DNA from: Sulfuritalea sp.
GTDB taxonomy: Bacteria > Pseudomonadota > Gammaproteobacteria > Burkholderiales > Rhodocyclaceae
NCBI GenBank assembly: GCA_023700805.1
Contig: JAMPYF010000004.1
Span: 9,341 to 73,340 of the forward strand
DNA: 64,000 nucleotides
Direction of reading: 5' to 3'
Shown here: positions 1 to 64,000 of the stretch, piece after piece
Layout of the letters: each line of letters starts with the position of its first letter
Numbering within the stretch: position 1 is the stretch's first letter
Position numbers and translations under genes: made by a program
The notes under the pieces: model-generated
The model's database searches: none
What the model was told of the DNA's origin: nothing
Seen by the model: the letters and a program-made list of their open reading frames with translations, nothing else

Positions 1-1
1 G

Positions 2-346
2 CTCTACATCAACCAGTTCCCGGACGTGAAGGCCGATGCCGGCGCGGGCAAGAACACCCTGGTGGTGCGTCTGGGCGTGGCGCGGGCGCGCTGGGGCTAT
101 GTGCTGATTGCCGTGCTGGCCTACGGCTGGCCCTTGCTGATGGTGCTGCTGGGTCATCTGCCGCTGCCGGCGCTGCTCGCGCTGCTGCCCGCTGCCGCCA
201 GCATCGCCGCGGCGCGCCGGCTCTGGTCCTGTGCGGCGCGGCCGGCGGAACTCACGCCCGCGCTCAAGCTGACCATTCTTGCCGCGAGCGCTCACGGCCT
301 GTTGCTGGCCATCGTGCTGAGCCTGCCATGGAGTCGTGCGGCCTGA
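2..346 (+). CDS. UbiA/MenA-family prenyltransferase, 3' part (5' end outside window)
   Basis: Frame from nt 2 reads LYINQFPDVKADAGAGKNTLVVRLG, the second Asp-rich motif of MenA/UbiA, followed by TM helices. Confidence 0.8.
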   Translation, partial: LYINQFPDVKADAGAGKNTLVVRLGVARARWGYVLIAVLAYGWPLLMVLLGHLPLPALLALLPAAASIAAARRLWSCAARPAELTPALKLTILAASAHGLLLAIVLSLPWSRAA

Positions 347-1590
347 ACGGGTACACGGCGTCCGGCCTGAAGCCCGAAGCTCGCCTGCGCCGCGCCGGAC
401 TGTGCCTGCTGGCCTGTCTGGCGCTGCCGGCTCTCGCCGCGGCGCCGCTGCCGCTGCAGCCGCTGATCGATGCCGCGCCGGCCGGCGCCACGCTGCGCCT
501 GGCGCCGGGTGCCTACGCCGGCCCGGTGCATATCAGCCGGCCGTTGACCCTGGATGGCGGGCGGCAGGCCGTCATCGTCGGCAACGGCCGCGGCACGGTG
601 CTCTCGGTCGCCGGCAACGGCGTCACGCTGCGCGGCCTGCGCCTGACCGGCAGCGGCGAACTGCACGACCACGTCGATGCCGGCATCCTGCTGGAGGGCG
701 ACGACCATCGCGTCGAGGACAACCAGCTCGACGACGTGCTGTTCGGCATCCACCTCAAGCAGGTGCGCCGCTCGCGCATCGCCGGCAACCGCATCACCGG
801 CAAGGATCTCGCGCCGGCCATGCGCGGCGATGGCCTGCGCGTCTGGTACAGCCAGCACAACCTGATCGAGGGCAACCATTTCACGCGCGCGCGCGACCTG
901 ACCTTCGCCAACTCGGCGGACAACCGCATCGTCGGCAACGAATTCAGCCACGGCCGCTACGGCATGCACATCATTTTTTCGCCGCGGCTGCTGGTCGAGA
1001 ACAACCGCCTGACCGCCACCGGCACCGGCATCGTGGTGCTGTATTCGCCGGGCCTGGTGCTGCGCGGCAACCATGTCGCGCATGCCCTGACCGACGGCGG
1101 TGGCGGCATCGTGTTCAAGGAAAGCGACGATGCCCTGGTCGAGCACAACGAAGTCCTGCACTGCTCGGTCGGGCTGCGGATCGACGCACCGCCGCAGTCG
1201 CTCGGGGCGCTGACGGTGCGCCACAACCGCTTTGCCCACAACGTCGTCGGCATGTTCTTCTACGGCGAGGAGGGCGGCCACCGCATTCACGACAACCGCT
1301 TCGAAAACAACCTGAACACGGTGGCGATCAGCGCGCCGGGCGCCGGCAGCGCCAACGTCTGGCGCGGCAATTTCTGGGATGAATACCGGGGCTTCGACCG
1401 CAACCGCGACGGCGTCGGCGACACGCCGCACGAGCTGCGGCTGTATGCCGATCGAATCTGGATGGAAACCCCGATGACGACTTTTTTCCGCAACTCCCCG
1501 GCGCTCGAAATCCTGGATTTCCTCGAGCGTCTGGCGCCGTTCTCCTCGCCGCATCTCGTGCTGCGCGATCCCGCGCCACGCATGCGTTGA
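328..1590 (+). CDS. nosD: NosD-family periplasmic beta-helix protein (N2O reductase maturation)
   Basis: Signal peptide, parallel beta-helix repeats, C-terminal GNFWDEYRGFDRNRDGVGDTPH motif. Confidence 0.85.
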   Translation: MESCGLNGYTASGLKPEARLRRAGLCLLACLALPALAAAPLPLQPLIDAAPAGATLRLAPGAYAGPVHISRPLTLDGGRQAVIVGNGRGTVLSVAGNGVTLRGLRLTGSGELHDHVDAGILLEGDDHRVEDNQLDDVLFGIHLKQVRRSRIAGNRITGKDLAPAMRGDGLRVWYSQHNLIEGNHFTRARDLTFANSADNRIVGNEFSHGRYGMHIIFSPRLLVENNRLTATGTGIVVLYSPGLVLRGNHVAHALTDGGGGIVFKESDDALVEHNEVLHCSVGLRIDAPPQSLGALTVRHNRFAHNVVGMFFYGEEGGHRIHDNRFENNLNTVAISAPGAGSANVWRGNFWDEYRGFDRNRDGVGDTPHELRLYADRIWMETPMTTFFRNSPALEILDFLERLAPFSSPHLVLRDPAPRMR

Positions 1591-1625
1591 GCCTGCAATC
1601 CATATCGCAAACCAAGGAAGACCTC

Positions 1626-1982
1626 ATGAAACCATCGCGAACCACTCTGCTGCTGCTCATCGCCGTGCTGTCAGCGCCAACTCTTGCCGCCGACGCCGAG
1701 GCCGGCCTGCTGGCGATCAAGGCGCTCGGCAAGCTGAACGGCCAGGCGCTGGCCTGTGCCCAGATGCCGGCCGCCGCGCGGGCCAAGTCGCTGATGCTGG
1801 CCCATGCGCCGAAGACCCAGCGCTTCGGCGACGCCTACGAGGAAGCCACCCAGGCCGCCTACCTGGCGCAGACGCGCGCGGCGGACCCCTGCCCGGAGCC
1901 CCTGAGCGTCATCGACCAACTCAATCGGCTGGCGCTGCAACTGGCCGCGACACTTCCCGTCGGCGGCGCGGCGTCGAAGTAG
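1626..1982 (+). CDS. small exported protein with two Cys
   Basis: RBS AAGGAAG before ATG 1626; signal peptide; operonic spacing. Confidence 0.7.
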   Translation: MKPSRTTLLLLIAVLSAPTLAADAEAGLLAIKALGKLNGQALACAQMPAAARAKSLMLAHAPKTQRFGDAYEEATQAAYLAQTRAADPCPEPLSVIDQLNRLALQLAATLPVGGAASK

Positions 1983-1983
1983 C

Positions 1984-2598
1984 ATGGTCCGCCTGTCCGC
2001 GGCTGCGGTTCTTCTTGCGGCGCTGTGCCGCGGCCCGCTGGCGGCGGCGCAGTCCGCGCCGCCATCCGCGCATCTGCTCGGGGCGGAAGTGCCGGCCGGC
2101 ATCGCGCCGCGCTACCTGCTGATGAGCCCGCAGGGCCGGGCGGTGAGCCAGGAGGATTTTCGCGGGCGTTTCCAGTTGGTGACTTTCGGCTTCGTCTCCT
2201 GTCCGGACGTCTGCCCGACCACGCTGCTGGAGTTCCGGCACGTCCTGGCATTGCTCGGCGAACGGGCCGCGCGCCTGCAGGCGATCTTCATCACCGTCGA
2301 CCCGGAACGCGACACGCCCGCGGTGCTGCGCGAATATACGGCTGCCTTCGATTCCCGCATCCTCGGCCTGAGCGGCTCGGCCGAGCTGGTGCGGCGGGCG
2401 GCGGACAGCTTTCGCGTGCAGTACGAACAGGTGCGCGAGCCGGGCGCGGCACCCGGCCAATACACCATGAACCATACCGCCGGCATGTACCTGCTCGACG
2501 GCCGCGGACAGTTCCTGACCAAGTTCGCCTATGCCATGCCGGCCGCGGAAATCGCCGCCCGGATCGGCGCGGCCATGACGGCCGCCGGCATTCCCTGA
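1984..2598 (+). CDS. SCO1/SenC copper chaperone
   Basis: FGFVSCPDVCPT, ITVDPERD, conserved His in MNHT. Confidence 0.92.
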   Translation: MVRLSAAAVLLAALCRGPLAAAQSAPPSAHLLGAEVPAGIAPRYLLMSPQGRAVSQEDFRGRFQLVTFGFVSCPDVCPTTLLEFRHVLALLGERAARLQAIFITVDPERDTPAVLREYTAAFDSRILGLSGSAELVRRAADSFRVQYEQVREPGAAPGQYTMNHTAGMYLLDGRGQFLTKFAYAMPAAEIAARIGAAMTAAGIP

Positions 2599-2610
2599 GC
2601 GCGGGCGACC

Positions 2611-3927
2611 TTGTCCAGTTTGGGCACTGCCGGCCGGCGCCATTTTCTCGCCGCGAGTCTCGGTCTCGGCGGTGCGCTGCTGGCGCCGCTTGTGCTCGGC
2701 AGATCCCTGCCCGAACTCCTGCCGCCCGCCGGCACCCGCCGCGTGCTGATCGTCGGCGGCGGCTGGGGCGGGCTCACGGCCGCGCGCCGCCTGCGCCAGC
2801 TGGCGCCGGAGCTGGATGTCGTGCTGATCGAGCGGCAGGCGAGCTTCCGCTCGCTGCCGCTGAGCAACAAATGGCTGGTCGACAGAACGCCCGATGCGCT
2901 GATGCAACAGGACTACGGCCGGGTCGCGGAAGCCCATGGCTATCGTCTGATCCGCGCCGAAGTCACGGCGATCGACCGCGAACAGCGCCGCGTCCAAACC
3001 GCGCAGGGAACGCTGGGCTACGACTGGCTGATACTCGCGGCGGGCATACGCCACGATTACGGCGCCTGGTTCGGCGACGAGGTGGGCGCCGCCGACGCGG
3101 CGCGAAAGCTTTTCCCCGCCGGCTTCATGGCCGACGAACTCGATGCCGTGAAGCGCAAGCTGGCCGAATTCAAGAGCGGCGACCTGCTGATGACCATTCC
3201 GCCGCCAGCGGCGCGCTGCCCGCCGGCGCCTTACGAGCGGGCCGTGATGATCGCCTGGCTGCTCAAGACGCGGCGCATCCGGGGCCGCCTGATCCTGGTC
3301 GATCCCGGCGGCGGCATGCAGCGCTTCAACCGCGTGTTCGCCGAACGCTACAAGGATCAGATCGTGCATCTGACGCATGCGCCGGTGAAGTCCGTCGATC
3401 CCTTCCGGAAGACCCTGAGCACCGAATTCGACGAGATCAACTTCGACGATGCGATCCTGATACCGCCGCAGCAGGCAGCCGGCCTGGTCGGGCAGGCCGG
3501 GCTGGTGGAGCGCGATGCGGCGGGCCAGCCCGGCGGCTGGGCCGAGTTCGATCCGCTGCATCTGCACGCGATCGGCGACGAGCGCGTATTCCTGGTCGGC
3601 GACCTGCTGGGCAAAGTCTCGCCGCTGTTCGGCCACTATCCGAAGAGCGCACACATGGCCTGTCATCTCGGCCGCATCGCCGCCGCCGAAATCGCCGCGC
3701 GCGCCCAGGGCAAGGCACCGCCGCAGCTATTGCCCGAGAGTATTTGCCATGTGCATACCGACGCCGAACCGATGGAAATGCTGCGCATCGACGCCAGCTA
3801 CCGCCGGCGCGGCGATGGTCTGATCACCCAAGCCGTGCGCCAGCACGAAGACCCCCAGCCGCGCGGCGAGGACGCGCAGTGGGCGCAGGCGCTTTACGGG
3901 GAAATGCTGGCGCCGCAGCCGTTCTAG
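2611..3927 (+). CDS. Tat-exported flavocytochrome c sulfide dehydrogenase flavoprotein-like (FccB/SoxF family)
   Basis: RRHFL Tat motif, VLIVGGGWGG FAD motif, RCPPAPYERA, PKSAH, ESICH. Confidence 0.8.
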   Translation: MSSLGTAGRRHFLAASLGLGGALLAPLVLGRSLPELLPPAGTRRVLIVGGGWGGLTAARRLRQLAPELDVVLIERQASFRSLPLSNKWLVDRTPDALMQQDYGRVAEAHGYRLIRAEVTAIDREQRRVQTAQGTLGYDWLILAAGIRHDYGAWFGDEVGAADAARKLFPAGFMADELDAVKRKLAEFKSGDLLMTIPPPAARCPPAPYERAVMIAWLLKTRRIRGRLILVDPGGGMQRFNRVFAERYKDQIVHLTHAPVKSVDPFRKTLSTEFDEINFDDAILIPPQQAAGLVGQAGLVERDAAGQPGGWAEFDPLHLHAIGDERVFLVGDLLGKVSPLFGHYPKSAHMACHLGRIAAAEIAARAQGKAPPQLLPESICHVHTDAEPMEMLRIDASYRRRGDGLITQAVRQHEDPQPRGEDAQWAQALYGEMLAPQPF

Positions 3928-3945
3928 TCGAAGCAGGGGCATGTG

Positions 3946-3993
3946 GGGCGGAGTTCAGTCGGCCGTTCCACCGTGGCGGACTGAACTCCGCCC
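3946..3993. repeat. REP-like 15-bp perfect inverted repeat
   Basis: GGGCGGAGTTCAGTC (3946-3960) / GACTGAACTCCGCCC (3979-3993), preceded by GTGG. Confidence 0.75.
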
Positions 3994-3995
3994 TT

Positions 3996-4060
3996 CGTGG
4001 TATAGGCCTCGCGGCGAATTTTGCGGTCCTGGCTGGCGTTGCCGAAGATAGCGCAGGCCG
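3996..4060 (-). pseudogene. 65-bp degenerate copy of part of the DUF411 gene (11728-11792)
   Basis: Manual ungapped alignment: 57/65 identical to 11728-11792. Confidence 0.75.
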
Positions 4061-4239
4061 GGCTTGCGGCCTGTGGTGACGATCCCCTGGCGTATTTCCT
4101 TATTACGAGTAATGGTTTTACCTGAAAGCAGGTATCATGAAATAAAAAACGTCTTTATTTCAGTTAGTTGCTATGCCTTTGGTGATACACGAGGAGCAGC
4201 TGGAAAGAGTGTGCCAAAGCGGAAACCATGGGAAATTAG

Positions 4240-7200
4240 ATGGCCAATACAGCACCGACATTCACCGCGGGATACGGCAAGCTCACCACCGATTTCGGCG
4301 CCAAAGGAGATGCCGGCTACAGTCTGGCCGTGCAGGCGGACGGCAAGTTTGTCGTCGTTGGTCGTAGCGACAACGGCAGCAACTATGACATTGCTGTCGC
4401 ACGCTACAACGCCGACGGATCATTGGACACCAGCTTCAGCGGCGACGGCAAAGTCACCACGGGCATAGGGACCGGCGATGATTCGGGTCAGAGCGTTGCG
4501 ATACAGGCCGACGGCAAGATTCTGGTGGCGGGTTACAGCTACAACGGCAGCAATAACGATTTCGCGGTGGTTCGCTACAACGTTGATGGCAGCCTCGATT
4601 CGACCTTCAGCGGCGACGGCAAGCTCACCAGGGCAATCGGCAGCGGCTATGACATGGCCTCCGCAGTTACGATCCTGGCGGACGGCAAGATACTTGTCAC
4701 TGGCAGCGCCCAGAACGGCAACGCCTATGACACCGCCTTTCTGCGCTACAACCCCGATGGATCGCCAGACACCAGCTTCGATGGCGATGGAATCCTTACG
4801 TCCGCAAACCGCGGCAGCAACGACACCGGCGAAAGCGTGGCGGTGCTGTCCGATGGCAAGGTATTGATCGCCGGTTTCGGCTACAACGGCAGCAATAACG
4901 ACTTCGCCCTGACACGCTACAACGCCGACGGTAGCCTCGATACCGGGTTTGGCACCGATGGCAAAGTCACTACCGCCGTTGGCCAGCGCGATGATATTGG
5001 CCACGGCATTGCGATCCAGCCCGACGGCAAGATTCTCGTGGCGGGAAGCACCTGGGTGCCGACCAACCCCGACGACATCTACTTCAACACCGATTTCGCG
5101 CTGGCACGCTACAACGCCGACGGCAGTATCGATAGCACGTTCGGCGCGGATGGCGTAGCCACTGTCAATGTTCGCAGAACCCGCGCCAGCGATGATGCGT
5201 TCACCGTCCGTGTGCTCGATGACGGCAAGATACTGGTGGCCGGCACCAGCGATATCGGGCTCTTTGCCGATTTCGGTCTGGCTCGCTTCAATGCCGACGG
5301 CAGCGTCGATACCAGTTTCGGCGCAGCCTATTCGCTGGGCGGCACGGTGGCCTTCGCTACATCCGGTGCGGCCGTGGTGCTGGACAGCAGCGTGACGATC
5401 GCCGACGCCGAACTCGATGCCCGCAACGGGGGTGCCGGCGACTACGCCGGCGCCGTAGTGACACTAGCGCGTCACGGCGGCGCTAGAAGCGATGACGTCT
5501 TTGACTTCGCTGCGACCGGTGCTGCATTTACCGTCGCCGGCGACAGCCTGCTCGCCGGCGGCTTGGCCTTCGCCACCTGGAGCCAGAACAATGGATCGCT
5601 GAGCATCGTCTTCACCAGCAGCGGGACGGTGGCGACCAATGCACTGGTGGACAATGTGCTGGAACACATCGGCTACCGCAACATGAGCTTTGCGCCCCCG
5701 GCGTCGGTGCAGATCGACTGGACCCTTACCGACAGCCACGTCATTGCCGGTGAGCCATTCCCTTCCCTTATGGACATGCCCCGCAGCGTCACCGGCAGCA
5801 CTACGGTAAGCATTACGGCGATCAGCCATTCCAACACCGCCCCCGAATTCAGCACGCTGCCGCCGGGTATCGTCACGACGCCGGTTGGAACCGGCCGCGA
5901 CGAAGCGCGCGCCGTCACCCTGCAAGCCGACGGCAAACTTCTAGCGGCGGGCTACAGCTACAACGGCAGCAATTCCGACTTCGCCCTGGTGCGCTACAAC
6001 CCGGACGGCAGCCTCGACACCAGCTTCAGCGGCGACGGTAAGCTCACCAACGCGATCGGTTCGAGCAACGACTACGTCTACAGTGTCACTACGCAGGCAG
6101 ATGGCAAGATTCTGGTCGCGGGAAAGACTTACATCGGTGCGACGGGTATTGTTCTCAATAGTGTGGGCGGCAGCAGTGCCGACTGGAGTTCGGCGCTGGC
6201 TCGCTACAACGCGGATGGCAGCCTGGACACCACCTTCAGCGGGGACGGAAAGCTCACCACCACGTTCGGCAGCAACGACACCGTGGGACGGAGCCTTGCC
6301 GTGCAAGCCGATGGCAAGATACTGGTCGCCGGGTACAGCGGCAGCACCCACAGCAATTTCGCCCTGTTGCGTTACAACGCCGACGGCAGCCTCGATACTG
6401 GTTTCGATGCGGACGGTGGAGTCACCACGGATATCGGCTATACCAGCAACGACTACGGCACGGCGGTCGCAGTGGAGGCGGATGGCAGGATCGTGGTCGC
6501 CGGCAGCAGCAATGGCGACTTCGCCGTGGCCCGCTACAACGGCAACGGCAGCCTCGATACGAGCTTTAGCGGCGATGGCCGGCTGACTACCGCCATCGGT
6601 ACCGGCAATGACGAGGGACAATGCCTGGCGCTTCAGGCCGATGGCAAGATTCTCGTCGCGGGAAGCAGCAACAACGGCAGCAACGGCGATTTTGCCGTGG
6701 TCCGCTACAACGCCGACGGCAGCCTCGATGCCGGCTTCGGCGGCGATGGAATCGTGACCACCGCCATTGGCAGCGCCTATGATTCGGCCGAGAGCATGGC
6801 CTTGCAGGCAGACGGCAAGGTCGTGGTGGCAGGCTACAGCTGGAACGGCCACGATTATGACGTGGCACTGGTGCGTTACAACAGCGACGGCAGTCTCGAC
6901 ACCAGTTTCAGTGGTGACGGCCTGGTCACCACGGATGTCAATGCCGTCAACAACTATGGCTACAGCGTTGCCGTGCAAGCGGACGGCAAGATCGTGGTGG
7001 CGGGGCAAAGTTACAAGGCCGGCAGCCCTTACTCGGACTCCGACTTCGCCGTCATCCGCTACAACGGCGACGGCAGTCTCGACACAACTTTCGAGTCCGC
7101 ACCAACGACCGATGCAGCCAGACTGTTCCACGCCGGCGGCGCACCCATCCTGCTCGACACCAGTCTGGCTTTCAGTGATGCCGAACTGGATGTCTTGAAC

Positions 7201-10200
7201 GCTGGCGCGGGCGATTACGCCGGTGCGTCGGTAACGCTGGCCCGCTTTGGCGGCGCCAATGCCGACGACGTGTTCAGCTTCGATTTTTCCGGAAGTTCGA
7301 TTTCTATCACGGGAAACTACTTACTGAGCGCAGGACAGGCCTTCGCCAGCTTCGGCCAATCCGCCGGCACGCTTGTCATATCCCTCGATAGCAGCGAAAC
7401 CGTCGCGACGCATGCGTTGTTGCAGGAAACGCTCGAACACATCACTTACCAGAATACAAATGCAGCCCCTCCGGCGGGGGTACGAATCGAGTGGACTCTC
7501 AACGATGGCAATACCGGTGACCAGGGCCTGGGTCAAGCTCTCGGTACGTCCGGCAGCAGTGTGGTGGCAGTTTCGGCAGCGGCATACTCGCCTGCGCTTG
7601 GCCGCCTTATTGCCGACCAAGCGGTGATCGAAGGGCTGGCCTTCAGTCTTGCGCTGCCCGCCGATACCTTTGTCGATGGCGATGCCGGCGACAGCCTCAG
7701 TTACAGCGCGTCCCTCGCGAACGGCGCCGCCCTGCCGCCCTGGCTTGTCTTTGACCCCGGCACGCGCACTTTCAGCGGTACGCCAATGCTGGCGGATTTG
7801 GGTTCCATCGAAGTCCAGATTAGTGTCGCGGATCAGAGCGGTCACACGGCGAGCGGGACATTTGGCATTGCTGTCGCTCTCACCACGATTCAGGGCAGTG
7901 ACTGGCATAACGTGCTGACCGGTGGCAACTCCAACGAGGCCATCGTTGGCCTCGCGGGCGACGACATTCTCGACGGCGCTGCCGGCAGCGACACCCTGAG
8001 CGGCGGGGCCGGCAGCGACATCTTCCGCTACACCGCCAAGACCGATTCGACAGCGGCGGCGATGGACGTCATCACCGATTTCGCCGGCGGGGACACGCTC
8101 GACTTCGTCGGCATGCACGGAATCACCCGGCAGCCACTCGCCTATGCCTACCAGACGGATGTCGCGACGACGCTCGCAGGAATACAGGCCGACGCCTCCA
8201 TAAGCAATACCACGGTGTTTTTCGACGATGGCAACAATGGCTATCTCTACATCAAGGGCAGCGGCAGCGGCGTCGACTTCGATGGCAGCTTGATCCAACT
8301 GGCGGGACATGTCGCGACACTGGGGCCACACGAGACGGGACTCAACGCGGCGCCCACGATCTCGGGCACAACAACGCTGGCGGATATCGCCGAGGATTCC
8401 TTACCTGCAGCTATTCGCATCTCGACCTTGTTGGCCGGTACCGATTTTGCCGACGCCGATTCCGGGGATTTGCAGGGTATCGCCGTCGTTGGCGCCGCGA
8501 CTTCATCCCTAGGCGTGTGGACGTATTCTACCGACGGCAGTGCCTGGAACCTTCTGTTTAATACTTCGTCTTCAGAAGCGGTGCTTCTCGATGCGAACAG
8601 CGAGATCCGCTTCCAGCCATTGCCTAATAGTGCGGGCACTGCCAGCCTCACGCTGCGTGCCTGGGATCAGACCTCCGGAATTGCCTCGACCCACGAGCTG
8701 CCGCAGTTCGCCAATACTTGGATCAACGGCGCGACTACGGCGTTTTCGAGCGGCACGCATGACCTGCAGGTCACCGTTACTCCGACCAACGATGCACCCT
8801 CCCTTCGCCTTGGCGCAACCAAGGCCAGCACCTACTCCGGGCCAGACTATGCGGGCGCACGCAGCATCGGCATTCAGTCGGACGGCAAGATCGTGTTGGT
8901 CGGCGGCAAGACTGACGGCTACCAGACCGACCATGCCGATTTTGTCGTGGCGCGCTTCGATGTCGATGGATCGCTCGATACAAGTTTCGGTGTTGACGGC
9001 AAGGTGACAACGGATATCCGCTCCGGAGTTGACTGGGCAAGAGATGTCGCCATCCAACAAGACGGCAAGATTGTGGTGGCAGGTTACGGAAAGGAAGCGA
9101 ATGGCGACGACTCGGATGTTGTCGTGGTCCGCTATAACGTCGATGGCAGCCTGGATACGAGTTTCAGCGGCGATGGCAAACTCACCACTGACTTGGGCTC
9201 GTGGAGGGGGGACTCGGCCTACAGCATTGCCGTCCAGGACGACGGCAAGATCCTGGCCGCTGGAAACAGCAGCGCCGGTTTCATGGCGATCGGGAACGAT
9301 TTTGCCCTGGTCCGTTACAACCCGGACGGTACGCTGGATACCAGCTTCAATGGGGATGGCATTGCCACCGCCGGTTTCATGGGTGGCACGTATCTCAAAG
9401 AAAAGGATATTGCTATTCTTGGCGATGGCAAGATTCTCATTGCCGGCACCGCGGGTGTCCTTGATGACGCCACCTTTGCTATGGCACGCTTCAATGCGGA
9501 TGGATCGCTGGATACCGGCTTCAGTGGCGATGGCAAGCTGACGACCGATATTGGCGCCACCGGTTACGACTACGCATCTGCCCTTGCCGTTCAAGCCAAT
9601 GGGAAGATATTGCTGGCTGGCCAATCGGATCATCAACTCGCGCTCGCGCGCTACAACATCGATGGCAGCCTGGATGCCGATTTCAGTGGAGACGGCATAG
9701 TCACCACAGCGCTGCAGTCGATATTTTCACTTGATGTCAAGGGCATTGTTGCGCAGGATGACGGCAAGATCCTGGTGTCCGGCTACAGCTCCATCCTCGC
9801 TGTTTTCTCCTTCCCTTTGGCTTCTGAACCGACGACGGAAATTGCCCCCGGCGTAACGATTCCGGCAGGACAGAATCCTGCCCTACTGGTGCGCTACAAC
9901 GCCGACGGCACGTTGGATACGGGTTTCGGAAGCGGCGGCATTCTCGTCGCAAATGCCGGTGGCGTTGCAGAGGTTCAGCCCGACGGCAAGATTCTCGTCA
10001 CCGGTGGCGACGGATTCGCCCTGGCGCGGTACAACAGTGACGGTACAGTGGATTCGAGCTTCGGCATTCCGACTTTCCGGGAGCAGGGTGCGCCCGTAAT
10101 TCTCGACCGCACGGCCAGAGTCTCCGACCTCGAACTTGATGCCACGGGAAACTATGCTGGTGCCTCGCTGACACTCACCCGCCACGGCGGCGCCGATGCC

Positions 10201-11562
10201 CACGATGTGTTCTCCGCCAGCGGCAATCTCGGCATACTGACACCGGGCGGAGCCCTGACCCTGTCGGGTACGACGATCGGTACCGTGGGCGCCAATGCCG
10301 ATGGGACGCTCATCCTTGCGTTTGATACCAGCGCGACCCAGGCACGCGTGAATGAAGCGCTAAGTTCGATCGCCTACGCCAACACCGGCAATACGCCGCC
10401 GGCCTCGGTGCAGATCGACTGGACCTTCAGCGACGGCAATACGGGTGGCCAGGGCAGCGGCGGGGCGCTGGTGGCAAGCGGCAGCACTCTCGTAAACATT
10501 GTTGCGGCCAACAATGTCCCCACCGGAATAGTTGGCGTTGGCGGCACGGCGACGCAGGGGCATATCCTGACTGCAACGGATACCCTGGCCGATACCGACG
10601 GTCTGGGCGTCATCGGCTACCAGTGGCAGTCCAGCCTCGATGGCATCCTCTGGAACAACGCCGACACCGGGCCGACGCTGACGCTCACACCCGCCCTGGT
10701 CGGCCAGGAGATCCGGGTCGTTGCCAACTACATTGACGGCTATGGCACTACGGAGTCGGTCGCTTCGCTGGCGACCGCCAAGGTGGCGGGCTACCAGTCC
10801 GGTACGCTTGATAGCGACAACCTGCTCGGCACCGCCTACGCCGACACGCTGCTCGGTCTGGCCGGTAACGACAATCTCATCGGTGGCGACGGCAACGACC
10901 GACTCGACGGCGGTCGCGGTGCTGACCAGATGCTAGGCGGCGGCGGCAACGATCTGTATGTCGTCGACCACCGCTTCGATCAGATCAGCGAACTGGCCGA
11001 CAGCGGCATTGACAGTGTCAGCGCCAAGGCCAGCCACTCCCTCGCCGACAACGTCGAGAACCTCTACCTCACCGGTTCCGTCACGCTGCGCAGCGGCGGC
11101 TTCTTCGGCAGGAAGACCGTCAGCTTCGACCTGAGCATCGACGGTACGGGCAATGAGGCCGATAACTTGCTGCGCGGCAACCGGGGCCACAACCAACTGG
11201 ACGGTCTGGGCGGCAACGACACCTTGCTGGGCGGGGCCGGGGCGGACGTTCTGAACGGCGGCACGGGGGCGGACCGGCTGGTAGGCGGCGCCGGGCCCGA
11301 TGTCTTCGTCTTTGCCGCCGGCGATGGCGGCGCCGGTCTGGCCGCGGCCGACATGCTCTACGACTTCGAGGACGGCATCGACCGCATCGCGCTGGCGGGC
11401 GGGCTCGACTTTTCCGACCTGACCATCAGCCAAGGCAACGGCACCGACACCGCCGCGAGCAACACGGTCGTCGGCACCAGCAGCGGGGAATATCTGGTCG
11501 TGCTGCTGCACACCAGTGCCAGCGCCATCACCGGAGCCGATTTCCAGTTGCTGGGCTTGTGA
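4240..11562 (+). CDS. giant RTX/T1SS-type secreted protein with delta-60 (DUF5122) beta-propeller repeats, a putative Ig/cadherin domain and Ca-binding nonapeptides
   Basis: Many QADGKILVAG...ARYNADGSLDTSF repeats; LPPWLVFDPGTRTFSGTP Ig motif; GGxGxDxLx repeats internally and at the C-terminus; no Sec signal. Confidence 0.9.
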   Translation: MANTAPTFTAGYGKLTTDFGAKGDAGYSLAVQADGKFVVVGRSDNGSNYDIAVARYNADGSLDTSFSGDGKVTTGIGTGDDSGQSVAIQADGKILVAGYSYNGSNNDFAVVRYNVDGSLDSTFSGDGKLTRAIGSGYDMASAVTILADGKILVTGSAQNGNAYDTAFLRYNPDGSPDTSFDGDGILTSANRGSNDTGESVAVLSDGKVLIAGFGYNGSNNDFALTRYNADGSLDTGFGTDGKVTTAVGQRDDIGHGIAIQPDGKILVAGSTWVPTNPDDIYFNTDFALARYNADGSIDSTFGADGVATVNVRRTRASDDAFTVRVLDDGKILVAGTSDIGLFADFGLARFNADGSVDTSFGAAYSLGGTVAFATSGAAVVLDSSVTIADAELDARNGGAGDYAGAVVTLARHGGARSDDVFDFAATGAAFTVAGDSLLAGGLAFATWSQNNGSLSIVFTSSGTVATNALVDNVLEHIGYRNMSFAPPASVQIDWTLTDSHVIAGEPFPSLMDMPRSVTGSTTVSITAISHSNTAPEFSTLPPGIVTTPVGTGRDEARAVTLQADGKLLAAGYSYNGSNSDFALVRYNPDGSLDTSFSGDGKLTNAIGSSNDYVYSVTTQADGKILVAGKTYIGATGIVLNSVGGSSADWSSALARYNADGSLDTTFSGDGKLTTTFGSNDTVGRSLAVQADGKILVAGYSGSTHSNFALLRYNADGSLDTGFDADGGVTTDIGYTSNDYGTAVAVEADGRIVVAGSSNGDFAVARYNGNGSLDTSFSGDGRLTTAIGTGNDEGQCLALQADGKILVAGSSNNGSNGDFAVVRYNADGSLDAGFGGDGIVTTAIGSAYDSAESMALQADGKVVVAGYSWNGHDYDVALVRYNSDGSLDTSFSGDGLVTTDVNAVNNYGYSVAVQADGKIVVAGQSYKAGSPYSDSDFAVIRYNGDGSLDTTFESAPTTDAARLFHAGGAPILLDTSLAFSDAELDVLNAGAGDYAGASVTLARFGGANADDVFSFDFSGSSISITGNYLLSAGQAFASFGQSAGTLVISLDSSETVATHALLQETLEHITYQNTNAAPPAGVRIEWTLNDGNTGDQGLGQALGTSGSSVVAVSAAAYSPALGRLIADQAVIEGLAFSLALPADTFVDGDAGDSLSYSASLANGAALPPWLVFDPGTRTFSGTPMLADLGSIEVQISVADQSGHTASGTFGIAVALTTIQGSDWHNVLTGGNSNEAIVGLAGDDILDGAAGSDTLSGGAGSDIFRYTAKTDSTAAAMDVITDFAGGDTLDFVGMHGITRQPLAYAYQTDVATTLAGIQADASISNTTVFFDDGNNGYLYIKGSGSGVDFDGSLIQLAGHVATLGPHETGLNAAPTISGTTTLADIAEDSLPAAIRISTLLAGTDFADADSGDLQGIAVVGAATSSLGVWTYSTDGSAWNLLFNTSSSEAVLLDANSEIRFQPLPNSAGTASLTLRAWDQTSGIASTHELPQFANTWINGATTAFSSGTHDLQVTVTPTNDAPSLRLGATKASTYSGPDYAGARSIGIQSDGKIVLVGGKTDGYQTDHADFVVARFDVDGSLDTSFGVDGKVTTDIRSGVDWARDVAIQQDGKIVVAGYGKEANGDDSDVVVVRYNVDGSLDTSFSGDGKLTTDLGSWRGDSAYSIAVQDDGKILAAGNSSAGFMAIGNDFALVRYNPDGTLDTSFNGDGIATAGFMGGTYLKEKDIAILGDGKILIAGTAGVLDDATFAMARFNADGSLDTGFSGDGKLTTDIGATGYDYASALAVQANGKILLAGQSDHQLALARYNIDGSLDADFSGDGIVTTALQSIFSLDVKGIVAQDDGKILVSGYSSILAVFSFPLASEPTTEIAPGVTIPAGQNPALLVRYNADGTLDTGFGSGGILVANAGGVAEVQPDGKILVTGGDGFALARYNSDGTVDSSFGIPTFREQGAPVILDRTARVSDLELDATGNYAGASLTLTRHGGADAHDVFSASGNLGILTPGGALTLSGTTIGTVGANADGTLILAFDTSATQARVNEALSSIAYANTGNTPPASVQIDWTFSDGNTGGQGSGGALVASGSTLVNIVAANNVPTGIVGVGGTATQGHILTATDTLADTDGLGVIGYQWQSSLDGILWNNADTGPTLTLTPALVGQEIRVVANYIDGYGTTESVASLATAKVAGYQSGTLDSDNLLGTAYADTLLGLAGNDNLIGGDGNDRLDGGRGADQMLGGGGNDLYVVDHRFDQISELADSGIDSVSAKASHSLADNVENLYLTGSVTLRSGGFFGRKTVSFDLSIDGTGNEADNLLRGNRGHNQLDGLGGNDTLLGGAGADVLNGGTGADRLVGGAGPDVFVFAAGDGGAGLAAADMLYDFEDGIDRIALAGGLDFSDLTISQGNGTDTAASNTVVGTSSGEYLVVLLHTSASAITGADFQLLGL

Positions 11563-11679
11563 GTGCGGTGCAAAACATGGAACGAGCCTGTGAGCAGCGG
11601 GTATCGGGTGCCGAACGGTCAGGCGCATGTTGCCGGCTGCTGCCGAGGTGAATCCCGCACCACCATCGGATTCGCTTTT

Positions 11680-12180
11680 CTAATGTCGGGCGAAGGTGGA
11701 GGTCTTGCCGTCCGGCCCGACCAATAGCGTGTTGTAGGCCTCGCGGCGGATTTCGCGGTCCTGGCTGGCGTTGTCGAGGATGGTGCAGGCCGTTTCGCAG
11801 AAGGGATTGGACAGCTCCCGTCCCGGTGCGCCGCGCGGCAGGCCGGGCACGGCCAGGCCGCGCGCGCTAGGCTTTTCCTTGAGCAGCAGCTTGATGTCTT
11901 CCGCCGGCACGTGGCCCTCGATGAAATAGCCGGCAACCCGTGCAGTGTGCACCGATTCGACTTCCGCCGGCACGTTGAGCCAGCGCTTGAGCTTCGGCAT
12001 ATTGGCAATGGGGACTTCTTCCATGCTGACCTCGAAGCCGTTCTTGCGCAGGTGGTCGGCCCAGTCGATGCAGGCCAGGCAGGGGCTGGGCGCATAGACC
12101 AGCACGGGCGGCAGCGGCTCCGCGGCGGCGGCGGGCGCGCCGCAGGCCGCGGCGGCAACCAGCAGGAGGGCGCCGCGCAT
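11680..12180 (-). CDS. DUF411 (CopG-like) periplasmic metal-binding protein
   Basis: SPCLACIDW, SVHTA, IEGHVPA, GLAVPG motifs; start refined to ATG 12180. Confidence 0.85.
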   Translation of the reverse strand: MRGALLLVAAAACGAPAAAAEPLPPVLVYAPSPCLACIDWADHLRKNGFEVSMEEVPIANMPKLKRWLNVPAEVESVHTARVAGYFIEGHVPAEDIKLLLKEKPSARGLAVPGLPRGAPGRELSNPFCETACTILDNASQDREIRREAYNTLLVGPDGKTSTFARH

Positions 12181-12185
12181 GGTCT

Positions 12186-12686
12186 TCAGCACGGCTTGCC
12201 GGGCTTGCAGCCCTTGAGTATCCACAGCGAGATCTCGCCGGCCAGTTCGTCGGCGCGCACCTTGCGCGCCATGCTCAGCACGTCGCGCCCGGCATCGGTC
12301 TTCAGGGCCGGGTCGGCGCCTGCCTGCAGCAGCAATTTGCCGTTCGCGGTGCGCGTCGAAAACGCCGCCATGTGCAGCGGCGTGCGGCCTTCGCCGTCGC
12401 GTGCGTTCACCGCCGCGCCGGCGGCCAGCAGGGCCTTGAGCGGGCCGCTGTCCTCGTTCATCGCCGCATAGTGCAGGGGCGTGATGCCCAGCGCGGTGCG
12501 CGCGTCGCGCGCCTGGGGCGTGGCCTTGAGGATGGCCTCGACCTGCTGCCGATCGCCCATGCGCGCTGCGTCGTGGATCGGCTGCTCGTTCATGCCCAGT
12601 GTGGCTTGTGCAAGAATGGAACCCGGCGCGAGCGCACAGGCCAGTAGCAGGACACTGCGGATGATGTTTTTGAGTAGGGTGGTCAT
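12186..12686 (-). CDS. exported ankyrin-repeat protein
   Basis: Signal peptide; TPLHYAA and GRTPLHMAA ankyrin motifs. Confidence 0.85.
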   Translation of the reverse strand: MTTLLKNIIRSVLLLACALAPGSILAQATLGMNEQPIHDAARMGDRQQVEAILKATPQARDARTALGITPLHYAAMNEDSGPLKALLAAGAAVNARDGEGRTPLHMAAFSTRTANGKLLLQAGADPALKTDAGRDVLSMARKVRADELAGEISLWILKGCKPGKPC

Positions 12687-12773
12687 TGTGCCTCTCACGC
12701 CTGTCGATGCAGGAAATCATAACCCGGGCGACCTGATGCTTCCTTGATCGCGCACATTAATCCCGGTCGATAG

Positions 12774-12787
12774 TTGACGCCTGTCAA
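12774..12787. promoter_or_regulatory. FNR/DNR-like box between the divergent ankyrin gene and nirJ
   Basis: TTGAC-GCCT-GTCAA, palindromic match to TTGAT-N4-ATCAA. Confidence 0.75.
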
Positions 12788-12822
12788 TGCGCCGGCCACC
12801 CCCTTTGGGCTTGAATGAGACC

Positions 12823-13965
12823 ATGTTCAGAATCTCCCAGTTCATGCAGGAAATCGCCGCGCCGACGCCGCTCGGGCCGGTGCGCAAGCCTCCCGGGCCG
12901 GTGGTTATCTGGAACCTGATCCGCCGCTGCAACCTGACCTGCAAGCACTGCTACTCGATTTCCGCCGACAAGGATTTTGCCGGCGAGCTGAGCACGCAGG
13001 AGGTGTTCCGCGTCATGGACCAGCTCAAGGCCTTCAAGGTGCCGGCGCTGATCCTCTCGGGCGGCGAGCCGCTGCTGCGGCCGGACATTTTCGAGATCTC
13101 GGCGCGCTCCAAAGCCATGGGTTTCTTCACCGCGCTGTCCAGCAACGGCACGCTGATCGACGAGACCGTGTTCGAGCGCATCCGCGGGATCGGCTACGAC
13201 TATGTCGGCGTCAGCCTCGACGGCCTCGGCGCCACGCACGACAAGTTCCGCCGCAAGCAGGGTGCCTTCGATCTGTCGCTGGCCGGCATCCGCCTCTGCC
13301 GCGACGCGGGGCTCAAGGTCGGCGTGCGCTACACCATGACCCAGGACAACTTCCAGGATCTGCCCGGCCTGCTCAAGCTGGTCGAGGACGAGGGCATCGA
13401 CCGCTTCTATTTTTCGCACCTCAATTACGCCGGGCGCGGCAACAAGAATCGCAAGGACGATGCGCTGCACCAAATGACGCGCAATGCGATGGACCTGCTG
13501 TTCGACACTTGCTGGGACTATCAGCAGCGTGGCCTGGTCAAGGAATTCACCACCGGCAACAATGATGCCGATGGCGTTTATCTGCTCTACTGGCTGCAGC
13601 GGAAATTTCCCGACAAGGTCGAGCACATCAGGAAGAAGCTCGCGCAGTGGGGCGGCAATTCGAGTGGCATCAATGTCGCCAACATCGACAACCTGGGCAA
13701 TGTGCATCCCGATACGATGTGGTGGCATCACACTCTGGGCAACGTGCGCGAGCGTTCCTTCGGCGAGATCTGGATGGATACCTCCGACCCGCTGCTGGCC
13801 GGGCTCAAGGCGCAGCCGCGCAAGGTCAGCGGGCGCTGCGGCGCCTGCGTGCACTTCGACATCTGCGGCGGCAACACCCGGGTGCGCGCCCAGCAACTGA
13901 CCGGCGACCCGTGGTCGGAAGACCCCGGTTGCTATCTCAGCGACGAGGAAATCGGCATTTTCTGA
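12823..13965 (+). CDS. nirJ: heme d1 biosynthesis radical SAM protein NirJ
   Basis: MFRISQFM start, VVIWNLIRRCNLTCKHCY, SPASM Cys cluster, GGNSSG. Confidence 0.93.
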   Translation: MFRISQFMQEIAAPTPLGPVRKPPGPVVIWNLIRRCNLTCKHCYSISADKDFAGELSTQEVFRVMDQLKAFKVPALILSGGEPLLRPDIFEISARSKAMGFFTALSSNGTLIDETVFERIRGIGYDYVGVSLDGLGATHDKFRRKQGAFDLSLAGIRLCRDAGLKVGVRYTMTQDNFQDLPGLLKLVEDEGIDRFYFSHLNYAGRGNKNRKDDALHQMTRNAMDLLFDTCWDYQQRGLVKEFTTGNNDADGVYLLYWLQRKFPDKVEHIRKKLAQWGGNSSGINVANIDNLGNVHPDTMWWHHTLGNVRERSFGEIWMDTSDPLLAGLKAQPRKVSGRCGACVHFDICGGNTRVRAQQLTGDPWSEDPGCYLSDEEIGIF

Positions 13966-14110
13966 GAGCTTGCGAATAAATCTACTGCGCGTGCCGGATC
14001 GGGGCTTGGGCGGTGCTCGCTATCCTCGCGTATAACCACATACGCTCCGGTAGCTGTGCTCCGGCCGCACCCCGCTGCGACCCGCTCGCTACGATTTCTT
14101 CACAAGCTCT
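13965..14110. mobile_element. 146-bp MITE-like element between convergent genes
   Basis: Terminal inverted repeats AGAGCTTGCGAATAAATC / GATTTCTTCACAAGCTCT (16/18); no transposase. Confidence 0.65.
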
Positions 14111-14117
14111 GCGGCCC

Positions 14118-14813
14118 TCAGATCACCAGCAGCAGCCGCCGCAGCCCCAGCACGATCAGCACGGCGGCGGCGCCCCACAGCAGCCAGCGCGCCAGCCAGG
14201 CGCGGCCGGCGCGCAATTCGCGGCCCATGCGTCCGGCCAGCGGCACCAGCACCAGAATCGGCGTCATCGCCGCACCGAGGCCGAAGGCCAGGCCGTAGGC
14301 CGCGCCCTGGGCCGCGCTGCCGGCGTTGGCCGCCAGCGCCAGCAGCGAGGACAGCGGCATGCAGGGGGTCAGCGAAAGCGCCGCGCCGAGGAACAGCGGC
14401 GGCAGGCTGTCGGCCTGACGCCGGTGCAGGCGCACCGGTGCGACAAGAGTTGGCGCTGGCGCTACGGCGTTGCAGGATTTTCCTGCCGGCCGGGTCAGCA
14501 GCCAGAGCCCGGCCAGGATGCTGGCGCCGCCGATCACCGCATTGCCCCAGGTGCCGCCCAGCGCCCTGGCCAGTCCGATACCCACGGCACCGGCCAGCGC
14601 GGCCAGCAGGGTATAGGTGAACACGCGGCCGGCGAGGAACACGCCGGTGTGCAGCAGGGCCTCGCGCTGCCCGCTGGCGCGTCCCAGCGCCCAGGTGCCC
14701 ATGAACGGCAGGCAGGTCACGGTGCAGGCGGTGAGCCCCATCGATACGCCGAGAAACCAGACGGTGGCCAGCGTCACCTGGCCGACGGCGAGTTGTTCAA
14801 GCATCGGTGGCAT
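14118..14813 (-). CDS. DsbD_2/TauE-SafE-like membrane protein
   Basis: GLTACTVTCLP, GRVFTY, LTPCMPL; about 6 TM helices. Confidence 0.75.
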   Translation of the reverse strand: MPPMLEQLAVGQVTLATVWFLGVSMGLTACTVTCLPFMGTWALGRASGQREALLHTGVFLAGRVFTYTLLAALAGAVGIGLARALGGTWGNAVIGGASILAGLWLLTRPAGKSCNAVAPAPTLVAPVRLHRRQADSLPPLFLGAALSLTPCMPLSSLLALAANAGSAAQGAAYGLAFGLGAAMTPILVLVPLAGRMGRELRAGRAWLARWLLWGAAAVLIVLGLRRLLLVI

Positions 14814-15870
14814 CCGCTGCCGGTCTGGCGGCGTTGCGCACGAATTTCAGCGGCTTCACCGTGCCGTCCGGCAATTCGCGCTTCACCTTCGCCTTGTAAT
14901 ATTCGCGGCTCGACGAGAACAGCGCCAGCGGCCCCCATTTCAGCTTGATGATGCCGTCCTGCGGGCAGTATTCGACGCAGCGGCCGCACAGCGTGCAGTC
15001 TTCGTTATAGGCCTTGCGTCCGCTTTGCCGGGCGATTTCCGGTATGTCCATCGGACAGGCCTCGGTGCAGATGCCGCACTTGCTGCAACTCTCGTGCATG
15101 GCCGGCTTGGCCAGGCGCATCGGCGAAAGGCGCTGGAATACCGAGTTGAAGGCCAGCAGCGGGCAGATGCGGCAGAACGGCAGGCGCAGGGCCAGGCCGC
15201 CGACCAGCATGAAGCCGAACAGCGTATTGGCGGCGGCGCCGAGGCCGAATTTCCAGCCGTCGCCCATGCGCAGCGCCAGCTCTTCGGTATTGCCGGTGAG
15301 CAGCGTGGTCGCGACGCGCGACGGACAGATCTCGCAATACGGATTGCCCAGGGCATGCGGCGTCACGCCGAGCCCGGTCAGCAGCGGCAGCAGGAACACC
15401 AGGCCGAGCAGCAGCACCCACTTCCACGGCCGCACCCGCTGCACCGCGCCCAGGTCGCCCTGCTCGAAGCGGCGCAGGCCGATGTTGAAGCGCCGTCCGA
15501 TCCTGCCGATCCAGTCCTGCAGCGTGCCGAGCGGACAGACCCAGCCGCAGAAGGCCTTGCCGATGACGAAGAAGAAGGCGAAGAAAGTCAGGAACACCAT
15601 CAGCAGCGGCAGCACCATCTGCACCGTCAGTTGCTGCGCCTGCACCATGGCCTGGCCGATGCGGTGATGCACTTGGTGCTGGGTCGGCACCAGCACGCAA
15701 TAGCTGCCGTTCATCTGGTCATAGGCGCAGGACAGGGCCGGCAGGGCGGCGGATATCTTGTCGGCGGCGTAGTGGCCGACGACGACGCTGCCATACACGG
15801 TGATGAACAGCATCAGCGCCTGGACCACGAAGCGCAGGCGCGACAGGGTGGGGAAAAGTTTTTCAAGCAT
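14797..15870 (-). CDS. NapH/NosH-like membrane 4Fe-4S polyferredoxin
   Basis: FCGWVCPLG, FCRICP and two CxxCxxCxxxCP motifs. Confidence 0.85.
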   Translation of the reverse strand: MLEKLFPTLSRLRFVVQALMLFITVYGSVVVGHYAADKISAALPALSCAYDQMNGSYCVLVPTQHQVHHRIGQAMVQAQQLTVQMVLPLLMVFLTFFAFFFVIGKAFCGWVCPLGTLQDWIGRIGRRFNIGLRRFEQGDLGAVQRVRPWKWVLLLGLVFLLPLLTGLGVTPHALGNPYCEICPSRVATTLLTGNTEELALRMGDGWKFGLGAAANTLFGFMLVGGLALRLPFCRICPLLAFNSVFQRLSPMRLAKPAMHESCSKCGICTEACPMDIPEIARQSGRKAYNEDCTLCGRCVEYCPQDGIIKLKWGPLALFSSSREYYKAKVKRELPDGTVKPLKFVRNAARPAADATDA

Positions 15871-16783
15871 GGCCGTTTGCTCCTTCCCTGGCTTGCCGCC
15901 GCCGCAGCAGCGGCGTCGCCGCCGCCATGCCGAGCACGCCGAAGGCGGCGCCCCAGGCGAGGCTGCGGCTGCGCTCCGGGTCCGGGCTGTAGGTGTAGTT
16001 GAATGCCGTCAGGTAACGCTTGCCGTCGGCCTCCTTCTCGGTGGCCAGCACGAAGCGCGCGCGGTTGCGCGCCTCGTTGCCTTCGCCCTCGGCGGCCGGC
16101 TTCAAGTCGCGCGGGAAGACCAGCGTGGCGTGGCCGGCGGCATCGGTCACGCTGCTGGAACGGCTGCCGAATTCGGTTTCGAGACTGAGGCTTTGTCCGG
16201 CCAGCGGCTGCCCCCTGAAGCGCACCTGGAAGCGCCATTTCTCGGCTTCGCGGTAGCTGCGGTGTTCGCGCGGCAGCGGCGCGGGCACGATTTCGAGTTC
16301 GTGTTTCGGCTGTGTTAGCAGCTCCTTCGGCGAATCGCCGGGATTGCCGAAATACCAGGCGGTCGAGGCGACCCGCACACTGTCGGCGTTCTCCTCGCGG
16401 GCGACGACCCAGTGGTAGTTGCCGATCTGCGGCGTTACCGCCGCGATCCTTGCCCCCGCCGCGCCGACCGGGTATTCGGTCTTGCGCCGCTCGGCCGGCC
16501 CCTCGGCCGCGTACACCGTGACGCTCGGTGCCGTCAGGCCGCGCAGCGTGAGCACGGCACCGCCGCGGTCGCCGCGCTCACCCTTGCCGAGCAGCAGCGG
16601 CTGCGCGGTCCACTCGCGGCCCTCGGCTTGACCGCCCGGTCGTCCGCCGGGTCGCCCGCCGGGCCGACCTGCGGGGCGTGCGGCCGATGCCGCCGCGGCA
16701 TCCGCGCCGTGCTCGTGCTGGGCCAGGGCCGGCAGCGCAAGGCCGGCGGCCGGCAGCGACAACAGCAGGATCAGGATATTCAT
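15863..16783 (-). CDS. DUF4198-like periplasmic protein with C-terminal anchor
   Basis: Signal peptide, LEIVP, FRGQPLAG, TDAAG motifs; RPGG tandem repeat. Confidence 0.65.
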   Translation of the reverse strand: MNILILLLSLPAAGLALPALAQHEHGADAAAASAARPAGRPGGRPGGRPGGQAEGREWTAQPLLLGKGERGDRGGAVLTLRGLTAPSVTVYAAEGPAERRKTEYPVGAAGARIAAVTPQIGNYHWVVAREENADSVRVASTAWYFGNPGDSPKELLTQPKHELEIVPAPLPREHRSYREAEKWRFQVRFRGQPLAGQSLSLETEFGSRSSSVTDAAGHATLVFPRDLKPAAEGEGNEARNRARFVLATEKEADGKRYLTAFNYTYSPDPERSRSLAWGAAFGVLGMAAATPLLRRRQAREGANGHA

Positions 16784-16840
16784 GTTTCCTCCGTGGATAG
16801 ATGACTGGGTCGCCGACCCTGCGCGGGCCCGCCGCCGTTC

Positions 16841-19165
16841 TCAGAACGCATAGGACACGCCGGCGCGCAGGATCAGCGGCGTGTAGCTGCCGGCATTGCC
16901 CTGGCTGGCCTGCGCCGCGAGCACGTTGCGCACGCCGCCGACCGTGCTCAGTTGCACCCGCGTGGCATATTCCCGGTCGGTCAGGTTGATCGCATGCAGC
17001 CACAACGACCATTGCTTGCTGCGGTAGCTGGCGCGCAGGCTGAGCAGGTCCGGCCGCTGGTAGCTGCCGTTGTCGTTGGTGTTGTCCACGTAGTAGTCGG
17101 AAATGTGGTCGGCCTCCAGTTCCACCAGCCAGCCCGGCGCCGGCTTGAGGCCGAGGCGCAGGTTCAGCTTGTGCTTCGGCGCCGCCTGGTAGGTCTTGCC
17201 GCTGTAGTCGAAGGTGGTGGTCTTGTAGTCGGGGAACCAGACGCGCTGCCAGGTGTAGGTGGCGCCCAGGTCGAGCCAGGAATTGATGTTCCAGTTCAAC
17301 ATCGATTCCAGGCCCCGGGCCGCGGCCTTGCCCGCCGCGTCGTTGATGGTGCAGGCCAGGCCGCCGTTGTAGAGCGTCTGCTCGGCGGCCGAGCAGTTGC
17401 GGGTGATGATGAAGCCCTCGCTCTGGGCATCGTAGTAGGTCAGGTCGTAGTGCAGGCCGAGATTGCCGAAGCGTCCGCGCAGGCCGATTTCCCGGGTCAC
17501 GCCGCGCTCGGGCGCCAGCGCCTGGCCGATCACGTTATTCACCGTGGGTACGGCGAAGGAGTCGATCAGGCTCGATGTGGATTGCGGATTGAAGGTTTCG
17601 CCGTGGTTGGCCCAGACCAGGTGGCTGCGGTTCAACTCGTAGGTGGCGCCCAGGCGCAGCACATCGCCCCGGCGCGTCATCGTCACGTCCTTGTCGGCGG
17701 CCGTGCGGTCATCCACCGCGTAGTCGATCTTGCCGAAGCGCTGGCCCAGATGCAGGCGCAGCCGGTCGAGCGGCGAAAACTCGACATGGACGAAGGGCGT
17801 GGTTTCCCTGGTATTGGTCAGCGAGCCCTGGCCGCTGGCGGTCATGCTGCCCTGCGCCCACATGCCGGCCTGGGCCTGCAGCGCGCTGTAGCTGTTGTTG
17901 TAGGTGGTCGAGTCGCTTGCGACCTCGACCGCTTCGGCGCCGACATAGGCGGTGGTCTGCGCCAGGTCGAACTCCTGCCGGTACATGGCCAGGGTGGTCT
18001 TGGTCACGATCGCCGATTTCTTGATCGTGTTGGTGATGCTGGGCGCGCCGAAATTGACGTCCTGGCATCTCACCTTGCCCGGCGTCGCGGCGCCGGTCCA
18101 GTCGCAGATCACGTTGTTGGCGCCGCCGGAACCGCCGTTGCCGTTGTTGATGCCGTCGTCGGTGATCCGGGTGTGCGCCAGGCTCAGTTCGCCGCGTTCG
18201 CCGACCAGTTGCTGCAGGCGCAGCGAGGTGGTTGCGTAGCGGTCGATGTATTGGCCGTAGGAACCTGGCACCACCTGCTGCCAGTCGTTCTCGAGATGGA
18301 CGCTGCGCAGGTTGGTGCCGTTGACCGCGACATTCTTCAGCTTGGCCGCCTCGGCCGCATTCAGCGGTATCGGCCCGGCCCAGCGGTAGTCGTAATCCAG
18401 CCGGCTGTAGCCCAGCGTCAGCCGGGTCGAATCGGTCGGCCGCAGCAGGGTGCGCAAGCTCAGGCCGTCCTTGTGCTCGGCCGCGGCGTCGTTGGCGCCC
18501 GGCGCGGTGTTCTTGCGCCAGCCGTCGTTGTCCAGCGTGCTGCCGGTGACGATGAAGCCGATCCGTCCGTCGGCCAACGACGTTCCGGCATGGGCCTTGG
18601 TACGCTGCAGGCCCCAACTGCCGAACTCCTGCGACAGCCGGGCCCTGAAATCCTGCGGCGGCTGGCGGGTGAATACGCTGATGGTGCCGCCGAAGGCGCC
18701 GCTGCCGTAAAGCGCCGAGGCCGGACCGGTGATGACCTCGATGCGCTCGATGTCGGCCGTGTCGATTTCGTCGAGCACCGAGGTGTTGGTCGCCGTGGCG
18801 CGCATGCCGTCGATGCGGTTCTCGGTATAGAGCTTGCCGCCGTCGGGAAAGCGCATGTTGCGGATCATCGCGATGCCGGGCACGCGCTTGCCGAGTTCGA
18901 GCAGATTGTTGCCAAGCTGCAGATGGTCGAGTTGCTCCGCGCTCACCACTGCGCCCGAGATCGGCGTGTATTCGGTCAGCCGGCCGAGCTCGGTGCGCAG
19001 CTGCACCGGCTTGTTCGACTCGGCCGAGACCTTCATCTCCTTGAGCCGGGCCTCCGTCTCGTCGGCCAGCGCCGCGCCCGTGCCGCAGATGCCGAGCACC
19101 GCCGCCGCAAGGCGCGCGCGCCGCCGGCTGCGCCGCTGGATGAGCGATGAAGAATTGCGGACCAT
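16841..19165 (-). CDS. TonB-dependent outer-membrane receptor
   Basis: IERIEVITGPASALYGSGAFGG plug motif, NLTDREY, terminal SYAF; start refined to ATG 19165. Confidence 0.92.
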   Translation of the reverse strand: MVRNSSSLIQRRSRRRARLAAAVLGICGTGAALADETEARLKEMKVSAESNKPVQLRTELGRLTEYTPISGAVVSAEQLDHLQLGNNLLELGKRVPGIAMIRNMRFPDGGKLYTENRIDGMRATATNTSVLDEIDTADIERIEVITGPASALYGSGAFGGTISVFTRQPPQDFRARLSQEFGSWGLQRTKAHAGTSLADGRIGFIVTGSTLDNDGWRKNTAPGANDAAAEHKDGLSLRTLLRPTDSTRLTLGYSRLDYDYRWAGPIPLNAAEAAKLKNVAVNGTNLRSVHLENDWQQVVPGSYGQYIDRYATTSLRLQQLVGERGELSLAHTRITDDGINNGNGGSGGANNVICDWTGAATPGKVRCQDVNFGAPSITNTIKKSAIVTKTTLAMYRQEFDLAQTTAYVGAEAVEVASDSTTYNNSYSALQAQAGMWAQGSMTASGQGSLTNTRETTPFVHVEFSPLDRLRLHLGQRFGKIDYAVDDRTAADKDVTMTRRGDVLRLGATYELNRSHLVWANHGETFNPQSTSSLIDSFAVPTVNNVIGQALAPERGVTREIGLRGRFGNLGLHYDLTYYDAQSEGFIITRNCSAAEQTLYNGGLACTINDAAGKAAARGLESMLNWNINSWLDLGATYTWQRVWFPDYKTTTFDYSGKTYQAAPKHKLNLRLGLKPAPGWLVELEADHISDYYVDNTNDNGSYQRPDLLSLRASYRSKQWSLWLHAINLTDREYATRVQLSTVGGVRNVLAAQASQGNAGSYTPLILRAGVSYAF

Positions 19166-19217
19166 GGTGAAGGACTCCCTGTGATGTGGAATGGATTTCT
19201 GCGGCGGGCAGACAGGC

Positions 19218-19628
19218 CTAGCGCGGCGGTTCGGTGACGAAGGCGATGCGGCTGATGCCGGCCTTCTGCGCGGCGGCGAGGATCTCGGCCACCTTGTCGT
19301 AGCGCGTGGCGCGATCGGCGCGCAGGTGCAGTTCGGGATTGCGGCCGGCCGTCGCGGCGAAATGGCCTTCCAGGGCGCTGCGCCCGGCCGGCGCGCCGTC
19401 GAGGTAGTAGCGGCCCTCGGCATCGAGCGCGAGCTGGATCAGCAGCGGCTTGTTTTCGATGCGTTGCGCCGCGACCTGCGGCAGGTCGATCGGCACGGCC
19501 TGGTGCAGCACCGGGATGGTGATGATGAAAATCACCAGGAGCACCAGCATCACGTCCACCAGCGGCGTGGTGTTGATCTCCGCCATGGGCTGGACGCCGC
19601 CGCCTTCGCTGAAGGAACCGAATGCCAT
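19218..19628 (-). CDS. exbD: ExbD/TolR
   Basis: AEINTTPLVDVMLVLLVIF; LRAD. Confidence 0.93.
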   Translation of the reverse strand: MAFGSFSEGGGVQPMAEINTTPLVDVMLVLLVIFIITIPVLHQAVPIDLPQVAAQRIENKPLLIQLALDAEGRYYLDGAPAGRSALEGHFAATAGRNPELHLRADRATRYDKVAEILAAAQKAGISRIAFVTEPPR

Positions 19629-19635
19629 GGCGCGC

Positions 19636-20370
19636 TCAGGCGGCCTGCCGCACCAGGGCGGCGGGCGCCGCGCCGGCAAGCGGACCCGTCGCGGCCGGGC
19701 GGCGGACGCCGGTGGTGAAGTAGGCGTGCAAGTCGTGGGCGAAGCCGTCGAGCTGCGCCAGTACCAGCCGGTTGGCGCGGGTCAGCGCGTTGTAGGCGAG
19801 CACCGCCGGAATCGCCACGAAAAGCCCCGCCGCGGTCATGATCAGCGCTTCGCCGACCGGACCGGCGACCCGGTCCAGTACCACGCTGCTGGAGCCGGAC
19901 AGCGCGACCAGCGCGTGGTAGATGCCCCAGACCGTGCCGAAGAGGCCGATGAAGGGCGCGGTGGAGCCCACCGAGGCGAGGAAGGTGAGCCCGCTTTCGA
20001 GGCTGGCCTGCGCCGCCAGCATGTGATTGCGCAAGGCGCGCGTGATCGATTCGGAGAGGCTGACGCCGGCGCCGATGCAAGTGGCCGAATCGTAGCTCTG
20101 GTGATTGCGCGCACAGGCGCGCGCCATGCCGGTAAACAGGCCGCTGCGGTCGGCCGCGGCGATCGCCTGCAGCGCCTCGGGCAGCGCCGGCGCCTGCCAG
20201 AAGGCCTCGGGCGCGCGCTCGCTGGCCAGGCCGATGCGCAACTGGCGTGCGACGCGGCCGGCGATCAGCGCCCAGCTGGCGATGGACAGCAGCAGCAGGA
20301 TCAGGGCCGTGGCATGGATGACCGCGTCGCCTTGCTGCCAGAAGTGCGTCAGACCGAATTGAGTTTGCAT
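19636..20370 (-). CDS. exbB: ExbB/TolQ proton channel
   Basis: STAPFIGLFGTVWGI, EALIMTAAGL. Confidence 0.92.
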   Translation of the reverse strand: MQTQFGLTHFWQQGDAVIHATALILLLLSIASWALIAGRVARQLRIGLASERAPEAFWQAPALPEALQAIAAADRSGLFTGMARACARNHQSYDSATCIGAGVSLSESITRALRNHMLAAQASLESGLTFLASVGSTAPFIGLFGTVWGIYHALVALSGSSSVVLDRVAGPVGEALIMTAAGLFVAIPAVLAYNALTRANRLVLAQLDGFAHDLHAYFTTGVRRPAATGPLAGAAPAALVRQAA

Positions 20371-20376
20371 AATGGA

Positions 20377-21027
20377 TCAGCTTTCCAGTTGGAAGGTGAT
20401 GGGGACCTGGACCCAGGCAGCGATGGTCTGCTCGCCGCGCCGCGCCGGGACGAAGCGCCAGCGGCCGACGGCTTCCTGGGCGGCCCGGTCGAGGCGGGCG
20501 AAGCCGCTGCCGAGCTTGAGTTCGACTTTCTCGGCCAGCCCGGCGGCGCTGACATAGACGCGCAGCAGCACCTGGCCCTGCTCGCCGAGCCGGCGCGACG
20601 CATGCGGATAGATCGGCTGCGGGTTGTCCAGGTAATCGGCATCGAAGCGCGCCGCGGTGATCGCCGGCGCGAGCGCGGCGGCTACGGGACCCGCCGGCGC
20701 CGCTTGCGCCGCCTGCACCGGCACGACAAAGCTCGCCGGCGTCTCGCCGGGCGCATTGGATGTCAGCAACGGCGCCGCAGCCGGCGGCTGCGCGGGCCGC
20801 GGCCGCGCTGGCCTGGGGGGCCTGGCCGCTTGCGGCTTGGGCAGTTCCGGCAGGATCTCGACCAGGCGCACCGCGATGGGTTTGAGGGTCTGCGTCAGCG
20901 CTTCGGTCGGCACCACCGTCGCGACCAGAAGCAGCAGCACCGCATGGGCCGCCGCCGCGCCGGCAAGCGGGAACAGCGGGCGTTCGGCCCGGTCGATCCC
21001 GGGCGGGCGCGGAAACAGGATACCCAT
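20377..21027 (-). CDS. tonB: energy transducer TonB
   Basis: TM with His, Pro-rich linker, YPHASRRLGEQGQV...SGFARLDRAA...WRF. Confidence 0.9.
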   Translation of the reverse strand: MGILFPRPPGIDRAERPLFPLAGAAAAHAVLLLLVATVVPTEALTQTLKPIAVRLVEILPELPKPQAARPPRPARPRPAQPPAAAPLLTSNAPGETPASFVVPVQAAQAAPAGPVAAALAPAITAARFDADYLDNPQPIYPHASRRLGEQGQVLLRVYVSAAGLAEKVELKLGSGFARLDRAAQEAVGRWRFVPARRGEQTIAAWVQVPITFQLES

Positions 21028-21205
21028 CGGCTTCAGTAAGGCACGGCGACTGCGGCGGCGAAACGGCGGTTCATGGCTTGCGGCCCTCGGCGAACAATGG
21101 CGCGCATTGTGAAGTGCGGCGGACCGCCGCCGCTGCGACAGAAAGCCGCATGCGGCCATCTGTCGCGCGGCATGTCGTCGCACATCGGCGGGTCCGGCCG
21201 GTTTG

Positions 21206-21219
21206 TTGAGCGCGATCAA
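21206..21219. promoter_or_regulatory. FNR/DNR-like box between divergent tonB and nirN
   Basis: TTGAG-CGCG-ATCAA. Confidence 0.7.
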
Positions 21220-21331
21220 GGACGCGCACCGGCATGCCGCTGCAGACTCGTGCTGCAGGCGCGCGCGGCCGATTCGAGCCGACGGTGCGCTAAGCTGCAG
21301 GCCGCGTTTCACTCGCAAATCCAAGGGGACG

Positions 21332-22987
21332 ATGCACAACATGAAGCCATCCTTCGCTGCCGCCGCGATCGCCGAACCGGCGACGCCCTGGAAAGTCCGC
21401 CTCCTGAAATGTGCCGCGAGTCTCGGCCTGCTGGCTTCCGCCGTGGTCGCAACGGGCGCCACTGCCGCCGATGCCCCGGCGCTCTACCAGCAGCATTGCG
21501 CGGTCTGCCACGGCGCCGGCCGGCTCGGCCTGACCGGGCCGGCGCTGCTGCCGGAAAGCCTCGCGCGGCTGAGGAAGCCCGAGGCGATCAAGACGATTGC
21601 CGCGGGCCGCGCCGCGACCCAGATGCTGGGTTTCGCCGACCGCCTGAGCAAGGAGGAGATCGCCGCGCTGGCCGACTACATCTATACCGCCGTGTCGCCA
21701 GCGCCAACTCTTGCAGAAGCCGACATCAAGGCCTCGCGCGTGGCCTATTTCGCGCCCGGCAGCCTGCCGGCCAAACCCGCCGCGGTGTTCCGGGGCGTGG
21801 ATATGATGAATCTGTTCATCGTGGTCGAGACCGGCGACCACCACGTCACGGTGCTCGACGGCGACAAGCTGGAGCCGATCCACCGCTTCCCCAGCCGCTA
21901 TGCGCTGCACGGCGGGCCGAAGTTCACGCCCGACGGACGCTATGTCTTCTTCGCTTCGCGCGACGGCTGGATCACCAAGTTCGACATCTGGAACCTCAAG
22001 GTGGTGGCGGAGATCCGCGCCGGCATCAACACGCGCAACGTCGCCGTCTCGGGCGACGGCAAGTACCTGGCGGTGGCCAACTACCTGCCGCATACGCTGG
22101 TGCTGCTCGATGCCGACCTGAACCTGCTCAAGGTGCATGAGGTGTGGGACAAGGAGCGCAAGGAAAGCTCACGCGTTTCCGCCGTGTATGACGCCGCGCC
22201 GCGCCAGAGCTTCGTCGCCGCGCTGAAGGACGTGCCCGAGGTCTGGGAGATCAGCTACAACCCGAAGGTCGACGACATCCCGGTCGGCATGGTGCATGAC
22301 TTCAAGTACAAGGAAGGCGCCTTCATTCCCGGCTTTCTCAATCCGCGCCGCACTTTCCTGTCCGAACCGCTCGACGACTTCTTCTTCACCCAGAACTATG
22401 CCGAGCTCATGGGCTCCTCGCGCTCCGCCGGCAAGGGCCAGGTGGTGCACCTCGACGTGCGCAAGAAGATCGCCGACCTCCAACTGCCCGGCATGCCGCA
22501 CCTGGGCTCGGGCATCACCTGGCAGTACAAGCCGCCGCAGGGCGCGCAGGATCGCACCGTGATGGCCACGCCCAACCTCAAGGAAGGCCTGGTCACCGTG
22601 ATCGACATGAAGGACTGGAGCACGGTCAAGACCATCCCGACCCTCGGCCCCGGCTTCTTCATGCGCAGCCACGAGAACACGCCCTACGCCTGGACCGATT
22701 CGATGATGTCGAAGGGCAAGGACACGCTGCAGGTGATCGACAAGCGCACGCTGGAGAAGGTCGCCGAAGTGAAGACCGATCCGGGCAAGACCCTGGCCCA
22801 CGTCGAATTCACGCGCGACGGCAAGTACGTGCTGGCCAGCCTGTGGGAGCGCAGGGCCGACGGCGGCGCGCTGATCGTGTTCGACGCCGCGACGTTCAGG
22901 GAAGTCAAGCGCATACCGATGGACAAGCCGGTCGGCAAGTACAACCTCTACAACAAGATCAACCGCTCGGAGGGCACCAGCCACTGA
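21332..22987 (+). CDS. nirN: NirN, c-type cytochrome with d1-binding beta-propeller (dihydro-heme d1 dehydrogenase)
   Basis: CAVCH heme c motif, ALHGGPKF, GMPHLGSG, C-terminal GKYNLYNKINRSEGTSH. Confidence 0.85.
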   Translation: MHNMKPSFAAAAIAEPATPWKVRLLKCAASLGLLASAVVATGATAADAPALYQQHCAVCHGAGRLGLTGPALLPESLARLRKPEAIKTIAAGRAATQMLGFADRLSKEEIAALADYIYTAVSPAPTLAEADIKASRVAYFAPGSLPAKPAAVFRGVDMMNLFIVVETGDHHVTVLDGDKLEPIHRFPSRYALHGGPKFTPDGRYVFFASRDGWITKFDIWNLKVVAEIRAGINTRNVAVSGDGKYLAVANYLPHTLVLLDADLNLLKVHEVWDKERKESSRVSAVYDAAPRQSFVAALKDVPEVWEISYNPKVDDIPVGMVHDFKYKEGAFIPGFLNPRRTFLSEPLDDFFFTQNYAELMGSSRSAGKGQVVHLDVRKKIADLQLPGMPHLGSGITWQYKPPQGAQDRTVMATPNLKEGLVTVIDMKDWSTVKTIPTLGPGFFMRSHENTPYAWTDSMMSKGKDTLQVIDKRTLEKVAEVKTDPGKTLAHVEFTRDGKYVLASLWERRADGGALIVFDAATFREVKRIPMDKPVGKYNLYNKINRSEGTSH

Positions 22988-23025
22988 GCCTGGTAGTCAG
23001 TCAAACTCGATCTGACGGGAAAATC

Positions 23026-23127
23026 TCACCACCAAGACACCAAGTTCACCAAGGGACACCAAGAACTTCTCGTTCTTCTATCGGTTTCTCTTGGTGCATC
23101 TTTGTGTCCTTGGCGTCTTGGTGGTGA
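23026..23127. repeat. intergenic inverted repeat of CACCAAGACACCAAG units (copy 1)
   Basis: TCACCACCAAGACACCAAG... / ...CTTGGCGTCTTGGTGGTGA; related copy at 38296-38391. Confidence 0.8.
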
Positions 23128-23214
23128 ATGCTCTTTTCTTGTTGACTACCTACTAGCCGCGCAGCGCCGGGCTGATGTATCGTTGCGGCATCGCGATACT
23201 CGAAGGACCCGGCC

Positions 23215-23511
23215 ATGAGTCACAAACACCGAAATGTCCTGCAGGCGATTTTCCACGATCCGCTGAGCAGCAATATCCAGTGGCGCGAAGTCGAGTCGCT
23301 GCTGCACCACCTCGGCGCCACGGTCGAACCGGGCCATGGCGCGCGCTTCCGCGTCGTTTTGAACCGGCATGAGTTCACGGTGCACCATCCGCACCACGGC
23401 AACGAGTTCGGCAAGACCGACGTCAAGTACCTGCGCGAATGCCTCGCCGCCGCCGGCGTCACGCTGTCGAGCTACGACGAGCAGCACAAGTCGGCCAGCG
23501 GCGATGGATGA
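23215..23511 (+). CDS. HicA-family protein (no adjacent HicB)
   Basis: NIQWREVESLL...GARFRV...HHPH, a HicA-like pattern. Confidence 0.7.
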   Translation: MSHKHRNVLQAIFHDPLSSNIQWREVESLLHHLGATVEPGHGARFRVVLNRHEFTVHHPHHGNEFGKTDVKYLRECLAAAGVTLSSYDEQHKSASGDG

Positions 23512-23764
23512 AACCCGGGCCGGCGATCCGCTGCACGGCGTCACGCTGAAAATGATCCTCGACAGCCTGGTCGCGCGCTATGGATGGGCGGAACTGGGGC
23601 AGCGCATCGATATCCGCTGCTTCACCCACGATCCGAGCATCGCCTCCAGCCTGAAGTTCCTGCGCCGCACGCCCTGGGCGCGGGAAAAGGTCGAGGCCCT
23701 GTATCTGCGCCTGCCGCGTTCGACGGCAGGGCGGCCACCGGCAGCGCCGCCGCGGCCGGGCTAG
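23504..23764 (+). CDS. DUF2132 (VF530-like) protein
   Basis: PLHGVTL...YGWAELG...PSIASSLKFLRRTPWAREKVEALY. Confidence 0.88.
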   Translation: MDETRAGDPLHGVTLKMILDSLVARYGWAELGQRIDIRCFTHDPSIASSLKFLRRTPWAREKVEALYLRLPRSTAGRPPAAPPRPG

Positions 23765-23832
23765 CGGCGGCGGCCGCCGCGGCGATGCACCGGCCAGCAA
23801 TGGCAGAATGAAAGCTCCATGGAGGCTCGATC

Positions 23833-24339
23833 ATGACTATCTCGATGTACGCAGCCAGCGCCCCGTGCTTCGTCAACATGCTGCGCAATCTCGACGCGAT
23901 CCTCGTCAGGGCACAGGATCATGCGGTCGCGAGGAAGATCGATCCGGCAGTCCTGCTCGGGGCGCGGCTGTTCCCGGACATGCTGCCCTTCGTCAAGCAG
24001 GTCCAGATCGCCACCGACCACGCCAAAGGGGCGGTCGCCCGGCTGGCGGGCGTGGCGGTGCCGAAGTTCGAGGACAGCGAACAAAGCTTCGAGGAACTTC
24101 GGGCGCGCCTCGCCCGGACGATCGAATTCGCCGAGTCCTTTTCCGCGGCGCAGATCGACGGTTCCGAAGAGCGGGAGATCGCCCTCAAGGTCGGCGGACA
24201 TGAAATGAGCTTCAAAGGCCTGCCCTACCTGGTCGGCTTCGCCTTGCCGAATTTCTATTTTCATCTGGTGACGGCGTACAACATACTGCGGCACAACGGC
24301 GTCGAAATCGGCAAGCGCGATTACATCGGCAGTCCCTAA
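23833..24339 (+). CDS. DUF1993 protein
   Basis: RLFPDMLP, LPNFYFHLVTAYNILRHNGVEIGKRDY. Confidence 0.9.
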   Translation: MTISMYAASAPCFVNMLRNLDAILVRAQDHAVARKIDPAVLLGARLFPDMLPFVKQVQIATDHAKGAVARLAGVAVPKFEDSEQSFEELRARLARTIEFAESFSAAQIDGSEEREIALKVGGHEMSFKGLPYLVGFALPNFYFHLVTAYNILRHNGVEIGKRDYIGSP

Positions 24340-24522
24340 CGCTCATGGCTCCGATGGATCATCCCGCACTATGAAATCTCGCAGCTTCGATGGGCCTCAA
24401 GCTGGCCAATGGGCCCGCCCCTCCCATCCTCCCCTCACGGGGAGGCTACTGATCGGCTCGCTGCGCTCGAACCTGACACAGCGCGCTTGGCGATGTGTTT
24501 CACGTTAACTGATCGAAGCGAC

Positions 24523-24777
24523 ATGCGCTCGACTCGTGCCACCGCTGCCCTGGCCAGGCTGAATTCGCGCAGCGAGGGCCATCAGTACCTGATGGTGCTC
24601 ACGGGCAGCGGCCAGTTCATTCTGCGCGAACGGACCGACGGCGGCGAGCGGCCGCTTTCCGAGGCCCTGGCGCTCGACGACTTCGTGCGCCTGCTGGATT
24701 CGATGGGGCCGAGAAAAGTTGTCCGCGTGACCAAGAGCGAGGCTGCCTTCATGAAGCAGTTGGGGAAAAAGACGTAA
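24523..24777 (+). CDS. hypothetical protein
   Basis: ORF with host-like codon usage from ATG 24523. Confidence 0.55.
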   Translation: MRSTRATAALARLNSRSEGHQYLMVLTGSGQFILRERTDGGERPLSEALALDDFVRLLDSMGPRKVVRVTKSEAAFMKQLGKKT

Positions 24778-24827
24778 CAGGCGTGCTGCGCGGAATTCCC
24801 GGACTTCGATCGGCTGCCCGCGGCGAT

Positions 24828-25274
24828 TCAGGGCTTGCGGCTCCACTTGCCGTCGGCGTCGCGCAGCCACCAGCCCGACTTCCACTGCTGGTGCCAGCGC
24901 GCGCGCATCAGTTCCCATATTTCCGGCTCGGCGTCGCGCCGGCCATTGCTGTCGGCCAGGGCCTGGATCAGCGCCTTGCGTTCCAGGTTTTCCACGTCGA
25001 TCAGCTTTTCCGCGATCTGGCGCTTGGCCAGCGACATCTTGAGGCCGTCGCGCAGGTAGATGAGGCCGTCCGCGCCCAGGGCGACTTCGCCGGCTTCGTA
25101 AAAGCGCACCAGGCGCGAAGTGCGCTGCGCCAGGGAGTGCTTGACGACGATGACCGACGGCGTGCCGATATCCAGGTTGATCGCCGGTTTGGCTGCCGCC
25201 TTGGCGGGTTCGGCGGCCTGGGCGTGGAGCGCGGGAAGGGCGAGACAGGCGAGCAGCAGGGCGATTCGTTTCAT
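24828..25274 (-). CDS. YdbL/DUF1318-like exported protein
   Basis: Signal peptide; ENLERKAL, GWWLRDADGKW. Confidence 0.7.
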   Translation of the reverse strand: MKRIALLLACLALPALHAQAAEPAKAAAKPAINLDIGTPSVIVVKHSLAQRTSRLVRFYEAGEVALGADGLIYLRDGLKMSLAKRQIAEKLIDVENLERKALIQALADSNGRRDAEPEIWELMRARWHQQWKSGWWLRDADGKWSRKP

Positions 25275-25290
25275 CGGGATTCCTAGGTTG

Positions 25291-25872
25291 TCATTTGCCG
25301 GCCAGCAGCAGCTTGAGGTCGGCGGCGATATTGGCCGGGGCTTCGCCATGGCGCAGCAGCAGGCGCAGCTTGCCCTGCGGATCGAAGGCGAAGCTGCCGG
25401 TGGAGTGATCGATGCTGTAGCTGCCCGGCGTCGAGCCGGGCTGCTTGGCATAGAACACCTTGAATTCCCTGGCCAGCGCGGCTATGCCATTTTCATCGGC
25501 GTAGAGGCCGAGGAAGCTCGGGTTGAAGGCCGGCACGTACTGCGCCAGCAGTTGCGGCGTGTCGCGCGCCGGGTCCACGGTGGCGAACAGCACCTGTACG
25601 CGTTTGGCATCTTCGCCGAGCAGCGCCATGGCGTCGCGCATGGTCGACAGCGTGGTGGGGCAGACGTCGGGGCACTGCGTGTAGCCGAAGAACAGCACCA
25701 CCGCCTTGCCCTTGAAATCGGCCAGGCGGCGCGGCTGGCCGTTGTGGTCGGTGAGGCTGAAATCCTTGCCCCAGTCGACCATCGACAGGTCGGTCGAGAC
25801 GAAACGCGGGGGTTCGGAACAGCCCGCCAGCAGCATGGCGCAGCAGAAAAAAATGGCCGACAGCAGTTTCAT
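25291..25872 (-). CDS. SCO1/SenC lipoprotein
   Basis: Lipobox LAGC, FFGYTQCPDVCPT, SIDH. Confidence 0.92.
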   Translation of the reverse strand: MKLLSAIFFCCAMLLAGCSEPPRFVSTDLSMVDWGKDFSLTDHNGQPRRLADFKGKAVVLFFGYTQCPDVCPTTLSTMRDAMALLGEDAKRVQVLFATVDPARDTPQLLAQYVPAFNPSFLGLYADENGIAALAREFKVFYAKQPGSTPGSYSIDHSTGSFAFDPQGKLRLLLRHGEAPANIAADLKLLLAGK

Positions 25873-25952
25873 GGAAGGGGCGATGCGAGGATGCAGGAAG
25901 GGCGTTCAGTGTACCATCCGGGTTGCCGTAATCCTTTCATAATTTTCGCGGG

Positions 25953-27314
25953 GTGATAGTGAATTCGCATAATGTCGCAATTTCCGGCGAGGCGTCAAAA
26001 GCCCTTGCCAGGGCATGGTTGTGGCTGGGGCTGATGGCGCTCATCGGTTCCGGTCTGCTGGCCATTTTGCTGGTGCTCTCGCGCACGCCGGGAATCCAGG
26101 ACGTGTTCCCGCTGAAGGACTTTTTCCGCGCCGCGCTGGTGGTTCATGTGGACCTCTCGGTGGCGATATGGTTCATGGCCTTCGCCGCGGTGATCTGGAG
26201 CGCGCTGGGCCGCGACGGCTTTGCCTGGCTGGGCTGGGCCGGCTTCGCGCTGGCCGCGGCGGGCACCGCGCTGATGACCGTCTCGCCCTTCCTGCCGGGC
26301 GCCGATCCGGTGCTCAACAACTACATTCCGGTGTTGCAGCAAAAGTACTTCTATGCCGCGCTGTGGATCTGCGCGGCGGGTTTCGGCCTGGCCGTGCTGC
26401 GCGCGCTGCTCACCACCTGGCCGAAGCCCTTCCTCGGCGCGCCGCTGCAAAGCGGCGCCTTCCTCGGCGCGGTGGCGGCCTTTCTCGCACTGGCGGCCTT
26501 CGTCTGGTCCTGGATCGTGGTGCCGCGGATCGAGGAAAAGATTTATTTCGAAGTGCTGTTCTGGGGCGGCGGCCATACCCTGCAGTTCCAGCATGCGCTG
26601 CTGATGGTGGTGGCGTGGCTGTGGATTGCCAGCCATCTCGGCCGGCCCGCGGAGCAGGGGGCGGGGGGCGGGCTGCCGGTTTCCGCACGAGCGCTCTCCG
26701 CCATGTTCTGGATCGCCGCGCTGCCGTTGCTGGTGGTGCCGGCGATCTACTTCACGATTCCGGCCGGCGAACTGCCGCACATGGAGCTCTTCGCCAAGCT
26801 GATGATCTGGGGCCACCCCTACATGGCGCCGCTGATCCTGGTCGGCTTGCTTGCCGTCTGGGCCACGCGCCGGATGCCGCCCCATGCGGCCAAGTCGGCC
26901 TTCATCGCCTCCTTCTCGCTGTTCGCCGTGGGCGGCGTGCTGGCCTACATGATCCAGGGTGTGAACGTGGTGATCCCGGCCCACTATCACGGCTCCACCG
27001 TGGGCGTGACGCTGGCCTTCATGGGCCTGGCCTACGTGTTGCTGCCGCAACTCGGCTTCGGCGAAGTCGAAGGGCGCATGGCGCGCTGGCAGCCCTATGT
27101 CTATGGCGGCGGCCAGCTGATCCACATCCTCGGCCTGGCCTGGTCGGGCGGCTACGGCGTGCAGCGCAAGGTGGCCGGCGCCGAGCAGGCGCTGACCACG
27201 CTGCCGCAGAAGATCGGCATGGGCATGATGGGCCTGGGCGGCCTGATCGCCGTGATCGGCGGCATCATGTTCGTGCTGGTCTGCCTCAAGCTGATGCTGC
27301 CGCGCAAGCGCTGA
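25953..27314 (+). CDS. divergent heme-copper oxidase subunit I-like membrane protein
   Basis: Helix II VVH, helix VI LFWGGGH, helix X PAHYHG, YGVQRK; no helix VII HH pair. Confidence 0.7.
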   Translation: MIVNSHNVAISGEASKALARAWLWLGLMALIGSGLLAILLVLSRTPGIQDVFPLKDFFRAALVVHVDLSVAIWFMAFAAVIWSALGRDGFAWLGWAGFALAAAGTALMTVSPFLPGADPVLNNYIPVLQQKYFYAALWICAAGFGLAVLRALLTTWPKPFLGAPLQSGAFLGAVAAFLALAAFVWSWIVVPRIEEKIYFEVLFWGGGHTLQFQHALLMVVAWLWIASHLGRPAEQGAGGGLPVSARALSAMFWIAALPLLVVPAIYFTIPAGELPHMELFAKLMIWGHPYMAPLILVGLLAVWATRRMPPHAAKSAFIASFSLFAVGGVLAYMIQGVNVVIPAHYHGSTVGVTLAFMGLAYVLLPQLGFGEVEGRMARWQPYVYGGGQLIHILGLAWSGGYGVQRKVAGAEQALTTLPQKIGMGMMGLGGLIAVIGGIMFVLVCLKLMLPRKR

Positions 27315-27319
27315 TATAC

Positions 27320-27348
27320 GCGGGACCGGCGTCGCGCGCCGGTCCCGC
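27320..27348. terminator. GC-rich hairpin between convergent genes
   Basis: GCGGGACCGGCG-N5-CGCCGGTCCCGC. Confidence 0.6.
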
Positions 27349-27368
27349 CGCAACGCTCTTCCTGCGGC

Positions 27369-27929
27369 CTACTGCTTGCGGCCGTACCTGCCGGTCAGCG
27401 TCGCCTTGCCTATGGAATTGGCATTGACCATGAAGCCGGCCAGCGATGCCGTCGCTCCGGCGGGCAGTTCGAGCTTGTCCACCTTCAGCGCGTGCAGCGT
27501 GAAGTTGTAGCGATGCGGCTTGTCGCCGACCGGCGGGCAGGGGCCGCCCCAGCCGGGGCCGCCGAAGTCGGTGGCGATCTGCGCCGCGCCCTTGGGCAGC
27601 GCCGAACCGTCGGCCTTGCCCGCGCCCTTGGGCAGTTCCGCGACATCGGCCGGAATGTTGGTCACCACCCAGTGCCACCAGCCGGCGCCGCCGGTCGGCG
27701 CGTCGGGGTCATGCACCAGCAGCGCGAAGCTCTTGGTGCCCTTGGGCGCGCCCGACCATTTCAAGCCGGGCGAGATGTTCTTGCCGCTGCAGCCGAAGCC
27801 CTGGAACACCTGCTCCTCGGCGATCGGCGCCGCGGCCTTGATGTCGTCGCTGCCGAGCTTGAATTTTTCGGCCTGGGCGCCGCCGGCCAGGGCCAGCCCT
27901 GCCGCCAGCAAAAGACCGTTACGGATCAT
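27369..27929 (-). CDS. YbhB/YbcL (PEBP) family exported protein
   Basis: HDPDAPTG, WWHW, GPCPP, PHRYNF. Confidence 0.92.
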   Translation of the reverse strand: MIRNGLLLAAGLALAGGAQAEKFKLGSDDIKAAAPIAEEQVFQGFGCSGKNISPGLKWSGAPKGTKSFALLVHDPDAPTGGAGWWHWVVTNIPADVAELPKGAGKADGSALPKGAAQIATDFGGPGWGGPCPPVGDKPHRYNFTLHALKVDKLELPAGATASLAGFMVNANSIGKATLTGRYGRKQ

Positions 27930-28157
27930 GATGGCTCTCCTTTCTGAATGAGATGGAGCAGCGATTCTAGAAGCATTGTCGGCGAGGCCGTGAAAGTTGG
28001 CGCTTGCCGGCCCGCGAAGCGGAATCCCCGGCAGACAGAGTCCGGCACGGCGCCGGCGGCCTCGCGTCGTGTTCGGCCGGTTCAACGTCAACAAGCAGTT
28101 GCGCATCAAGTCGCCGAGGACGCTGCCGCCGGTCGTCGGCAGGCATCTGGCGCAAGC

Positions 28158-28283
28158 ATGAACGCCGACTACGCCGGCGACCACGAGATCGTCGCGCGCT
28201 TTCTCGATCCGACCGACGCCTACCTGCTCTGTTCCTGTCTGAAGTACGAGCTGACCAAGCAACGCCTTGATCCATCTGCGTGA
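28158..28283 (+). pseudogene. truncated DUF2007-like gene fragment ending in a repeat motif
   Basis: EIVARFLDPTDAYLLCSCLK resembles a DUF2007 N-terminus, then runs into an ATCTGCG repeat pair (28274-28299). Confidence 0.45.
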
Positions 28284-28392
28284 ATCGGCGAAATCTGCGG
28301 ATCAAATGCGTTCTGCAGGATCAGTGAAATAGCGCCGGCGATAAAACAGCCCGGCCGCCTTGCGGCGCGCCGGGCTGCTGCCTGGGGGCCAC

Positions 28393-30303
28393 TTATTTCG
28401 GCTGGAAGGCCATCGAGCGGGCCGAGATGGTGAAGGCGTCGGAGAAGCACATGCCTTCCTCGGCGCCCTGGTTTTTCAGAGTCGGGAAGATCGCCTCGAC
28501 CATTTTCACCGAGCCGCAGGCATAGATTTCGTGGCCCTTGAGGTCGGGGAAATCTTCCAGGATGGCTTCGTGCACCAGCCCGGTGCGACCGCTCCAGTGG
28601 TCGCCCGGCGCGGCATCGGAGATCACCGGGATGAAGTGGAAGTTGGCGTGCTCGCGCGCCCAGCCTTGCGGCAGTTCGGGCAGGTAGAGGTCGGCCAGCT
28701 GGCGCACGCCCCAGTAAAGATAGATCGGGCGCTTGAGGCCGCGCTGGAAGGCGTCCTCGACCATGCTCTTGACCGGGGCGAAGCCGGTGGCGCCGGCGAC
28801 GAAGACGATCGGGCGCTCGGATTCGCGCAGCGAGAAATCGCCCAGCGGACCTTCGAAGCTGACGGCATCGCCCACCTTCATCTGCTCGAAGACGTGGGTG
28901 GTGTAGCGGCCGCCGGGCATCAGGCGGATCTGCAGTTCGATCAGGTCGGACTGCTGCGGCGGATTGGCGAAGGAGAAGGCGCGGCGCTGGCCATCGTCGA
29001 GGATGATGTTGATGTACTGGCCGGCCTTGAAGGGAATATGCTGGCCTTCCGGCAACTTGAGCAGAACGCGCATCACGTCGTGGGTCAGCTTTTCCAGCTT
29101 CGCCACGTGGGCCGTGTATTGGCGGATGGCCTTAGGCGCGGCGGCCGCTTCATATTCGATCTCGACGTCGCCCAAGGCCGTCGCGCAGCACAGCAGCACC
29201 TTGCCGGCGGCGAGTTCCGCGGCCGACAGCGCGCTCGGCTGATACAGCCCGGGGTCGACATTGCCGGAGAGCACGGTGCATTTGCACTGCCCGCAGCCGC
29301 CGTTGCGGCATTCGTAGGGCAGGTTGATTTCCTGGCGCAGGCCGGCATCGAGCAGGGTTTCGTCGAAGCGGATGGCGACCGCCTTGTGGTCGGGGTGGAA
29401 GGTCACCGTCGCCTCGGCCTTGGCCGCGCCCATGCGCTTGGGCGGCAGCCAGGGGGCGAGGAACAGCAGGCCGGACAGGCCCAGGATGGCGAACCAGAGA
29501 TAGATCGGATCGACGACATAGACCAGGGCCAGCACCGGCATCTGGAACCAGTCGATGGCGATGTTGGTCGGCACCACCAGCATGTCGGCTTCGCCGCCCT
29601 GGCTGACCACCGGCTTGACCAGGGCCAGCACGACGAACATCGCCGTGAAGGCGATGGCGATCGCGCGCGGCGGATTGACATGGGCGCGCGGCACGCGCTG
29701 CACATGGACCCAGGCGATGACGCCGGCGATCAGCGGTGCGCCGAGGTGGATGAAGGCGAGCAGGGTGAACAGCCGGCTGGTGACGTTTTCCTGGTAGATG
29801 AAATTGCGGATCAGGGTGCCGTTGAACATCGGCAACGCATCGAACCATTCCGCGGTGGCGATGACGACGAACTGCGCCAGCTTGTCCCACACCAGCATGA
29901 AGCCGTTGAGGCCGGAGATGTAGACCAGCCAGATCAGCGCCACGCCGGTGGCCCAGGAGAACCAGCGGAAGCCGCGGTAACGGTCGTAGGCGAAGTGCCG
30001 CAGCATGTGCAGCAGCATGGTCAGGATCATGCCGTCGGTGGCATAGCGATGCACGCTGCGCATGATGCCGCCGGCCCACCACTGCTCGTGGGTGATGCGC
30101 TCGACCGATTCGTAGGCATCGTGCACGGCGGTGTCGGCGAAGACGTAGAGATAGATGCCGGTGCCGATCAGCAGCCAGAACTGCCAGAAGCTGATGGTGC
30201 CCAGGTGGTAGAAGGGATTGAGCTTCTCGCCGAAGGCCGCGTTGAACAGGTTCTCCGCACGCATGAAGAACCAGCGCACGAGTTTTTGGAGGTGGGTCAG
30301 CAT
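28393..30303 (-). CDS. cytochrome b + 2Fe-2S ferredoxin + FAD/NAD(P) reductase fusion
   Basis: RSVHRY...LLH and FIH...WVH heme ligands; CRNGGCGQC...C; RAFS, AGATGFAP, YACGS. Confidence 0.88.
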   Translation of the reverse strand: MLTHLQKLVRWFFMRAENLFNAAFGEKLNPFYHLGTISFWQFWLLIGTGIYLYVFADTAVHDAYESVERITHEQWWAGGIMRSVHRYATDGMILTMLLHMLRHFAYDRYRGFRWFSWATGVALIWLVYISGLNGFMLVWDKLAQFVVIATAEWFDALPMFNGTLIRNFIYQENVTSRLFTLLAFIHLGAPLIAGVIAWVHVQRVPRAHVNPPRAIAIAFTAMFVVLALVKPVVSQGGEADMLVVPTNIAIDWFQMPVLALVYVVDPIYLWFAILGLSGLLFLAPWLPPKRMGAAKAEATVTFHPDHKAVAIRFDETLLDAGLRQEINLPYECRNGGCGQCKCTVLSGNVDPGLYQPSALSAAELAAGKVLLCCATALGDVEIEYEAAAAPKAIRQYTAHVAKLEKLTHDVMRVLLKLPEGQHIPFKAGQYINIILDDGQRRAFSFANPPQQSDLIELQIRLMPGGRYTTHVFEQMKVGDAVSFEGPLGDFSLRESERPIVFVAGATGFAPVKSMVEDAFQRGLKRPIYLYWGVRQLADLYLPELPQGWAREHANFHFIPVISDAAPGDHWSGRTGLVHEAILEDFPDLKGHEIYACGSVKMVEAIFPTLKNQGAEEGMCFSDAFTISARSMAFQPK

Positions 30304-30334
30304 GATGTTTGTCCTGGAGTTTCGTAGGGCGTGT

Positions 30335-30853
30335 TCAGAGTTTGTTCGCGGCGCTTTGCTGGAAGAACAGGCCGCCCTTGTCCGGATTGAAGTCGACCAC
30401 CAGCACCTGCGCCGGCTTCAGCGTGACTCGTGCTTCCTTGGTGAAGTTGAACCCCGGATTGACCAGGTTGTCGTTCATTTTGACGGCCAGCTGGTAGGTT
30501 CCGGCCTTGATCTCGAAACGCTTATAGACGGTGGATACGCCGTCGCGCGAAAGCCCCGTCGGATGCATCACGGTTTCGAACATCGGCTTGCCGTCGAGTT
30601 CCAGCACCAGCTTGATGTCGGAACGCCCGCGCGGACAGTCCAGCGGCGCGCGCATGTTGGGCGGCAGCTTGGAAAGCTCCTCGGCGCTGCGCTTGCGGCA
30701 ATCGCGCCCGCCGAGATGGCTCATCGACAGCTTGATCAGCGCCACGTCGTCGGGAATCTGCTTGTAGGTCGGGTTGGTCGAGAAGTAGCCGATGAAGGCG
30801 GCGAACGCGCCGTAGAGGACGATCTGACCGGCGATGGCGGCGGGTTTAGCCAT
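30335..30853 (-). CDS. membrane-anchored periplasmic protein of unknown function (2 Cys)
   Basis: N-terminal TM; HLGGRDC...MRAPLDCPRGRS; host-like codon usage. Confidence 0.75.
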   Translation of the reverse strand: MAKPAAIAGQIVLYGAFAAFIGYFSTNPTYKQIPDDVALIKLSMSHLGGRDCRKRSAEELSKLPPNMRAPLDCPRGRSDIKLVLELDGKPMFETVMHPTGLSRDGVSTVYKRFEIKAGTYQLAVKMNDNLVNPGFNFTKEARVTLKPAQVLVVDFNPDKGGLFFQQSAANKL

Positions 30854-30967
30854 GATGGGTTCCTTCGCAGGGCCGTCCCGAAAAGGAACAGCCAGGTGTA
30901 TGGAGCGGGCATTGCCCGCGAACAATCGTCACCCCCGTCCTTGGGAAGGGGGTTGGGGGGAAGGTGG

Positions 30968-32542
30968 TCATCTTGTTCTCCTGGAGAAGGGGGGTGGCCG
31001 GGTGTTTTGCACCCATTGCATTTCGAGTCGGTTTCTGAATTCAGCGACGGCGGCGGCGAGCAGCCCGCCGTCGCCGCGCGAGGCATGGACCACCTGCAGG
31101 CGCTGCAGCGGCACCAGGCCGCGCAGATGAGGTTCGCGGCTGCGGGCGAGGCGTTCCCGCGTCCATTGCATGCCGAGGCGGAACTCGCAGCCGCCTTCGC
31201 GGCAGCCGGTGACGACGATGCCATCGGCGCCGCTGCGCAGTGCGTATTCGACGAAGGAGGGCGGCAGCATGCCGGTGCACAGCAGGCTGATGGCGGCGGT
31301 GTCGGCGGCGTCGAGGCCGCGCACATCGGCGCCCTTGTCGCAGCCGAAGACGACCAGCCGGGCCTGGCCCGGCGTCGGCGTTCCCCATGACGCCAGGCGC
31401 GCTTCGAGTTGCCGGCGCAGTGCGTCGACCGGCTGTTGCGGCATGTCGATGCCGGTCACGAGTTTTTCCTGGCTGCGGAAGGGCGTCGAGGAGGGGCAGG
31501 CGCCGGCGCAGATGCCGCAGCTGGCGCACAGGTCGGCGTCGACCACGGCGATCTTGTGGCCCGGTTTGTCGGGATGGATCGCCATGGTCACGGCCTCGTA
31601 GGGACAATCGGCGTGACAGCGGGCGCAGCCGTTGCAGTTCGCCGCATCGACCACGGCGACCGGCGCAGCAGCAGGATGGGGCAGGAAGGGCAGGGCGAAG
31701 AGCAGCAGGGTGGCGCCGAAGACCAGCCCCCACACCGCCGCCGGCGAACTGAGGTCGGTCAGCGGATGGATGAACAGCAAGAACCAGTCGAGCCGCAGTC
31801 CGTTCGGCACCAGGGCCAGGTCGGCCGGTGCGTCGGAAAGCGCCGGCTTGAGCAGGGCCAGCGCCAGGAAGCTGATCATGGTGGCCAGCATCAGGCGCCG
31901 CGAAGGCAGGTAATCGACCCGGCTGATGCGATTGACATGGGCCCAGAGGCCGAGGAGCAGCATCAGCGGGACGCCGATGTGGATGAACACCAGCACCGTG
32001 AAGAAGCGGTCGTTGATCGAATCCGGCGCGAGGAAGTTGCGCGCCGCGGGCTCGCTGAAAATCGGCAGCCAGTCGAGCAGTTCCGTGGTGGCGACGGCGG
32101 AGAACTGCGCCAGGCGGTCCCAGACGATCCAGTAGCCGCCGATGCCCGAGATGTAGGCAAACCAGATCAGCGGCACGCCGGTGATCCACGAATACAGGCG
32201 GAAGCCGTAGTAGCGGCCATGCGCCCACTCGCGCAGCAGATGCAGCATCATGACCAGCACGAAGGCATCGGCGGCATAGCGGTGCAGGCTGCGCAATATG
32301 CCCCCCAGATACCACTGCTCGCGCGACAGATAGTCGATCGAGCTGTACACGCCGTCGATGCTGGTGTCCAGCACGGTGTAGAGGTAGAGCCCGCTGGCGA
32401 CCAGGATCCAGAGGAAATACAGGCCGAGCGCGCCAAGGTGGCGCAGGGGATTGTCGGCGCCGCCGAAGTATCCATCGAAGAAATTCTCGATGCTGTCGAA
32501 GAGGGTTTGCGCGTTGCCGCGCAACACTGCGTGCAAGCTCAC
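30968..32542 (-). CDS. cytochrome b + 2x[4Fe-4S] + MvhD/FlpD-like domain fusion
   Basis: RSLHRY...LH, FIH...AH; CNGCARCHADCP, CASCGICAGACP; VFGC, LCTG, DGIVVTGCREGGCEF; start GTG 32542 or TTG 32599. Confidence 0.85.
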   Translation of the reverse strand: MSLHAVLRGNAQTLFDSIENFFDGYFGGADNPLRHLGALGLYFLWILVASGLYLYTVLDTSIDGVYSSIDYLSREQWYLGGILRSLHRYAADAFVLVMMLHLLREWAHGRYYGFRLYSWITGVPLIWFAYISGIGGYWIVWDRLAQFSAVATTELLDWLPIFSEPAARNFLAPDSINDRFFTVLVFIHIGVPLMLLLGLWAHVNRISRVDYLPSRRLMLATMISFLALALLKPALSDAPADLALVPNGLRLDWFLLFIHPLTDLSSPAAVWGLVFGATLLLFALPFLPHPAAAPVAVVDAANCNGCARCHADCPYEAVTMAIHPDKPGHKIAVVDADLCASCGICAGACPSSTPFRSQEKLVTGIDMPQQPVDALRRQLEARLASWGTPTPGQARLVVFGCDKGADVRGLDAADTAAISLLCTGMLPPSFVEYALRSGADGIVVTGCREGGCEFRLGMQWTRERLARSREPHLRGLVPLQRLQVVHASRGDGGLLAAAVAEFRNRLEMQWVQNTRPPPFSRRTR

Positions 32543-32626
32543 GTTGGGAGATTCCGTCAAGCCGGCACTGGAAGACGGCCGCCGACTATTAGCGGTCAAT
32601 GATATTTAAGTCGGAAGATTTCCGAC

Positions 32627-32640
32627 TTGACTGCAATCAA
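32627..32640. promoter_or_regulatory. FNR/DNR-like box upstream of the cytochrome b fusion genes
   Basis: TTGAC-TGCA-ATCAA. Confidence 0.8.
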
Positions 32641-32645
32641 CCGGA

Positions 32646-33611
32646 TCAAATCCTGTTGTCGCGTTTGCGCAGAAAGAAACTCCAGGCCAGCCAGCCCATG
32701 AAGAAAGTGAAGCTGATGAAGCCGCCGATCTCGAAGTACAGCGCGTAGTTGGTCCGGTATCTGCCGCTGACGGGGTCATACACCGAGCACAGGATCCGGA
32801 TGCGGTCGGCGATTTCGGCCAGGGTGCTGGTTTGCTGCGGTATCGGCGCGCCGGTGATCATCGCCTTGAGCGGCTCCGCAAGGTCCTCGGCGGTGAATTT
32901 CTCGCCATAGATCTGGCGGTAGATCCTGCCCTCGGCATCGACCAGGGTGACCTGGTTCACATGGTCGAATCCGGCGGTGGTGGCGACATAGCTGAAGCCG
33001 AAGTTCTGCGTCAGTTCGTCGACGATGGCCGGCGCCGGACTGAGGAAATCCCAGTTGGGCAGGTGGATGCCGTACTGGGTGGCAAAGGTCTTCATCGCCT
33101 GCGGCGAGTCGAAAGGCTGGTTGAAGCCGATGCTGACGATGTTGAAGCGATCCGCCCCGAGCATGCCGACGGTGTTCTCGACGGCCTTTTGCAGGTTCTT
33201 GGTGGTGGTGGGGCAGACCTGGAAGCAGGCGGTATAGACGAAATTCACCAGCAGCGGCTTGCCGCGGTACTTGGCCAGCGCCGTCGGCCGTTGCTGGCGG
33301 TCGAGCAGCACGTGATCGCCGACCGGCTGGCCGATCACGGCCTGCGAGCGCTTCAGCGCCGCCTGGGCGTCGAGCGTGGTGAGCGCGAGGCCGGTGCGCG
33401 CGCCTTGCGGCACCGCGGTGAGGCCCGGCGTGGTCGCCTTCGCCGTGTCACCATCCGCTACGGCGAGGAGAGCGTTTTTCGCTCGACCGCCTTGTAGCGC
33501 AGGGGCTTCATCAGCGCCAACTCCTGCGGCAGCGGCAAGCACGACTGCCGCGAGCGCGGCATGGAGCGAGAAACGGATCACGGGGATTGCCTGGCTAGAA
33601 GCGGGCGTCAA
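32646..33611 (-). CDS. SCO-family protein with C-terminal TM extension
   Basis: FVYTACFQVCP, GFDH, C-terminal TM helix. Confidence 0.85.
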   Translation of the reverse strand: MTPASSQAIPVIRFSLHAALAAVVLAAAAGVGADEAPALQGGRAKNALLAVADGDTAKATTPGLTAVPQGARTGLALTTLDAQAALKRSQAVIGQPVGDHVLLDRQQRPTALAKYRGKPLLVNFVYTACFQVCPTTTKNLQKAVENTVGMLGADRFNIVSIGFNQPFDSPQAMKTFATQYGIHLPNWDFLSPAPAIVDELTQNFGFSYVATTAGFDHVNQVTLVDAEGRIYRQIYGEKFTAEDLAEPLKAMITGAPIPQQTSTLAEIADRIRILCSVYDPVSGRYRTNYALYFEIGGFISFTFFMGWLAWSFFLRKRDNRI

Positions 33612-34485
33612 TGATGGCCGCGGTTAGCACCAGCGTCAACTGCGCCAGGGAGGCGTGGAAGCAACTCATCGCCGTGGCGCGGTTGGTGTTCTGCACCAGG
33701 CGCCAGGCCTTCAGGATGAACAGGAAGCCGCCGACGGCGGCGCCGGCGAAGTAGATCGCGCCGAGGCCGAAGGCCAGCGGCAGCAGGGAGGCCGCCACCA
33801 GGGCCAGGGTGCTGGCGAATATGGTCTTGGCCGCACGCTGGTCGCCGACCACCACGGGCAGCATGGGCACGCCGGCGGCCGCGTAGTCGTCGCGGTAGGC
33901 GATCGCCAGGCTCCAGAAGTGCGGCGGCGTCCACAGGAAGAGCACGAAGGCCAGCGCCAGCGGTACCGCGCCGACCTGCGGGTCGGCCGCCGTGGCGCCG
34001 GCCAGCACGGCCCAGCTGCCGGCCAGTCCGCCGAAGACGATGTTGAGCCAGGTGCGGCGCTTGAGCCAGACCGTATACACGATGGCGTAGAAGAAGGCGC
34101 CGAGAAAGGTGAACAGCGCCGCCCAGGCATTCAGTGCGAGCCAGGCTGCGCCGACCGAGATCGCCATGAGGCCGAAAATGACTGCCAGCCAGACCGGGCC
34201 GTGCTTGATTTCGCCGGTGGCGAAAGGCCGGTTCCTGGTGCGCGACATCAGCGGATCGATGTCGTGTTCGTAATACTGATTGAAGGCGCCGGCACTGGCC
34301 GAGGAAACCAGCACGGCCAGGGTCAGCGTGATCAGCTGGACCAGGCTCAGGCTGGGGCCGCCGCTTACCGACAGGCCCGCCAGTGCGGTGAAGGTGATGA
34401 CGACGCCGATGCGCAGCTTGAACAGTCCCGCGATGGCGCGGAAGGAGAGTCCGGAGGATCTGTTGGTGGGCAGCGTCGATTCCAT
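33595..34485 (-). CDS. ctaB: protoheme IX farnesyltransferase (heme o synthase)
   Basis: DIDPLMSRTRNRP, YTVWLKRRT, FLWTPPHFWSLA. Confidence 0.95.
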   Translation of the reverse strand: MESTLPTNRSSGLSFRAIAGLFKLRIGVVITFTALAGLSVSGGPSLSLVQLITLTLAVLVSSASAGAFNQYYEHDIDPLMSRTRNRPFATGEIKHGPVWLAVIFGLMAISVGAAWLALNAWAALFTFLGAFFYAIVYTVWLKRRTWLNIVFGGLAGSWAVLAGATAADPQVGAVPLALAFVLFLWTPPHFWSLAIAYRDDYAAAGVPMLPVVVGDQRAAKTIFASTLALVAASLLPLAFGLGAIYFAGAAVGGFLFILKAWRLVQNTNRATAMSCFHASLAQLTLVLTAAIIDARF

Positions 34486-34533
34486 AGGTGTGTTCGCGGG
34501 GTGGTCGTAGTGGTTATTTTTACTATCCTAACC

Positions 34534-34598
34534 TGCTTGAATCGGGCCTGGCGGCCAAGCCCGATTCAGGCAGCTTCCCCGCACCGGAGTGCGGGGAA
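34534..34598. terminator. two hairpins downstream of subunit I
   Basis: GCTTGAATCGGGC...GCCCGATTCAGGC and TTCCCCGCAC-CGGA-GTGCGGGGAA. Confidence 0.55.
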
Positions 34599-34626
34599 CC
34601 TGGATCAGCTGGGGGTCAGCTCATGT

Positions 34627-36324
34627 TCAGCTGAGGCCCCAGACTTCGGACAGATACTTCCAATTCACGAAGTAGTAGAGCACGAAGCAGACCAGCAGCG
34701 TCATGGCCAGCACCACCGTGCCCGGCACGCCGATGTGCTCTTCGCTGCCGGTGTGGGATGCGGAAGACGCGGCGGACTGGTCGGGGATCGGCGTCGGCTT
34801 GTCGGACAGGGTGCCGCCGTCGAGCTTCTTGCCGAACAGCAGGGACCACACCACGAGGAAGATCCACAGGCCGCCGCCGATGACCGCGATCACGCCGAAG
34901 ATGCCGGTGAGACCCATCATCAGGTAGGCGGCGCCCGGCCATTCATACTGGAACGGTGCTCCGGAGAAGGCCATGTCCCAGTGCCGACGGGAGACGCCGA
35001 GGGTACCGGCGCCCATCATCACCAGGCCCAGCACCGACATGCTGATGCCGTAGAGGTAGGGCTGGATCTGGCACAGCTTGGGGAACATCATTTCACGCCT
35101 GAACAAGGTCGGCACCAGCAGGTAGGTGATCGACATGAAGGCCAGCGTGGTACCGACGACGACCGTGGTATGGAAGTGGCCCGGCACGTAGAAGGTGTTG
35201 TGCATCAGCATGTTGATCTGCTCGGTGCCCAGCACGACGCCGGAGATGCCGCCGAGGAAGCCGAAGCCGACCAGCGAGATGAACATGCCCGAGAACACCG
35301 GGTTGCCCCAGGGTGCCTTGCGCAGCCACTCGAACAGGCCGTTGGTGAAGCCCTTCTTGCGCTGTGCCGCTTCGATCGCGCCCGGAACCGTGAAGCCGTG
35401 GATCATCGAGGCGAGAACCGCGAAGTACATGAAGTAGGAGGTGTTCAGCACCTTCCACTCCGCGCTCATGCCCGGGTCGGACAGCAGGTGGTGCGCGCTG
35501 GCCAGCTGCAGGAACAGGATGTAGAGCAGGAAGGCGAAGCGCGACACTTTCTCGGACAGCGGTTTGGCGCCGAAGATCACGGCGGCCGTCAGATACCAGA
35601 TCGAGACGTGTGCGGCGACGTTGACCTGCTGCGAGGAGTGACCCAGCGCCCACCAGACCATGCGGTACAGCTGGGCGTCGATTTCCTTGATCCAGCCCAT
35701 CGACCAGGCGAAGGTCGGGATCAGGATCGCGGCGCCGGAAGCGATGGTGAATACCGCGATGATCGCCGCGGTCATGGCGCCGAAGGTGACCAGCGGCAGC
35801 GAACCGGTGTAGGTCTTGTCCTTCTTGGCCACTACCAGGGTGCCGAAGAACACCCCGGTTCCCAGCAGGGCGCCGACTGCCACCAGGATGATGCCCAGGT
35901 AGAAATGCGGCGCGGCCTGCATCGGCACGTAGGAGGTGAACATCACGGAGGACGAGCCCTGGAAGATGGCGACGTTGGTCATGATGCCGCCGACGACCAT
36001 CAGCCAGAATCCGAGCCAGGCCACTTTTGGAGTCGCAATCCGGCAGCGCAACAGGGTCGATGAGGCGAAGTAGAGCACCGCCATTTCGAAGAAGAGTATC
36101 CACAGGATCAGCATGTCGATGCCGTGGGCCGTCAGGATCAGGTAGAACTGGTCCGCCGGCAGCAGCTTGATCGCCGGCCAGCGGGTGAGGATCACCAAGA
36201 GGGCGGTGATGCCGCCCACCAGCAGCCAGAGCACGCCGGCTACGGCGTTCCAGCGCATCAGCTTGTCGGCATCGAGGTCGAACTGCAGCCCGGTGCGCGG
36301 ACAGGTACGGTAAGTAGTTGCCAT
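34627..36324 (-). CDS. B-family heme-copper subunit I, eNOR-type nitric oxide reductase
   Basis: All six His present (TAHG, GHSSQQ, AHH, GHFH); cross-linked Tyr position of HPxVY is Gln. Confidence 0.8.
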   Translation of the reverse strand: MATTYRTCPRTGLQFDLDADKLMRWNAVAGVLWLLVGGITALLVILTRWPAIKLLPADQFYLILTAHGIDMLILWILFFEMAVLYFASSTLLRCRIATPKVAWLGFWLMVVGGIMTNVAIFQGSSSVMFTSYVPMQAAPHFYLGIILVAVGALLGTGVFFGTLVVAKKDKTYTGSLPLVTFGAMTAAIIAVFTIASGAAILIPTFAWSMGWIKEIDAQLYRMVWWALGHSSQQVNVAAHVSIWYLTAAVIFGAKPLSEKVSRFAFLLYILFLQLASAHHLLSDPGMSAEWKVLNTSYFMYFAVLASMIHGFTVPGAIEAAQRKKGFTNGLFEWLRKAPWGNPVFSGMFISLVGFGFLGGISGVVLGTEQINMLMHNTFYVPGHFHTTVVVGTTLAFMSITYLLVPTLFRREMMFPKLCQIQPYLYGISMSVLGLVMMGAGTLGVSRRHWDMAFSGAPFQYEWPGAAYLMMGLTGIFGVIAVIGGGLWIFLVVWSLLFGKKLDGGTLSDKPTPIPDQSAASSASHTGSEEHIGVPGTVVLAMTLLVCFVLYYFVNWKYLSEVWGLS

Positions 36325-36336
36325 CTGTTTATCCCC

Positions 36337-36876
36337 TTATTTCACGTAAATACGGCCAAGCATCGTGTGGTGCCCGATGCCGCAGTATTCGTTGCAGACG
36401 ATGGCGTACGTGCCGGCCTTGGTCGGCGTCATCTTGACCACATGCTCATAGCCGGGAATGACCTGGATATTGATGTTGGTCGGCTGCAGCGAGAAGCCGT
36501 GGTTGTAGTCGACCGCCGACAGATGGATCTTGTAGGTCTTGCCGGCTTCCAGTTCCAGGATCGGATACCAGGCCCAGAGACGGGCCAGCAGGAAGGCCTC
36601 GCCATTGGCGTTCGGCTTGACCACCGGGATGTTCTGTTCCGTCTCGGTACGAATGGTGTTTTCCTTGACGAAGGCTTCGGTCTTCGCGGTAAACATTTCG
36701 GTCGTGGTCTTGTACACCTCGTTCGAAAGGTTCTGCTTACCGTTGATGTGCCAATAGACCATCATCACGAACATGATCATGGCCCAGACGAAGGCGATGC
36801 CGATCCAGGCCCATTCCTGGCCCGATATCGATTGTTTCCACCACAGCCGCTCTGAAGGCGGCAGGATTGCGCTCAT
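36337..36876 (-). CDS. subunit II with CuA centre
   Basis: Single TM; HGF and CNEYCGIGHHTM. Confidence 0.92.
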   Translation of the reverse strand: MSAILPPSERLWWKQSISGQEWAWIGIAFVWAMIMFVMMVYWHINGKQNLSNEVYKTTTEMFTAKTEAFVKENTIRTETEQNIPVVKPNANGEAFLLARLWAWYPILELEAGKTYKIHLSAVDYNHGFSLQPTNINIQVIPGYEHVVKMTPTKAGTYAIVCNEYCGIGHHTMLGRIYVK

Positions 36877-36903
36877 ATGATTCTCCCTGGTTGACTGGAT
36901 TGC

Positions 36904-37056
36904 TTACTTGGCGAGGGGGACACTCATGATGTCCACGATTCCCCACAGGATGTAGATGACTCCGGGAGAAGCAACTCCCAGGAAGAGGAGCAAGAAGTGG
37001 TTGTCCAGCAACTTCTGCATGAATGGAACATCGTCGTCGTCATTGTTATTCGCCAT
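36904..37056 (-). CDS. 50-aa single-TM small subunit (IIa-like), absent from ORF track
   Basis: Manual translation MANNNDDDDVPFMQKLLDNHFLLLFLGVASPGVIYILWGIVDIMSVPLAK*; GAGGG RBS. Confidence 0.8.
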   Translation of the reverse strand: MANNNDDDDVPFMQKLLDNHFLLLFLGVASPGVIYILWGIVDIMSVPLAK

Positions 37057-37154
37057 GGTTCTGCCCTCTAACGGTTGGCGCTGCAGCGCGCGGTGGATTC
37101 GAACTTACTGAAACTGATGGCGGCGATGGTATCCCGAGCACCCTTGTCGGACAA

Positions 37155-37168
37155 TTGATTCAGGACAA
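37155..37168. promoter_or_regulatory. FNR/DNR-like box upstream of the eNOR operon
   Basis: On the minus strand TTGTC-CTGA-ATCAA, about 100 nt before the first start codon. Confidence 0.65.
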
Positions 37169-37300
37169 GAAATCGCTGCGTCAGCAAAGGTTTCCATGCT
37201 GCGCCGCGACAAAACGCCGCAGCTGTTTGTCACTGCATTGCCGAGAACCTGCGGCCGCCCGCCCGTCGGTGCGGGACCAACGGACACCCCGGTGCGGCGG

Positions 37301-38251
37301 TCAGACGGTTTCCTGGGCTTCCAGCCAGTAGGCCAGACCCTGGGCGTTGAGCTCCAGGTCGAGATGCCAGATGTCGAGTATCTCCGCATCGCTGAGGCGG
37401 CAGCCGTGGGCATGGGCCTCCTTGAGCAGCAGCGCGGTCAGGCCGTCGCGGATGCGCGCCGTCTTGTCTTCGTCCCCACTGGCAGCAAGGGTAATCGCGA
37501 CGTACTGGTCGAGCAGCTCAAGTACCTTGCGGCCCAGTTTGGCGGGCGGCGCCAGGCGGCTGAAGTGAGTCAGATAGACCGCCTCGGGATTGAAGGACAG
37601 CATGCGCAGGATGGAAGCGCGCATTTCGTCCGGGTCGAACTGGATCGGCGTCGAGGAGGGGAAGATCAGCGGCCGGCCATCGACATCGAGCTCGCGGTAG
37701 GAAATGCCGAAGGTGTCGCCGGTGAAAATCCCGCTCGATTGCCGGTCGACGATCGCGATGTGGTGGCGGGCGTGGCCCGGCGCGTCGATGCAGAGCAGTT
37801 CGCGCGAACCGAGCCTGAGCACGGTGTTGTCGTGGGCCTCGATGATGCGCTCGGCCGCGATCGGGATCAGCTTGCCGTACATGCGCCGCGCCCGCTCCCG
37901 GCCGTAGACGCCCTCGACCCCGGCCATCAGCTTGGTCGGCTCGATCATGTGCCGCGCGCCGCGCGGATGCACCACCAGCCTGGCCTTGGGGAAGGCATCC
38001 ATCATGACGCCGGCGCCGCCGGCATGGTCGAGGTGGATGTGGGTCAGGATCACGTAATCGACGTTTTCCGGCCCCAGGCCGCGCGCCGCGAGCGCCGCCA
38101 GCGCCTGCGGCATGACTTCGAAGTTGGCGGTATCGACGAAGGCGGCGCGGCCTTCGCTCTCGATCAGGTGGATCGCGGCCAAGAGCGGCCGCACGTAGCC
38201 GGCATCGAAGGCGTAGATGCCGTTGTGGTAGTCGATCAGCGGAGTTTGCAT
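37301..38251 (-). CDS. MBL-fold metallo-hydrolase
   Basis: THIHLDHAGG, PGHARHH, FTGD. Confidence 0.9.
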   Translation of the reverse strand: MQTPLIDYHNGIYAFDAGYVRPLLAAIHLIESEGRAAFVDTANFEVMPQALAALAARGLGPENVDYVILTHIHLDHAGGAGVMMDAFPKARLVVHPRGARHMIEPTKLMAGVEGVYGRERARRMYGKLIPIAAERIIEAHDNTVLRLGSRELLCIDAPGHARHHIAIVDRQSSGIFTGDTFGISYRELDVDGRPLIFPSSTPIQFDPDEMRASILRMLSFNPEAVYLTHFSRLAPPAKLGRKVLELLDQYVAITLAASGDEDKTARIRDGLTALLLKEAHAHGCRLSDAEILDIWHLDLELNAQGLAYWLEAQETV

Positions 38252-38295
38252 GGAGCGTTGCACCGAAACATGGAGTCAGTCTTTGCGAAAATCCT

Positions 38296-38391
38296 TCACC
38301 ACCAAGACACCAAGGACACCAAGGAGCAACAAGCATTAACGCATCAAATGATCTTCTTGGTGCATCTTCGTGAACTTGGTGTCTTGGTGGT
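38296..38391. repeat. intergenic inverted repeat of CACCAAGACACCAAG units (copy 2)
   Basis: Arms match those at 23026-23127. Confidence 0.8.
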
Positions 38392-38407
38392 AAGGCCCTT
38401 GTCGTTC

Positions 38408-40033
38408 CTACTTCCTCCTTGCGGCACGGATCAGCGCTGCGCCGCGTTCGGCGATCATCACGGTCGGCGCATTGGTGTTGCCCGAGGTGATGGTCGGCAT
38501 GATCGAGGCGTCGACCACGCGCAGGCGGGCTATGCCGCGCACCCGCAGTTCGGAATCGACCACCGCGTTCGGGTCGTCGGCCCGGCCCATGGCGCAGGTG
38601 CAGGTCGGGTGGAAAATCGTGGTGCCGATGTCGCCGGCCGCCTTCGCCAGTTCCGCGTCGCTCTGCACCTGCGCGCCGGGCTGGTGCTCCTGCGGCCGGT
38701 AAGGCGCCATGGCCGGTTGCTCGACCACGCGCCGCGTCAGGCGCAGGGCGCGCGCGGCGACCAGGCGGTCGTTCTCGGTCGATAGATAGTTCGGCGCGAT
38801 GACCGGCGCCGTCGCCGGATCGCGGTCGCGGATCTGCACCACGCCGCGCGAAGTCGGGCGCAGGTTGCAGACGCTCGCGGTGAAGGCCGGGAAGGGATGC
38901 AAGGGGTCGCCGAACTTTTCCAGCGACAGCGGCTGGACATGGAATTCCAGGTCGGGCGTCGCCACCTCGGGTGAGGAATGGAAGAAGCCGCCGAGCTGGC
39001 TCGGCGCCATCGACAGCGGCCCCGAGCGGAACAGCGCGTATTCCAGACCCATCATGGCCTTGCCCCAGAGGCTGTTGGCGCGCTGGTTGAGCGTGGTGAT
39101 GCCCTGCACCTTGAAAATCATGCGCAACTGCAGGTGGTCCTGCAGGTTGCCGCCGACGCCGGGCAGCTCATGCAGCAGCGGCACGCCGCGGCTTTGCAGC
39201 AGCGCCGCGGGACCGATGCCGGAACGCTGCAGGATGGTCGGCGAGCCGATGGCGCCGGCCGTCAGCACCGTCTCGATGCGCGCCGTGACCTTCTGCGGCA
39301 CACCGTTCAGGCTGAACTCGACGCCGCGCGCTTCCTTGCCCGCCATGACCAGCTTGTCGATCAGCGCGCCGGTGACGACCTTCAGGTTGGGCCGGTGCCG
39401 CACCGGGCGCAGCATGGCTTTCGAGGCATTCCAGCGCACGCCCTTTTTTTGGTTCACCTCGAAGTGGCCGATGCCGAAATTGTCGCCGCGGTTGTAGTCC
39501 TGCTTGAACGGGATGCCGGCCTGCTGCGCCGCCTCGGTGTAGCGGTCGAGGATGTCCCAGTGCAGGCGCTGCTTCTCGACGCGCCATTCGCCCTGGTCGC
39601 CGTGCATGGCGTCGGCGCCGGCCCAGTGGTCTTCGCTGTGCTTGAACACCGGCAGCACGCTGTCCCAGTTCCAGCGCGAGTCGCCGGTGATCTGCGCCCA
39701 TTCGTCGTAGTCGCGCTCCTGGCCGCGCAGGTAGAGCATGCCGTTGATCGACGAGCAGCCGCCCAGCACCTTGCCCCTAGCGTAGATGATCGAACGGCCG
39801 TTGAGGCCCGGCTCGGCCTCGGTCTTGTAGCACCAGTCGGTGCGCGGGTTGTTGATGCACTTCAGATAGCCGATCGGGATGTGGATCCAGATCCAGTCGT
39901 CCGGCCCGCCGGCTTCGAGCAGCAGCACCGTGACCTCGGGATCGGCCGAGAGGCGGTTGGCCAGCACGCAGCCGGCCGTGCCGCCGCCGGCGATGACGTA
40001 GTCGAACTCGCCGAAGTCCTTTGCCGGCGTCAC
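38408..40033 (-). CDS. GMC oxidoreductase (3-hydroxypropionate dehydrogenase/choline dehydrogenase-like)
   Basis: [32 protein letters not shown]; GTG start overlapping the mmsA stop. Confidence 0.88.
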
Positions 40034-41547
40034 TTGTTCACCGGCATGACGAACTCGGGACCCTTCGATTCGGAACCCGGCCAGCGCTGCATGATGGCCT
40101 TGTAGCGCGTGTAGAAGCGCACGCCTTCCTCGCCGTAGATGTGGTGGTCGCCGAACAGGCTGGCCTTCCAGCCGCCGAAGGAATGCCAGGCCATCGGTAC
40201 CGGGATAGGCACGTTGATGCCGACCATGCCGACCTCGATCTTCTGGATGAAGGCCTGTGCCGTGCCGCCGTCGCGCGTGAAGCAGGCGACGCCGTTGGCG
40301 AAGCTGTGGCGGTTGATCAGCTCGACTGCCGCGGCGAAGGTCGGCACGCGCACCACGCAAAGCACCGGGCCGAAGATTTCCTCCTGGTAGATGCTCATTG
40401 CCGGCGTGACGTCGTCGAACAGCGTCGGGTTGATGAAGAAGCCTTCGGCCAGTTCGCCGGTGAGGCCCTGGCGGCCGTCGAGCACCAGTTTCGCGCCTTC
40501 CTGCACGCCGGCGGCGATGTAGCCGGCCACCTTGTCGCGATGCACGCCGGTCACCAGCGGCCCCATTTCGACGTTCGCCGCATCGCCAGCGCCAACTTTC
40601 AGCTTCCTCGCGCGTTCGAGCACGCGCGCCACCAGTTCGTCGGCGCAACTGCCGACCGCCACGGCGACCGAGATCGCCATGCAGCGTTCGCCGGCCGAGC
40701 CATAGGCGGCGCCGATCAGCGCGTCGGCGGCGCCGTCGAGGTCGGCGTCGGGCATCACCACCATGTGGTTCTTCGCCCCGCCCAGGGCCTGCACGCGCTT
40801 GCCGTGGGCTATGCCGTGGGCCTGGATGTACTTGGCGATCGGCGTCGAGCCGACGAAGGACACGGCCGCGACGTCGGGATGTTCGAGCAGCGCATCGACC
40901 GCTTCCTTGTCGCCCTGGATCACGTTGAAGGCGCCCGCCGGCAGGCCGGCCTCGCGCAGCAGTTCGGCGGCGAACAGCGAGGGCGACGGGTCGCGCTCGG
41001 AAGGCTTGAGGATGAAGGTGTTGCCGCAGGCCAGCGCCATCGGCGCCATCCACATCGGCACCATGAAGGGGAAGTTGAAGGGCGTGATGCCGGCCGCGAC
41101 GCCCAGCGGCATGCGCTGGCTCCAGTGGTCGATGCCGCCGCCGATGCCATGCGAATGCTGGCCCTTCAAGAGTTGCGGAATGCCGCAGGCGAATTCGATG
41201 ACTTCGAGGCCGCGCTGCACCTCGCCCAGCGCATCGGGCAGGGTCTTGCCGTGTTCGGCGGAGAGCAGCTTGGCGATGTCAGTCGAGTATTTGTCGACCA
41301 GGTCGCGGAACTTGAACAAGACCCGGGCGCGGCGCTGCGGCGCCGCGGAGCCCCAGTCGGCGAAGGCGGCGCGCGCGGCGGCGACGGCGCGGTCGACGTC
41401 GGCCCGGGTCGCCAGCGCGACCTGGCGCGCGACGCGGCCCTCGGCGGGATTGAACACCTCGCCGACGCGGCTGCCGGCGCCGGCATCGGCGTGGCCATTG
41501 ATCCAGTGGCCGACCAGGTCGGCGGCATTGATGAATTGGAGGTTCAT
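40030..41547 (-). CDS. mmsA: CoA-acylating (methyl)malonate-semialdehyde dehydrogenase
   Basis: [35 protein letters not shown]. Confidence 0.92.
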
Positions 41548-41660
41548 GGCGGTCTCTTGATCGGGATTGGGGGATTGGAACTTGTCATTAGAGCGCGATG
41601 CCGGGACGAAATCCAATGAGTAATGCTTGCGCACGATATTTGCCGCGCTAATATCCAGGC

Positions 41661-42554
41661 ATGGACTTCAACCTGATCCGCACTTTCGTCACCCTCGCGC
41701 GCGAGGGCAATCTGACGCGCGCGGCGCAGCATCTGCATCTCTCCCAGCCGGCGCTGTCGCTGCAATTGAAAAAGCTGCACGAACAACTCGGCCTGGTGCT
41801 GTTCGAGCGCACGCCGCGCGGCATGCGCCTGACCCGCTGCGGCGAGCAGCTGCTGCCGGCCGCGCAGCGCGCGCTGGAGGCGTCGAGCGAACTGGTCAGC
41901 CTCGCGGCGGGCATCAGCGGCCAGGTCGGCGGCCGGCTGCGCATCGGCACCATCGTCGACCCCGAGTTCCTGCGCCTGGGGCCCTTCCTCAAGCGCCTGG
42001 TCGAATACCACCCCGGCCTCAGCACCGATCTCGCCCACGGCATGTCGGGCGCGGTGCGGCGCGAGGTGGCGGCCAAGCGCCTCGACGTTGCCTACACGCT
42101 CGGCGAGCCGGGCATGGGCGACGTGGATGCCGCATTCGACGTGTTGCGCCTGACCGGATTCAGTTACCGCGTCATCGCGCCGCCGGGCTGGCAGGAGCGG
42201 GTGCGCGGCAAGGACTGGAAGGAACTCGCGCGCCTGCCCTGGATCGGCACGCCCGAGGATTCGGTCCATCACCGGCTGCTCGCCGGCATTTTCAGGGAAG
42301 CCGGCGCCAGTCCGCGCATCGTCGCCCAGGTCGATCTCGAACCCTCGATGCTCGACCTGGTCAAGTCCGGCGTCGGCCTCTCGCTGGCGCGCGACAGCAT
42401 CGCCCTGCGCGCGGCGCATGCCGGTGGAATCGTGATTGCCGATCGCGTGGAGGTGCCGGCCGAGCTCGGATTCCTGTGTCTGCGCACGCGCCGCAAGGAG
42501 CCGGCGATCGCCGCCGCCTTCAGCGTAATCGGCAGCGTATGGAGCGCGGCCTGA
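41661..42554 (+). CDS. LysR-family regulator divergent from mmsA
   Basis: [25 protein letters not shown]. Confidence 0.93.
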
Positions 42555-42572
42555 AATTTCCGCGACAATTCG

Positions 42573-42608
42573 TTGCGCGGTCGGGTTGCCTGTGGCACAA
42601 TGCGCGCC
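42573..42608 (+). promoter_or_regulatory. sigma70 promoter of tRNA-Asp
   Basis: TTGCGC-17-CACAAT followed by a GC-rich discriminator. Confidence 0.55.
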
Positions 42609-42617
42609 TTCCAACGC

Positions 42618-42694
42618 GGAGTGGTAGTTCAGTTGGTTAGAATACCGGCCTGTCACGCCGGGGGTCGCGGGTTCGAGTCCCGTCCACTCCGCCA
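42618..42694 (+). tRNA. tRNA-Asp(GTC)
   Basis: GGAGTGG...CCACTCC acceptor stem, anticodon GTC, TTCGA T-loop, CCA end; 77 nt. Confidence 0.97.
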
Positions 42695-42705
42695 ATAAAA
42701 TCGAT

Positions 42706-42733
42706 AAAAAACCGCCACTTACGGCGGTTTTTT
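42706..42733 (+). terminator. intrinsic terminator after tRNA
   Basis: AAAAAACCGCC-N6-GGCGGTTTTTT. Confidence 0.75.
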
Positions 42734-42785
42734 ATTTTCTGTGTTTTTTCGCAACAGCAATTCTGGTTGGTTTTTGCGCGTTCAC

Positions 42786-42848
42786 TGTTCCCGAATTGTT
42801 CCCGAAAATCCCCCGTTGTCCCGGCCTGAATGTTCCCGAATTGTTCCG
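42786..42848. repeat. TGTTCCCGAA direct repeats (possible integrase arm sites)
   Basis: Copies at 42786, 42797 and 42831, plus a partial copy at 42842. Confidence 0.65.
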
Positions 42849-42938
42849 CTTCAAGATAATGCGGTAACTTATCGGCATAACCGGACCTGCCCGTGAAAAC
42901 CTCTTGACGGGGACTCCTGAGGGCGATAACTTCACCTC

Positions 42939-43352
42939 GTGGATGCTCTTTCCCTCCTGTTCTGCAAGTCCCCAGCAAATCGTCGCGCCGAGCAGATGAT
43001 CTGGATCGTTGCCTCGATTGTGGCGGTGCTGACTGTCCTTGTCCTTGATGGCGATGCGCTGGTCGGTCTTTGGATCGCGATGAGCGTGGCGGCGTGCCTT
43101 CGTTATCGAGCCGCGGCTACAGCACATCGTCTGCGCTCAGCCAGCAACCACATCAATGGCATCGCGCTGCTGGCGATCCATGAAGGCAAAGCCCTGTCAC
43201 GGCGCATGGCGTCGCTGGCGCAATCCGTCGCTATCGCTGGCCAACGACGTACCGCCGCCGCCAGACAAGCTGCCTTTGCGCAGTTCGGCCTCACGCATTC
43301 CTGCATCGCCACTCGACTGCTCCCCATCCCCATTTCCGCTGCCCGGCGCTAA
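42939..43352 (+). CDS. hypothetical protein with hydrophobic N-terminus
   Basis: ORF only. Confidence 0.35.
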   Translation: MDALSLLFCKSPANRRAEQMIWIVASIVAVLTVLVLDGDALVGLWIAMSVAACLRYRAAATAHRLRSASNHINGIALLAIHEGKALSRRMASLAQSVAIAGQRRTAAARQAAFAQFGLTHSCIATRLLPIPISAARR

Positions 43353-43460
43353 GCCAGGGCGGAATGCGCAGTCATCACGCGGGAACTGCCCGCTGACCAC
43401 CCGAGCTGACGGGCATCTCAACGCTTCACACCGTCTCCCGCGAAATTCTCGGAGACAAGC

Positions 43461-43784
43461 ATGCTTCCATTTGATTTCGGTGGACGCCTCGCCATCCACC
43501 CTGGCGAAGCACTTTACATCGTCGGCTACAGCCGCACTCTCGAGGGCGGCAAAAAAACCGCTCGCAACCTGATGTCGCGCAACGCCTACCCGCTGCCCAT
43601 CACCCTGGTTGCCCGACAGCGCCGGGTTCTTGTCAGCGATGTCCTGCGCGCAGTCGGGATAGGCGAACCCGCCAGCAGCGGCCCTCAGGCGCTGGCTCCG
43701 CTGCAAGTCCCTGTCGCGGTCAAGCGCGGCCCCGGCCGGCCTCGCAAAGCGGCACAGATACGCGCGGTGGATCATGGGCAATGA
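43461..43784 (+). CDS. small DNA-binding protein (excisionase/AlpA-like) with AT-hook-like tail
   Basis: TARNLMSRNAYPLP...RRVLVSDV; KRGPGRPRK; GGAG RBS. Confidence 0.55.
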   Translation: MLPFDFGGRLAIHPGEALYIVGYSRTLEGGKKTARNLMSRNAYPLPITLVARQRRVLVSDVLRAVGIGEPASSGPQALAPLQVPVAVKRGPGRPRKAAQIRAVDHGQ

Positions 43785-44565
43785 CTCCATCACTGTCCGC
43801 AAGCGCCGCAAATGGTCGGCTGTCCCCGACGATGTTCTCGAAGATATCCGGCTCAGCCTGAGGGCACGTGCCGTTCTGGGATGGATGCTGGGCCGGCCCG
43901 ACGGCTGGGAAATCCAGATCGAGCACATGCTGCGCGTCCTGGGCCTGACGGAGTTTGTCTGGGCAGCCATCCGGACGGAACTCCAGCAGGCAGGCTATTA
44001 CCGGCAAACCAGAGTCCGCCAAGCCAACGGCACCATCACCTGGATCAAGGACGTTCTCGATCCGCCGGAGCCACCATCCCCGAGAGAATCAGGGATGGTG
44101 AAAACCATCCGTGGCTCCGCCGGGGATGGCTCAGCCGCGCGCGGTGCGGCCATGCATGGTTCCCTCGGGGATGTACCACCAGTAGTTGACCAGAATGAAA
44201 TACCACCACCACCTACCGCCTCCAAAGTACCTGTATCGAAGGTAATCAGCGGACCAACGGAGTCGGTGGTGGCGGTGGAGCTTCTCGATGAACTGGTGGA
44301 AGCGGCTTTCTGGAAAAGCCGGCAGTCCGGGAAATCCATCTGCAACCTGAACGGCTGGCGAGCCACGGTCAGAAAGCGTATTCAGGAAAAAGGCCCCAGC
44401 CCGGAAGATCGGGATTGCCTGAAGGAGTGGCGTGAAGCCATGAGCGCGCCGCCGCCAGCGGAAACGCCGGCAGTCGCTGAGGCGATCAATCCCGATCCGG
44501 AATTGCGAGAGCAACGAATGAGCATGCTCAATTCCGCCAGCAAAAAACTGAAGGGGCTGACGTGA
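43774..44565 (+). CDS. phage/plasmid replication-initiator-like winged-HTH protein
   Basis: DIRLSLRARAVLGWMLGRPDGW...ELQQAGY pattern followed by a low-complexity linker. Confidence 0.6.
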   Translation: MGNDSITVRKRRKWSAVPDDVLEDIRLSLRARAVLGWMLGRPDGWEIQIEHMLRVLGLTEFVWAAIRTELQQAGYYRQTRVRQANGTITWIKDVLDPPEPPSPRESGMVKTIRGSAGDGSAARGAAMHGSLGDVPPVVDQNEIPPPPTASKVPVSKVISGPTESVVAVELLDELVEAAFWKSRQSGKSICNLNGWRATVRKRIQEKGPSPEDRDCLKEWREAMSAPPPAETPAVAEAINPDPELREQRMSMLNSASKKLKGLT

Positions 44566-44626
44566 TCCCGAACCCATCCACAGACCTGATGTATCCGCAA
44601 TGTCGTTCCTACGGAGAGTTGATGCA

Positions 44627-45304
44627 ATGATTCTGGCAATCCTCAATACCAAGGGTGGCGTCGGCAAGACCACCACCGCGCTCAACCTGGCCATCGCCTG
44701 CAAGCTCCACGGCCGTGATGTCCTCGCCGTGGATGGAGACCGACAGGGCACCCTGATGGCCGCGCTCTCGGGCCGTGAAGTCGAGCCCACGATCCCCTGT
44801 GTCCACTACCCCGACGGTCAGGCGTTGCGTCAGCAAGTGATCTTGGCCAGGGACCGCTATACCGATATCGTCATCGATGCAGGCGGGCGGGATTCGACGG
44901 CACTGCGCGCTGCACTGGTCCTGGCCGATCACGTTCTCATTCCGCTGCAACCCCGATCTTTCGACCTCTGGGCATTGAATGACATGACCGGACTGCTGGC
45001 TCAGGCCAGAGCAACGAGGGATATATCGGCCTCCGTCTTCCTCTGCATGGCCGACCCGACCGGCAGCGACAATGCCGCGACGGCCGGATCGCTACCGCCG
45101 GGTGTTGGCTATGTCGACGCACCCGTGGTGCGGCGGAAGGCAGTGGCCAGCATTGCGGCGATGGGCTGTTCGATCCTTGAATTCCCAGCCAGAGACGAGA
45201 AAGCTGCCCATGAATACCGCTGCCTGGCGGGGGCCGTGTTCGGCTGGCCATTCAGTGAAATGCGCAGTGAAACGTGCAGTCAAACGACGGAAGGGCTACG
45301 GTGA
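44627..45304 (+). CDS. parA: ParA-family ATPase (type Ib)
   Basis: NTKGGVGKTT, VDGDRQG, VIDAGG. Confidence 0.88.
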   Translation: MILAILNTKGGVGKTTTALNLAIACKLHGRDVLAVDGDRQGTLMAALSGREVEPTIPCVHYPDGQALRQQVILARDRYTDIVIDAGGRDSTALRAALVLADHVLIPLQPRSFDLWALNDMTGLLAQARATRDISASVFLCMADPTGSDNAATAGSLPPGVGYVDAPVVRRKAVASIAAMGCSILEFPARDEKAAHEYRCLAGAVFGWPFSEMRSETCSQTTEGLR

Positions 45305-45308
45305 ACCG

Positions 45309-45545
45309 ATGGCGATCCTACGTAGACCTGCCGCAGTTCCTGCAGTAGTTCCGGCGCAGGACGACATCAAGGATTTCATTGATCAGGCACCGGACGGCAG
45401 GAAGTCGATCAAGCGGACAGGGAAGAAAAACGTGATCACCGTCACGATCGATCCGGCCGTACTGGCGCGCCTGGACGATTGGGCGCAGAGCAGGGGGATC
45501 AGTCGCGCGGCGGCGATTGCGGTGGCAGTGGCGAAGTTGAAGTAG
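45309..45545 (+). CDS. ParG/CopG-like ribbon-helix-helix protein
   Basis: ITVTIDPAVLARLDDWAQSRGISRAA, directly after parA. Confidence 0.75.
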   Translation: MAILRRPAAVPAVVPAQDDIKDFIDQAPDGRKSIKRTGKKNVITVTIDPAVLARLDDWAQSRGISRAAAIAVAVAKLK

Positions 45546-45580
45546 CACGCTGCCGTCAGCGCAAGACATCCTGCGCCAGA

Positions 45581-46657
45581 TCAGCGCAAGGAAACACCCG
45601 CCTCCTTGCCCGGCACGAATCCTCGTGAGGACGCCCATGCGTCGAAATATGGTCGCAACTCGTCGGGCAGGTCGAGCACGAAGTCGATATCCAGCGGATA
45701 GCTGATCGGCATCCGATCCTTGACCAGGTCGAGCAGGGCTTCACCCTGCTTGCGGTCCTTCGGGCGCTTGGTGGCCTTGCGCTCCGGCTTATCGGCCAGC
45801 CACAACTTGTGCAGGGCCATCCAGCGTGGATCCGGCGCGTAGATCGGGCAGGTCTTGAGATCGCGGGAAACGATCACGTGCCGGACCGCCCTGCCTTGCA
45901 GCAGCCACTCCTGTTCCTGAAATACCGGCAAGGGTTCGAAGACTTCGTTTTCCGGCAGGGTACGAAATACCGAGGGGGCGGCAAGCAGTTCGACTTCATA
46001 GCCGGTGCGGTCCAGTGCCTGGTAGCGTTTGCCCCGATTGATCGTGAAGCTGGCGTCGACCGCCTTGAGCGCGCGCATCAATGACGAACCTGTTGGACGA
46101 TCGTTGGCCTTGGAGAGCGACACCGTGGTGCCGCGGCACCACGAAAGATCAAAATCATCCGTCTCGTCTGCAATACCCGCCGCGAACCGGGCGCCCGCCT
46201 CGACCTCGTAGGCCGCAAAGGCGTTGGTGCCGACAACCAGCAGATCGGAACCCAGCAGCCCCTGGATATCCAGCTCGCGCAGAATGGCGGCAGGCCGATT
46301 GGTCGCCATGGGCAAACGATGTCCGCGATAGGAGCGTATCGTGTCGAGCAAGGCTGCCTCGGTTTCGACAAGCGCCGCCTTTGCTGCGTCACGATCGCGC
46401 TGATAGGACTCGTAACGCGCCTCGGTTTCCGGGGCGCGAATGCCTTGAGATTTCCCCTGATCGCCGGCAGCGTGCTTGACGGTCAGGTACTCGCCCGAGT
46501 CCTTGACGACCCAGTACATGGACGAGGGAAAGCTTTCCAGTTGGCGGAGTGCGCTGATCCACGCATCATGGCGCTGCGCCAAATTCGCGCAGAGCCGCCA
46601 AGCCTCATCCGAAAAGGTGCTGAATATCATAGTGAGATGAATTGTAAAGAATTCCAC
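45581..46657 (-). CDS. GSU2403-like nucleotidyltransferase-fold protein
   Basis: VVGTNAFAAYE, TDDFDL, PDPRWMALHKLWL, KRPKD. Confidence 0.75.
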   Translation of the reverse strand: MEFFTIHLTMIFSTFSDEAWRLCANLAQRHDAWISALRQLESFPSSMYWVVKDSGEYLTVKHAAGDQGKSQGIRAPETEARYESYQRDRDAAKAALVETEAALLDTIRSYRGHRLPMATNRPAAILRELDIQGLLGSDLLVVGTNAFAAYEVEAGARFAAGIADETDDFDLSWCRGTTVSLSKANDRPTGSSLMRALKAVDASFTINRGKRYQALDRTGYEVELLAAPSVFRTLPENEVFEPLPVFQEQEWLLQGRAVRHVIVSRDLKTCPIYAPDPRWMALHKLWLADKPERKATKRPKDRKQGEALLDLVKDRMPISYPLDIDFVLDLPDELRPYFDAWASSRGFVPGKEAGVSLR

Positions 46658-47094
46658 CTGAAATTGACGAAAATTGGCGATTTAGGTGGAAAACTACTGC
46701 AAGCAGCCGTTGCACGCCAACCACAGGCTGCCCAGAAAAAATAATTCCTGCGATTCATCTCCCTCCGCCCCTGTCAGTTTTGCTGTTTCTCTGCCTGTCC
46801 CGTTGTTACGGGCTACCTGTCGTAACCACGCTTGACACCGGATTTCTCGCTCGATATCGTGCATTCCATCAACCGTGACGCATAATGCCTCGCGGGCGAA
46901 GTGGTAGCTGGCCACACGAAATAAACAGCATTAAAAATCGCTGCTCATTACGCATGTGGTGGCAGCGAATGCGCAGGCGGAACTCAAACGGGTTTCGTCG
47001 TTATCGAGTGGCGGACCTTGAGCTGCCCTCCTCAAAAGCAGTGATGACGGTCTCGCTCGTTCCTTGAATACAGCCTCTGGCTGTTTTAATTTCT

Positions 47095-47560
47095 CTTCTC
47101 CGCCCAAAGAGACGGAAGCGATGGAGAAATCCTGCAACACCCGTCGTGACGGGCCTGGCAGGCGCGGACGGGATCAATCGCCGCGCACTACTACCCGCAC
47201 TAAAACTCCTTTCGACCGCAGCAACGGGGGCCGCCAACGCAAATGGCCGGCCAGCAGGCCAGGCAATCTGCCATCCTCGCGCCAACGTCCCAAGAGCCAT
47301 AAGTACTCTCCCACTTCACCGTCGGCCGCCATGCCGACAGCCATCCCCCCGCCGGGCGCAAGCCCTTTGCGATGGCGTGCGAGTGCAACTCTGGGCGTGA
47401 GGCTCGCCCGAATCTATCCCTCATCCCGGTCGTGATCGACGACCAGCACTCCGCAGCGACCGGCTGAATCCGGTTCAACACTCACCGACAGGTGGCGGGG
47501 ATCGGAGTGCGGCTGGACCTTGGACCGTCGGGTACGCCTGACGGTCCGAGTCCAGTCCTC
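47095..47560 (+). ncRNA. candidate large structured RNA upstream of the tyrosine recombinase
   Basis: Near-continuous hairpins, including GCAA and GACA (GNRA) and TACG (UNCG) tetraloops and a multibranch helix; boundaries approximate. Confidence 0.55.
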
Positions 47561-47605
47561 GATCATGGCCAGCATGGACAGAATAAATGTTGACAAGGAG
47601 CGGAC

Positions 47606-48574
47606 ATGAACAAATTCCCGACGGAGCGCAACTTCGGCTACGGCAAACAACTCGACTGGGCCGGGCACCAGGCATTACTCGATCTCTATGGCCGAGGGCA
47701 TTACGCCACCGTCGCCACCCATAGCCGGCGCTGGAGCCGGTTCTGCGCCTGGGCAAGGGCCGAACACGGTATCCGTGATGCCAGACATATTGATCAGCAC
47801 GTCATCGAAGATTACGCCGCCACCCTGCAAGGCCAGGTCAATGAAGAATCCCTGAGCATCAGCTACGCCCAGAACCTGCTTTCGACCCTGAACACCGCCC
47901 TCGAAGCTATGCGACGAGACAAGTTGGTCAGGCTGGATTCTCCCTCCGGGTGGGTCGGGCTGCGCTCCATGGTGAGAACCGATCCACCGGGCGGCATGGA
48001 TCGGGTCCAGGTCGATGCCTTGATCGCCCGTCTGCGCAAGCTCGATTACCGACGCGCGGCGTCGGTCGTGCGACTGGTACGCAACTTTGGACTGCGATTA
48101 CGTGAGGCTGTCCTGGGCGATCTTCATGAATGGCAGCGTCAGGCAAGGACGTTCGGAAAGATCGATATCCGCGAGGGCACCAAGGGCGGCCGGGGCAGGG
48201 AAGTAGAACGCTGGGTCGTGGTTAGCGAAGACGGCATGCTGGCGATCAGTGAAGCCATGCATCTGAGCCAGTCGCTCGGCTGCGAGCGCAACCTGCTGAA
48301 GTCCGCCGAATCCTTCAACGATCTGGTCAACAACGGCGAGATCAATCTAACCCGCCGGCATCTGCATGAATTCGGGATCAAGGGGTATCACGAACTGCGG
48401 GCGGCCTGGGCCTGCGAGCGGTATCTGCAGGAAACCGGATGTCCGGCGCCGGTGATGCGAGGAAGCCGACTAGCGGATCCCGCTGTGGATGCCGAGGCGC
48501 GCCGGATCATTGCCCAGGAATTGGGCCACAACCGGATCGACGTGGTTGTGGAATACATCGGGGCCCGACCATGA
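47606..48574 (+). CDS. tyrosine recombinase (Integrase_1-like)
   Basis: Intact R-K-HxxR-H-Y set: GLRLRE, GTKGG, YHELR, LGHNR, VEYIG; AAGGAG RBS. Confidence 0.88.
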   Translation: MNKFPTERNFGYGKQLDWAGHQALLDLYGRGHYATVATHSRRWSRFCAWARAEHGIRDARHIDQHVIEDYAATLQGQVNEESLSISYAQNLLSTLNTALEAMRRDKLVRLDSPSGWVGLRSMVRTDPPGGMDRVQVDALIARLRKLDYRRAASVVRLVRNFGLRLREAVLGDLHEWQRQARTFGKIDIREGTKGGRGREVERWVVVSEDGMLAISEAMHLSQSLGCERNLLKSAESFNDLVNNGEINLTRRHLHEFGIKGYHELRAAWACERYLQETGCPAPVMRGSRLADPAVDAEARRIIAQELGHNRIDVVVEYIGARP

Positions 48575-48906
48575 GCATCGCCATGTTGTTGAAGCGTGCG
48601 TTGCCGGGAGCGAAGGCAAGCATCAACGGGCATATTTATCGGGGTGAGCGGATTGCGGTGGCGATTCAGGGGCGATTCCAGATCAGCGAACCGCACCAGT
48701 GGCAGGCCAAGCATCTGCGCTGGGTGCTGGAACGTTGGGCCGAGCCGTTATCATCCAGCACCCGCTACGATTACTGGCGCACGGCCCGGGCGCTGGCATC
48801 GGCACTCGGACGATGGGCGGATTGGGAGCCCCATTTGCGCGGGCCATGGTACCGACGGGGAGTAGGTGGGCGGCCGGCGAAGATTGCTCAAGGCAAAAGG
48901 CCATAG
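48571..48906 (+). CDS. small partner protein resembling an integrase N-terminal SAM-like domain
   Basis: ATGA overlap with the recombinase stop; WQAKHLRWVL...SSTRYDYWRT. Confidence 0.7.
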   Translation: MSIAMLLKRALPGAKASINGHIYRGERIAVAIQGRFQISEPHQWQAKHLRWVLERWAEPLSSSTRYDYWRTARALASALGRWADWEPHLRGPWYRRGVGGRPAKIAQGKRP

Positions 48907-49258
48907 ACTCACTACGGTCGCGATCAGATTCGCTGGCACCGGCACATCCAGCGCCTCCCCACGCCTTGCCATTCTCGGTCCTCGCCACATAGACGATGGC
49001 GCCAGCGAGATTTCCACCCTCCGTATTGATCTCGACTTGTTTCGCCTCCTTCGCATATTCACCGGTGCTTGCATCGATGCAGCAGTCGCGGCAGCCGAGC
49101 GCCTTGCCCGGGAGTCGGCGCTGGCGAAAAGGTGTGCCGCGAATGCGCAGTCGGTCTCTAGCGCGACGGCATAAAAGAATCAGGCCGAGCGGCCAGTTGG
49201 TTTCCGCACCCGCGCCCAAACCAGGGGAACAGCCGAATTTGCACATTGACGATAAAGC

Positions 49259-49723
49259 TCAGCGTCCGGGTAAAACAAGTTCAACCGTTCTCCCGCCGTA
49301 ACCGAACTTCTGGTCGCGCGCTTGAACCACTACGCTGCGAACGGTGCGCGGGATTCTGACGCCATGGATATCGCGGGTAAATGGTTGCTCGGTAGCATGG
49401 TCATGCCACAATTTTCGCTCGCCGTAGACTTCTCCAACCTTGCCCGTCACCCGAAAGCCGTCCGCGTAGCGCTGTGGCGTATCGTAGGGCGAAGATACCG
49501 TCACATTGAAGTCGAAAGTGTCGACATTCCGGGCTTGAACCGTTGCGGCAATTACATCGGGATGCTTTTGGGACGCCAGGTCGGCGGCGAGAACCGGGGC
49601 GACCGACAGGCCGGCCGCGATCAGCAGTACCGCGAGATACCGGATGCGCTCGCGTACGGTACCGGGCATCTCGCTGCGTCCCGGGATGCCGGCAAGTTTT
49701 TGCTTAATCCGGTCGGCGCTCAT
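49259..49723 (-). CDS. exported hypothetical protein
   Basis: Hydrophobic signal; FNVTVSSPYD...YAD...LWHDH...QPFTR; start uncertain. Confidence 0.7.
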   Translation of the reverse strand: MSADRIKQKLAGIPGRSEMPGTVRERIRYLAVLLIAAGLSVAPVLAADLASQKHPDVIAATVQARNVDTFDFNVTVSSPYDTPQRYADGFRVTGKVGEVYGERKLWHDHATEQPFTRDIHGVRIPRTVRSVVVQARDQKFGYGGRTVELVLPGR

Positions 49724-49904
49724 CCGGTATCCCCTTGTCGGTATAACGCTTGCACGCGGCACGCAAAAAGTCCATCTGCTTGCTGAAGTTCTTGCAGCCG
49801 CTGCACATGGCGAGGTGCATTTTCAGCTGGAGCGCCTCCGACAGGCTCAACTTGCGATCCTGGGCCTCGGACAAACGCTGGGTGGTTTCCTTGCAACTCA
49901 ACAT
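49704..49904 (-). CDS. zf-HC2 anti-sigma factor
   Basis: MLSCKETT...HLAMCSGC. Confidence 0.88.
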   Translation of the reverse strand: MLSCKETTQRLSEAQDRKLSLSEALQLKMHLAMCSGCKNFSKQMDFLRAACKRYTDKGIPDERRPD

Positions 49905-50503
49905 GATGGTGATTCCTCTCCGGCAAACCAGGATTTCTCCAGACAGCGGCGCAGGGCGTTTCTGGCCCTGTGCAAAATGACGTGGCAATTGCTGATGCTG
50001 ATGTGCAGCTCGGCACATACCTCATCGGTATCGAATTCCAGGAATTCCCGCATCATGAACACGCGCGCGGTGTTTGCCGGCAGGTGATTCAGGCAGGCGT
50101 CGAAGACGATCCAGAACTGGTCCTGGCGCAAGGCCGCTTCGGGATCGCCCCAGTCGCGCGGCCTTGCCTCCGGTTGCCAGTGGGCATTGGGCTTGAACAG
50201 GGATTCGAATGCTTCGTCGAGCCCGGCCTCCTCGTCCGCCAGCGCGCTGACATTGACCGTTCGGCTGCGCACGCGAATGGCATCGACAATCTTGTTGCGA
50301 AGAATCCCGAAGACCCAGGTTTTCAGGGCGGAGCGTCCTTCGAACTCGCGTTTCCCGCTCAATGCGGCTGCCAGTGCTTCCTGGACCACATCCTCCGCCA
50401 GATGTGCGTCACGCAACTGTATCTGGGCGAATCGGAGCATGTCGTGGCGTATCGCCGTCAGGTAATTCTCGTCGTTCGATAACCGATCTGCATTGCTGTC
50501 CAC
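49898..50503 (-). CDS. ECF sigma-70 factor
   Basis: AEDVVQE, KTWVFGILRNK, ILHRARNALRRCLE. Confidence 0.9.
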   Translation of the reverse strand: MDSNADRLSNDENYLTAIRHDMLRFAQIQLRDAHLAEDVVQEALAAALSGKREFEGRSALKTWVFGILRNKIVDAIRVRSRTVNVSALADEEAGLDEAFESLFKPNAHWQPEARPRDWGDPEAALRQDQFWIVFDACLNHLPANTARVFMMREFLEFDTDEVCAELHISISNCHVILHRARNALRRCLEKSWFAGEESPSC

Positions 50504-51146
50504 TAAACTCTCCCGTATCGCCTCGTGTTGTCATGGCATCAGGATAACCCGAGTAAAGGCGTTCGAGGTCCCGCGGCAGATCGACATCCCACAACGGGTC
50601 CGGCTCATTCCAGCACCATCCAATGGTGGCCAACCGCTTCCGGGTCTGGGCCATGACGCGGTCGCTGCCCCAGTCGACACCCGCAAAAATCTCCGGAGCC
50701 GGTGTTTTCATCCCTATCAGTACATAGCCGCCGTCCTCCGCCGGGATCACGACCGCATCGCCTTCGCCGAGGGCTTTCGCGGCATTGCGCAAATGCGTGG
50801 AACTCAGTGCCGGACAGTCGGTACCGATCACCAGGGTTCCCGCTGAAGCGGCAGATCCGACGACAGCGGCCAACATACGTTCGCCTAGGTCGCCCTCGGG
50901 TTGGCGGCGAAGCGTCACTTGGCCAAAGGCACGACAAACCGCGAAATCCCGATGGGAGGGATCGCCGGCGCACCACAGGCTGACCGGACCGACGTCGGCG
51001 ACCAGGGCCATTGCCACGGTACGCTGCAGCATCCAGCGTTGCAGACGCGCCGCGCCGTCGGCGCCAAGCGCCGGAATCAGCCGTGTCTTGGCCTGGCCTG
51101 GAATCGGTGCCCGGGCCAGGATGGCCACGCCGACACGGCTATTCAC
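50409..51146 (-). CDS. TIGR04282/DUF2064 glycosyltransferase-like protein
   Basis: PGQAKTRLIP, QPEGDLGERM, IGTDCP, PAEDGGYVLIG, WDVD. Confidence 0.85.
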   Translation of the reverse strand: MNSRVGVAILARAPIPGQAKTRLIPALGADGAARLQRWMLQRTVAMALVADVGPVSLWCAGDPSHRDFAVCRAFGQVTLRRQPEGDLGERMLAAVVGSAASAGTLVIGTDCPALSSTHLRNAAKALGEGDAVVIPAEDGGYVLIGMKTPAPEIFAGVDWGSDRVMAQTRKRLATIGWCWNEPDPLWDVDLPRDLERLYSGYPDAMTTRGDTGEFSGQQCRSVIERRELPDGDTPRHAPIRPDTVA

Positions 51147-51298
51147 GCGCGGATTCCCGCGGTGAAACCGTCCGGCGCCGGGCCGCACAACGTCCGGTCC
51201 TGCGCAGACAGTCTGAGGTTCCATATCCGTTTCATGTGCATCGCTGTAATCCCTGGTCTGTGCCATTGTAAATAGGCCTTGGTCGGAACCGTCAAGAC

Positions 51299-52039
51299 TC
51301 ACGCCGGCGGGCAATCGCCCGCGCTTGCGACGAAGCGGAAATCGGCGAAGCCGGATCGCGCTTCCTCGCCGGTGTTGTCGGTGTCGGCGGCGATGGCGAT
51401 GCCGGTCAGCCGCAGGGGTGGGTGGCCGAACGCGGCTTGAAAGTCGGCGCTGACGTTACGGCGTTCGTCGACCCAGCGTCCGGCAAACGTGCTGCCGGAG
51501 CGCAGGACCAGCATGCGCGCGCGCTCGGTGTAGGCATTCGGTTGCCAGGTGCCGACGGCATGCCGGTTATCCCAGATGTAGGTCAGGGCGGCATCGGGCA
51601 CCTGGTCGCCGTGGATGCCGCGGGCCAGACCGAGCCCCATGCGCGTCGCCATGCCGAGGTGGTCGGGCGCCACCGCGAAGCTCAGGTAGACGCGCGCGGC
51701 GTAATCGTCGCCGGATTTTCGTGTCATGTCGGCGGTCTTCAGCGGCGCATCGATGCGCCAGCGCCAGCACAGTATCGGCGTCGCCGCCAGATCGATCGCG
51801 ACCGGCCTCGCCAGCATGGCCATGCTGCCGACGGCGTGGGCCTCGACGGCATGAACTCCGTCCCACGGGCGGGTGCGGTAGCGCGTCGCCGGCACCTGTG
51901 GATTTGGCCGTTCGATGCGCCACGGCGGCGGGATTGCCCCGTCGGCCGCGCTGAAATCGCCGACCCAGACCGGCGCGGAAATGGCCGGCAGCGGCAACAG
52001 TGCCAGGCAAGTGCAGAGGACGCGCCGCGTGCTATTCAT
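51299..52039 (-). CDS. DUF3047 exported protein
   Basis: WRWRID, GDDYAARVY, AADTDNTG. Confidence 0.85.
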   Translation of the reverse strand: MNSTRRVLCTCLALLPLPAISAPVWVGDFSAADGAIPPPWRIERPNPQVPATRYRTRPWDGVHAVEAHAVGSMAMLARPVAIDLAATPILCWRWRIDAPLKTADMTRKSGDDYAARVYLSFAVAPDHLGMATRMGLGLARGIHGDQVPDAALTYIWDNRHAVGTWQPNAYTERARMLVLRSGSTFAGRWVDERRNVSADFQAAFGHPPLRLTGIAIAADTDNTGEEARSGFADFRFVASAGDCPPA

Positions 52040-52824
52040 ACCGCGCCTTCCTCTGTTCCACCGTCAGATTCGGCCCATTCGGCGCGGCGATAGTCGAAAC
52101 CGGCCGCCAGCGTCGGCTTGACGACTTCGAAATAAGGCGAAACGTCGAAGTCCCGGGGTACGAACAGGCTGTGATGGCGGATCTTGAGCACCTCGGCGCG
52201 GCAGCCGGGGCACTCGGGGCTATCGATGGAACGGCTGGAGACGTGCGGCAGGATCGGATAACGCACGGCCTGGAAGCACTGTGCGATCAGCGTCGAGCAG
52301 ATGGCCCGGGTCGGATCGCCGCTGCCCAGGGCCAGCATGCTGCGCCGCCAACCCTGCGGTACCGGCGGCGTCGGAACCAGGTAGCGGACGAGGTCGACGA
52401 CGTTCTTCAGATCGTAGTGATGACCGATGCGCGCGCAGGCGTGGTCGATGAGGCGCCGCCGGTCGTCGTCGGTCAGCCGGACCGGACGGCAGATCCGGCA
52501 ATGCGCACCGGCAAACACGGAAAAGCCGACGGCGCGAACACCCTCGACGATGTCGGCCTCGACGAAGCACAAGGGCGTTCCGTCCTTGGCCTGTCTCCCC
52601 AAGGTATCGCCGACGTAAAGCGCGGCGTGCGACCAGGTGGACTGGGTCAGGTATTTGATCGCCGTGCTGATGCGGGTGCTGCCCTCAACCAGCAGGACGT
52701 CGCCCGGTTGCAGTGCCCTTGCCAGCAGATTCATGTCCGTCGCCGGCGACGAACTGCAGGTGTGCGCCTGGCCGCTCAGCCAGCGCGCCAGTCTGCCGCC
52801 GATCCACTGTCCGAGCCGGTTCAT
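52036..52824 (-). CDS. YiiX/YebB-like permuted papain-like (NlpC/P60) enzyme
   Basis: PGDVLL, STWSHAALY, AICSTL. Confidence 0.8.
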   Translation of the reverse strand: MNRLGQWIGGRLARWLSGQAHTCSSSPATDMNLLARALQPGDVLLVEGSTRISTAIKYLTQSTWSHAALYVGDTLGRQAKDGTPLCFVEADIVEGVRAVGFSVFAGAHCRICRPVRLTDDDRRRLIDHACARIGHHYDLKNVVDLVRYLVPTPPVPQGWRRSMLALGSGDPTRAICSTLIAQCFQAVRYPILPHVSSRSIDSPECPGCRAEVLKIRHHSLFVPRDFDVSPYFEVVKPTLAAGFDYRRAEWAESDGGTEEGAV

Positions 52825-52842
52825 GGTCGGCGCGTCCCGCCG

Positions 52843-53667
52843 TCAGCCGCCCCGCCGGCGGCTGTCGTTGAGCTTCCAGTCATAGTCGAGGAACTCCAGT
52901 CTGTAGTCGCCGCTGAGCACTTTCGCTTGCGCCTCTGGCGTCACCGCGAGCTGGGCGGCATGGCGGCCGAAGGTGGTCTTCAGCGAGTCGTAGCCCTTGT
53001 GCCCTTTCTCGAAATCCTTGCCGTACCAGTCGAAGATTTTCGAGACCAGCAGGCGGCCCGAAGCGGCATCGAAGCGATTGCGCGAGGTATCGGCGAGGAA
53101 GCGCCGCATGCCGTCATCCAGCTGGACGTCGAGCTTCTCGGCGGTGAATGACTCGGCCCGCAACATCGGGCAACCGATCGAAGCGCAGACCACGGCAGCA
53201 TGGATGCGCGGATCGTCGAAGGCGCCGGGGGCGCGGATCAGGCCGTGCTCGACGTCGTCGAGAGTGCGCTCCTGTCCGAGCAGGCTGAAGAATTTCTTCT
53301 TCCACGGTGACTGGAACACGGAACCGAGGTCCTTGATCGATTCCAGGTCGGGATACTTCGTCAGGATCAGTTCGACCGTCCAGGCGTTGTAGGCATTGAT
53401 CAGGAAGGCCAGACGCTGCGGTTTGCTCCACTTGCCGTAGTCGGTCTCGCCGACCGCCGAAAGGCTGGCGAGATAGGCTTGCAGCGCCACCCTCTCGTTC
53501 TTCAGTGCCGCGTAATCGACGGCGCTGGCATTGCCGCCGGCAAAGGGTTTGACATGCTTCCCAAGCAGCGAATGCCAGGCGGCATGGTTGTGGTCAAAAC
53601 TCTGTGCCCGGACGAGCGTAGCCGATGCGACGAGAAAGAGGCCAATGAGCAATGTGCGTAATTTCAT
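52843..53667 (-). CDS. DUF547 exported protein
   Basis: LAFLINAYNA, DPRIHAAVVCASIGCP, SKIFDWY. Confidence 0.9.
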   Translation of the reverse strand: MKLRTLLIGLFLVASATLVRAQSFDHNHAAWHSLLGKHVKPFAGGNASAVDYAALKNERVALQAYLASLSAVGETDYGKWSKPQRLAFLINAYNAWTVELILTKYPDLESIKDLGSVFQSPWKKKFFSLLGQERTLDDVEHGLIRAPGAFDDPRIHAAVVCASIGCPMLRAESFTAEKLDVQLDDGMRRFLADTSRNRFDAASGRLLVSKIFDWYGKDFEKGHKGYDSLKTTFGRHAAQLAVTPEAQAKVLSGDYRLEFLDYDWKLNDSRRRGG

Positions 53668-55820
53668 GTTGAGTCTCCCCGCCGCCAGGCATGGAAGCGT
53701 GCCACCCAGGCCAGCAAGGCTTGCGGCGCGTGGGCCTTCTTCCAGACGCCGGCGACGTACTTGTTGGCCTCCGCCATGGTTGGATAGATGTGGATGGTGC
53801 CGAGGATCTGGTTCAGCCCGATGCCGTGCTTCATCGCCAGCACGTACTCGGCGATCAGGTCGCCGGCGTGCTCGCCGACGATGGTGACGCCCAGTATCCG
53901 GTCCTTGCCCGACACCGTCAGCACCTTGATGAAGCCGTGGGCCTCGCTGTCGGCAATCGCGCGGTCGAGGTCGTCGATGTCGTAGCGCGCCACTTCATAG
54001 GCGATGCCCTTTTCCTTCGCTTCCGTTTCGTTCAAGCCGACGCGCGCCACTTCCGGCTCGACGAAGGTCGCCCAGGGGATCACCGAGTAGTCGGCCTTGA
54101 ACTTCTTGAAGGGATCGAACAGCGCATTGACCGCCGCATACCAGGCCTGGTGCGCGGCGGTATGGGTGAACTGGTAGGGGCCGGCGACGTCGCCGGCGGC
54201 GTAGATGTTGGGGTAATTGGTTTGCAGGAAGTCGTTGGTGTCCACCGTGCGGCCGGTACTGACGCCAACCTCTTCCAGGCCGTAGCCCTTGAGGTTTGCG
54301 ACGCGACCGACGGCGACCAGCACGGCGTCGAAGGGAATGCGGACGTCACGGCCTTCATGTTCTGCGATCAGGATCTTCTCGCCGTTTTCGACGACGAATT
54401 GTTTGGCCTTGTGCTCCAGCAGCACGTCGATGCCCTCCCGGCGGAAGCGCGCGGCGACCAGGTCCGAGACTTCCGGGTCTTCGCGGATCATCAGACGCGG
54501 CAGCATTTCGACTTGCGACACTCGCGACCCGAAGCGGGCGAAGGCCTGGGTCAGTTCGCAACCGATCGGCCCGCCGCCCAGCACCACCAGGCGCTTCGGC
54601 AGTTCGCGCAAATTCCAGACGTTGTCCGATGTCAGGTAGCCGGTTTCCTCGATGCCGGGAATCGGCGGCACGAAGGGCCGCGCGCCGGCGGCGATGACGA
54701 TGCTGCGCGTGCTGAGTTTCTCGGTGGCGCCGTTGTGGTGCGTGAGTTCGACTTCCCAGGGCGAGACGATCTTCGCGCTGCCTTCGATGACGTCGACGCC
54801 GAGCCCGGTATAGCGTTCCACGGAATCATGCGGCTCGACGGTCTTGACTACGCGCTGCACGCGCTCCATGACCTCGGCAAAGGAAAAGTCGGCGCTGGCG
54901 CCACGGCGAAATCCGAACTCCTCGGCCCGTGAAAGATGCGAAAGGAACTTCGCCGAGCGGATCAGCGCCTTGGACGGCACGCAGCCGGTGTTGAGGCAGT
55001 CGCCGCCGAGCTTGTGCTTTTCGATCAGGGTGACCTTGGCCTTGACCGCCGCCGCGATGTAGGCGGTGACCAGCCCGGCGCTGCCGCCGCCGATGACGAC
55101 GACGTTGCGATCGAACTTCGCCGGCCGGGTCCAGCGCGCATAGACCTTCTTCGCCTTGATGCCGTCGACGATCTTTTTCGCGATCAGCGGGAAGATGCCG
55201 AGCAGGGCGAAGGAGCCGATCAGCGCCGGCGAGAGGATGCCGGACAGGCTGCTAATGCCGGCCAGTTGCGTGCCGGCATTCACATACACCAGCGTGCCGG
55301 CCAGCATGCCGAGCTGGCTGACCCAGTAGAAGGTGCCCGCCCGCATCGAGGTCAGGCCCATCAGCAGGTTGATCATGAAGAAGGGAAACACCGGCACCAG
55401 GCGCAGGGTGAACAGGTAGAAGCCGCCATCCTTCTCGACGCCCTGGTTGATCGCCCGCAGGCGGTCGCCGAAGCGCGCCTGCACCCAGTCGCGCAGCAGG
55501 AAGCGCGAGGCGAGGAAGGCCAGCGTGGCGCCCAGGCTGGAAGCGAAGGACACCAGCACGGTACCCCACAAGAGGCCGAACACCGCGCCGCCGGCCAGGG
55601 TCATGATCGCCGCGCCGGGCAAGGACAGCGCGGTCACCGCGACGTAGCCGACGAAGAAGATGCCGGCGGTCAGCCAGGGGTTGGCCGCGCGATAGGCGTC
55701 GAGCGCCGCCTGCTGCGCTTTCATCGCTTCGAGGCTGAAGTAACGCCCCAGGTCCAATCCAAAATAAACCGCTACAAACACGGCAACGGCGACAACGACA
55801 AGCAGTTTGCGCAATGACAA
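53664..55820 (-). CDS. VTT/DedA membrane domain + LpdA/MerA-like pyridine nucleotide-disulfide oxidoreductase fusion
   Basis: LRLVPVFPF; GGDCLNTGCVPSK; HIYPTMAE; GGAG before TTG 55820. Confidence 0.88.
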   Translation of the reverse strand: MSLRKLLVVVAVAVFVAVYFGLDLGRYFSLEAMKAQQAALDAYRAANPWLTAGIFFVGYVAVTALSLPGAAIMTLAGGAVFGLLWGTVLVSFASSLGATLAFLASRFLLRDWVQARFGDRLRAINQGVEKDGGFYLFTLRLVPVFPFFMINLLMGLTSMRAGTFYWVSQLGMLAGTLVYVNAGTQLAGISSLSGILSPALIGSFALLGIFPLIAKKIVDGIKAKKVYARWTRPAKFDRNVVVIGGGSAGLVTAYIAAAVKAKVTLIEKHKLGGDCLNTGCVPSKALIRSAKFLSHLSRAEEFGFRRGASADFSFAEVMERVQRVVKTVEPHDSVERYTGLGVDVIEGSAKIVSPWEVELTHHNGATEKLSTRSIVIAAGARPFVPPIPGIEETGYLTSDNVWNLRELPKRLVVLGGGPIGCELTQAFARFGSRVSQVEMLPRLMIREDPEVSDLVAARFRREGIDVLLEHKAKQFVVENGEKILIAEHEGRDVRIPFDAVLVAVGRVANLKGYGLEEVGVSTGRTVDTNDFLQTNYPNIYAAGDVAGPYQFTHTAAHQAWYAAVNALFDPFKKFKADYSVIPWATFVEPEVARVGLNETEAKEKGIAYEVARYDIDDLDRAIADSEAHGFIKVLTVSGKDRILGVTIVGEHAGDLIAEYVLAMKHGIGLNQILGTIHIYPTMAEANKYVAGVWKKAHAPQALLAWVARFHAWRRGDST

Positions 55821-55985
55821 GAGAGTCTCCCTGATAGATCGCCGAACATGATGTCGCTTCGGTCTTGTGTATTGGTCGTGCAATTGACCAATAACTTACA
55901 TGGTCACGGCTTGTTCCCGACGTGTAAGGTCTGCGTATGGAAGCGCGACCGTGTACAACACAAGCCGATTGAGGAGGATGCAGAA

Positions 55986-56354
55986 ATGGAACGCGCCATC
56001 GTAAGCATCAACAAGCACGAGGTCGTGGTCGAATGGACGCCGGCGGCGGCGCGCGAGCTGGCGCGGCGCACGGCACCCCTGATCGTCGAGCTGGAACTGT
56101 ACTTTTCCTGCCTGGTCAAGAAGTTCGTGCACTTCAGAGAGGACTCGCGAGGCCGGCCGACGGTAGCCGCTAACGAAATGCTGCAACTCTATTTCCGCCC
56201 CGTGACCTCGACCGCCTGCAGCTTCGAAACCGCCGAGCGTCTCGGTCGCCAGCCCGAGATGGACATCGATACTCCTGCGACGCGGCGAATCGCACCCAAG
56301 CGAGTCAGCCTGGATCACGTCCGTGGAGCCTGGCGCGGCAGTTTCAGCCTGTGA
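55986..56354 (+). CDS. hypothetical protein
   Basis: GAGGAGG RBS; ELELYFSCLVKK. Confidence 0.65.
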   Translation: MERAIVSINKHEVVVEWTPAAARELARRTAPLIVELELYFSCLVKKFVHFREDSRGRPTVAANEMLQLYFRPVTSTACSFETAERLGRQPEMDIDTPATRRIAPKRVSLDHVRGAWRGSFSL

Positions 56355-58446
56355 CCGGAAGGGCCTGAGCGCGCACCCGTGCCAGGAAATCGTCCAACGG
56401 CATCGGCCGCGCCACGACGTAGCCCTGTACCAGGTCGCAGCCGTTTTCTCCGAGCCAGGCCAGTTCCTGCGGCGTTTCCGCCCCTTCGGCGACAACCGAC
56501 AGGCCGAGTTCGCGGCACAGCAGGATGGTCGAACGCACGATGGCGGCATTCTTCGAATCGGTATCGACGCCATCGACAAAGATACGGTCAATCTTGAGCT
56601 CATGAACCGGCAATGTCTTCACATAGGCCAACGAAGCCTGGCCCGATCCGTAGTCGTCGATTGACAGCTTGACGCCGATCGCTGCCAGTTCATTGAGGTG
56701 TTTGAGGGCCAGCTCCGGGTCGTCCATCAGCGCGCTCTCGGTGATTTCCAGGCAGAGCCGGTCGGGTGGCAGCGCCGATTCGTCGAGCAGGCGCCGCACC
56801 GTGCTGACGAGATCGCGATTCAGCAAATCGAGCGCGGACAGGTTGGCCGAGGCGATCACTGCGATGCCATCCCGGCGCCACTGCGCGGCGTCGGCGATCA
56901 CCCGCGCCAGTACCCAGGGCGTGACCTCGCGGATGAAGCCGGTCTGCTCGGCGAAAGGGATGAAGTTTCCCGGCGGGATCATGCCTTTTTCCGGATGACG
57001 CCAGCGCAGCAGCGCTTCGGCTGACGCGATGCGTTTCTGCGCCAGGTGCAGCTTGGGCTGGTAGTGCACCAGAAAGTCGCCACGGGCCAGCGCCTCGCGC
57101 ATTTCGCCGATCAGGGACAGTTCCTCGTGAGCGGCTTCGGATTCATCGTCGTTGCTGAAGGCATGGCCTTCGTGCCGCCGCTTGGCGCGTGTCATCGCCA
57201 GTTCGGCGCGTCGCAGCAGCGCGGCGCTGTCTTCGCCGGCCTGCGGATACATTGCAATGCCAAGGCTGGCATCGATGTCGAGACGCTGGCCGTCGACCAT
57301 CATCGGCGCGCGCAGCGCTGCAAGTATCCGTTCAGCCTGAAGCGCGGCCGTGGTCCGGTCCACGTCCTGTAACAGCAGGACAAACTGATCGCCCCAGAGC
57401 CGGGCCAGCGTGCAGCCCTCGCCCTGGACTTGGCAAAGGCGCGCGGCGAATTCGCGCAACAGTCGATCCCCCACCCCATGGCCCAGCGCATTGTTGATCG
57501 GCGCGAAGCGATTGATGTCCAGCATCACCACCGCACCCGTGCTGCCGGCCGGCAGCAAGCCGAGAATTTCGAGAAAGCGCGTGCGGTTGGGCAGGCCGGT
57601 GAGCAGGTCGACATAAGCCAGGCGGGAGATTTTTTCCTCACGGCTGGCGATGCTGTCGCGCATGGTGGTCAGTGAACCCAGCAACGCTCCGATCTCGTCT
57701 CCCCTGCCGGGTGGTACCGCCGTCTTGTAGTCGCCGCCCGCAATCCGTTCGGCGACGGCGACCGCCTTGCGCACCGGCACCACGATGCTGCGCGCGATCG
57801 CCCAGGCCATGGCAATGCCGGCAACGAGGGCGCCGGTCGCCAGCAGAATCACAAGCCGACGCGCATTCGTCGTGATCTGTCGCAGTTCCCCCAGTTCGGC
57901 CTGCATCGCCTGTTGCAGCTGGCTTTCCAGCGCCTGGGTCTCGAACAGCAGCGTGTTCAGCACCTTTTGCGTCCGGTCCTCGAAATGGCGGCGGGCGGCG
58001 GCCGTACCTTCGATTTCGATCAGCTCCACGGTTTGCTGAAACAGATCGCCATAGCGCTGGCGCAGATCGGCGATGCGCTCGATGTCGGTGCGCACGGCCG
58101 GGCTCAACATCGCCTTTTCGAGACCGGCGACGGCCATGTCGGCCGCCGCGAGTTCGGCATCCATTGCGGCGTACTGCGGCACGCGCGCATCGCGCTCCGC
58201 TGTCTGCATCAGGTTGAGCAGACCGATGGCCGCCGCCTGGGCATGCTGGTTGGCACGCTGCGAAAGGATCACGAGTTGCGCCTGGCGGTCGACGATGTCG
58301 CGTGTGCGCGCGGTCAAATCTTCCAGCCGCTGCAGCGGCACGGCCGCAACGGCGAACAGCAGCCCGAGCAGAACCGCGAAGCCGATGATAAGGCGGGCAC
58401 TAATGGAAGCCAGGCGGGAGACCGGGTTGTACATGATTTCAGTCAT
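56344..58446 (-). CDS. membrane sensor-HAMP-GGDEF(degenerate)-EAL protein
   Basis: WGDQF in place of GGDEF; EALLRW, IDDYGSG, ELKID. Confidence 0.9.
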   Translation of the reverse strand: MTEIMYNPVSRLASISARLIIGFAVLLGLLFAVAAVPLQRLEDLTARTRDIVDRQAQLVILSQRANQHAQAAAIGLLNLMQTAERDARVPQYAAMDAELAAADMAVAGLEKAMLSPAVRTDIERIADLRQRYGDLFQQTVELIEIEGTAAARRHFEDRTQKVLNTLLFETQALESQLQQAMQAELGELRQITTNARRLVILLATGALVAGIAMAWAIARSIVVPVRKAVAVAERIAGGDYKTAVPPGRGDEIGALLGSLTTMRDSIASREEKISRLAYVDLLTGLPNRTRFLEILGLLPAGSTGAVVMLDINRFAPINNALGHGVGDRLLREFAARLCQVQGEGCTLARLWGDQFVLLLQDVDRTTAALQAERILAALRAPMMVDGQRLDIDASLGIAMYPQAGEDSAALLRRAELAMTRAKRRHEGHAFSNDDESEAAHEELSLIGEMREALARGDFLVHYQPKLHLAQKRIASAEALLRWRHPEKGMIPPGNFIPFAEQTGFIREVTPWVLARVIADAAQWRRDGIAVIASANLSALDLLNRDLVSTVRRLLDESALPPDRLCLEITESALMDDPELALKHLNELAAIGVKLSIDDYGSGQASLAYVKTLPVHELKIDRIFVDGVDTDSKNAAIVRSTILLCRELGLSVVAEGAETPQELAWLGENGCDLVQGYVVARPMPLDDFLARVRAQALPVTG

Positions 58447-58622
58447 GCCGCCTGCGGGCCTGCTTCTCGCGCAGGGTCACGAATTCTTCGGCGGACTTCG
58501 GATGGATGCGCTCCACGGCCGGTCGATTGGGCCTGCCACCGGTAGCGGCCAGGACCGGGCGGCCACCAATGATGGAACAATGAACCTCAAAATTGCTCAC
58601 TGCATTTCTCCTGGAACCTGAT

Positions 58623-59636
58623 TCATCTGCATTGATCGCTGCTGCATTCCACGATTGGCAGTTTTCCCGCCATGACTCGCATGACAAACAAGGTGGCCGC
58701 GACCCCGGCGATCAAGGCGAAGTAGCTTGCCAGCGCCCAGATCGACGCCGTCGGCACCGCCGCGAGGATCAGCGTGTCGTTGCCGCCGGGAACCAGCGCG
58801 CCGCCGACGCCCATCAACAACCCGCCCGCGACACGGCGCGGCCAGTGGCGCCAGTGGTTGCTCAAGGCAAACGATCGTCGTTGCCGCGAGGACGCCAGCA
58901 TTCCGGCGAACATCGCGATCACCAGGAGCGCGTGCAAGGCCGAGGGTGCCGGCGCGGCGCCCTGCCACGACACCGCTTCCGCCCGCAAGAAGCTGGTGTA
59001 CGACCAGGTGCCCTGCAAGCTGTACAGAAGTCCGGCGGCGACACCGAGCAGCGCGGCGGCGCTCGACAGGCGGTAGGCCGGAGCGAACAGGCGATCCCTG
59101 AAGCCGGCAGGGACAACGGACGAGCGCCACAGTCGAACGATTTCCGTCAGTACCCACAACCACAGCAAGAGCAGCAGCGGCAGAACCAGCACATGCCCGC
59201 TCAGCCAGAATGACGAAACGTGGCGCAATGTGCCATTGCCCAGGTGAGTGCCGAACCCGTTCGCCACAAGCACCCCGATCATGAAAGCCGCCAGGGTTCC
59301 AAGCATGCTCAGATCGCCATCGGCGAGACGCTGCAGGGTCGACAGCGAGCAGCCGCCATTGATCGTCGCTCCGATGCCGAACACAAAACCGCCGGCCAGG
59401 GCGAGCGCATGAGGGGTCCGCTCCAGCGCGGGTACCGCCGCGGTGGGATAAAGCAGGAGCAGCGCGCCGGCAATCGCCGCGGCCCATGCCGCCGCCTTGA
59501 GAAAGCTTGCCAGCATCCAGGCCGTTCCCGAACTCATCATTTCCGCCACCGCCCGCACCGTGCATAGGCTTGCCCGGTGCGCGGCAAAGCCGATGCCCAT
59601 GACTAAGATCAGCGACAGTAAAGAAAGCAAAAACAC
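58623..59636 (-). CDS. YeeE/YedE sulfur-transport family protein
   Basis: RASLC, FGIGATINGGC, GALVPGGND. Confidence 0.8.
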   Translation of the reverse strand: MFLLSLLSLILVMGIGFAAHRASLCTVRAVAEMMSSGTAWMLASFLKAAAWAAAIAGALLLLYPTAAVPALERTPHALALAGGFVFGIGATINGGCSLSTLQRLADGDLSMLGTLAAFMIGVLVANGFGTHLGNGTLRHVSSFWLSGHVLVLPLLLLLWLWVLTEIVRLWRSSVVPAGFRDRLFAPAYRLSSAAALLGVAAGLLYSLQGTWSYTSFLRAEAVSWQGAAPAPSALHALLVIAMFAGMLASSRQRRSFALSNHWRHWPRRVAGGLLMGVGGALVPGGNDTLILAAVPTASIWALASYFALIAGVAATLFVMRVMAGKLPIVECSSDQCR

Positions 59637-59651
59637 GGTGGCTACCTCGAT

Positions 59652-59858
59652 CTATACCAACACGATGTCGTCGGGCGCGACTTCGAGACGCTGATTGAAT
59701 CCGTAACAAATCAGCTTCCTCCCCGTGCCACTCACCGCTCCAATCAAGAAGCAGTTTTCGAGGGCTTGTCCCCGGCGCCTGACGCTTGCCAGCAGCAAGC
59801 GGAATCGCGCCGGATGAAGCCGAACCAGCTTGCCGACATAGAGTTTCAGATTCTTCAT
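59652..59858 (-). CDS. small hypothetical protein
   Basis: ORF from MKNLKLYVG with upstream AGGA. Confidence 0.45.
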   Translation of the reverse strand: MKNLKLYVGKLVRLHPARFRLLLASVRRRGQALENCFLIGAVSGTGRKLICYGFNQRLEVAPDDIVLV

Positions 59859-60217
59859 GACCGACAGTGAAGTTCCTTTTTCCTTATCGACGCCGATAAC
59901 AGGCGTGATCCGACGTCTGGCCATTGGTCGCAAGACGATCCCAAATACTTACAAGGCAGACAGCTTGATTTTGCTCACGGTGCGGCTTTTATTCCGGACT
60001 GTAAGTTTTGTTCCGACACCAGCGACTAAACGGTACAGCGTGACGGAAAGCTTGGCCTGTCATTCGGGCGTGTTTCGATTTTGATCGTTTGCCGATCATT
60101 CCGTTGTGCCGCATGAAATCACTTTTGCCGAACTTGCGCGACCCGCTGCTTGCCTTCCTGAAAATGGAAGAAGTCCGTGTGTGCGCTTGTGAGCTTGGTT
60201 TATGGAGTCCGCCACGA

Positions 60218-62247
60218 TGTCCGAGCATTTTGATCAGTCCAGAGCAGGATGCTTCGATCCATCGACTGGGCTGACGCTACCCGCCCGTCTGGTGGCCCAC
60301 CTGATGACGGCGGCTGCTTATTTCAGCGCCGGGATGCTGGCGTATGCCGTCTTTCCGATCGGCAACGGCGTCGCGGGCATCTGGCCCGCCGCGGGTGTCT
60401 CGGTGGCGGCGATGCTGTTGCTGGGGCCGTCAGCTTCACTGGCGATTTTTCTCGGCGATTTTCTGGTCGGCCTGAATATCGGACTGCCGGTCGGCCATGC
60501 CTTGCTGCTCGCCAGCGGTGCCGTCGGTGAAGCACTGGTCGCCTGGTTCCTGCTGACGCGTGTCGCCGCCATCGACTTGCGCTTGAAGCGCATCCGCGAC
60601 GTCACCGCCTTCATCCTCGCCGGCGTCCTGCCTTCCGCGGTGCTGTGCGTGATGCTCAGGATGATGCTGATCGCGGCCATGGCCGATCCAGGCCCGATGT
60701 TGGCAATGGATCGACAGATGCTCGTCATCGGCCTGCTGGGACACGGCCTCGGCGTGCTGCTGGTGGCGCCCGTGATCCTTTGCTGGACCGCGGAACGTCC
60801 CCTGCCGCGCCCAGGCCTTGAGTTCTGGCTGATGCTGCTGGCGGCCATGCTGCTGAACGCCGCAGCCTTCACTGCGACACCGAGCGGGCCGGCATCGGCC
60901 CTGCTGTATGCGGTTTTCGTCATCGTGCTGTGGGCCGCCCTGCGCTTTGGTCCCCGCGAAACGTCGGGCGTGATGCTGCTGACGGCCATTTTCGCAACCT
61001 GGGCAGCCGGGAAAGCCACGGGGCCATTTCTGATCAGCAACCAGGTCGAAGCCCTGTATTCATTGGGCGCGTTCCTGCTGATCGCCTCCGCCACAGCCTT
61101 GCTGCTCGCTGCCGCCGCGAAAGAGCGGGCAGCCTCGATCGAGCGGGTCGGGGAAAGCGAATACGCGCACCGGATGCTGATCGAGCGCATGCGGGAAGGC
61201 GTGATCACGCTCGATGGTGAGCGCCGCTTCAGTTTCGTCTCGGACCGCTTCTGCGCGCTGTCTGGCTGGTCGCGCCAGGACTTGCTGGGGCACCACATGG
61301 AGGAACTGGTGGCGCCGGACGATCGTGCCCGCCTCGACCAGGCACTGATCGATACCGAGCGCGGACAGGATGTCCATGTCGAGATTACGCTGGACCGTGG
61401 CCGCGACGGACCCATCGTTGTATCGATGGCGCCGCGCAGGCTCGCCGGTTCCGCAGGACAAGCATCCGGAATCATGGCGGTAGTTGCCGATGTCACGGAG
61501 CCGCGCCGCGCCGCGGAATTGGCCCGCATCCGCCTGCAGCAAATCGCTCACATGAGCCGGGTGCAGTCCATGGACGAAATGGCCATCGCCTTCGCCCATG
61601 AAATCGCTCAGCCGCTGACCGCGATCACCAGCTATGCGCAAGCGGCCCGGCGCTTCCTCGCAGCCGACGCGGGAGCCGTCGGTTCGGCCCGGGAGGCCCT
61701 CGACGGCGCCGAGCGCGAGGCCCGCCGCGCATCGGAAATCGTGCGCCGGATCCGCGGCTTCGTGCAGGACCGGGAGTCCGAGCGCGTCGTGCAGGTGGCG
61801 GATGCCCTGGTCGACGATGTGGCCCGTCTCGCCGGGCCGGAGGTTCGCCAGCATGGCGTCGTGCTGCTCACCGATCTGTGCGGCGGCGGCTGCAGGGTTT
61901 TCGTCGATCCTGTACAGATCCAGCAGGTTCTGCTGAACCTGGTGCGCAACGCCGCCGAAGCCATCGACGAGGCCGCTTGCGAAACGCGGGTCGTCACGCT
62001 GAAAAGTCGCGCCGTCCCGCCGGACGGCGTCGCCTTCTCGGTCATCGACTCCGGCCCGGGGATCACGCCGGACGCGCTTGAAAGAATATTCGAGCCGTTC
62101 TACACAACCAAGGCCAATGGCGTCGGCATCGGCCTGGCGCTATGCAGGTCGATCATTGAGGACCATGACGGCCAACTTGATGCCACCTCGGAACCGGGGC
62201 ATGGCGCGGAATTTACGTTCACCCTTAAGGAGTACCGGAATGCTTGA
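60218..62247 (+). CDS. MASE1-PAS histidine kinase (FixL/NtrB-like)
   Basis: IWPAAG MASE1, PAS, AHEIAQPL, NLVRNA, DSGPG, FYTTK. Confidence 0.9.
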
Positions 62248-62881
62248 GTCGACAGCAGGGATGCCGACCATCTATGTGGTCGACGATGAACCAACGGTGC
62301 GCGACGCGCTGCGCTTGCTGTTCCAGTCGGTCGGTATGAAAGTGGTCGAGTTCGACAATGCGCGCGCCGTGCTTGCCGGAGCGGACGAACTGGTGGCCGG
62401 CTGCCTGATTACCGACCTGCGCATGCCGCTGATGAGCGGCATCGACCTGGTCAAGGCCCTGCGCGAGCGGGGTTGCCGCCTGCCGATCGTGGTCATCAGC
62501 GGGCATGGCGACGTCAAGCTGGCGGTCCGCGCGCTGAAGGCCGGCGCCAACGACTTCGTCGAGAAGCCATTCAACGATCAGGATCTGCTCGATGCGGTCA
62601 ATTCGGCGTTGAACCTGCCCTGCGGGGTAGTCGGGAGCGAGACTGCCGGCGATGACATGGCGGCGCGCATCGGCCAGATCACGCCGCGCGAACTGGCGGT
62701 GCTGAAGCAGATCATCGCCGGCCGGCCGAACAAGCTGATCGCGCGCGAGCTCGACCTGAGTCCGCGCACCGTGGAAGCGCATCGGGCGCGCGTGATGCAG
62801 AAAATGCAGGCCGGATCGATAGCCGAGCTCGTCGGCCTGGCGCTGCGCGCCGGCATCGCACCGGATCGTGATCCTGCCTAG
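62240..62881 (+). CDS. FixJ-like response regulator
   Basis: VVDD, DLRMP, EKP, LuxR HTH SPRTVEAHR. Confidence 0.92.
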   Translation: MLESTAGMPTIYVVDDEPTVRDALRLLFQSVGMKVVEFDNARAVLAGADELVAGCLITDLRMPLMSGIDLVKALRERGCRLPIVVISGHGDVKLAVRALKAGANDFVEKPFNDQDLLDAVNSALNLPCGVVGSETAGDDMAARIGQITPRELAVLKQIIAGRPNKLIARELDLSPRTVEAHRARVMQKMQAGSIAELVGLALRAGIAPDRDPA

Positions 62882-63067
62882 GCGGCTGCCCGTGATTGCG
62901 GGTGTATACGTAGTCAACCCATGCCAATCAAGTAGCACTACGAATATCCATCGCGATAACAAATGCCTAAAGTGAAGTCATCGGATAAGCGCAGCTTCCA
63001 GGCGCTCTACCCGAAGAACAACCAGTCAGCCGACTGGCAACCATTTGACTACATCAAGGAGATCATC

Positions 63068-63331
63068 ATGAGCACACGCAAATCCATTTCCATCCTCGCG
63101 CTTTCCCTCGCTCTCGGCGGCGGCATGCTGGCCACCCCGGCATTTGCCGAGCTGCCGAAGGGGCCCACCGACGTCCAGGTGATGGACACCAACAAGAACG
63201 GCAAGATCGAGAAGGACGAGTACATCGCCTTCCACTCGAAGATGTTCGACAAGGCCGCCGGCGCGAAGGGTTACTGCACTTTCGAGGAAATCAAGAAAGG
63301 TTTCCGCGATCTGCAAATTAACAATCCATAA
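63068..63331 (+). CDS. small exported EF-hand protein
   Basis: Signal peptide; DTNKNGKIEKDEY loop; AAGGAG RBS. Confidence 0.8.
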   Translation: MSTRKSISILALSLALGGGMLATPAFAELPKGPTDVQVMDTNKNGKIEKDEYIAFHSKMFDKAAGAKGYCTFEEIKKGFRDLQINNP

Positions 63332-63548
63332 CCACGCCCGACGGCTAAGGTTTAACAGCGGCAGGCGCCACGTTGGACAGAAATTCGCAGGTGACCGGCG
63401 TGGCGTCGATTCATTGCCGCTTACGGCATGGTGTGCGCCACGACTGCCGCTACACCCCAGCCATTCTGGCAGCTCATTGCCGGTTCGGGGTGTAATCACT
63501 CTGCCTGCGTACGTGCGCGGTATAGGGGGATATCAAGGAGAAACGATC

Positions 63549-64000
63549 ATGCAGGCGCTGAAAAACATTCTGGCTGCAATCGTGCTGGGCCTTTCCGCTT
63601 CCGCCGCGTTCGCCGATCTGGAGCCGGGACAAACGCTGCCGCGGCTCGACATCGAACTGCTCGACGGCGAGACGCTGACCGCGAATCAATTGGCCGGCAA
63701 ACCGGTGGCCTATCTGTTCTGGGCGACCTGGTGCCATGTTTGTCGCGCCGAGTTGCCGACCTACCAGAAACTGCACACACAGTATCAGGCGCGTGGATTC
63801 CGGGTGGTGGCCCTGTCGCTCGACGAATCGGCGGCGGTGGCGAAGCGCTTCTGGGCGATCACCGGCTATACCCTTCCGGTCGCCATGCGCAGTGATGCGC
63901 TGCGCGAGGCCTTCGGTGGCATCAAGGGCACACCCACGCTGTATGTGGTCGATCGCGCAGGACGCCTGGTAAAGAAACAGCTCGGCGACATCGATCCCGG
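63549..64000 (+). CDS. TlpA-family thioredoxin, truncated by window end
   Basis: Manual translation: signal peptide, FWATWCHVC, GTPTLY. Confidence 0.88.
   Translation, partial: MQALKNILAAIVLGLSASAAFADLEPGQTLPRLDIELLDGETLTANQLAGKPVAYLFWATWCHVCRAELPTYQKLHTQYQARGFRVVALSLDESAAVAKRFWAITGYTLPVAMRSDALREAFGGIKGTPTLYVVDRAGRLVKKQLGDIDP

Follow-up and report, generated by a model that had tools for sequence, protein, structure and literature searches.

Surf1 is thought to hold haem a transiently, to modulate haem A synthase, and to aid haem insertion. Its binding of haem a has been demonstrated, and in Paracoccus separate Surf1 paralogues have been reported for separate oxidases (PMC9145763). A second described assembly factor, for aa3 and caa3 oxidases, is CtaM (DUF420). 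Of the enzymes that are relevant here, eNOR is a haem-copper NO reductase whose subunit I derives from the B family; the Rhodothermus marinus enzyme has been characterised (Murali et al. 2024, PMC11214002), and the mark of eNOR is a Gln that replaces the cross-link Tyr (PMC8756737). gNOR, in which one His has become Asp, was described as the first family of haem-copper oxidases (HCOs) in which an active-site His is replaced (Murali et al. 2024, PMC11214002). Finally, a Ferrigenium preprint describes an operon made up of eNOR II, eNOR I, haem O synthase, sco1, two cytochrome b fusion genes, and an "eNOR scaffold protein" of unknown function, and it draws attention to an unsolved conflict, in that O2 is required to make haem A whereas eNOR is produced under anoxia (bioRxiv 10.64898/2026.01.22.701106). 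The available text of the preprint gives no function for the scaffold protein and no relation to Surf1 or linkage to ctaA.

The DNA analyzed here (the window) is a 64,000-nt stretch of a contig from Sulfuritalea sp. It carries a gene for an HCO subunit I homologue (the target) near an eNOR cluster. The features of the neighbourhood are as follows.

21203 to 22987, plus strand: nirS, cytochrome cd1 nitrite reductase (Pfam), upstream of the target on the same strand; the true start is downstream of the mechanical ORF start
24828 to 25274, minus strand: small exported DUF1318 protein (PF07027, 43.6 bits), downstream of the SCO gene
25291 to 25872, minus strand: SCO1/SenC-type lipoprotein with a CPDVC motif in its translation, divergent from the target across an 80-bp gap
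25953 to 27314, plus strand: the target, an HCO subunit I homologue of 453 aa with a GTG start; probable two-haem paralogue of eNOR subunit I that lacks the copper/iron site
27369 to 27929, minus strand: exported PEBP/YbhB-family protein (Pfam/NCBIfam), between the target and the eNOR cluster
28393 to 30303, minus strand: fusion of cytochrome b, 2Fe-2S ferredoxin, and FAD/NAD(P)H reductase (Pfam); last gene of the eNOR cluster, convergent with the target
30335 to 30925, minus strand: orf196, 196 aa, no known family; immediately upstream of the target-family gene in one-strand eNOR operons
30968 to 32599, minus strand: fusion of cytochrome b, 2x[4Fe-4S], and an FlpD/MvhD-like part (Pfam, NCBIfam)
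32646 to 33611, minus strand: second SCO1/SenC gene (Pfam), within the eNOR cluster
33595 to 34485, minus strand: ctaB, haem O synthase of the UbiA family (Pfam, 182.9 bits)
34627 to 36324, minus strand: eNOR-type HCO subunit I (GHSSQQ, AHH, GHFH), 25% identical to the target and scoring 144 bits with the family profile
36337 to 36876, minus strand: eNOR subunit II, cupredoxin/CuA type (Pfam, NCBIfam)

The eNOR cluster, including ctaB, lies 1.1 to 9.6 kb downstream of the target, which is monocistronic in the window and shares no operon with ctaA or ctaB. No COX2-like gene adjoins the target, its neighbours being the SCO, DUF1318, and PEBP genes. ctaA is absent from the window's contig (C35), and the two ctaA matches of this genome are on contigs C9 and C17; its single Surf1 gene is about 2.4 kb from an A-family COX1 on contig C30. 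A preliminary description of this DNA was thus correct that the target has no subunit II of its own, that it diverges from a SCO gene, and that ctaB is present in the window and ctaA is not. Among 80 related Rhodocyclales loci, an SCO gene was within 300 bp of the target gene in 47, a DUF1318 gene was present in 49, the cytochrome b/ferredoxin/reductase fusion gene was within 5 kb in 43, and nirS was within 5 kb in 32. Because only 5 of the 80 loci have the PEBP/YbhB gene, that gene probably lies outside the system.

The reading frame of the target is intact throughout. There is an alternative in-frame GTG at 25959, and GC content is 0.89 at codon position 3 versus 0.46 at position 2, the same pattern as in the neighbouring real genes. 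Pfam COX1 matched residues 19 to 419 at 30.3 bits, which is below the gathering cut-off of 34.8 bits; a second paralogue in the same genome scored 43.2 bits. COX1 was also the only family returned by a Pfam scan at E ≤ 0.01, and the comparison with NnrS and CtaA that the preliminary description had proposed therefore gave no profile match to either. The target had no match in NCBIfam and none in a PDB sequence search at E ≤ 10. The AlphaFold model (pLDDT 92.2, pTM 0.93) has the 12 long helices of the subunit I fold, and all Foldseek matches to it were subunit I chains, with Thermus ba3 subunit I at the top (TMq 0.73 to 0.76). Homologues at E ≤ 1e-3 made up 6,109 of 8,000 scored candidates, and 1,421 clusters at 50% identity matched at the same threshold. 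The target is thus confirmed as a genuine, conserved 12-helix homologue of HCO subunit I.

With a profile of the family (A1), the target scored 534 bits across its full length, the second paralogue 389 bits, and eNOR subunit I 144 bits; the other five HCO-type ORFs of this genome had no match at E ≤ 10. Judged by sequence, eNOR subunit I is the nearest HCO relative of the target.

The lost catalytic ligands (described below) and the Pfam score under the cut-off could mark the gene as a decaying, functionless relic of an oxidase, but we give this almost no credence. Against it are the intact frame, the thousands of homologues with about 40 near-invariant positions, the confident predicted fold, and the conserved synteny; because of the conservation data, the idea is effectively refuted. 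Short contigs, mostly 85 to 95% alike, from four RNA libraries map onto parts of the gene, which is weak evidence against decay because the contigs stem from relatives and some may be DNA. A word search of RNA runs found small shares of the gene's words in 24 listed runs.

Three His residues of the target, H65, H344, and H346, all align with the haem ligands of the window's eNOR subunit I (BLASTP), and they are kept in 132, 131, and 130, respectively, of 133 family representatives. They correspond to the bis-His ligands of a low-spin haem (helix II and the second His of helix X) and the proximal His of a high-spin haem. The metal-site His of helix VI, H208, is kept in all 133. In the same alignment, the helix VII AHH of eNOR stands opposite AIY, so that His-His has become Ile-Tyr and H208 alone is retained of the three His of a CuB/FeB site. 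The second His position of helix VII is variable across the family (Y, 66; F, 18; H, 9; L, 9; Q, 6), and over residues 245 to 268 of the 133 sequences no residue reached 85% conservation, nor was there a conserved His, Asp, Glu, or Cys in helix VII. The signature residues of the target are H65, N123-Y124-P126, E200, W204, H208, Q211, M284, H344-Y345-H346, and R405-K406, the last pair being near-invariant in the family. All near-invariant family residues are present in the target except T281, which is Ala. From these alignments, the family keeps both haem sites, and the helix VII His-His pair is absent family-wide. The preliminary description had listed the retained and missing ligands in the same way, and its view that the target is an oxidase fold put to another use, with an incomplete binuclear site, agrees with the model fold and the loss of the helix VII ligands.

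The target and eNOR subunit I share the 12-helix fold, the haem ligands of helices II and X, and a helix VI His with Gln at +3, and the target is encoded in or beside eNOR clusters. The target differs in being about 110 residues shorter, in lacking the helix VII His-His pair and a CuA subunit II, and in its helix VI motif, GHTLQF, which has Phe at +4, where the Gln of eNOR (GHSSQQ) replaces the cross-link Tyr. It therefore has none of the three features that define eNOR subunit I, which are that Gln, the full three-His site, and the CuA subunit II. Because two active-site His residues are missing, versus the one replaced in gNOR, the family falls outside all the HCO families of Murali et al. 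In neither version of that paper, nor in Degli Esposti et al. 2021 or Hederstedt 2022, did we find a description of such a protein.

We determined the distribution of the family in a sample of 401 Pseudomonadota genomes, 94 of which have it. Beyond this sample, the ESM Atlas points to members in Verrucomicrobiota and Acidobacteriota. Linkage to eNOR, a check that the preliminary description had called for, was borne out: the family was present in 49 of the 50 eNOR-bearing genomes, and its gene is also last or next to last in five one-strand eNOR operons (see below). The position of the target between nirS and eNOR raises the question of whether the protein is a catalytic haem-only enzyme or a gas-handling protein, with NO or O2 reaching its high-spin haem from the open distal side. 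It might then bind or detoxify NO, or it might provide haem A synthase with O2 or remove O2 from it. The residues by that site (H208, W204, and Q211) are invariant or near-invariant, and the conflict between the O2 needed for haem A synthesis and the anoxic production of eNOR would give such an activity a use. We nevertheless consider a gas-handling role improbable. The family has lost two of the three metal ligands and no conserved residue takes their place, a subunit II or other electron-input subunit is absent, 45 of the 94 family genomes lack eNOR, and many family members are located in aerobic A-family cox clusters. In addition, no FNR/DNR-type box was found in the target promoter region (25873 to 25952) at ≤2 mismatches, although FNR-type boxes are present before nirS and inside the eNOR cluster.

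The preliminary description had also predicted that the family would be anticorrelated with ctaA. The opposite was found: ctaA was present in 91 of the 94 family-bearing genomes versus 179 of the 307 others, and in at least 40 of the 94 it was within 1 kb of the family gene (24 in tandem, with gaps of 39 to 102 bp, and 16 divergent). The possibility that the target replaces ctaA is ruled out by these 91 genomes and by the two ctaA matches in this one.

Among the 270 ctaA-positive genomes, 85 had the family only, 177 had Surf1 only, 6 (this genome among them) had both, and 2 had neither. Among the 131 ctaA-negative genomes, the numbers were 3 with the family, 1 with Surf1, and 127 with neither. 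This near-mutual exclusion of the family and Surf1 in ctaA-positive genomes is new in this analysis. In five near-complete family-positive genomes, Surf1 searches relaxed to E ≤ 10 gave no score above 15 bits; two of the five gave chance-level matches of 12 to 15 bits, which leaves room for a very divergent Surf1. The family-positive genomes fall into 19 handle-families; Surf1 is missing from 16 of these and present in 3. Because related genomes underlie the pattern, the complementarity may reflect only a few evolutionary events, and Fisher's test overstates it.

The family resembles Surf1/Shy1 (PF02104) in other respects. Both are almost confined to ctaA-positive genomes, and the genes of both occur within or close to clusters for oxidases and haem A synthesis. 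However, Surf1, with two membrane helices and a periplasmic domain, is unrelated in fold and size and has no sequence similarity to the family. On distribution, the target would work like Surf1, but by sequence and fold it is not a Surf1 protein, its Pfam match being to COX1 alone. CtaM is also a membrane protein, and its genes, like those of the family, correlate with oxidase and haem A genes. It belongs to a different family, with four to five helices, and it co-occurs with the target family rather than replacing it; in loci L137 and L138, DUF420 adjoins the family gene and ctaB.

We surveyed the gene neighbours in 20 diverse loci, using profile-based counts checked with Pfam. The eNOR subunit I counts are likewise profile based, and a tblastn query with eNOR cross-matches the target-family gene at 23 to 28% identity. 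ctaA was within 300 bp of the family gene in 10 of the 20 loci and ctaB in 4; one or the other adjoined it in 13, and DUF420/CtaM did so in 2. No COX2-type gene adjoined the family gene in any of the 20 loci; in L126 an A-family COX2 lay at a distance of about 2.2 kb, and in L127 and L134 to L136 the distance to the eNOR subunit II genes was 2.7 to 6.6 kb. A deep subfamily, which includes the second paralogue of this genome, travels instead with ResB-like, CcsA-like, and TPR genes and multihaem cytochrome c, not with haem A genes.

In the one-strand operons (L136, L195, L196, L208, and L209), the order is eNOR II, eNOR I, (ctaB), SCO, cytochrome b/FeS, orf196, and the family gene, which is last or next to last; ctaA comes after the family gene in L136 and L209. 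This make-up matches that of the Ferrigenium operon, and the Ferrigenium scaffold protein may be either the target family or orf196, the preprint text giving no sequence or gene number for it. In our literature search, that one phrase was the only text that may describe the family.

Natural fusions were found as well. The family domain is joined to UbiA/CtaB in P0231 and to cytochrome b in P0126, and it carries a C-terminal TPR in five representative clusters and L141; all signature residues are kept in each. The fused forms, from the 50%-identity clusters and L141, are 598 to 761 aa long, and none of ≥794 aa was found, which is weak evidence. A complex predicted for the family protein and the product of the overlapping ctaA gene from L134 scored 0.00, which speaks neither for nor against contact between the two.

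A haem-related accessory role fits these neighbours (ctaA, ctaB, DUF420/CtaM, and SCO) and the haem O synthase fusion. A membrane sensor of NO or O2, as proposed for NnrS-like proteins, is conceivable for a haem protein whose gene lies among denitrification genes, but we regard this as very unlikely. There is no output domain and no Pfam match to NnrS, the neighbours in 13 of the 20 diverse loci are biogenesis genes, not regulators, and the fusion partners (CtaB, cytochrome b, and TPR) include no signalling domains.

The same neighbourhoods raise a stronger alternative. In eukaryotes, Cox15 requires ferredoxin and ferredoxin reductase. The target could be a permanent two-haem electron-transfer protein in the redox module of the eNOR cluster, that is, the cytochrome b/FeS and cytochrome b/ferredoxin/NAD(P)H-reductase fusions, in which it would wire haem A synthase, an enzyme that needs electrons, or eNOR, and its haem would not be cargo. 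Locus L209, with orf196, the family gene, the cytochrome b/ferredoxin/reductase gene, and ctaA in that order on one strand, suggests such an arrangement. The P0126 fusion, the cytochrome b561 genes beside the family-ctaA pair in L134 and L135, and the cytochrome b modules of the eNOR clusters suit electron transfer at least as well as they suit haem supply, and the bis-His haem, the haem-bridging Y345 position, and R405-K406 are strictly conserved. Yet the family also occurs without the cytochrome b module, with ctaA alone or in A-family cox clusters (L123 to L125, L129, L131, L132, and L139), and its protein has no identifiable quinol or cytochrome c site. Alone, electron transfer also leaves the exclusion of Surf1 unexplained. 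We consider it a credible but rather unlikely account.

The explanation that we prefer, with moderate confidence, is that the family has no catalytic role and is a two-haem accessory protein that supplies haem A to eNOR and aa3 oxidases, or helps to insert it, in place of Surf1. The target, as a paralogue of eNOR subunit I, would have kept the ability to bind two haems, one of them bis-His and the other His ligated. Without a second-metal site, a subunit II, or a known electron donor of its own, it would be an accessory and not a catalyst, presumably acting in the biogenesis of haem-A-containing haem-copper enzymes. Its client in this organism would be the neighbouring eNOR nitric-oxide reductase, and elsewhere also aa3-type oxidase. 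The most likely step is the handling of haem O or A between the CtaB and CtaA synthases and the catalytic subunit I, and we infer the haem binding, the Surf1-like role, and any contact with CtaA or CtaB. Release of haem by the protein would be mechanistically awkward because both haems are buried in the HCO fold. Also against this explanation are the six genomes that have Surf1 as well as the family, the deep subfamily without haem A neighbours, and the monocistronic target in the window; in its favour is that Surf1 in this genome is near an A-family COX1 and the target near eNOR, a division like that of the Paracoccus paralogues. The preliminary description had suggested a haem-modifying or haem- or metal-inserting factor for eNOR; a haem-related role is supported by the eNOR linkage, the haem-gene neighbours, and the CtaB fusion, whereas the anticorrelation with ctaA that it also predicted does not hold.

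A bolder variant, which we hold to be a long shot, is that the family is a partner that lets haem A synthase run when O2 is scarce or absent. By way of its two haems and the cytochrome b/ferredoxin/reductase modules, it would oxidise CtaA, relay electrons for it, or be a local source or sink of O2. If so, anaerobic denitrifiers could still make haem A for eNOR, and an oxidase scaffold would have become a redox enzyme of cofactor maturation instead of a passive chaperone.

eNOR-type reductases make N2O, a greenhouse gas, and how haem A is delivered to eNOR is the question on which the family may bear. Because it is tied to ctaA and almost never occurs with Surf1, the family is a concrete candidate for haem a insertion in bacteria that lack Surf1. 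If the accessory role is true, the family would be a clear case of a respiratory catalytic subunit that was turned into a non-catalytic maturation factor.

The target of this analysis, an open frame of 453 amino acids (aa) at 25953-27314 (+), is a genuine gene, and a chance open reading frame (ORF) is excluded. Its start codon is GTG, another GTG follows in frame six bases later, and its GC content by codon position (0.89 at position 3, 0.46 at position 2) is like that of the neighbouring real genes. Of 8,000 scored candidates, 6,109 were homologues at E ≤ 1e-3, and when the representatives of 50%-identity clusters were searched exhaustively, 1,421 clusters matched at E ≤ 1e-3, of which 565 reached E ≤ 1e-30. 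The sole Pfam match was COX1, nearly full length, at 30.3 bits against a curated cut-off of 34.8; the NCBIfam search and the PDB sequence search (E ≤ 10) gave no match. The AlphaFold model, made from an alignment of 123 representatives, has twelve long helices (pLDDT 92.2, pTM 0.93), and with it Foldseek found only subunit I chains of haem-copper oxidoreductases (HCOs), Thermus ba3 ranking first (TMq 0.73 to 0.76).

Genes around the target in the window. The eNOR cluster (eNOR, the haem-A-using nitric-oxide reductase) is given in its order of transcription.
21203-22987 (+), nirS
24828-25274 (-), DUF1318 gene
25291-25872 (-), SCO lipoprotein gene, divergent from the target with 80 bp between
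27369-27929 (-), PEBP gene, past the target
36337-36876 (-), eNOR II, first listed gene of the cluster
34627-36324 (-), eNOR I, second
33595-34485 (-), ctaB (haem O synthase), third
(-), SCO, then cytochrome b/2x[4Fe-4S]/FlpD, after ctaB
30335-30925 (-), orf196, a 196-aa frame of no assigned family, between cytochrome b/2x[4Fe-4S]/FlpD and the reductase fusion
28393-30303 (-), cytochrome b/2Fe-2S ferredoxin/FAD-NAD(P)H reductase fusion, last gene of the cluster

This layout agrees with the preliminary description, in which the target lacked a subunit II of its own and was divergent from a SCO gene, with ctaB but no ctaA (haem A synthase) in the window. In the window the target has no subunit II gene next to it, and there is no ctaA on the window's contig; the two ctaA matches in the genome are on contigs C9 and C17.

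Several other features of the region were recorded. FNR/DNR-like boxes (TTGAT-N4-ATCAA) are found at 21206-21219 before nirS (1 mismatch), at 32627-32640 inside the eNOR cluster between the SCO and cytochrome b/FeS genes (1 mismatch), and at 37155-37168 upstream of eNOR II (2 mismatches); at ≤2 mismatches the whole window has 24, against 10.5 expected. The gene at 37301-38263 (-), immediately upstream of eNOR II and co-directional with it, encodes a metallo-beta-lactamase-fold protein with a borderline ODP di-iron match (PF19583, 27.7 bits; cut-off 27.2), possibly an NO/O2-binding di-iron protein. A 98-aa ORF at 23215-23511 (+), with nirS on one side and a DUF1993 gene (23833-24339) on the other, matches the HicA toxin (30.5 bits) and is possibly a toxin-antitoxin remnant. 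Eukaryotic Cox15, a haem A synthase, needs a ferredoxin/ferredoxin-reductase pair; the 28393-30303 fusion resembles this pair and, by analogy, could be an electron donor for haem A synthesis. In its available text, a Ferrigenium preprint proposes a quinol:NAD+ oxidoreductase role for the fusion (bioRxiv 10.64898/2026.01.22.701106).

BLASTP aligned the target with the window's eNOR subunit I over its full length (25% identity, E 1e-14), matching the helix II His, the helix VI GH and the helix X HxH and placing AIY opposite the helix VII AHH of eNOR. Among 133 representatives of the family, H65 was present in 132, H208 in all 133, H344 in 131 and H346 in 130. R405 (128/133) and K406 (129/133) mark what we take to be the site where the Arg pair of HCO structures binds the haem propionates. 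Helix VII (residues 245 to 268) had no conserved position among the representatives, and the residue opposite its second His varied (Y66/F18/H9/L9/Q6). The preliminary description was thus right about both the retained histidines and the lost helix VII pair: from alignment and conservation, the target has retained the residues that ligate the two haems, plus a single metal-site histidine out of three, and the absence of the remaining two is a family-wide property. The available text of Murali et al. 2024 (PMC11214002) names gNOR, in which Asp takes the place of one His, as the first HCO family with a replaced active-site His; having lost two, the present family falls outside every family described in that text.

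The family profile scored 534 bits for the target, 389 for a second paralogue (462 aa) and 144 for eNOR subunit I. The genome has eight COX1-type matches, and the A-family, cbb3-type, qNOR-type and other COX1-type ORFs gave no match to the profile at E ≤ 10. Across 401 genomes the profile also matched eNOR-length frames, at about 1e-49. Because eNOR subunit I was the sole other HCO type matched, the family is a paralogue lineage of it. The target therefore belongs to the HCO superfamily by fold and descent, but it is without the defining three-His site and has no subunit II; given these two absences, it should not be classed with the oxidases, with eNOR or under the label "cbb3 subunit I."

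The second paralogue (L092:9453-10841, C45:89452-90840) is deep-branching (Pfam COX1, 43.2 bits). Upstream are ResB-like (366 aa) and CcsA-like (288 aa) genes and, further off, a multihaem cytochrome c (632 aa); downstream are a TPR protein and ccmF-G-H-I. The set NHL - multihaem cytochrome - ResB-like - CcsA-like - paralogue recurs in loci L140 and L142; of these two, L142 alone has a separate TPR gene, and other members carry the TPR as a fused domain. This linkage suggests that the CcsA/TPR branch works in c-type cytochrome maturation.

Gene neighbours tie the family tightly to ctaA, ctaB, CtaM, SCO, eNOR and A-family cox genes. The window's arrangement recurs among 80 Rhodocyclales loci, with SCO ≤300 bp from the family gene in 47 and the cytochrome b/ferredoxin/reductase gene, last of the eNOR cluster, ≤5 kb away in 43. 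In 20 diverse loci (13 handle-families of Pseudomonadota, neighbours checked with Pfam), ctaA was within 300 bp in 10, ctaB in 4 and either in 13; DUF420/CtaM, an assembly factor, adjoined the family gene in 2 and the ResB-like/CcsA-like/TPR set in 2. None of these was near it in L130, L133 or L141, and L126 and L127 have an adjoining ABC transporter, with oxidase, SCO or ctaA genes 0.2 to 6 kb off. Among 80 metagenome loci, many of them short, SCO (19), ctaB (6), orf196 (6) and ctaA (4) were within 300 bp. Five loci (L136, L195, L196, L208 and L209) have the one-strand order eNOR II - eNOR I - (ctaB) - SCO - cytochrome b/FeS - orf196 - family gene, followed by ctaA in L136 and L209. In all five, orf196 is the gene immediately before the family gene (gaps of 0 to 42 bp); Pfam gave no match for it, even at E ≤ 1. 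Two small complete genomes (L134:9097-12873, L135:6563-10359) each have a single operon in which the family gene overlaps ctaA by 4 bp and is joined by an MFS transporter gene; a cytochrome b561 gene diverges from this operon, and cNMP-binding and PAS regulators are nearby.

A tree of 108 rows, built with FastTree and rooted on three eNOR sequences, took in every fifth of the Rhodocyclales loci, each of the diverse loci and those metagenome ORFs that reach 400 aa. In it the ctaA, ctaB and eNOR-operon contexts were scattered over the main clade. Members with the CcsA/TPR set formed a separate deep clade (support 99), and the target belongs to a derived clade that has the divergent SCO gene.

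One fixed sample of 401 genomes from a single phylum, Pseudomonadota, was used for the family, eNOR, ctaA and Surf1 searches. The family profile matched 95 genomes at E ≤ 1e-20, reduced to 94 when G190 (69% complete) was dropped because its sole match was eNOR-type (2.4e-49). As the preliminary description had anticipated, the family co-occurs with eNOR: 49 of the 50 genomes with eNOR subunit I (E ≤ 1e-60) carry it, the exception being G190, and 45 of the 94 family genomes are without eNOR. The expected anti-correlation with ctaA turned out to be its opposite. Of the 270 genomes with ctaA (PF02628), 91 are among the 94 with the family, versus 179 of the 307 others; the three family genomes without a match are G102 (93% complete), G194 (75%) and G218 (93%). 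Among the matches listed, ctaA is ≤1 kb from the family gene in at least 40 family genomes (24 in tandem with gaps of 39 to 102 bp, 16 divergent), a lower bound since 144 ctaA matches were outside the listing. The interpretation in the preliminary description is thus borne out in part: a role as an accessory of eNOR is supported by linkage; replacement of ctaA is rejected, both by this distribution and by the two ctaA matches in the target's own genome.

Surf1, the haem a insertion factor of aa3-type oxidases (PF02104), was found in 184 of the 401 genomes. Inside the ctaA-positive genomes its distribution and that of the family are nearly exclusive: 85 have the family only, 177 Surf1 only, 6 both (G000, the target's genome, G004, G028, G108, G148 and G227) and 2 neither (G060 and G178, the latter 74% complete). 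The 131 ctaA-negative genomes divide, in the same order, into 3, 1, 0 and 127. One Surf1-only genome, G383, is flagged unpublished; without it, 177 becomes 176 and 270 becomes 269. When five near-complete family-positive genomes were searched again for Surf1 at E ≤ 10, just two chance-level matches (12 to 15 bits) appeared. The family-positive genomes fall in 19 handle-families, 16 of them without Surf1; because sampled genomes are related, independent events may be few, and a Fisher p-value for the exclusion overstates the case. In the target's genome the sole Surf1 gene is about 2.4 kb from an A-family COX1 gene (C30), and the target is beside eNOR, a layout comparable to that of Paracoccus, for which a review (PMC9145763), in its available text, reports Surf1 paralogues specific to individual oxidases.

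Seven of the best 150 representative clusters are fused forms of >600 aa. P0231 (748 aa) joins the family domain to UbiA/CtaB, and this fusion to haem O synthase points to a function in the haem O/A pathway. P0126 (761 aa) has an N-terminal cytochrome b, which argues that redox chemistry is involved. Five of the seven, plus L141, have a C-terminal TPR of the CcmH/CycH kind. In the four fusions aligned (P0231, P0126 and two TPR forms), all four histidines are retained, as are most of the remaining signature residues.

We somewhat favour the view that the family is a Surf1-like accessory for haem O/A handling between the synthases and subunit I. Its members would bind haem (O or A) and act between the synthases of haem A and catalytic subunit I; as has been proposed for Surf1, they may retain haem a, modulate CtaA or help with haem insertion. 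The main rival, appreciably less probable, is a fixed two-haem electron-transfer protein of a cytochrome b/FeS/reductase module, for example one feeding CtaA; it fits the cytochrome b fusion and the gene neighbours, and it sidesteps the problem of haems buried in an HCO fold. The evidence against the other readings ranks them lower: a catalytic or gas-handling protein is unlikely, a sensor very improbable, and a relic barely credible.

The target is an ordinary member of a large, as yet uncharacterised family, a new, putatively non-catalytic variant of HCO subunit I. In the literature searched, including the available text of Murali et al., Degli Esposti et al. 2021 and Hederstedt 2022, no account of the family, its ctaA linkage or a relation to Surf1 was found. 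The "eNOR scaffold protein" that the Ferrigenium preprint, in its available text, names without gene number or sequence is likely this family, the orf196 product being the other candidate. The main interest of the finding is the complementarity with Surf1, which makes the biogenesis of oxidases and NO reductases accessible to simple experiments.

Follow-up and report, generated by a model that had tools for sequence, protein, structure and literature searches.

The window analysed here, a 64,000-nucleotide stretch of a Sulfuritalea sp. contig, contains three genes for two cytochrome b fusion proteins and a small anchored protein. These genes are located downstream of those for an eNOR-type haem-copper enzyme. 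The features of the locus are as follows.

25953..27314, plus strand: COX1deg, a degenerate haem-copper subunit I paralogue that retains the haem His ligands and has lost the helix VII HH pair
28393..30303, minus strand: CybFNR, a 6-TM di-haem cytochrome b (IDWF motif) with plant-type [2Fe-2S], FAD and NAD(P)H domains (BenC/NqrF/Fre-like), from domain search and alignment
30335..30853, minus strand: small protein of 172 aa with an N-terminal TM anchor and a periplasmic beta-sandwich, of no known family, from sequence, alignment and AF2 model
30968..32599, minus strand: CybFlpD, a 6-TM di-haem cytochrome b (helices A-F, LDWF Qo-like motif) with 2x[4Fe-4S] and an MvhD/FlpD-like 4-Cys domain, from domain search, alignment to cytochrome b6 and HdrA/MvhD chains, and invariant ligands
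32627..32640, minus strand: FNR/Dnr-type box TTGATTGCAGTCAA, between the stop codon of the SCO-like gene and CybFlpD
32646..33611, minus strand: SCO-like copper chaperone (CFQVCP ... H) with an N-terminal signal/anchor and a C-terminal TM helix
33595..34485, minus strand: haem O synthase (CtaB/UbiA family)
34627..36324, minus strand: eNOR-type haem-copper subunit I, with WWALGHSSQQ as helix VI and the cross-link Tyr absent
36337..36876, minus strand: eNOR subunit II with the CuA motif CNEYCGIGHHTM

The CybFlpD, small-protein and CybFNR genes share the minus strand and have a coding-type GC3 of 0.82-0.88. A Pfam/NCBIfam search identified Cytochrome_B, two Fer4 motifs and FlpD in CybFlpD (543 aa), and Cytochrome_B, Fer2, FAD_binding_6 and NAD_binding_1 in CybFNR (636 aa), where the FNR part scored 196 bits against the Fre model and 136 bits against the NqrF model. 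The open reading frames, GC3 and domain search thus bear out the three co-oriented genes and their domains as described in an earlier sequence-only reading of this DNA. The CybFlpD reading frame opens with a TTG codon at 32599, but translation probably begins about 18-20 codons further in. The small protein is always encoded after CybFlpD. Each of the 67 loci has CybFlpD first, with the small-protein and CybFNR genes behind it, which supports the designation of the three as one conserved unit. A motif search of the window detected no Rieske motif, and its only cytochrome c is nirS, in agreement with the earlier statement that the window has no Rieske or cytochrome c1 gene. A cytochrome c1 gene is present in the genome, but on a different contig.

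The FNR-like box that had been assigned to these genes was found upstream of CybFlpD. Taken alone it is not significant, as two or more matches occurred in 20 of 100 shuffles. Its position is conserved in relatives, with at most one mismatch in 31 of 41 Rhodocyclaceae loci, and nearly all of the others read TTGAC-N4-GTCAA.

Both cytochrome b domains keep four His ligands, as claimed previously. These align with the ligands of cytochrome b6 and are invariant in the alignments (H106/H120/H207/H221 in the FlpD type; H85/H99/H186/H200 in the FNR type). The two CxxCxxCxxxCP motifs, the four Cys of the FlpD domain and the plant-type [2Fe-2S] Cys are likewise invariant. Each protein has six TM helices, a cytoplasmic C-terminus and a Qo-like pocket on the periplasmic side. 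Here an xDWF motif, the equivalent of PEWY, is kept as LDWF in CybFlpD and IDWF in CybFNR; Asp-Trp-Phe is invariant, and helices E-F are retained throughout the fusion family. This motif had been overlooked in both cytochromes b. CybFNR is 77-92% identical to Sulfuritalea, Dechloromonas and Accumulibacter proteins. The fusions form parallel FNR and FlpD clades, and a second paralogue has evolved on three or more occasions. Two paralogous cytochromes b and this recurrence fit the heterodimer proposed from sequence, and CybFlpD and CybFNR most likely do pair in this way, by analogy with the cytochrome b dimer of bc complexes.

The window proteins share helices A-F, the four His ligands and the ef-loop acidic motif with bc1/b6f cytochrome b, and spinach b6 was the best solved match. 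They differ from bc1/b6f complexes in having no Rieske protein, no c1/f and no helices G-H or third subunit IV helix. The haem cn Cys is also absent, and the Qi side is taken by the fused Fe-S domains. A cytoplasmic NAD(P)H-flavin module feeding a membrane di-haem or membrane complex is known from the NOX/FRE family, MsrQ with Fre, and NqrF, which offer an analogy only, as the NOX/FRE and MsrQ membrane domain (ferric-reductase or YedZ fold) is unrelated to the bc-type cytochrome b of the window.

The small protein had no Pfam or NCBIfam match, and fold searches with its AF2 model (pLDDT 92) gave no informative match. It had been described as an anchored 2-Cys periplasmic protein. The anchor and the periplasmic domain held up, but the Cys pair is not conserved, being absent from the aligned proteins of two loci (L084 and L085), and a role for it is not supported. 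The alignment contained no conserved metal ligands. The periplasmic placement follows from fused forms, in which a seventh helix after cytochrome b leads into a small-type domain. In one of these (locus L102) the domain is followed by a C-terminal CxxCH cytochrome c, which must be periplasmic, and the small-type domain must therefore be periplasmic as well.

The composition of the module varies between lineages. The CybFNR-type subunit occurs only within the order of the window and is not supported as a core part; in other groups the shared minimum consists of CybFlpD and the small protein. Many lineages have just this pair and no NAD(P)H domain, which excludes NAD(P)H as a donor common to all. 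In Chloroflexota the small protein is fused to CybFlpD. The variant ending in cytochrome c sits beside a B-family oxidase. At another locus (L104) a CPR/CysJ-like flavodoxin-FAD-NADPH reductase replaces the FNR module at the same cluster position.

The family itself is not new, having been reported as fusions in 2014, as an Accumulibacter "quinol reductase" in 2006 and in a Ferrigenium eNOR operon in 2026. The "PDWF-FeS" clade of Kao & Hunte 2014 (PMC4122944) comprises cytochrome b + 4Fe-4S + MvhD in Magnetospirillum and Turneriella, and cytochrome b + ferredoxin + flavin reductase in Alicycliphilus. The claim that MvhD/FlpD domains were not known from cytochrome b is thereby overturned. Both architectures, a DWF-type Qo motif and the lack of a Rieske gene in the cluster are shared with the window genes, whereas the first motif position is P in that clade and L or I here. 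Dibrova 2017 (PMC5600118) probably covers the same clade. Both papers catalogue the proteins only, giving no eNOR link, small subunit or function. The eNOR operon of Ferrigenium straubiae (bioRxiv 10.64898/2026.01.22.701106), with eNOR II, eNOR I, haem O synthase, sco1, cyt b-FeS-FAD-NADH and cyt b-FeS, follows the same logic as the window, and its gene order equals that of locus L090. That preprint regards both cytochrome b genes as "rather unusual" and possible Ferrigenium markers, whereas in our samples they occur in essentially every eNOR genome examined in the phylum. The Accumulibacter "novel quinol reductase" (Garcia-Martin 2006; Skennerton 2015, cited in PMC4930944) has been assigned the task of re-oxidising quinol to sustain an anaerobic TCA cycle, and eNOR is not mentioned in that proposal as cited there. 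It very probably corresponds to the CybFNR-like proteins of Accumulibacter and Propionivibrio, to which window CybFNR is 77-80% identical, and every Accumulibacter genome checked here also has eNOR. New in this work are the small-protein fusion in Chloroflexota, the cytochrome c-ended variant by a B-family oxidase, the CPR-like swap and the membership of COX1deg.

Phylogenetic co-occurrence with eNOR, which the sequence-only reading had put forward for examination, was near-perfect and was accompanied by adjacency. In the order sample (401 genomes) eNOR and the cytochrome b fusion were found in the same 50 genomes, with no discordant case. The phylum sample (401 genomes) contained 49 genomes with both, one with eNOR alone and four with the fusion alone, the last four being MAGs in 240-730 contigs. 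All 13 metagenome loci reached via the cytochrome b part have an adjoining eNOR, and the eNOR subunit I orthologues that co-occur with the cytochrome b genes span 46-91% identity. The trio is located away from eNOR in six loci, and the five Accumulibacter genomes checked among these keep eNOR elsewhere. The fusion is present in four Chloroflexota eNOR genomes and adjoins eNOR in three; four or five further eNOR genomes of that phylum have no cytochrome b module, which is thus not obligatory for eNOR. Since the module travels with eNOR in almost every genome examined, it is probably an eNOR partner. Judged from sequence, this Rieske-less two-haem complex would probably assist the N2O-forming eNOR in electron transfer or in maturation.

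Our best, tentative reading is that electrons pass outward, from cytoplasmic donors to the periplasmic side of the membrane, in the service of eNOR. The three genes, expressed under putative FNR/Dnr control, would encode a Rieske-less cytochrome b complex of the eNOR nitric-oxide-reductase system. Each six-helix cytochrome b is predicted to carry two b-haems across the membrane and to retain a periplasmic-side Qo-like pocket. The cytoplasmic C-termini carry 2x[4Fe-4S] and an MvhD-type [2Fe-2S] in CybFlpD, and [2Fe-2S], FAD and an NAD(P)H site in CybFNR. Cytoplasmic reducing equivalents would enter at the n-side haem, from NAD(P)H via CybFNR and from another donor via the MvhD domain, and move along the two haems across the membrane, ending at the p-side haem or in the Qo-like pocket. 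Their next stop may be CuA or the low-spin haem of eNOR, reached directly or through a bound quinone; less likely, they would supply reductant for eNOR Cu/Fe/haem assembly. A NAD(P)H-to-periplasm direction is plausible and is favoured because two independent fusions, BenC/NqrF-like and CPR-like, involve NAD(P)H-oxidising modules. Modules of the BenC/NqrF/Fre and CPR types are established electron inputs of this kind. The recurrent second paralogue with its parallel clades, the conserved FNR-type box and the detection of all four proteins in the proteome of denitrifying Ferrigenium (bioRxiv 10.64898/2026.01.22.701106) lend further support. The interpretation made from sequence is upheld in part: in its conserved unit, eNOR tie and periplasmic small domain, and not in the novelty of MvhD on cytochrome b, the 2-Cys role or a core place for the FNR-type subunit.

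Several points count against this best reading. The normal CuA subunit and the genomic bc1 (cytochrome c1 was found) make a conventional donor route to eNOR available, and the R. marinus eNOR was purified as an active two-subunit enzyme (PMC11214002 and preprint). Outward flow from NAD(P)H skips coupling sites and wastes energy. A plain transmembrane wire needs neither helices E-F nor the invariant Qo-like Asp, which points to quinone chemistry outside the model. The genes also lie among assembly genes, always after the structural genes: CtaB and SCO-like in Pseudomonadota, with the SCO-like gene immediately preceding CybFlpD at almost every locus, and a CcdA-like DsbD_2 protein and a P1B Cu-ATPase between eNOR and cytochrome b in Chloroflexota.

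This gene neighbourhood, like the two-subunit composition of purified eNOR, would suit a transmembrane metallo- or thiol-reductase, whose outward electrons might keep Cu(I)/Fe(II) or a SCO-like chaperone reduced and so help eNOR to acquire its CuA, active-site metal or haem As when the cell denitrifies. An eNOR cluster that has no module (L100) carries a CtaA-CtaB fusion in its stead. The model for such a role is CcoG, an Fe-S cupric reductase that has two cytoplasmic [4Fe-4S] clusters and no haems and is encoded with cbb3 oxidase assembly genes. CcoG resembles the window module as a membrane protein with two such clusters whose gene follows a haem-copper enzyme among Cu-handling genes, but Pfam searches detected no sequence similarity between the two. 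Two cytochromes b, up to seven cofactors and a conserved Qo-like motif are heavy for a chaperone-type role, and the cytochrome c-ended variant beside the B-family oxidase resembles a respiratory electron donor. The proteins were moreover detected together with eNOR in the Ferrigenium proteome. We consider a maturation role somewhat unlikely.

Bifurcation is a doubtful alternative. Quinol would be oxidised at the Qo-like site, with one electron passing to the highly oxidising eNOR branch. The second would travel over the b-haems and the Fe-S chain and reduce a low-potential acceptor in the cytoplasm, NAD(P)+ or another. Many of the host taxa are lithoautotrophs that need reverse electron flow, which counts in its favour, as do the family-wide invariant Asp and helices E-F. 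A "quinol:NAD+ oxidoreductase / supercomplex" is already proposed in the Ferrigenium preprint (bioRxiv 10.64898/2026.01.22.701106), to which the Accumulibacter proposal is akin. A published cytochrome b tree includes these proteins, with a Qo motif (PMC4122944), and a precedent exists in anammox Rieske/cytochrome b complexes that have NAD(P) oxidoreductase subunits (PMC5600118). However, the Qo site has no Rieske protein or other high-potential centre, and the small subunit has no conserved metal ligands. Inward electrons would oppose the membrane potential and climb ~400 mV, modules of the BenC, NqrF and CPR types are known to oxidise NAD(P)H, and the CybFlpD-only lineages have no NAD(P) site.

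COX1deg is a further member of the conserved eNOR/cytochrome b gene set. Of 55 Rhodocyclaceae loci 44 contain it, as do 11 of the 13 metagenome loci, and the five genomes checked in which the cluster is without it all carry it at another site. In many lineages it is co-oriented and follows the small gene (L084, L085, L088, L089, L090, L095). Its membership had escaped the sequence-only reading. It lacks a dedicated subunit II, and in three Accumulibacter loci (L071, L072, L074) it stays beside the trio while eNOR does not. These observations could suggest a complex that mainly serves COX1deg rather than eNOR, with electrons moving laterally to its two haems for some reaction or haem handling, but this is improbable, given that Chloroflexota fusion clusters yielded only cross-matches to COX1deg within the eNOR subunit I gene, that no COX1deg lies near the B-family-oxidase variant, and that co-occurrence with eNOR is equally tight.

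The two cytochrome b (cyt b) fusions and the anchored protein between them are genuine, and they add one more member to a protein family that is already on record and whose function is predicted only. Both fusion architectures were described as the "PDWF-FeS" clade by Kao & Hunte 2014 (PMC4122944), and the statement of the sequence-only reading that MvhD domains are not known from cytochrome b is out of date. Large cytochrome-b-domain proteins of unknown function were also listed in Dibrova 2017 (PMC5600118), and a Ferrigenium preprint (bioRxiv 10.64898/2026.01.22.701106) noted both cyt b genes in its eNOR operon and regarded them as unusual. Added here are sample-based co-occurrence figures, a fusion of the small anchored protein to cyt b, variants with a cytochrome c or a CPR-type module, a conserved FNR-type box, and the membership of a degenerate subunit I paralogue (COX1deg). 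The NO reductase eNOR is a widespread source of N2O that has been characterised only recently. In almost all of the sampled Pseudomonadota genomes, eNOR is accompanied by a dedicated cyt b/Fe-S/NAD(P)H module, which is an obvious candidate for supplying or building the enzyme and offers a direct handle on the question of its supply and assembly.

The cluster lies on the minus strand of a Sulfuritalea-like Rhodocyclaceae genome, and its order was derived from coding-type GC3 and Pfam scans.

Features of the eNOR cluster and its neighbours in the window
36337-36876, minus strand, CuA subunit II
34627-36324, minus strand, haem-copper subunit I
33595-34485, minus strand, haem O synthase
32646-33611, minus strand, SCO-like protein
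30968-32599, minus strand, P0001 (CybFlpD), cyt b with two [4Fe-4S] motifs and an MvhD/FlpD domain
30335-30853, minus strand, small anchored protein
28393-30303, minus strand, P0003 (CybFNR), cyt b with [2Fe-2S] and FAD/NAD domains
27369-28262, minus strand, PEBP-family gene
25953-27314, plus strand (divergent), COX1deg, degenerate subunit I paralogue
25291-25872, second SCO
21203-22987, nirS

Subunit I carries WWALGHSSQQ (GHSSQQ) in helix VI, HH at 278 and GHFH at 382; the helix VI sequence means that the cross-link Tyr is absent. The CuA motif of subunit II is CNEYCGIGHHTM. By the criteria of Murali et al. 2024 (PMC11214002), the two predicted subunits fit the description of eNOR as a B-family-derived enzyme. 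P0003 shares 92% identity with a protein from a Sulfuritalea MAG. The PEBP/YbhB-family gene that follows CybFNR has an extension of ~150 aa including a hydrophobic segment; this gene lies outside the conserved set, because its place after CybFNR is shared by the nearest relatives alone (L004, L005, L006, L008, L025 and L031).

P0001 comprises Cytochrome_B, two 4Fe-4S motifs and FlpD (52 bits), and its residues 314-526 match positions 571-769 of HdrA2, which form the HdrA2 C-terminus. P0003 comprises Cytochrome_B, Fer2, FAD_binding_6 and NAD_binding_1, and resembles BenC, NqrF and Fre. Both membrane parts end at helix F, giving six TM helices that are followed by the soluble domains, and their closest solved structures are cytochromes b6. 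The four His ligands first read in each cyt b domain align with those of the cytochromes b6 and are unchanged in an alignment that spans several families (15 sequences of the FlpD type and 6 of the FNR type), which bears out that reading. Also invariant in the alignment are eight Cys in two CxxCxxCxxxCP motifs, the plant-type [2Fe-2S] Cys, and C420, C441, C466 and C471 of the FlpD domain. The Qo motif of the ef loop is of the DWF type (LDWF in P0001, IDWF in P0003); Asp-Trp-Phe is invariant within Pseudomonadota and the Asp across the whole family, and this Asp and the architecture are kept in relatives as low as 28% identity. As predicted from sequence, both proteins thus display every tested hallmark of the PDWF-FeS clade: a four-His di-haem cyt b, the DWF motif, a non-Rieske Fe-S C-terminus, and linkage to eNOR and the small protein.

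In contrast to bc1 and b6f complexes, no Rieske subunit is encoded with these cyt b genes, the cluster has no c1/f-type subunit, the position of the haem cn Cys is occupied by H/Y/C/Q/F, and the CybFlpD and CybFNR chains end at helix F and continue into Fe-S domains. The Rieske motif was absent from the window and, among the queries used, from the related loci. Apart from nirS, no c-type cytochromes were found in the window, and cytochrome c1 is encoded on another contig of the same genome; the motif search thus upheld the earlier remark that the window lacks both genes. P0001 shares an MvhD-type domain with four conserved Cys with the Mvh/Hdr and Flx/Hdr complexes. Among the annotated genes in and near the cluster, no HdrA/B/C or hydrogenase partners were found. 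Unlike NOX/FRE proteins, the fusions have no ferric-reductase TM domain and match Pfam Cytochrome_B only; the resemblance is functional and not one of homology.

The small protein is modelled as a TM helix and a beta-sandwich (pLDDT 92). Foldseek and VIA-align returned only generic beta-sandwich matches (an unrelated human enzyme scored highest, with Z 8.7), and all of its matches in the protein atlas were hypothetical proteins. No conserved metal ligands were found in its alignment, where invariance is limited to H46 and several Arg/Asp. Its description as a 2-Cys protein did not hold across the family, as both Cys are lost in some lineages. A Rieske or copper-site substitute was rejected on this sequence and fold evidence.

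The trio is closely tied to eNOR. Among 80 Rhodocyclaceae loci, the small protein and CybFNR follow CybFlpD in all 67 whose flank was long enough, and eNOR lies upstream of the trio in 48/55, with one more probably masked. Of the seven loci that have no eNOR match upstream, six belong to Accumulibacter. These were rejected as proof of independence from eNOR, since a subunit I ~90% identical is encoded elsewhere in 5/5 genomes checked. Across a fixed set of 401 genomes from the order, eNOR and CybFlpD occur in exactly the same 50. A ceiling of 50 on the matches was ruled out as the source of this agreement, because a later search gave 53 genomes. In the phylum sample (401 genomes) both occur in 49, eNOR alone in 1 and the cyt b gene alone in 4, all of the latter being MAGs of 240-730 contigs. 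In these two samples the genes are closely linked to eNOR, in agreement with the sequence-only reading. All 13 metagenome loci found only via the cyt b part (13/13) have an adjoining eNOR. An eNOR-like subunit I was present in 9/191 Chloroflexota genomes: in one clade, 4/5 eNOR genomes have a fused form of ~700 aa, which adjoins eNOR in three, and in a second clade the eNOR genomes have no fused form. Three Chloroflexota cyt b family members have no adjoining eNOR, two of them in genomes without an eNOR match. The 7.6-kb contig DAISHS010000206.1 (L053), labelled Chloroflexota, encodes proteins 72-80% identical to the Rhodocyclaceae trio. The rest of the MAG encodes a distant family member of its own (contig C9, 31% identity), and L053 looks mis-binned.

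The FNR-like box first reported before the trio is present at 32627-32640 and, though not significant on its own, is kept at the same intergenic site in 31/41 related loci; nearly all others have a TTGAC-N4-GTCAA palindrome. This conservation extends to Accumulibacter loci in which the trio has been relocated away from eNOR. The interval from the box to the TTG annotated as the start of CybFlpD contains a short, perfect hairpin (GTCGGAA atc TTCCGAC; 32604-32620, minus strand). Another FNR-like box, TTGAGCGCGATCAA, with one mismatch, is found at 21206-21219, where the nirS ORF region begins.

Comparison of lineages indicates that CybFlpD and the small protein are the core, and CybFNR was found only in the window's order. 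One family, with genomes of ~2 Mb, carries two FlpD-type paralogues in tandem, and other families have a single CybFlpD, at times distant from eNOR. In a tree of cyt b domains, a single clade (100/100) unites the FNR-fused copies and parallels the FlpD clade from their order; the tandem pair is a separate duplication, and a CPR-fused copy is placed apart. From this tree, the second paralogue arose at least three times, a pattern that would fit a dimeric cytochrome b. The Chloroflexota forms carry the small protein at the C-terminal end of the cyt b protein, as a fusion past a seventh helix. One such chain, in locus L102, is of 807 aa and comprises cyt b, 2x4Fe-4S, FlpD, a TM segment, a small-type domain and a cytochrome c (CRICH, CxxCH). 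Immediately upstream of it are a B-family O2 reductase (GHPLVY) and two SCO genes, and cytochrome bd subunit I is encoded downstream.

Features of locus L102 (Chloroflexota)
6774-9197, minus strand, 807-aa fusion chain
9300-11021, minus strand, B-family O2 reductase

The cytochrome c end fixes the topology, with the Fe-S domains inside and the small domain outside. Judging from this locus, the cyt b family can also pair with B-type haem-copper enzymes other than eNOR. In L104, a 132-kb metagenome contig with an otherwise typical eNOR cluster, P0161 (10001-12481, plus strand, 827 aa) joins cyt b to a flavodoxin-FAD-NADPH module (CPR/CysJ-like) that replaces Fer2-FAD-NAD; it is the single full-length CPR-fused copy found. 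L100 has an eNOR cluster without the cyt b module and, right after subunit I, a fusion of haem A synthase to haem O synthase (CtaA-CtaB; 10443-12311, plus strand), which, as one locus only, hints at an either/or pattern of fusion and module. Replacement of haem A synthase by the module is weakened as an explanation by CtaA homologues on two other contigs of the window's own genome.

The cofactor-binding residues, topology, conserved gene set, FNR-type box and eNOR link are observed; the direction of electron flow and its acceptor we infer. Outward flow through the module in the service of eNOR is the reading that we tentatively favor, at somewhat below an even chance. It would account for two unrelated NAD(P)H-oxidising modules recruited at the same position and for the periplasmic cytochrome c of one variant, and all four proteins are in the proteome of denitrifying Ferrigenium (bioRxiv 10.64898/2026.01.22.701106). 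However, the CuA subunit and bc1 already offer a conventional donor route, eNOR as purified from R. marinus consists of two subunits, the module is absent from some eNOR lineages, and no NAD(P)H site occurs in core lineages. Quinone chemistry, which a simple wire would not need, is moreover suggested by the invariant Qo-like motif. A part in maturation is less probable but a serious candidate: the genes are placed among CtaB, SCO, CcdA-like and Cu-ATPase genes, and CcoG is an analogue.

Quinol bifurcation with electrons passing to NAD(P)+, an idea put forward in the Ferrigenium preprint and in the Accumulibacter literature, we rate slightly below maturation, as it is thermodynamically demanding and the Qo site has no high-potential centre. 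CybFNR is very probably the "novel quinol reductase" of Accumulibacter, and the present results bear on that hypothesis because that protein belongs to the eNOR gene set. A more specific form of bifurcation, in which module and eNOR would make up a Rieske-less, Q-cycle-like bifurcating supercomplex, seems to us unlikely. One quinol electron would be drawn off by the strongly oxidising reduction of NO, and the other would be driven through the b-haems and the Fe-S chain to form NAD(P)H or reduced ferredoxin. If true, such a route of energy coupling would be new for lithoautotrophic denitrifiers.

That the module serves COX1deg is the least probable reading and a very doubtful one. COX1deg, for which no NCBIfam model matched, accompanies the eNOR/cyt b set in all lineages checked. 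It lies <=10 kb away in 44/55 Rhodocyclaceae loci and is encoded elsewhere in 5/5 genomes whose cluster lacks it, which makes it a member of the conserved set. The window's own genome has a second COX1deg copy (G000 contig C45:89491-90807, 40% identity).

Follow-up and report, generated by a model that had tools for sequence, protein, structure and literature searches.

The closest described counterpart of the locus analyzed here is the mobilization module of Salmonella Genomic Island 1 (SGI1; the module is termed mobSGI1), which carries, in this order, the P5 promoter, oriT, sgm-sRNA, mpsA, and mpsB (Kiss et al. 2019, PMC6414798; Nagy et al. 2021, PMC9299015). Conjugative transfer of SGI1 depends on each of three components: a nicking enzyme that resembles a recombinase, a small partner protein, and an RNA that the island itself encodes (PMC6414798, PMC9299015). 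The relaxase chemistry of the enzyme, MpsA, has been proposed, and MpsB is reported to have a recombinase core-binding fold resembling the N-terminal domain of lambda-family recombinases (PMC6414798). The RNA core, located between oriT and mpsA, is essential for transfer; it complements in trans, and MpsA and MpsB supplied from another promoter do not rescue an RNA mutant (PMC9299015). SGI1 needs 125 bp in cis, the adjacent region acting in trans as RNA (PMC6414798, PMC9299015). Additionally, mpsAB is expressed in the absence of the upstream leader, the primary RNA has an early terminator-like inverted repeat, and a hairpin-like element lies beside the mpsA start (PMC9299015).

Other described systems resemble the locus in part. 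TcpM of the Clostridium perfringens plasmid pCW3 and MobK of the Klebsiella plasmid pIGRK are tyrosine-recombinase-like relaxases (PMC9299015; PMC8152469). Like the enzyme encoded here, both have a tyrosine-recombinase fold, and an oriT adjoining their own gene is the proposed site at which they initiate conjugative transfer. To our knowledge, neither is associated with a structured RNA or an MpsB-like partner. The bridge RNAs (seekRNAs) of IS110/IS1111 elements (PMC11208158) are likewise structured noncoding RNAs adjoining a recombinase gene in a mobile element; however, that recombinase is of the DEDD/serine type, whereas a tyrosine-recombinase fold is encoded here, and bridge RNA loops vary with target and donor, whereas loops and single strands are invariant here. 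The integron pair IntI/attC shares with the locus a tyrosine-recombinase-fold protein beside a strand-specific folded nucleic acid. The attC sites are bulged hairpins of 60 to 140 nt that recombine with attI. The present locus has no integron cassette array, and its folded region is a single-copy, multihelix junction of approximately 300 nt with a precedent for a trans-acting RNA.

We analyzed a 64-kb stretch of DNA (64,000 nt; hereafter, the window) from a groundwater betaproteobacterium of the Rhodocyclaceae (likely Sulfuritalea); the host of SGI1 is an enteric bacterium. We consider it quite probable that the locus is a further member of the known mobSGI1-type system, with positions 46830 to 48906 forming a mobilization module of that type (Table 1). 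An initial annotation of the sequence had known of no described mechanism for such a locus; mobSGI1 is described, and the locus agrees with it in the order and direction of its parts, in the homology of its proteins, and in a shared 5' sequence block. For the comparison, we used an SGI1-family locus (L074) recognized by the published P5 promoter (ttgacg-16-taatat). A promoter (predicted here), a terminator-like hairpin, oriT-like inverted repeats, an RNA (putative here), the enzyme, and the partner follow each other in the same order and direction in both systems. The upstream noncoding region measures approximately 700 nt in each, runs in the same direction, and has GC-rich inverted repeats followed by the RNA core. 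In both, the exact sequence GGTAGCTGGCC follows the promoter, the terminator-like hairpin comes early in the transcript (predicted here), a PF12835 enzyme precedes a partner with a core-binding fold, and the module lies within an integrative island that has its own separate integrase. The motifs AGAGACGG and CACUYACCAC...GG.CGGG are also common to the two regions. The differences concern the size of the conserved structured RNA (approximately 330 nt and GC rich here; roughly 200 to 275 nt for the SGI1 core), the distance of the terminator-like hairpin from the transcript start (approximately 200 nt past the predicted start here; 66 nt in SGI1), and the S022-like ORF, for which no conserved equivalent was found here, unlike in SGI1.

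TABLE 1 Features of the putative mobilization module, in window coordinates
Feature	Positions	Strand	Basis or remarks
Sigma-70-like promoter, TTGACA-17-TATCGT	46832-46860	+	Consensus scan, 10/12 matches
Conserved 5' block of predicted primary transcript, GUGGUAGCUGGCCAC...AAACAGCAU	46901-46932	+	
Terminator-like hairpin with T-run	47070-47093	+	Directly before oriT-like part
Candidate oriT	47100-47215		AGAGAC, hairpins 47140-47153 and 47162-47186 (GC rich), then repeated GCAC-UAAAAC tract
Structured RNA core, sgm-sRNA-like	47225-47525	+	Long-range closing helix around multihelix junction; RNAalifold and pair counts
3' hairpin, variable sequence, without T-run	47513-47555	+	Sequence not conserved across relatives
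3' block, AUGGCCAGC (GUGGCCGGC in most relatives)	47566-47574	+	Complementary to 5' block
MpsA-like protein, 322 aa, tyrosine-recombinase fold, putative atypical relaxase	47606-48574	+	
MpsB-like partner, 111 aa, predicted stand-alone core-binding (SAM-like) domain	48571-48906	+	Translationally coupled

A conserved noncoding stretch upstream of the enzyme gene

The initial annotation had described approximately 450 nt with no convincing ORF, folded by a series of hairpins, and all of the hairpins that it listed are present and correctly placed. The stretch at 47100 to 47560 of the plus strand is noncoding and folded, and comparison with relatives revealed no conserved ORF within it. A protein-coding reading was rejected: ORFs of 84 to 123 aa overlap the stretch on both strands, none has a Pfam match, and the substitutions follow a paired-helix pattern. 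A 60-aa ORF at 46885 to 47067 was rejected as a gene, its start codon being lost in relatives, and the seeming conservation of a minus-strand ORF at 48683 to 49246 reflects that of the partner gene on the opposite strand.

Dinucleotide shuffling, conservation upstream of homologs, covariation, and Rfam had been put forward as checks on the folded element. The plus strand of 47095 to 47605 had a folding energy of -221.6 kcal/mol versus -194.9 +/- 7.1 kcal/mol for 100 dinucleotide-shuffled sequences (z = -3.76), with none of the 100 shuffles folding as well; in the same comparison, the z value of the minus strand was -2.14. The region was found 5' of homologous recombinases at 18 other loci (nhmmer E values of 1e-93 to 1e-134), and it persists also at loci whose downstream enzyme shares no more than about 50% identity; at one of these (L039), nucleotide identity to this locus was 82% over 201 nt and the encoded enzyme was 50% identical. 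In its own genome, the region is single copy. No Rfam family matches the stretch: at gathering thresholds the whole window yielded tRNA only, and at E values of up to 10 the sole match within 46600 to 47700 was at chance level (M23; 15 bits; E = 9.4). Rfam covariance models for hammerhead and RAGATH motifs detected none at this locus.

The RNA, the enzyme, and the partner co-occurred in every locus examined, in protein-first and RNA-first searches alike, and the three-part unit that the initial annotation had postulated (a structured RNA, a tyrosine-recombinase-fold enzyme, and a small partner) is thereby borne out. The same trio is present on Halomonas and Aeromonas plasmids; when the whole region served as a DNA query against plasmids, the sole match was to the partner gene of the Halomonas plasmid. 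A replication primer resembling ColE1 RNA II was considered, since homologs sit on small plasmids; it was dropped because a separate RepA is encoded on the Halomonas plasmid, the present element is on the chromosome, and homology with SGI1 accounts for the trio.

Covariation and secondary structure of the putative RNA

Covariation was evaluated in an alignment of 19 sequences, with a consensus structure derived from RNAalifold and pair counts. The structure has 67 predicted pairs in 13 helices, with 96.8% of cells paired versus 30 to 45% when partners were slid. Changes on both sides occurred in 16 pairs versus 2 to 5 in the slid controls, and none of 500 shuffles reached the observed score. 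Within predicted pairs, G-U cells outnumbered A-C cells (99 versus 14), indicating that the plus strand is the folding strand; two G-U pairs are invariant. This covariation-supported RNA structure is the useful new result of the analysis.

Compensatory changes support the helices at 47140 to 47153, 47321 to 47338, 47340 to 47376, and 47446 to 47510, as well as the inner ACCGG/CCGGT helix, all of which had been proposed from the single sequence. The GGTCGT/ACGACC helix is present and nearly invariant (one G-U change) and so contributes no covariation evidence, and the proposed CACC-GACA-GGTG hairpin is out of register in relatives. The 3' hairpin exists as described; its proposed CTGGAC/GTCCAG extension competes with a conserved long-range helix (approximately 47225 to 47235 with 47516 to 47524). 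Because it lacks a T-run, this hairpin does not qualify as an intrinsic terminator. In the closing helix of the RNA core and in the 5'-3' stem discussed below, double changes are few or absent. The most conserved parts of the RNA are its loops and single strands, with CAACACUCACC and GGCGGGRAUC being invariant single strands of the core. Their location within a closed multihelix junction is more suggestive of a surface for binding than of a switch for expression.

A covariance model (R1) built on 47425 to 47514 matched the Halomonas plasmid (E = 0.003) and gave weaker matches in Pseudomonas, each before the relaxase gene or its operon. Single-sequence folds of the Pseudomonas regions contain the same helices built from different sequence; a wider MAFFT alignment placed the helices of this group out of register and was therefore not made the basis of a second model. 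Model R1 had no significant match in the SGI1-like (L074) and Aeromonas loci, and the case for homology to sgm-sRNA is therefore made from its position, from short motifs, and from the 5' block common to both.

Close relatives of 47317 to 47519 were found among RNA-library contigs from three studies, a weak indication, since such contigs do not prove transcription. Word depth over this part was approximately 2 to 5 times that over the coding region. These contigs report presence in a library, not strand or ends, and uncovered parts carry no meaning.

The enzyme and its partner

The downstream enzyme matches PF12835 (E = 2.4e-10; 41 bits, with a cutoff of 23) and is the sole PF12835 gene in the genome. 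Over residues 5 to 319, essentially its full length, it shares 30% identity with the SGI1-like MpsA (L074:4980-5945; BLASTP E = 1e-33). The initial annotation had called it a catalytically intact tyrosine recombinase, and R..K..HxxR..H..Y are indeed all kept: R164/R166, K193, H262, R265, H308, and Y317 are invariant in 21 homologs and aligned with the SGI1-like MpsA. In one genomic-island classification scheme, PF12835 is a DNA transfer-like signature and not an integrase (PMC10484663). Since the locus matches the mobSGI1 module, the enzyme is most likely a conjugative relaxase and not the recombinase of the island.

The partner gene overlaps the stop codon of the enzyme gene (ATGA at 48571 to 48574), in line with the translationally coupled SAM-like protein of the initial annotation. 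It lies directly 3' of the enzyme gene in 25 of 29 loci and in the 2 plasmids examined for a partner; at 3 of the 4 loci without one, the contig ends within approximately 240 nt of the match. In an AlphaFold2 model of the partner (pLDDT 83.9), the predicted fold is that of the core-binding domains of tyrosine recombinases: exhaustive VIA-align comparisons with N-terminal domains gave Z scores of 9.5 for IntI, 9.3 for XerA, and 9.0 for a Haloarcula integrase, with Z scores of 7 to 9.5 across IntI, XerA, XerD, lambda Int, and Cre. A Foldseek search with the model returned no match at E values of ≤0.001, and the profile match to the MpsB pair was weak (E = 0.0018; probability, 15%).

The intact catalytic residues would also suit an enzyme that truly recombines specific sites, whether as a multimer resolvase or with an RNA as guide or scaffold; the upstream region would then be its recombination site or guide RNA. 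Homologs on small plasmids adjoin partition genes, the enzyme gene here has ParA and RHH protein neighbors, and relaxase chemistry has been proposed, not shown, for MpsA (PMC6414798). Nevertheless, we regard a true recombinase as very improbable. The genome has no further copy of the region, in whole or in part, that could act as a partner site, and SGI1 genetics link the homologous genes to transfer. The RNA-guided recombinase offered in the initial annotation found no support: by inspection, the variable hairpins have no complementarity to the island ends (att) or to the oriT-like part, and it is the loops that vary in RNAs of the guide type, whereas conservation here is highest in loops and single strands.

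Candidate oriT

The 5' quarter of the noncoding stretch (approximately 120 nt) is probably oriT, and the next approximately 330 nt are read as an sgm-like RNA. A match to an oriT was among the outcomes that the initial annotation had named as counting against its reading, and this quarter is where such a match probably lies. The candidate oriT is directly 5' of the RNA core, in the same position as oriT_SGI1 (PMC6414798). Its AGAGAC sequence is invariant and sits within a CAAAGAGAC motif conserved in relatives. The AGAGACGG motif is an arm of an inverted repeat in the oriT region of L074 and in the Halomonas plasmid, and the repeated CAC.AAAAC motif recurs in the Halomonas and Aeromonas plasmids. 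The oriT assignment is made from such resemblances in motif.

Covariation by itself cannot separate an RNA from a single-stranded DNA of the same strand, and the fold might act in the latter form, adopted by the transferred strand. It would then extend the oriT, or serve as an initiation or promoter element in single-stranded form, and the enzyme would recognize it much as IntI recognizes folded attC. The region adjoins or includes the probable oriT, and the partner is structurally most similar to the N-terminal domain of an integron integrase. DNA hairpins tolerate G-T wobbles and loops of the GNA/GNRA type. We consider such a DNA element improbable, although slightly less so than a true recombinase. 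Two G-U pairs are invariant, and a DNA structure would be expected to have fewer than the 99 G-U cells counted. The core is covered by RNA-library contigs (a weak point), and SGI1 has a short cis requirement, next to a region acting in trans as RNA (PMC6414798, PMC9299015).

Predicted primary transcript

Promoter-like hexamers occur in relatives at the place equivalent to the predicted promoter, which would mark the start of a primary transcript of approximately 700 nt (predicted span, 46867 to 47575) and be the counterpart of P5. Each of 16 beta-clade loci has a single exact copy of the 11-mer GGTAGCTGGCC; the window likewise has one, and L074 has the 11-mer at 4239-4249. It lies 43 nt past the predicted promoter here and 14 nt past the published P5 promoter in L074. 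The stem of the terminator-like hairpin covaries in close relatives (CAGCC/GGCTG, CCGCC/GGCGG, and CCGC/GCGG), and this hairpin is possibly an attenuator of the predicted transcript.

The segment GCUGGCCAC of the 5' block is complementary to the 3' block. This 5'-3' pairing (46906 to 46914 with 47566 to 47574 here) comprises 8 to 11 bp in 14 of 17 loci, with G-C, U-A, or C-G at the extension position; the equivalent places in SGI1 read UGGCCC and GGGCCA, i.e., they change on both sides. The resulting stem is predicted to enclose the whole primary RNA. Across loci, the 3' block is located 32 to 87 nt ahead of the start codon, and no intrinsic terminator was found between the RNA and the start codon at 47606.

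This continuity into the coding region, together with a 786-nt RNA-library contig that spans 47419 to 47754 and bridges the RNA and the enzyme gene, is what a cis-acting 5' leader would show, one that sets translation or stability of the enzyme-partner operon without a role in trans. We judge a leader function unlikely, if the least unlikely of the alternatives weighed here. The SGI1 RNA works in trans, its absence is not compensated by MpsA and MpsB, and mpsAB is expressed in the absence of the leader (PMC9299015). On a Pseudomonas putida plasmid, the RNA core fronts two other genes and is 1.7 kb from the enzyme gene, and the invariant single strands of the closed junction speak more for binding than for switching expression.

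Island context

The module lies inside an integrative island of approximately 85 kb at tRNA-Asp, an extent that rests on a single 48-bp repeat. As the initial annotation had noted, the enzyme gene is not at the island edge: it is 4.9 kb inside attL. It is not the sole recombinase available for integration, either. A PF00589 integrase (391-aa ORF, G000:C35:135448-136623, minus strand) is located 85 kb away, just inside attR (136729 to 136776), and TGTTCC-containing repeats occur near both island ends. This separate integrase also points to a relaxase where the initial annotation had seen a recombinase. No tRNA-end repeats were found inside the window, the attR copy being outside it. The coupling-protein and VirB4 families PF12696, PF02534, and PF03135 were not found in the genome, which is 89% complete, so their absence is not established; PF10412 had one match, below the cutoff. 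The lack of a detected coupling protein or VirB4 in this 89%-complete genome fits a mobilizable element.

Proposed mechanism and implications

The assignment to the mobSGI1 type draws on the conservation, covariation, and folded strand of the RNA, the enzyme's homology to MpsA, the partner's fold, the gene order, the 5' block, and the separate integrase. From homology with SGI1, we infer relaxase activity, the position of oriT, the trans action of the RNA, and its processing. The promoter at approximately 46832 to 46860 would drive a primary RNA of approximately 700 nt that includes the terminator-like hairpin, oriT, and the structured core of approximately 330 nt and ends just before the first gene. 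Pairing of its 5' and 3' ends may set up processing to a mature equivalent of sgm-sRNA. The MpsA-like protein, aided by the MpsB-like partner, would nick oriT within 47100 to 47215, and the nick would lead to single-strand transfer through the type IV secretion system of a helper element. The structured RNA would serve as a trans-acting cofactor of the nicking or transfer step, most likely by binding MpsA/MpsB; the ribonucleoprotein so formed would assemble or deliver the relaxosome. Because the stretch beyond the candidate oriT is read as RNA, the scaffold role suggested in the initial annotation may still apply.

A stronger proposal, which we offer tentatively and hold to be rather doubtful, is that the relaxosome is a ribonucleoprotein, with the RNA as one of its integral subunits. 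In that complex, CAACACUCACC and GGCGGGRAUC would bind MpsA/MpsB and position the pair on oriT or pass it to a foreign coupling protein, and the arrangement would hold throughout the PF12835 relaxases of Beta- and Gammaproteobacteria. If true, conjugation initiation complexes would gain their first RNA component, one freed from a precursor of approximately 700 nt by a 5'-3' processing stem.

SGI1-type islands spread multidrug resistance, and the structure of sgm-sRNA has so far been predicted from one sequence family only. An RNA in the sgm-sRNA position is kept, with compensatory changes, across environmental Betaproteobacteria, and its range reaches, through weaker covariance-model matches and motifs in common, to plasmids of Halomonas, Pseudomonas, and Aeromonas. 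The locus yields a comparative secondary structure, invariant single-stranded motifs for mutation, and a predicted 5'-3' processing stem. For annotation, a PF12835 "integrase domain-containing protein" in islands or small plasmids would mark mobilizable elements, not integration modules.

Conserved putative structured RNA upstream of the enzyme gene

No conserved ORF was found in the 47095-47605 region, which is single copy in the 4.16-Mb genome and contains all of the hairpins listed in the initial annotation, each at the coordinates given there. Folded as RNA, its + strand reached -221.6 kcal/mol, versus -194.9 ± 7.1 kcal/mol for dinucleotide-shuffled controls (z = -3.76); the z value of the - strand was -2.14. 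No Rfam family matched the region at gathering thresholds, nor when E values up to 10 were admitted.

A protein-guided scan of species-representative genomes yielded 29 loci encoding relatives of the enzyme. The upstream-region profile matched 18 of these loci across ~450 nt (E values of 1e-93 to 1e-134) and two further loci, cut by a contig end, across 160 to 380 nt. Nucleotide identity of the RNA core was as high as ~80% in loci whose enzymes were just 50 to 58% identical to that of the window. In a 19-sequence alignment of the RNA region, RNAalifold predicted 67 pairs in 13 helices, with 96.8% paired cells (versus 30 to 45% when partners were slid by 1 to 3 columns) and 16 pairs changed on both sides (versus 2 to 5 in the slid controls), and the observed covariation was reached by none of 500 shuffles. 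The folding that the initial annotation had read from a single sequence is accompanied by both conservation and covariation upstream of homologous recombinases.

In the same alignment, G-U cells outnumbered A-C cells (99 versus 14) and two G-U pairs were invariant, which identifies the + strand, on which the downstream genes are read, as the folding strand; a role of the region in single-stranded DNA is improbable. Starting from the RNA, a search of 150 genomes of the order gave two strong matches, each followed by the enzyme and partner genes. Close relatives of 47317-47519 are present in RNA-library contigs from three studies, with a word depth ~2 to 5 times that over the coding region, a hint only.

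Features of the module and its upstream neighbors (window positions)
Feature	Position (nt)	Strand	Description
Upstream neighbors	43774-45545		263-aa gene of no assigned family, ParA (44600-45304), small RHH protein
Cargo	45581-46657	-	NTP_transf_8 nucleotidyltransferase
Promoter-like site	46832-46860		Predicted
5' block, pairing part GCUGGCCAC	46906-46914		Complementary to conserved block before enzyme start codon
Terminator-like hairpin	47070-47093		Predicted
Structured region, 5' part	47100-47215		Invariant AGAGAC within CAAAGAGAC motif conserved in relatives; two GC-rich hairpins of variable sequence, then repeated GCAC-UAAAAC tract
RNA, core	about 47225-47525	+	Long-range closing helix around multi-helix junction
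3' hairpin	47513-47555		Sequence varies; without T-run
Enzyme gene	47606-48574	+	322 aa, MpsA-like
Partner gene	48571-48906	+	111 aa, MpsB-like

Enzyme and partner proteins

The enzyme matches Pfam PF12835 and retains the tyrosine-recombinase residues R, K, HxxR, H, and Y. PF12835 is a DNA-transfer-like signature, not an integrase signature, in one genomic-island classification scheme (PMC10484663). MpsA of Salmonella Genomic Island 1 (SGI1) is the member that has been studied by experiment. A Salmonella locus matched in a plasmid collection (L074), which bears the published SGI1 P5 promoter ttgacg-16-taatat, encodes an MpsA with 30% identity to the enzyme over the full length (E = 1e-33). The residues bear out the initial annotation of a catalytically intact tyrosine recombinase. 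The most likely role of the enzyme is that of a relaxase, and the island has its own PF00589 integrase.

The partner gene overlaps the enzyme stop codon and lies directly 3' of the enzyme gene in 25 of the 29 loci and in both plasmids examined for it; in three of the other four loci, the contig ends within ~240 nt of the match. The partner is often better conserved than the enzyme (70 to 77% versus 50 to 58% identity). In an exhaustive structural search, its AlphaFold2 model (pLDDT, 83.9) resembled the N-terminal core-binding domains (Z, 7.2 to 9.5) of IntI, XerA, a Haloarcula integrase, phage Brujita integrase, XerD, lambda Int, and Cre, which fits the SAM-like character first ascribed to it. 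MpsB has been described in the same way (PMC6414798). A multiple alignment linked the partner to the MpsB of L074 via Pseudomonas and Aeromonas intermediates, and the profile-profile score between the two was weak (E = 0.0018).

Similarity to the SGI1 mobilization module

The SGI1 mob region (mobSGI1) spans 2.2 kb in one reading direction, in the order P5, terminator-like inverted repeat, ORF S022, oriT, sgm-sRNA core, hairpin, mpsA, and mpsB (PMC6414798, PMC9299015). S022 is dispensable, oriT is GC-rich and 125 bp long, and the sgm-sRNA core runs from about 1,295 to 1,572 in mob coordinates. The window shares this order, with a promoter-like site, a terminator-like hairpin, an inverted-repeat part, a predicted RNA core, a hairpin, and the two genes. 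The sgm-sRNA, derived from a 650- to 700-nt primary RNA, is transfer-essential and acts in trans; its authors assigned no mechanism, suggesting aid in initiation complex assembly or delivery (PMC9299015). We consider it unlikely that the structured region of the window is a cis leader.

Three sets of short motifs also connect this locus to SGI1. The exact 11-mer GGTAGCTGGCC, followed by AACAGCAT, occurs once in the window (46903-46913). Each of 16 beta-clade loci has a single copy of the 11-mer at the corresponding position, and L074 has it at 4239-4249, 14 nt 3' of P5. AGAGACGG is an arm of a large inverted repeat in the oriT region of L074 and in a Halomonas plasmid. Single-stranded segments of the core, CAACACUCACC and GGCGGGRAUC, are invariant; the counterpart of the invariant CACUCACCA...GGCGGGG is CACUUACCAC...GGACGGG just 5' of mpsA in L074 and CACUCACCAC...AGGGGA in an Aeromonas plasmid. 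A covariance model of the best-conserved 90 nt (47425-47514) detected a copy directly 5' of the enzyme gene of the Halomonas plasmid (24.9 bits; E = 0.003) and gave weaker matches in Pseudomonas loci, before the enzyme gene or its operon, where single-sequence folds formed the same three helices from different sequence. The model found no match in SGI1.

In 14 of 17 loci, the 5' block can pair over 8 to 11 bp with a conserved block 32 to 87 nt 5' of the enzyme start codon (AUGGCCAGC in the window and GUGGCCGGC in most relatives). The first extension position is G-C, U-A, or C-G, and the corresponding sequences in SGI1 are UGGCCC and GGGCCA. This pairing, with its one covarying position, may represent a processing stem and would enclose a primary RNA of ~700 nt (about 46867-47575), a size that matches the one measured in SGI1. 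A 7-bp inverted repeat, TCGCTGC...GCAGCGA (46939-46975), lies 3' of the conserved 5' block and resembles the GC-rich inverted repeat after the SGI1 transcription start; in relatives, the hairpin at this position differs in sequence.

The unit noticed in the initial annotation is real and was correctly divided there into three parts. The accompanying view that no such mechanism had been described is overturned since, judged by order and homology, the unit is of an already described, mobSGI1-type kind. No evidence was found for RNA guidance.

Island context and variants

The 3' end of tRNA-Asp (48 bp, 42648-42695) recurs as an exact direct repeat 84.7 kb downstream (136729-136776 of C35, the window's contig), and a 391-aa PF00589 integrase gene (135448-136623, - strand) lies just inside the far repeat. 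The bracketing repeats and far-end integrase place the module 4.9 kb inside an integrative island with its own integrase. TGTTCC-containing repeats occur near both ends: two copies of TGTTCCCGAATTGTTCC just inside attL (42786-42802 and 42831-42847) and the similar TGTTCCCGTTTTGTTCCCG between the integrase gene and attR (8639-8660 of the fetched locus L079). The island integrase probably uses them as arm-type binding sites. The presence of housekeeping-looking genes (sigma factor, GGDEF-EAL, and histidine kinase) in the bracketed segment suggests that the island may be composite or tandem. The genome, which is 89% complete, yielded no coupling-protein or VirB4 family; this fits, but does not prove, a mobilizable element. 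Antisense to the partner gene lies a 187-aa ORF (48683-49246, - strand) that is probably no gene, as it seems conserved in tblastn solely because it mirrors the partner gene.

The 263-aa gene, ParA, and RHH protein are kept 5' of the module in relatives (L025 to L028 and L031), with 1 to 5.5 kb of variable cargo between this group and the RNA. One 1.2-Mb Sulfuritalea contig carries two diverged whole-module copies ~50 kb apart (L025 and L031), each with its own ParA/RHH genes and RNA; their enzymes are 58% and 72% identical to that of the window. In a Pseudomonas variant (P. putida plasmid NZ_CP043577.1, 4140-7244; also L043:6136-6227), the order is RNA core, YfjI-family (DUF3987) gene and 119-aa gene, enzyme, and partner, so that 1.7 kb separate the RNA from the enzyme gene. 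A restriction and defense cluster is also present on the plasmid. Aeromonas media pAeme4 (4,795 bp) has four annotated genes, for an MpsA-like enzyme, an MpsB-like protein (63% identity to the MpsB of L074), a small RepB, and ParG, and a 1.6-kb unannotated region with a CACGAAAAC repeat and a AACACUCACCAC motif.

This locus supplies a comparative structure, with good support, of an sgm-like RNA from well beyond the SGI1 family, along with single-stranded motifs that do not vary and a putative stem for processing.
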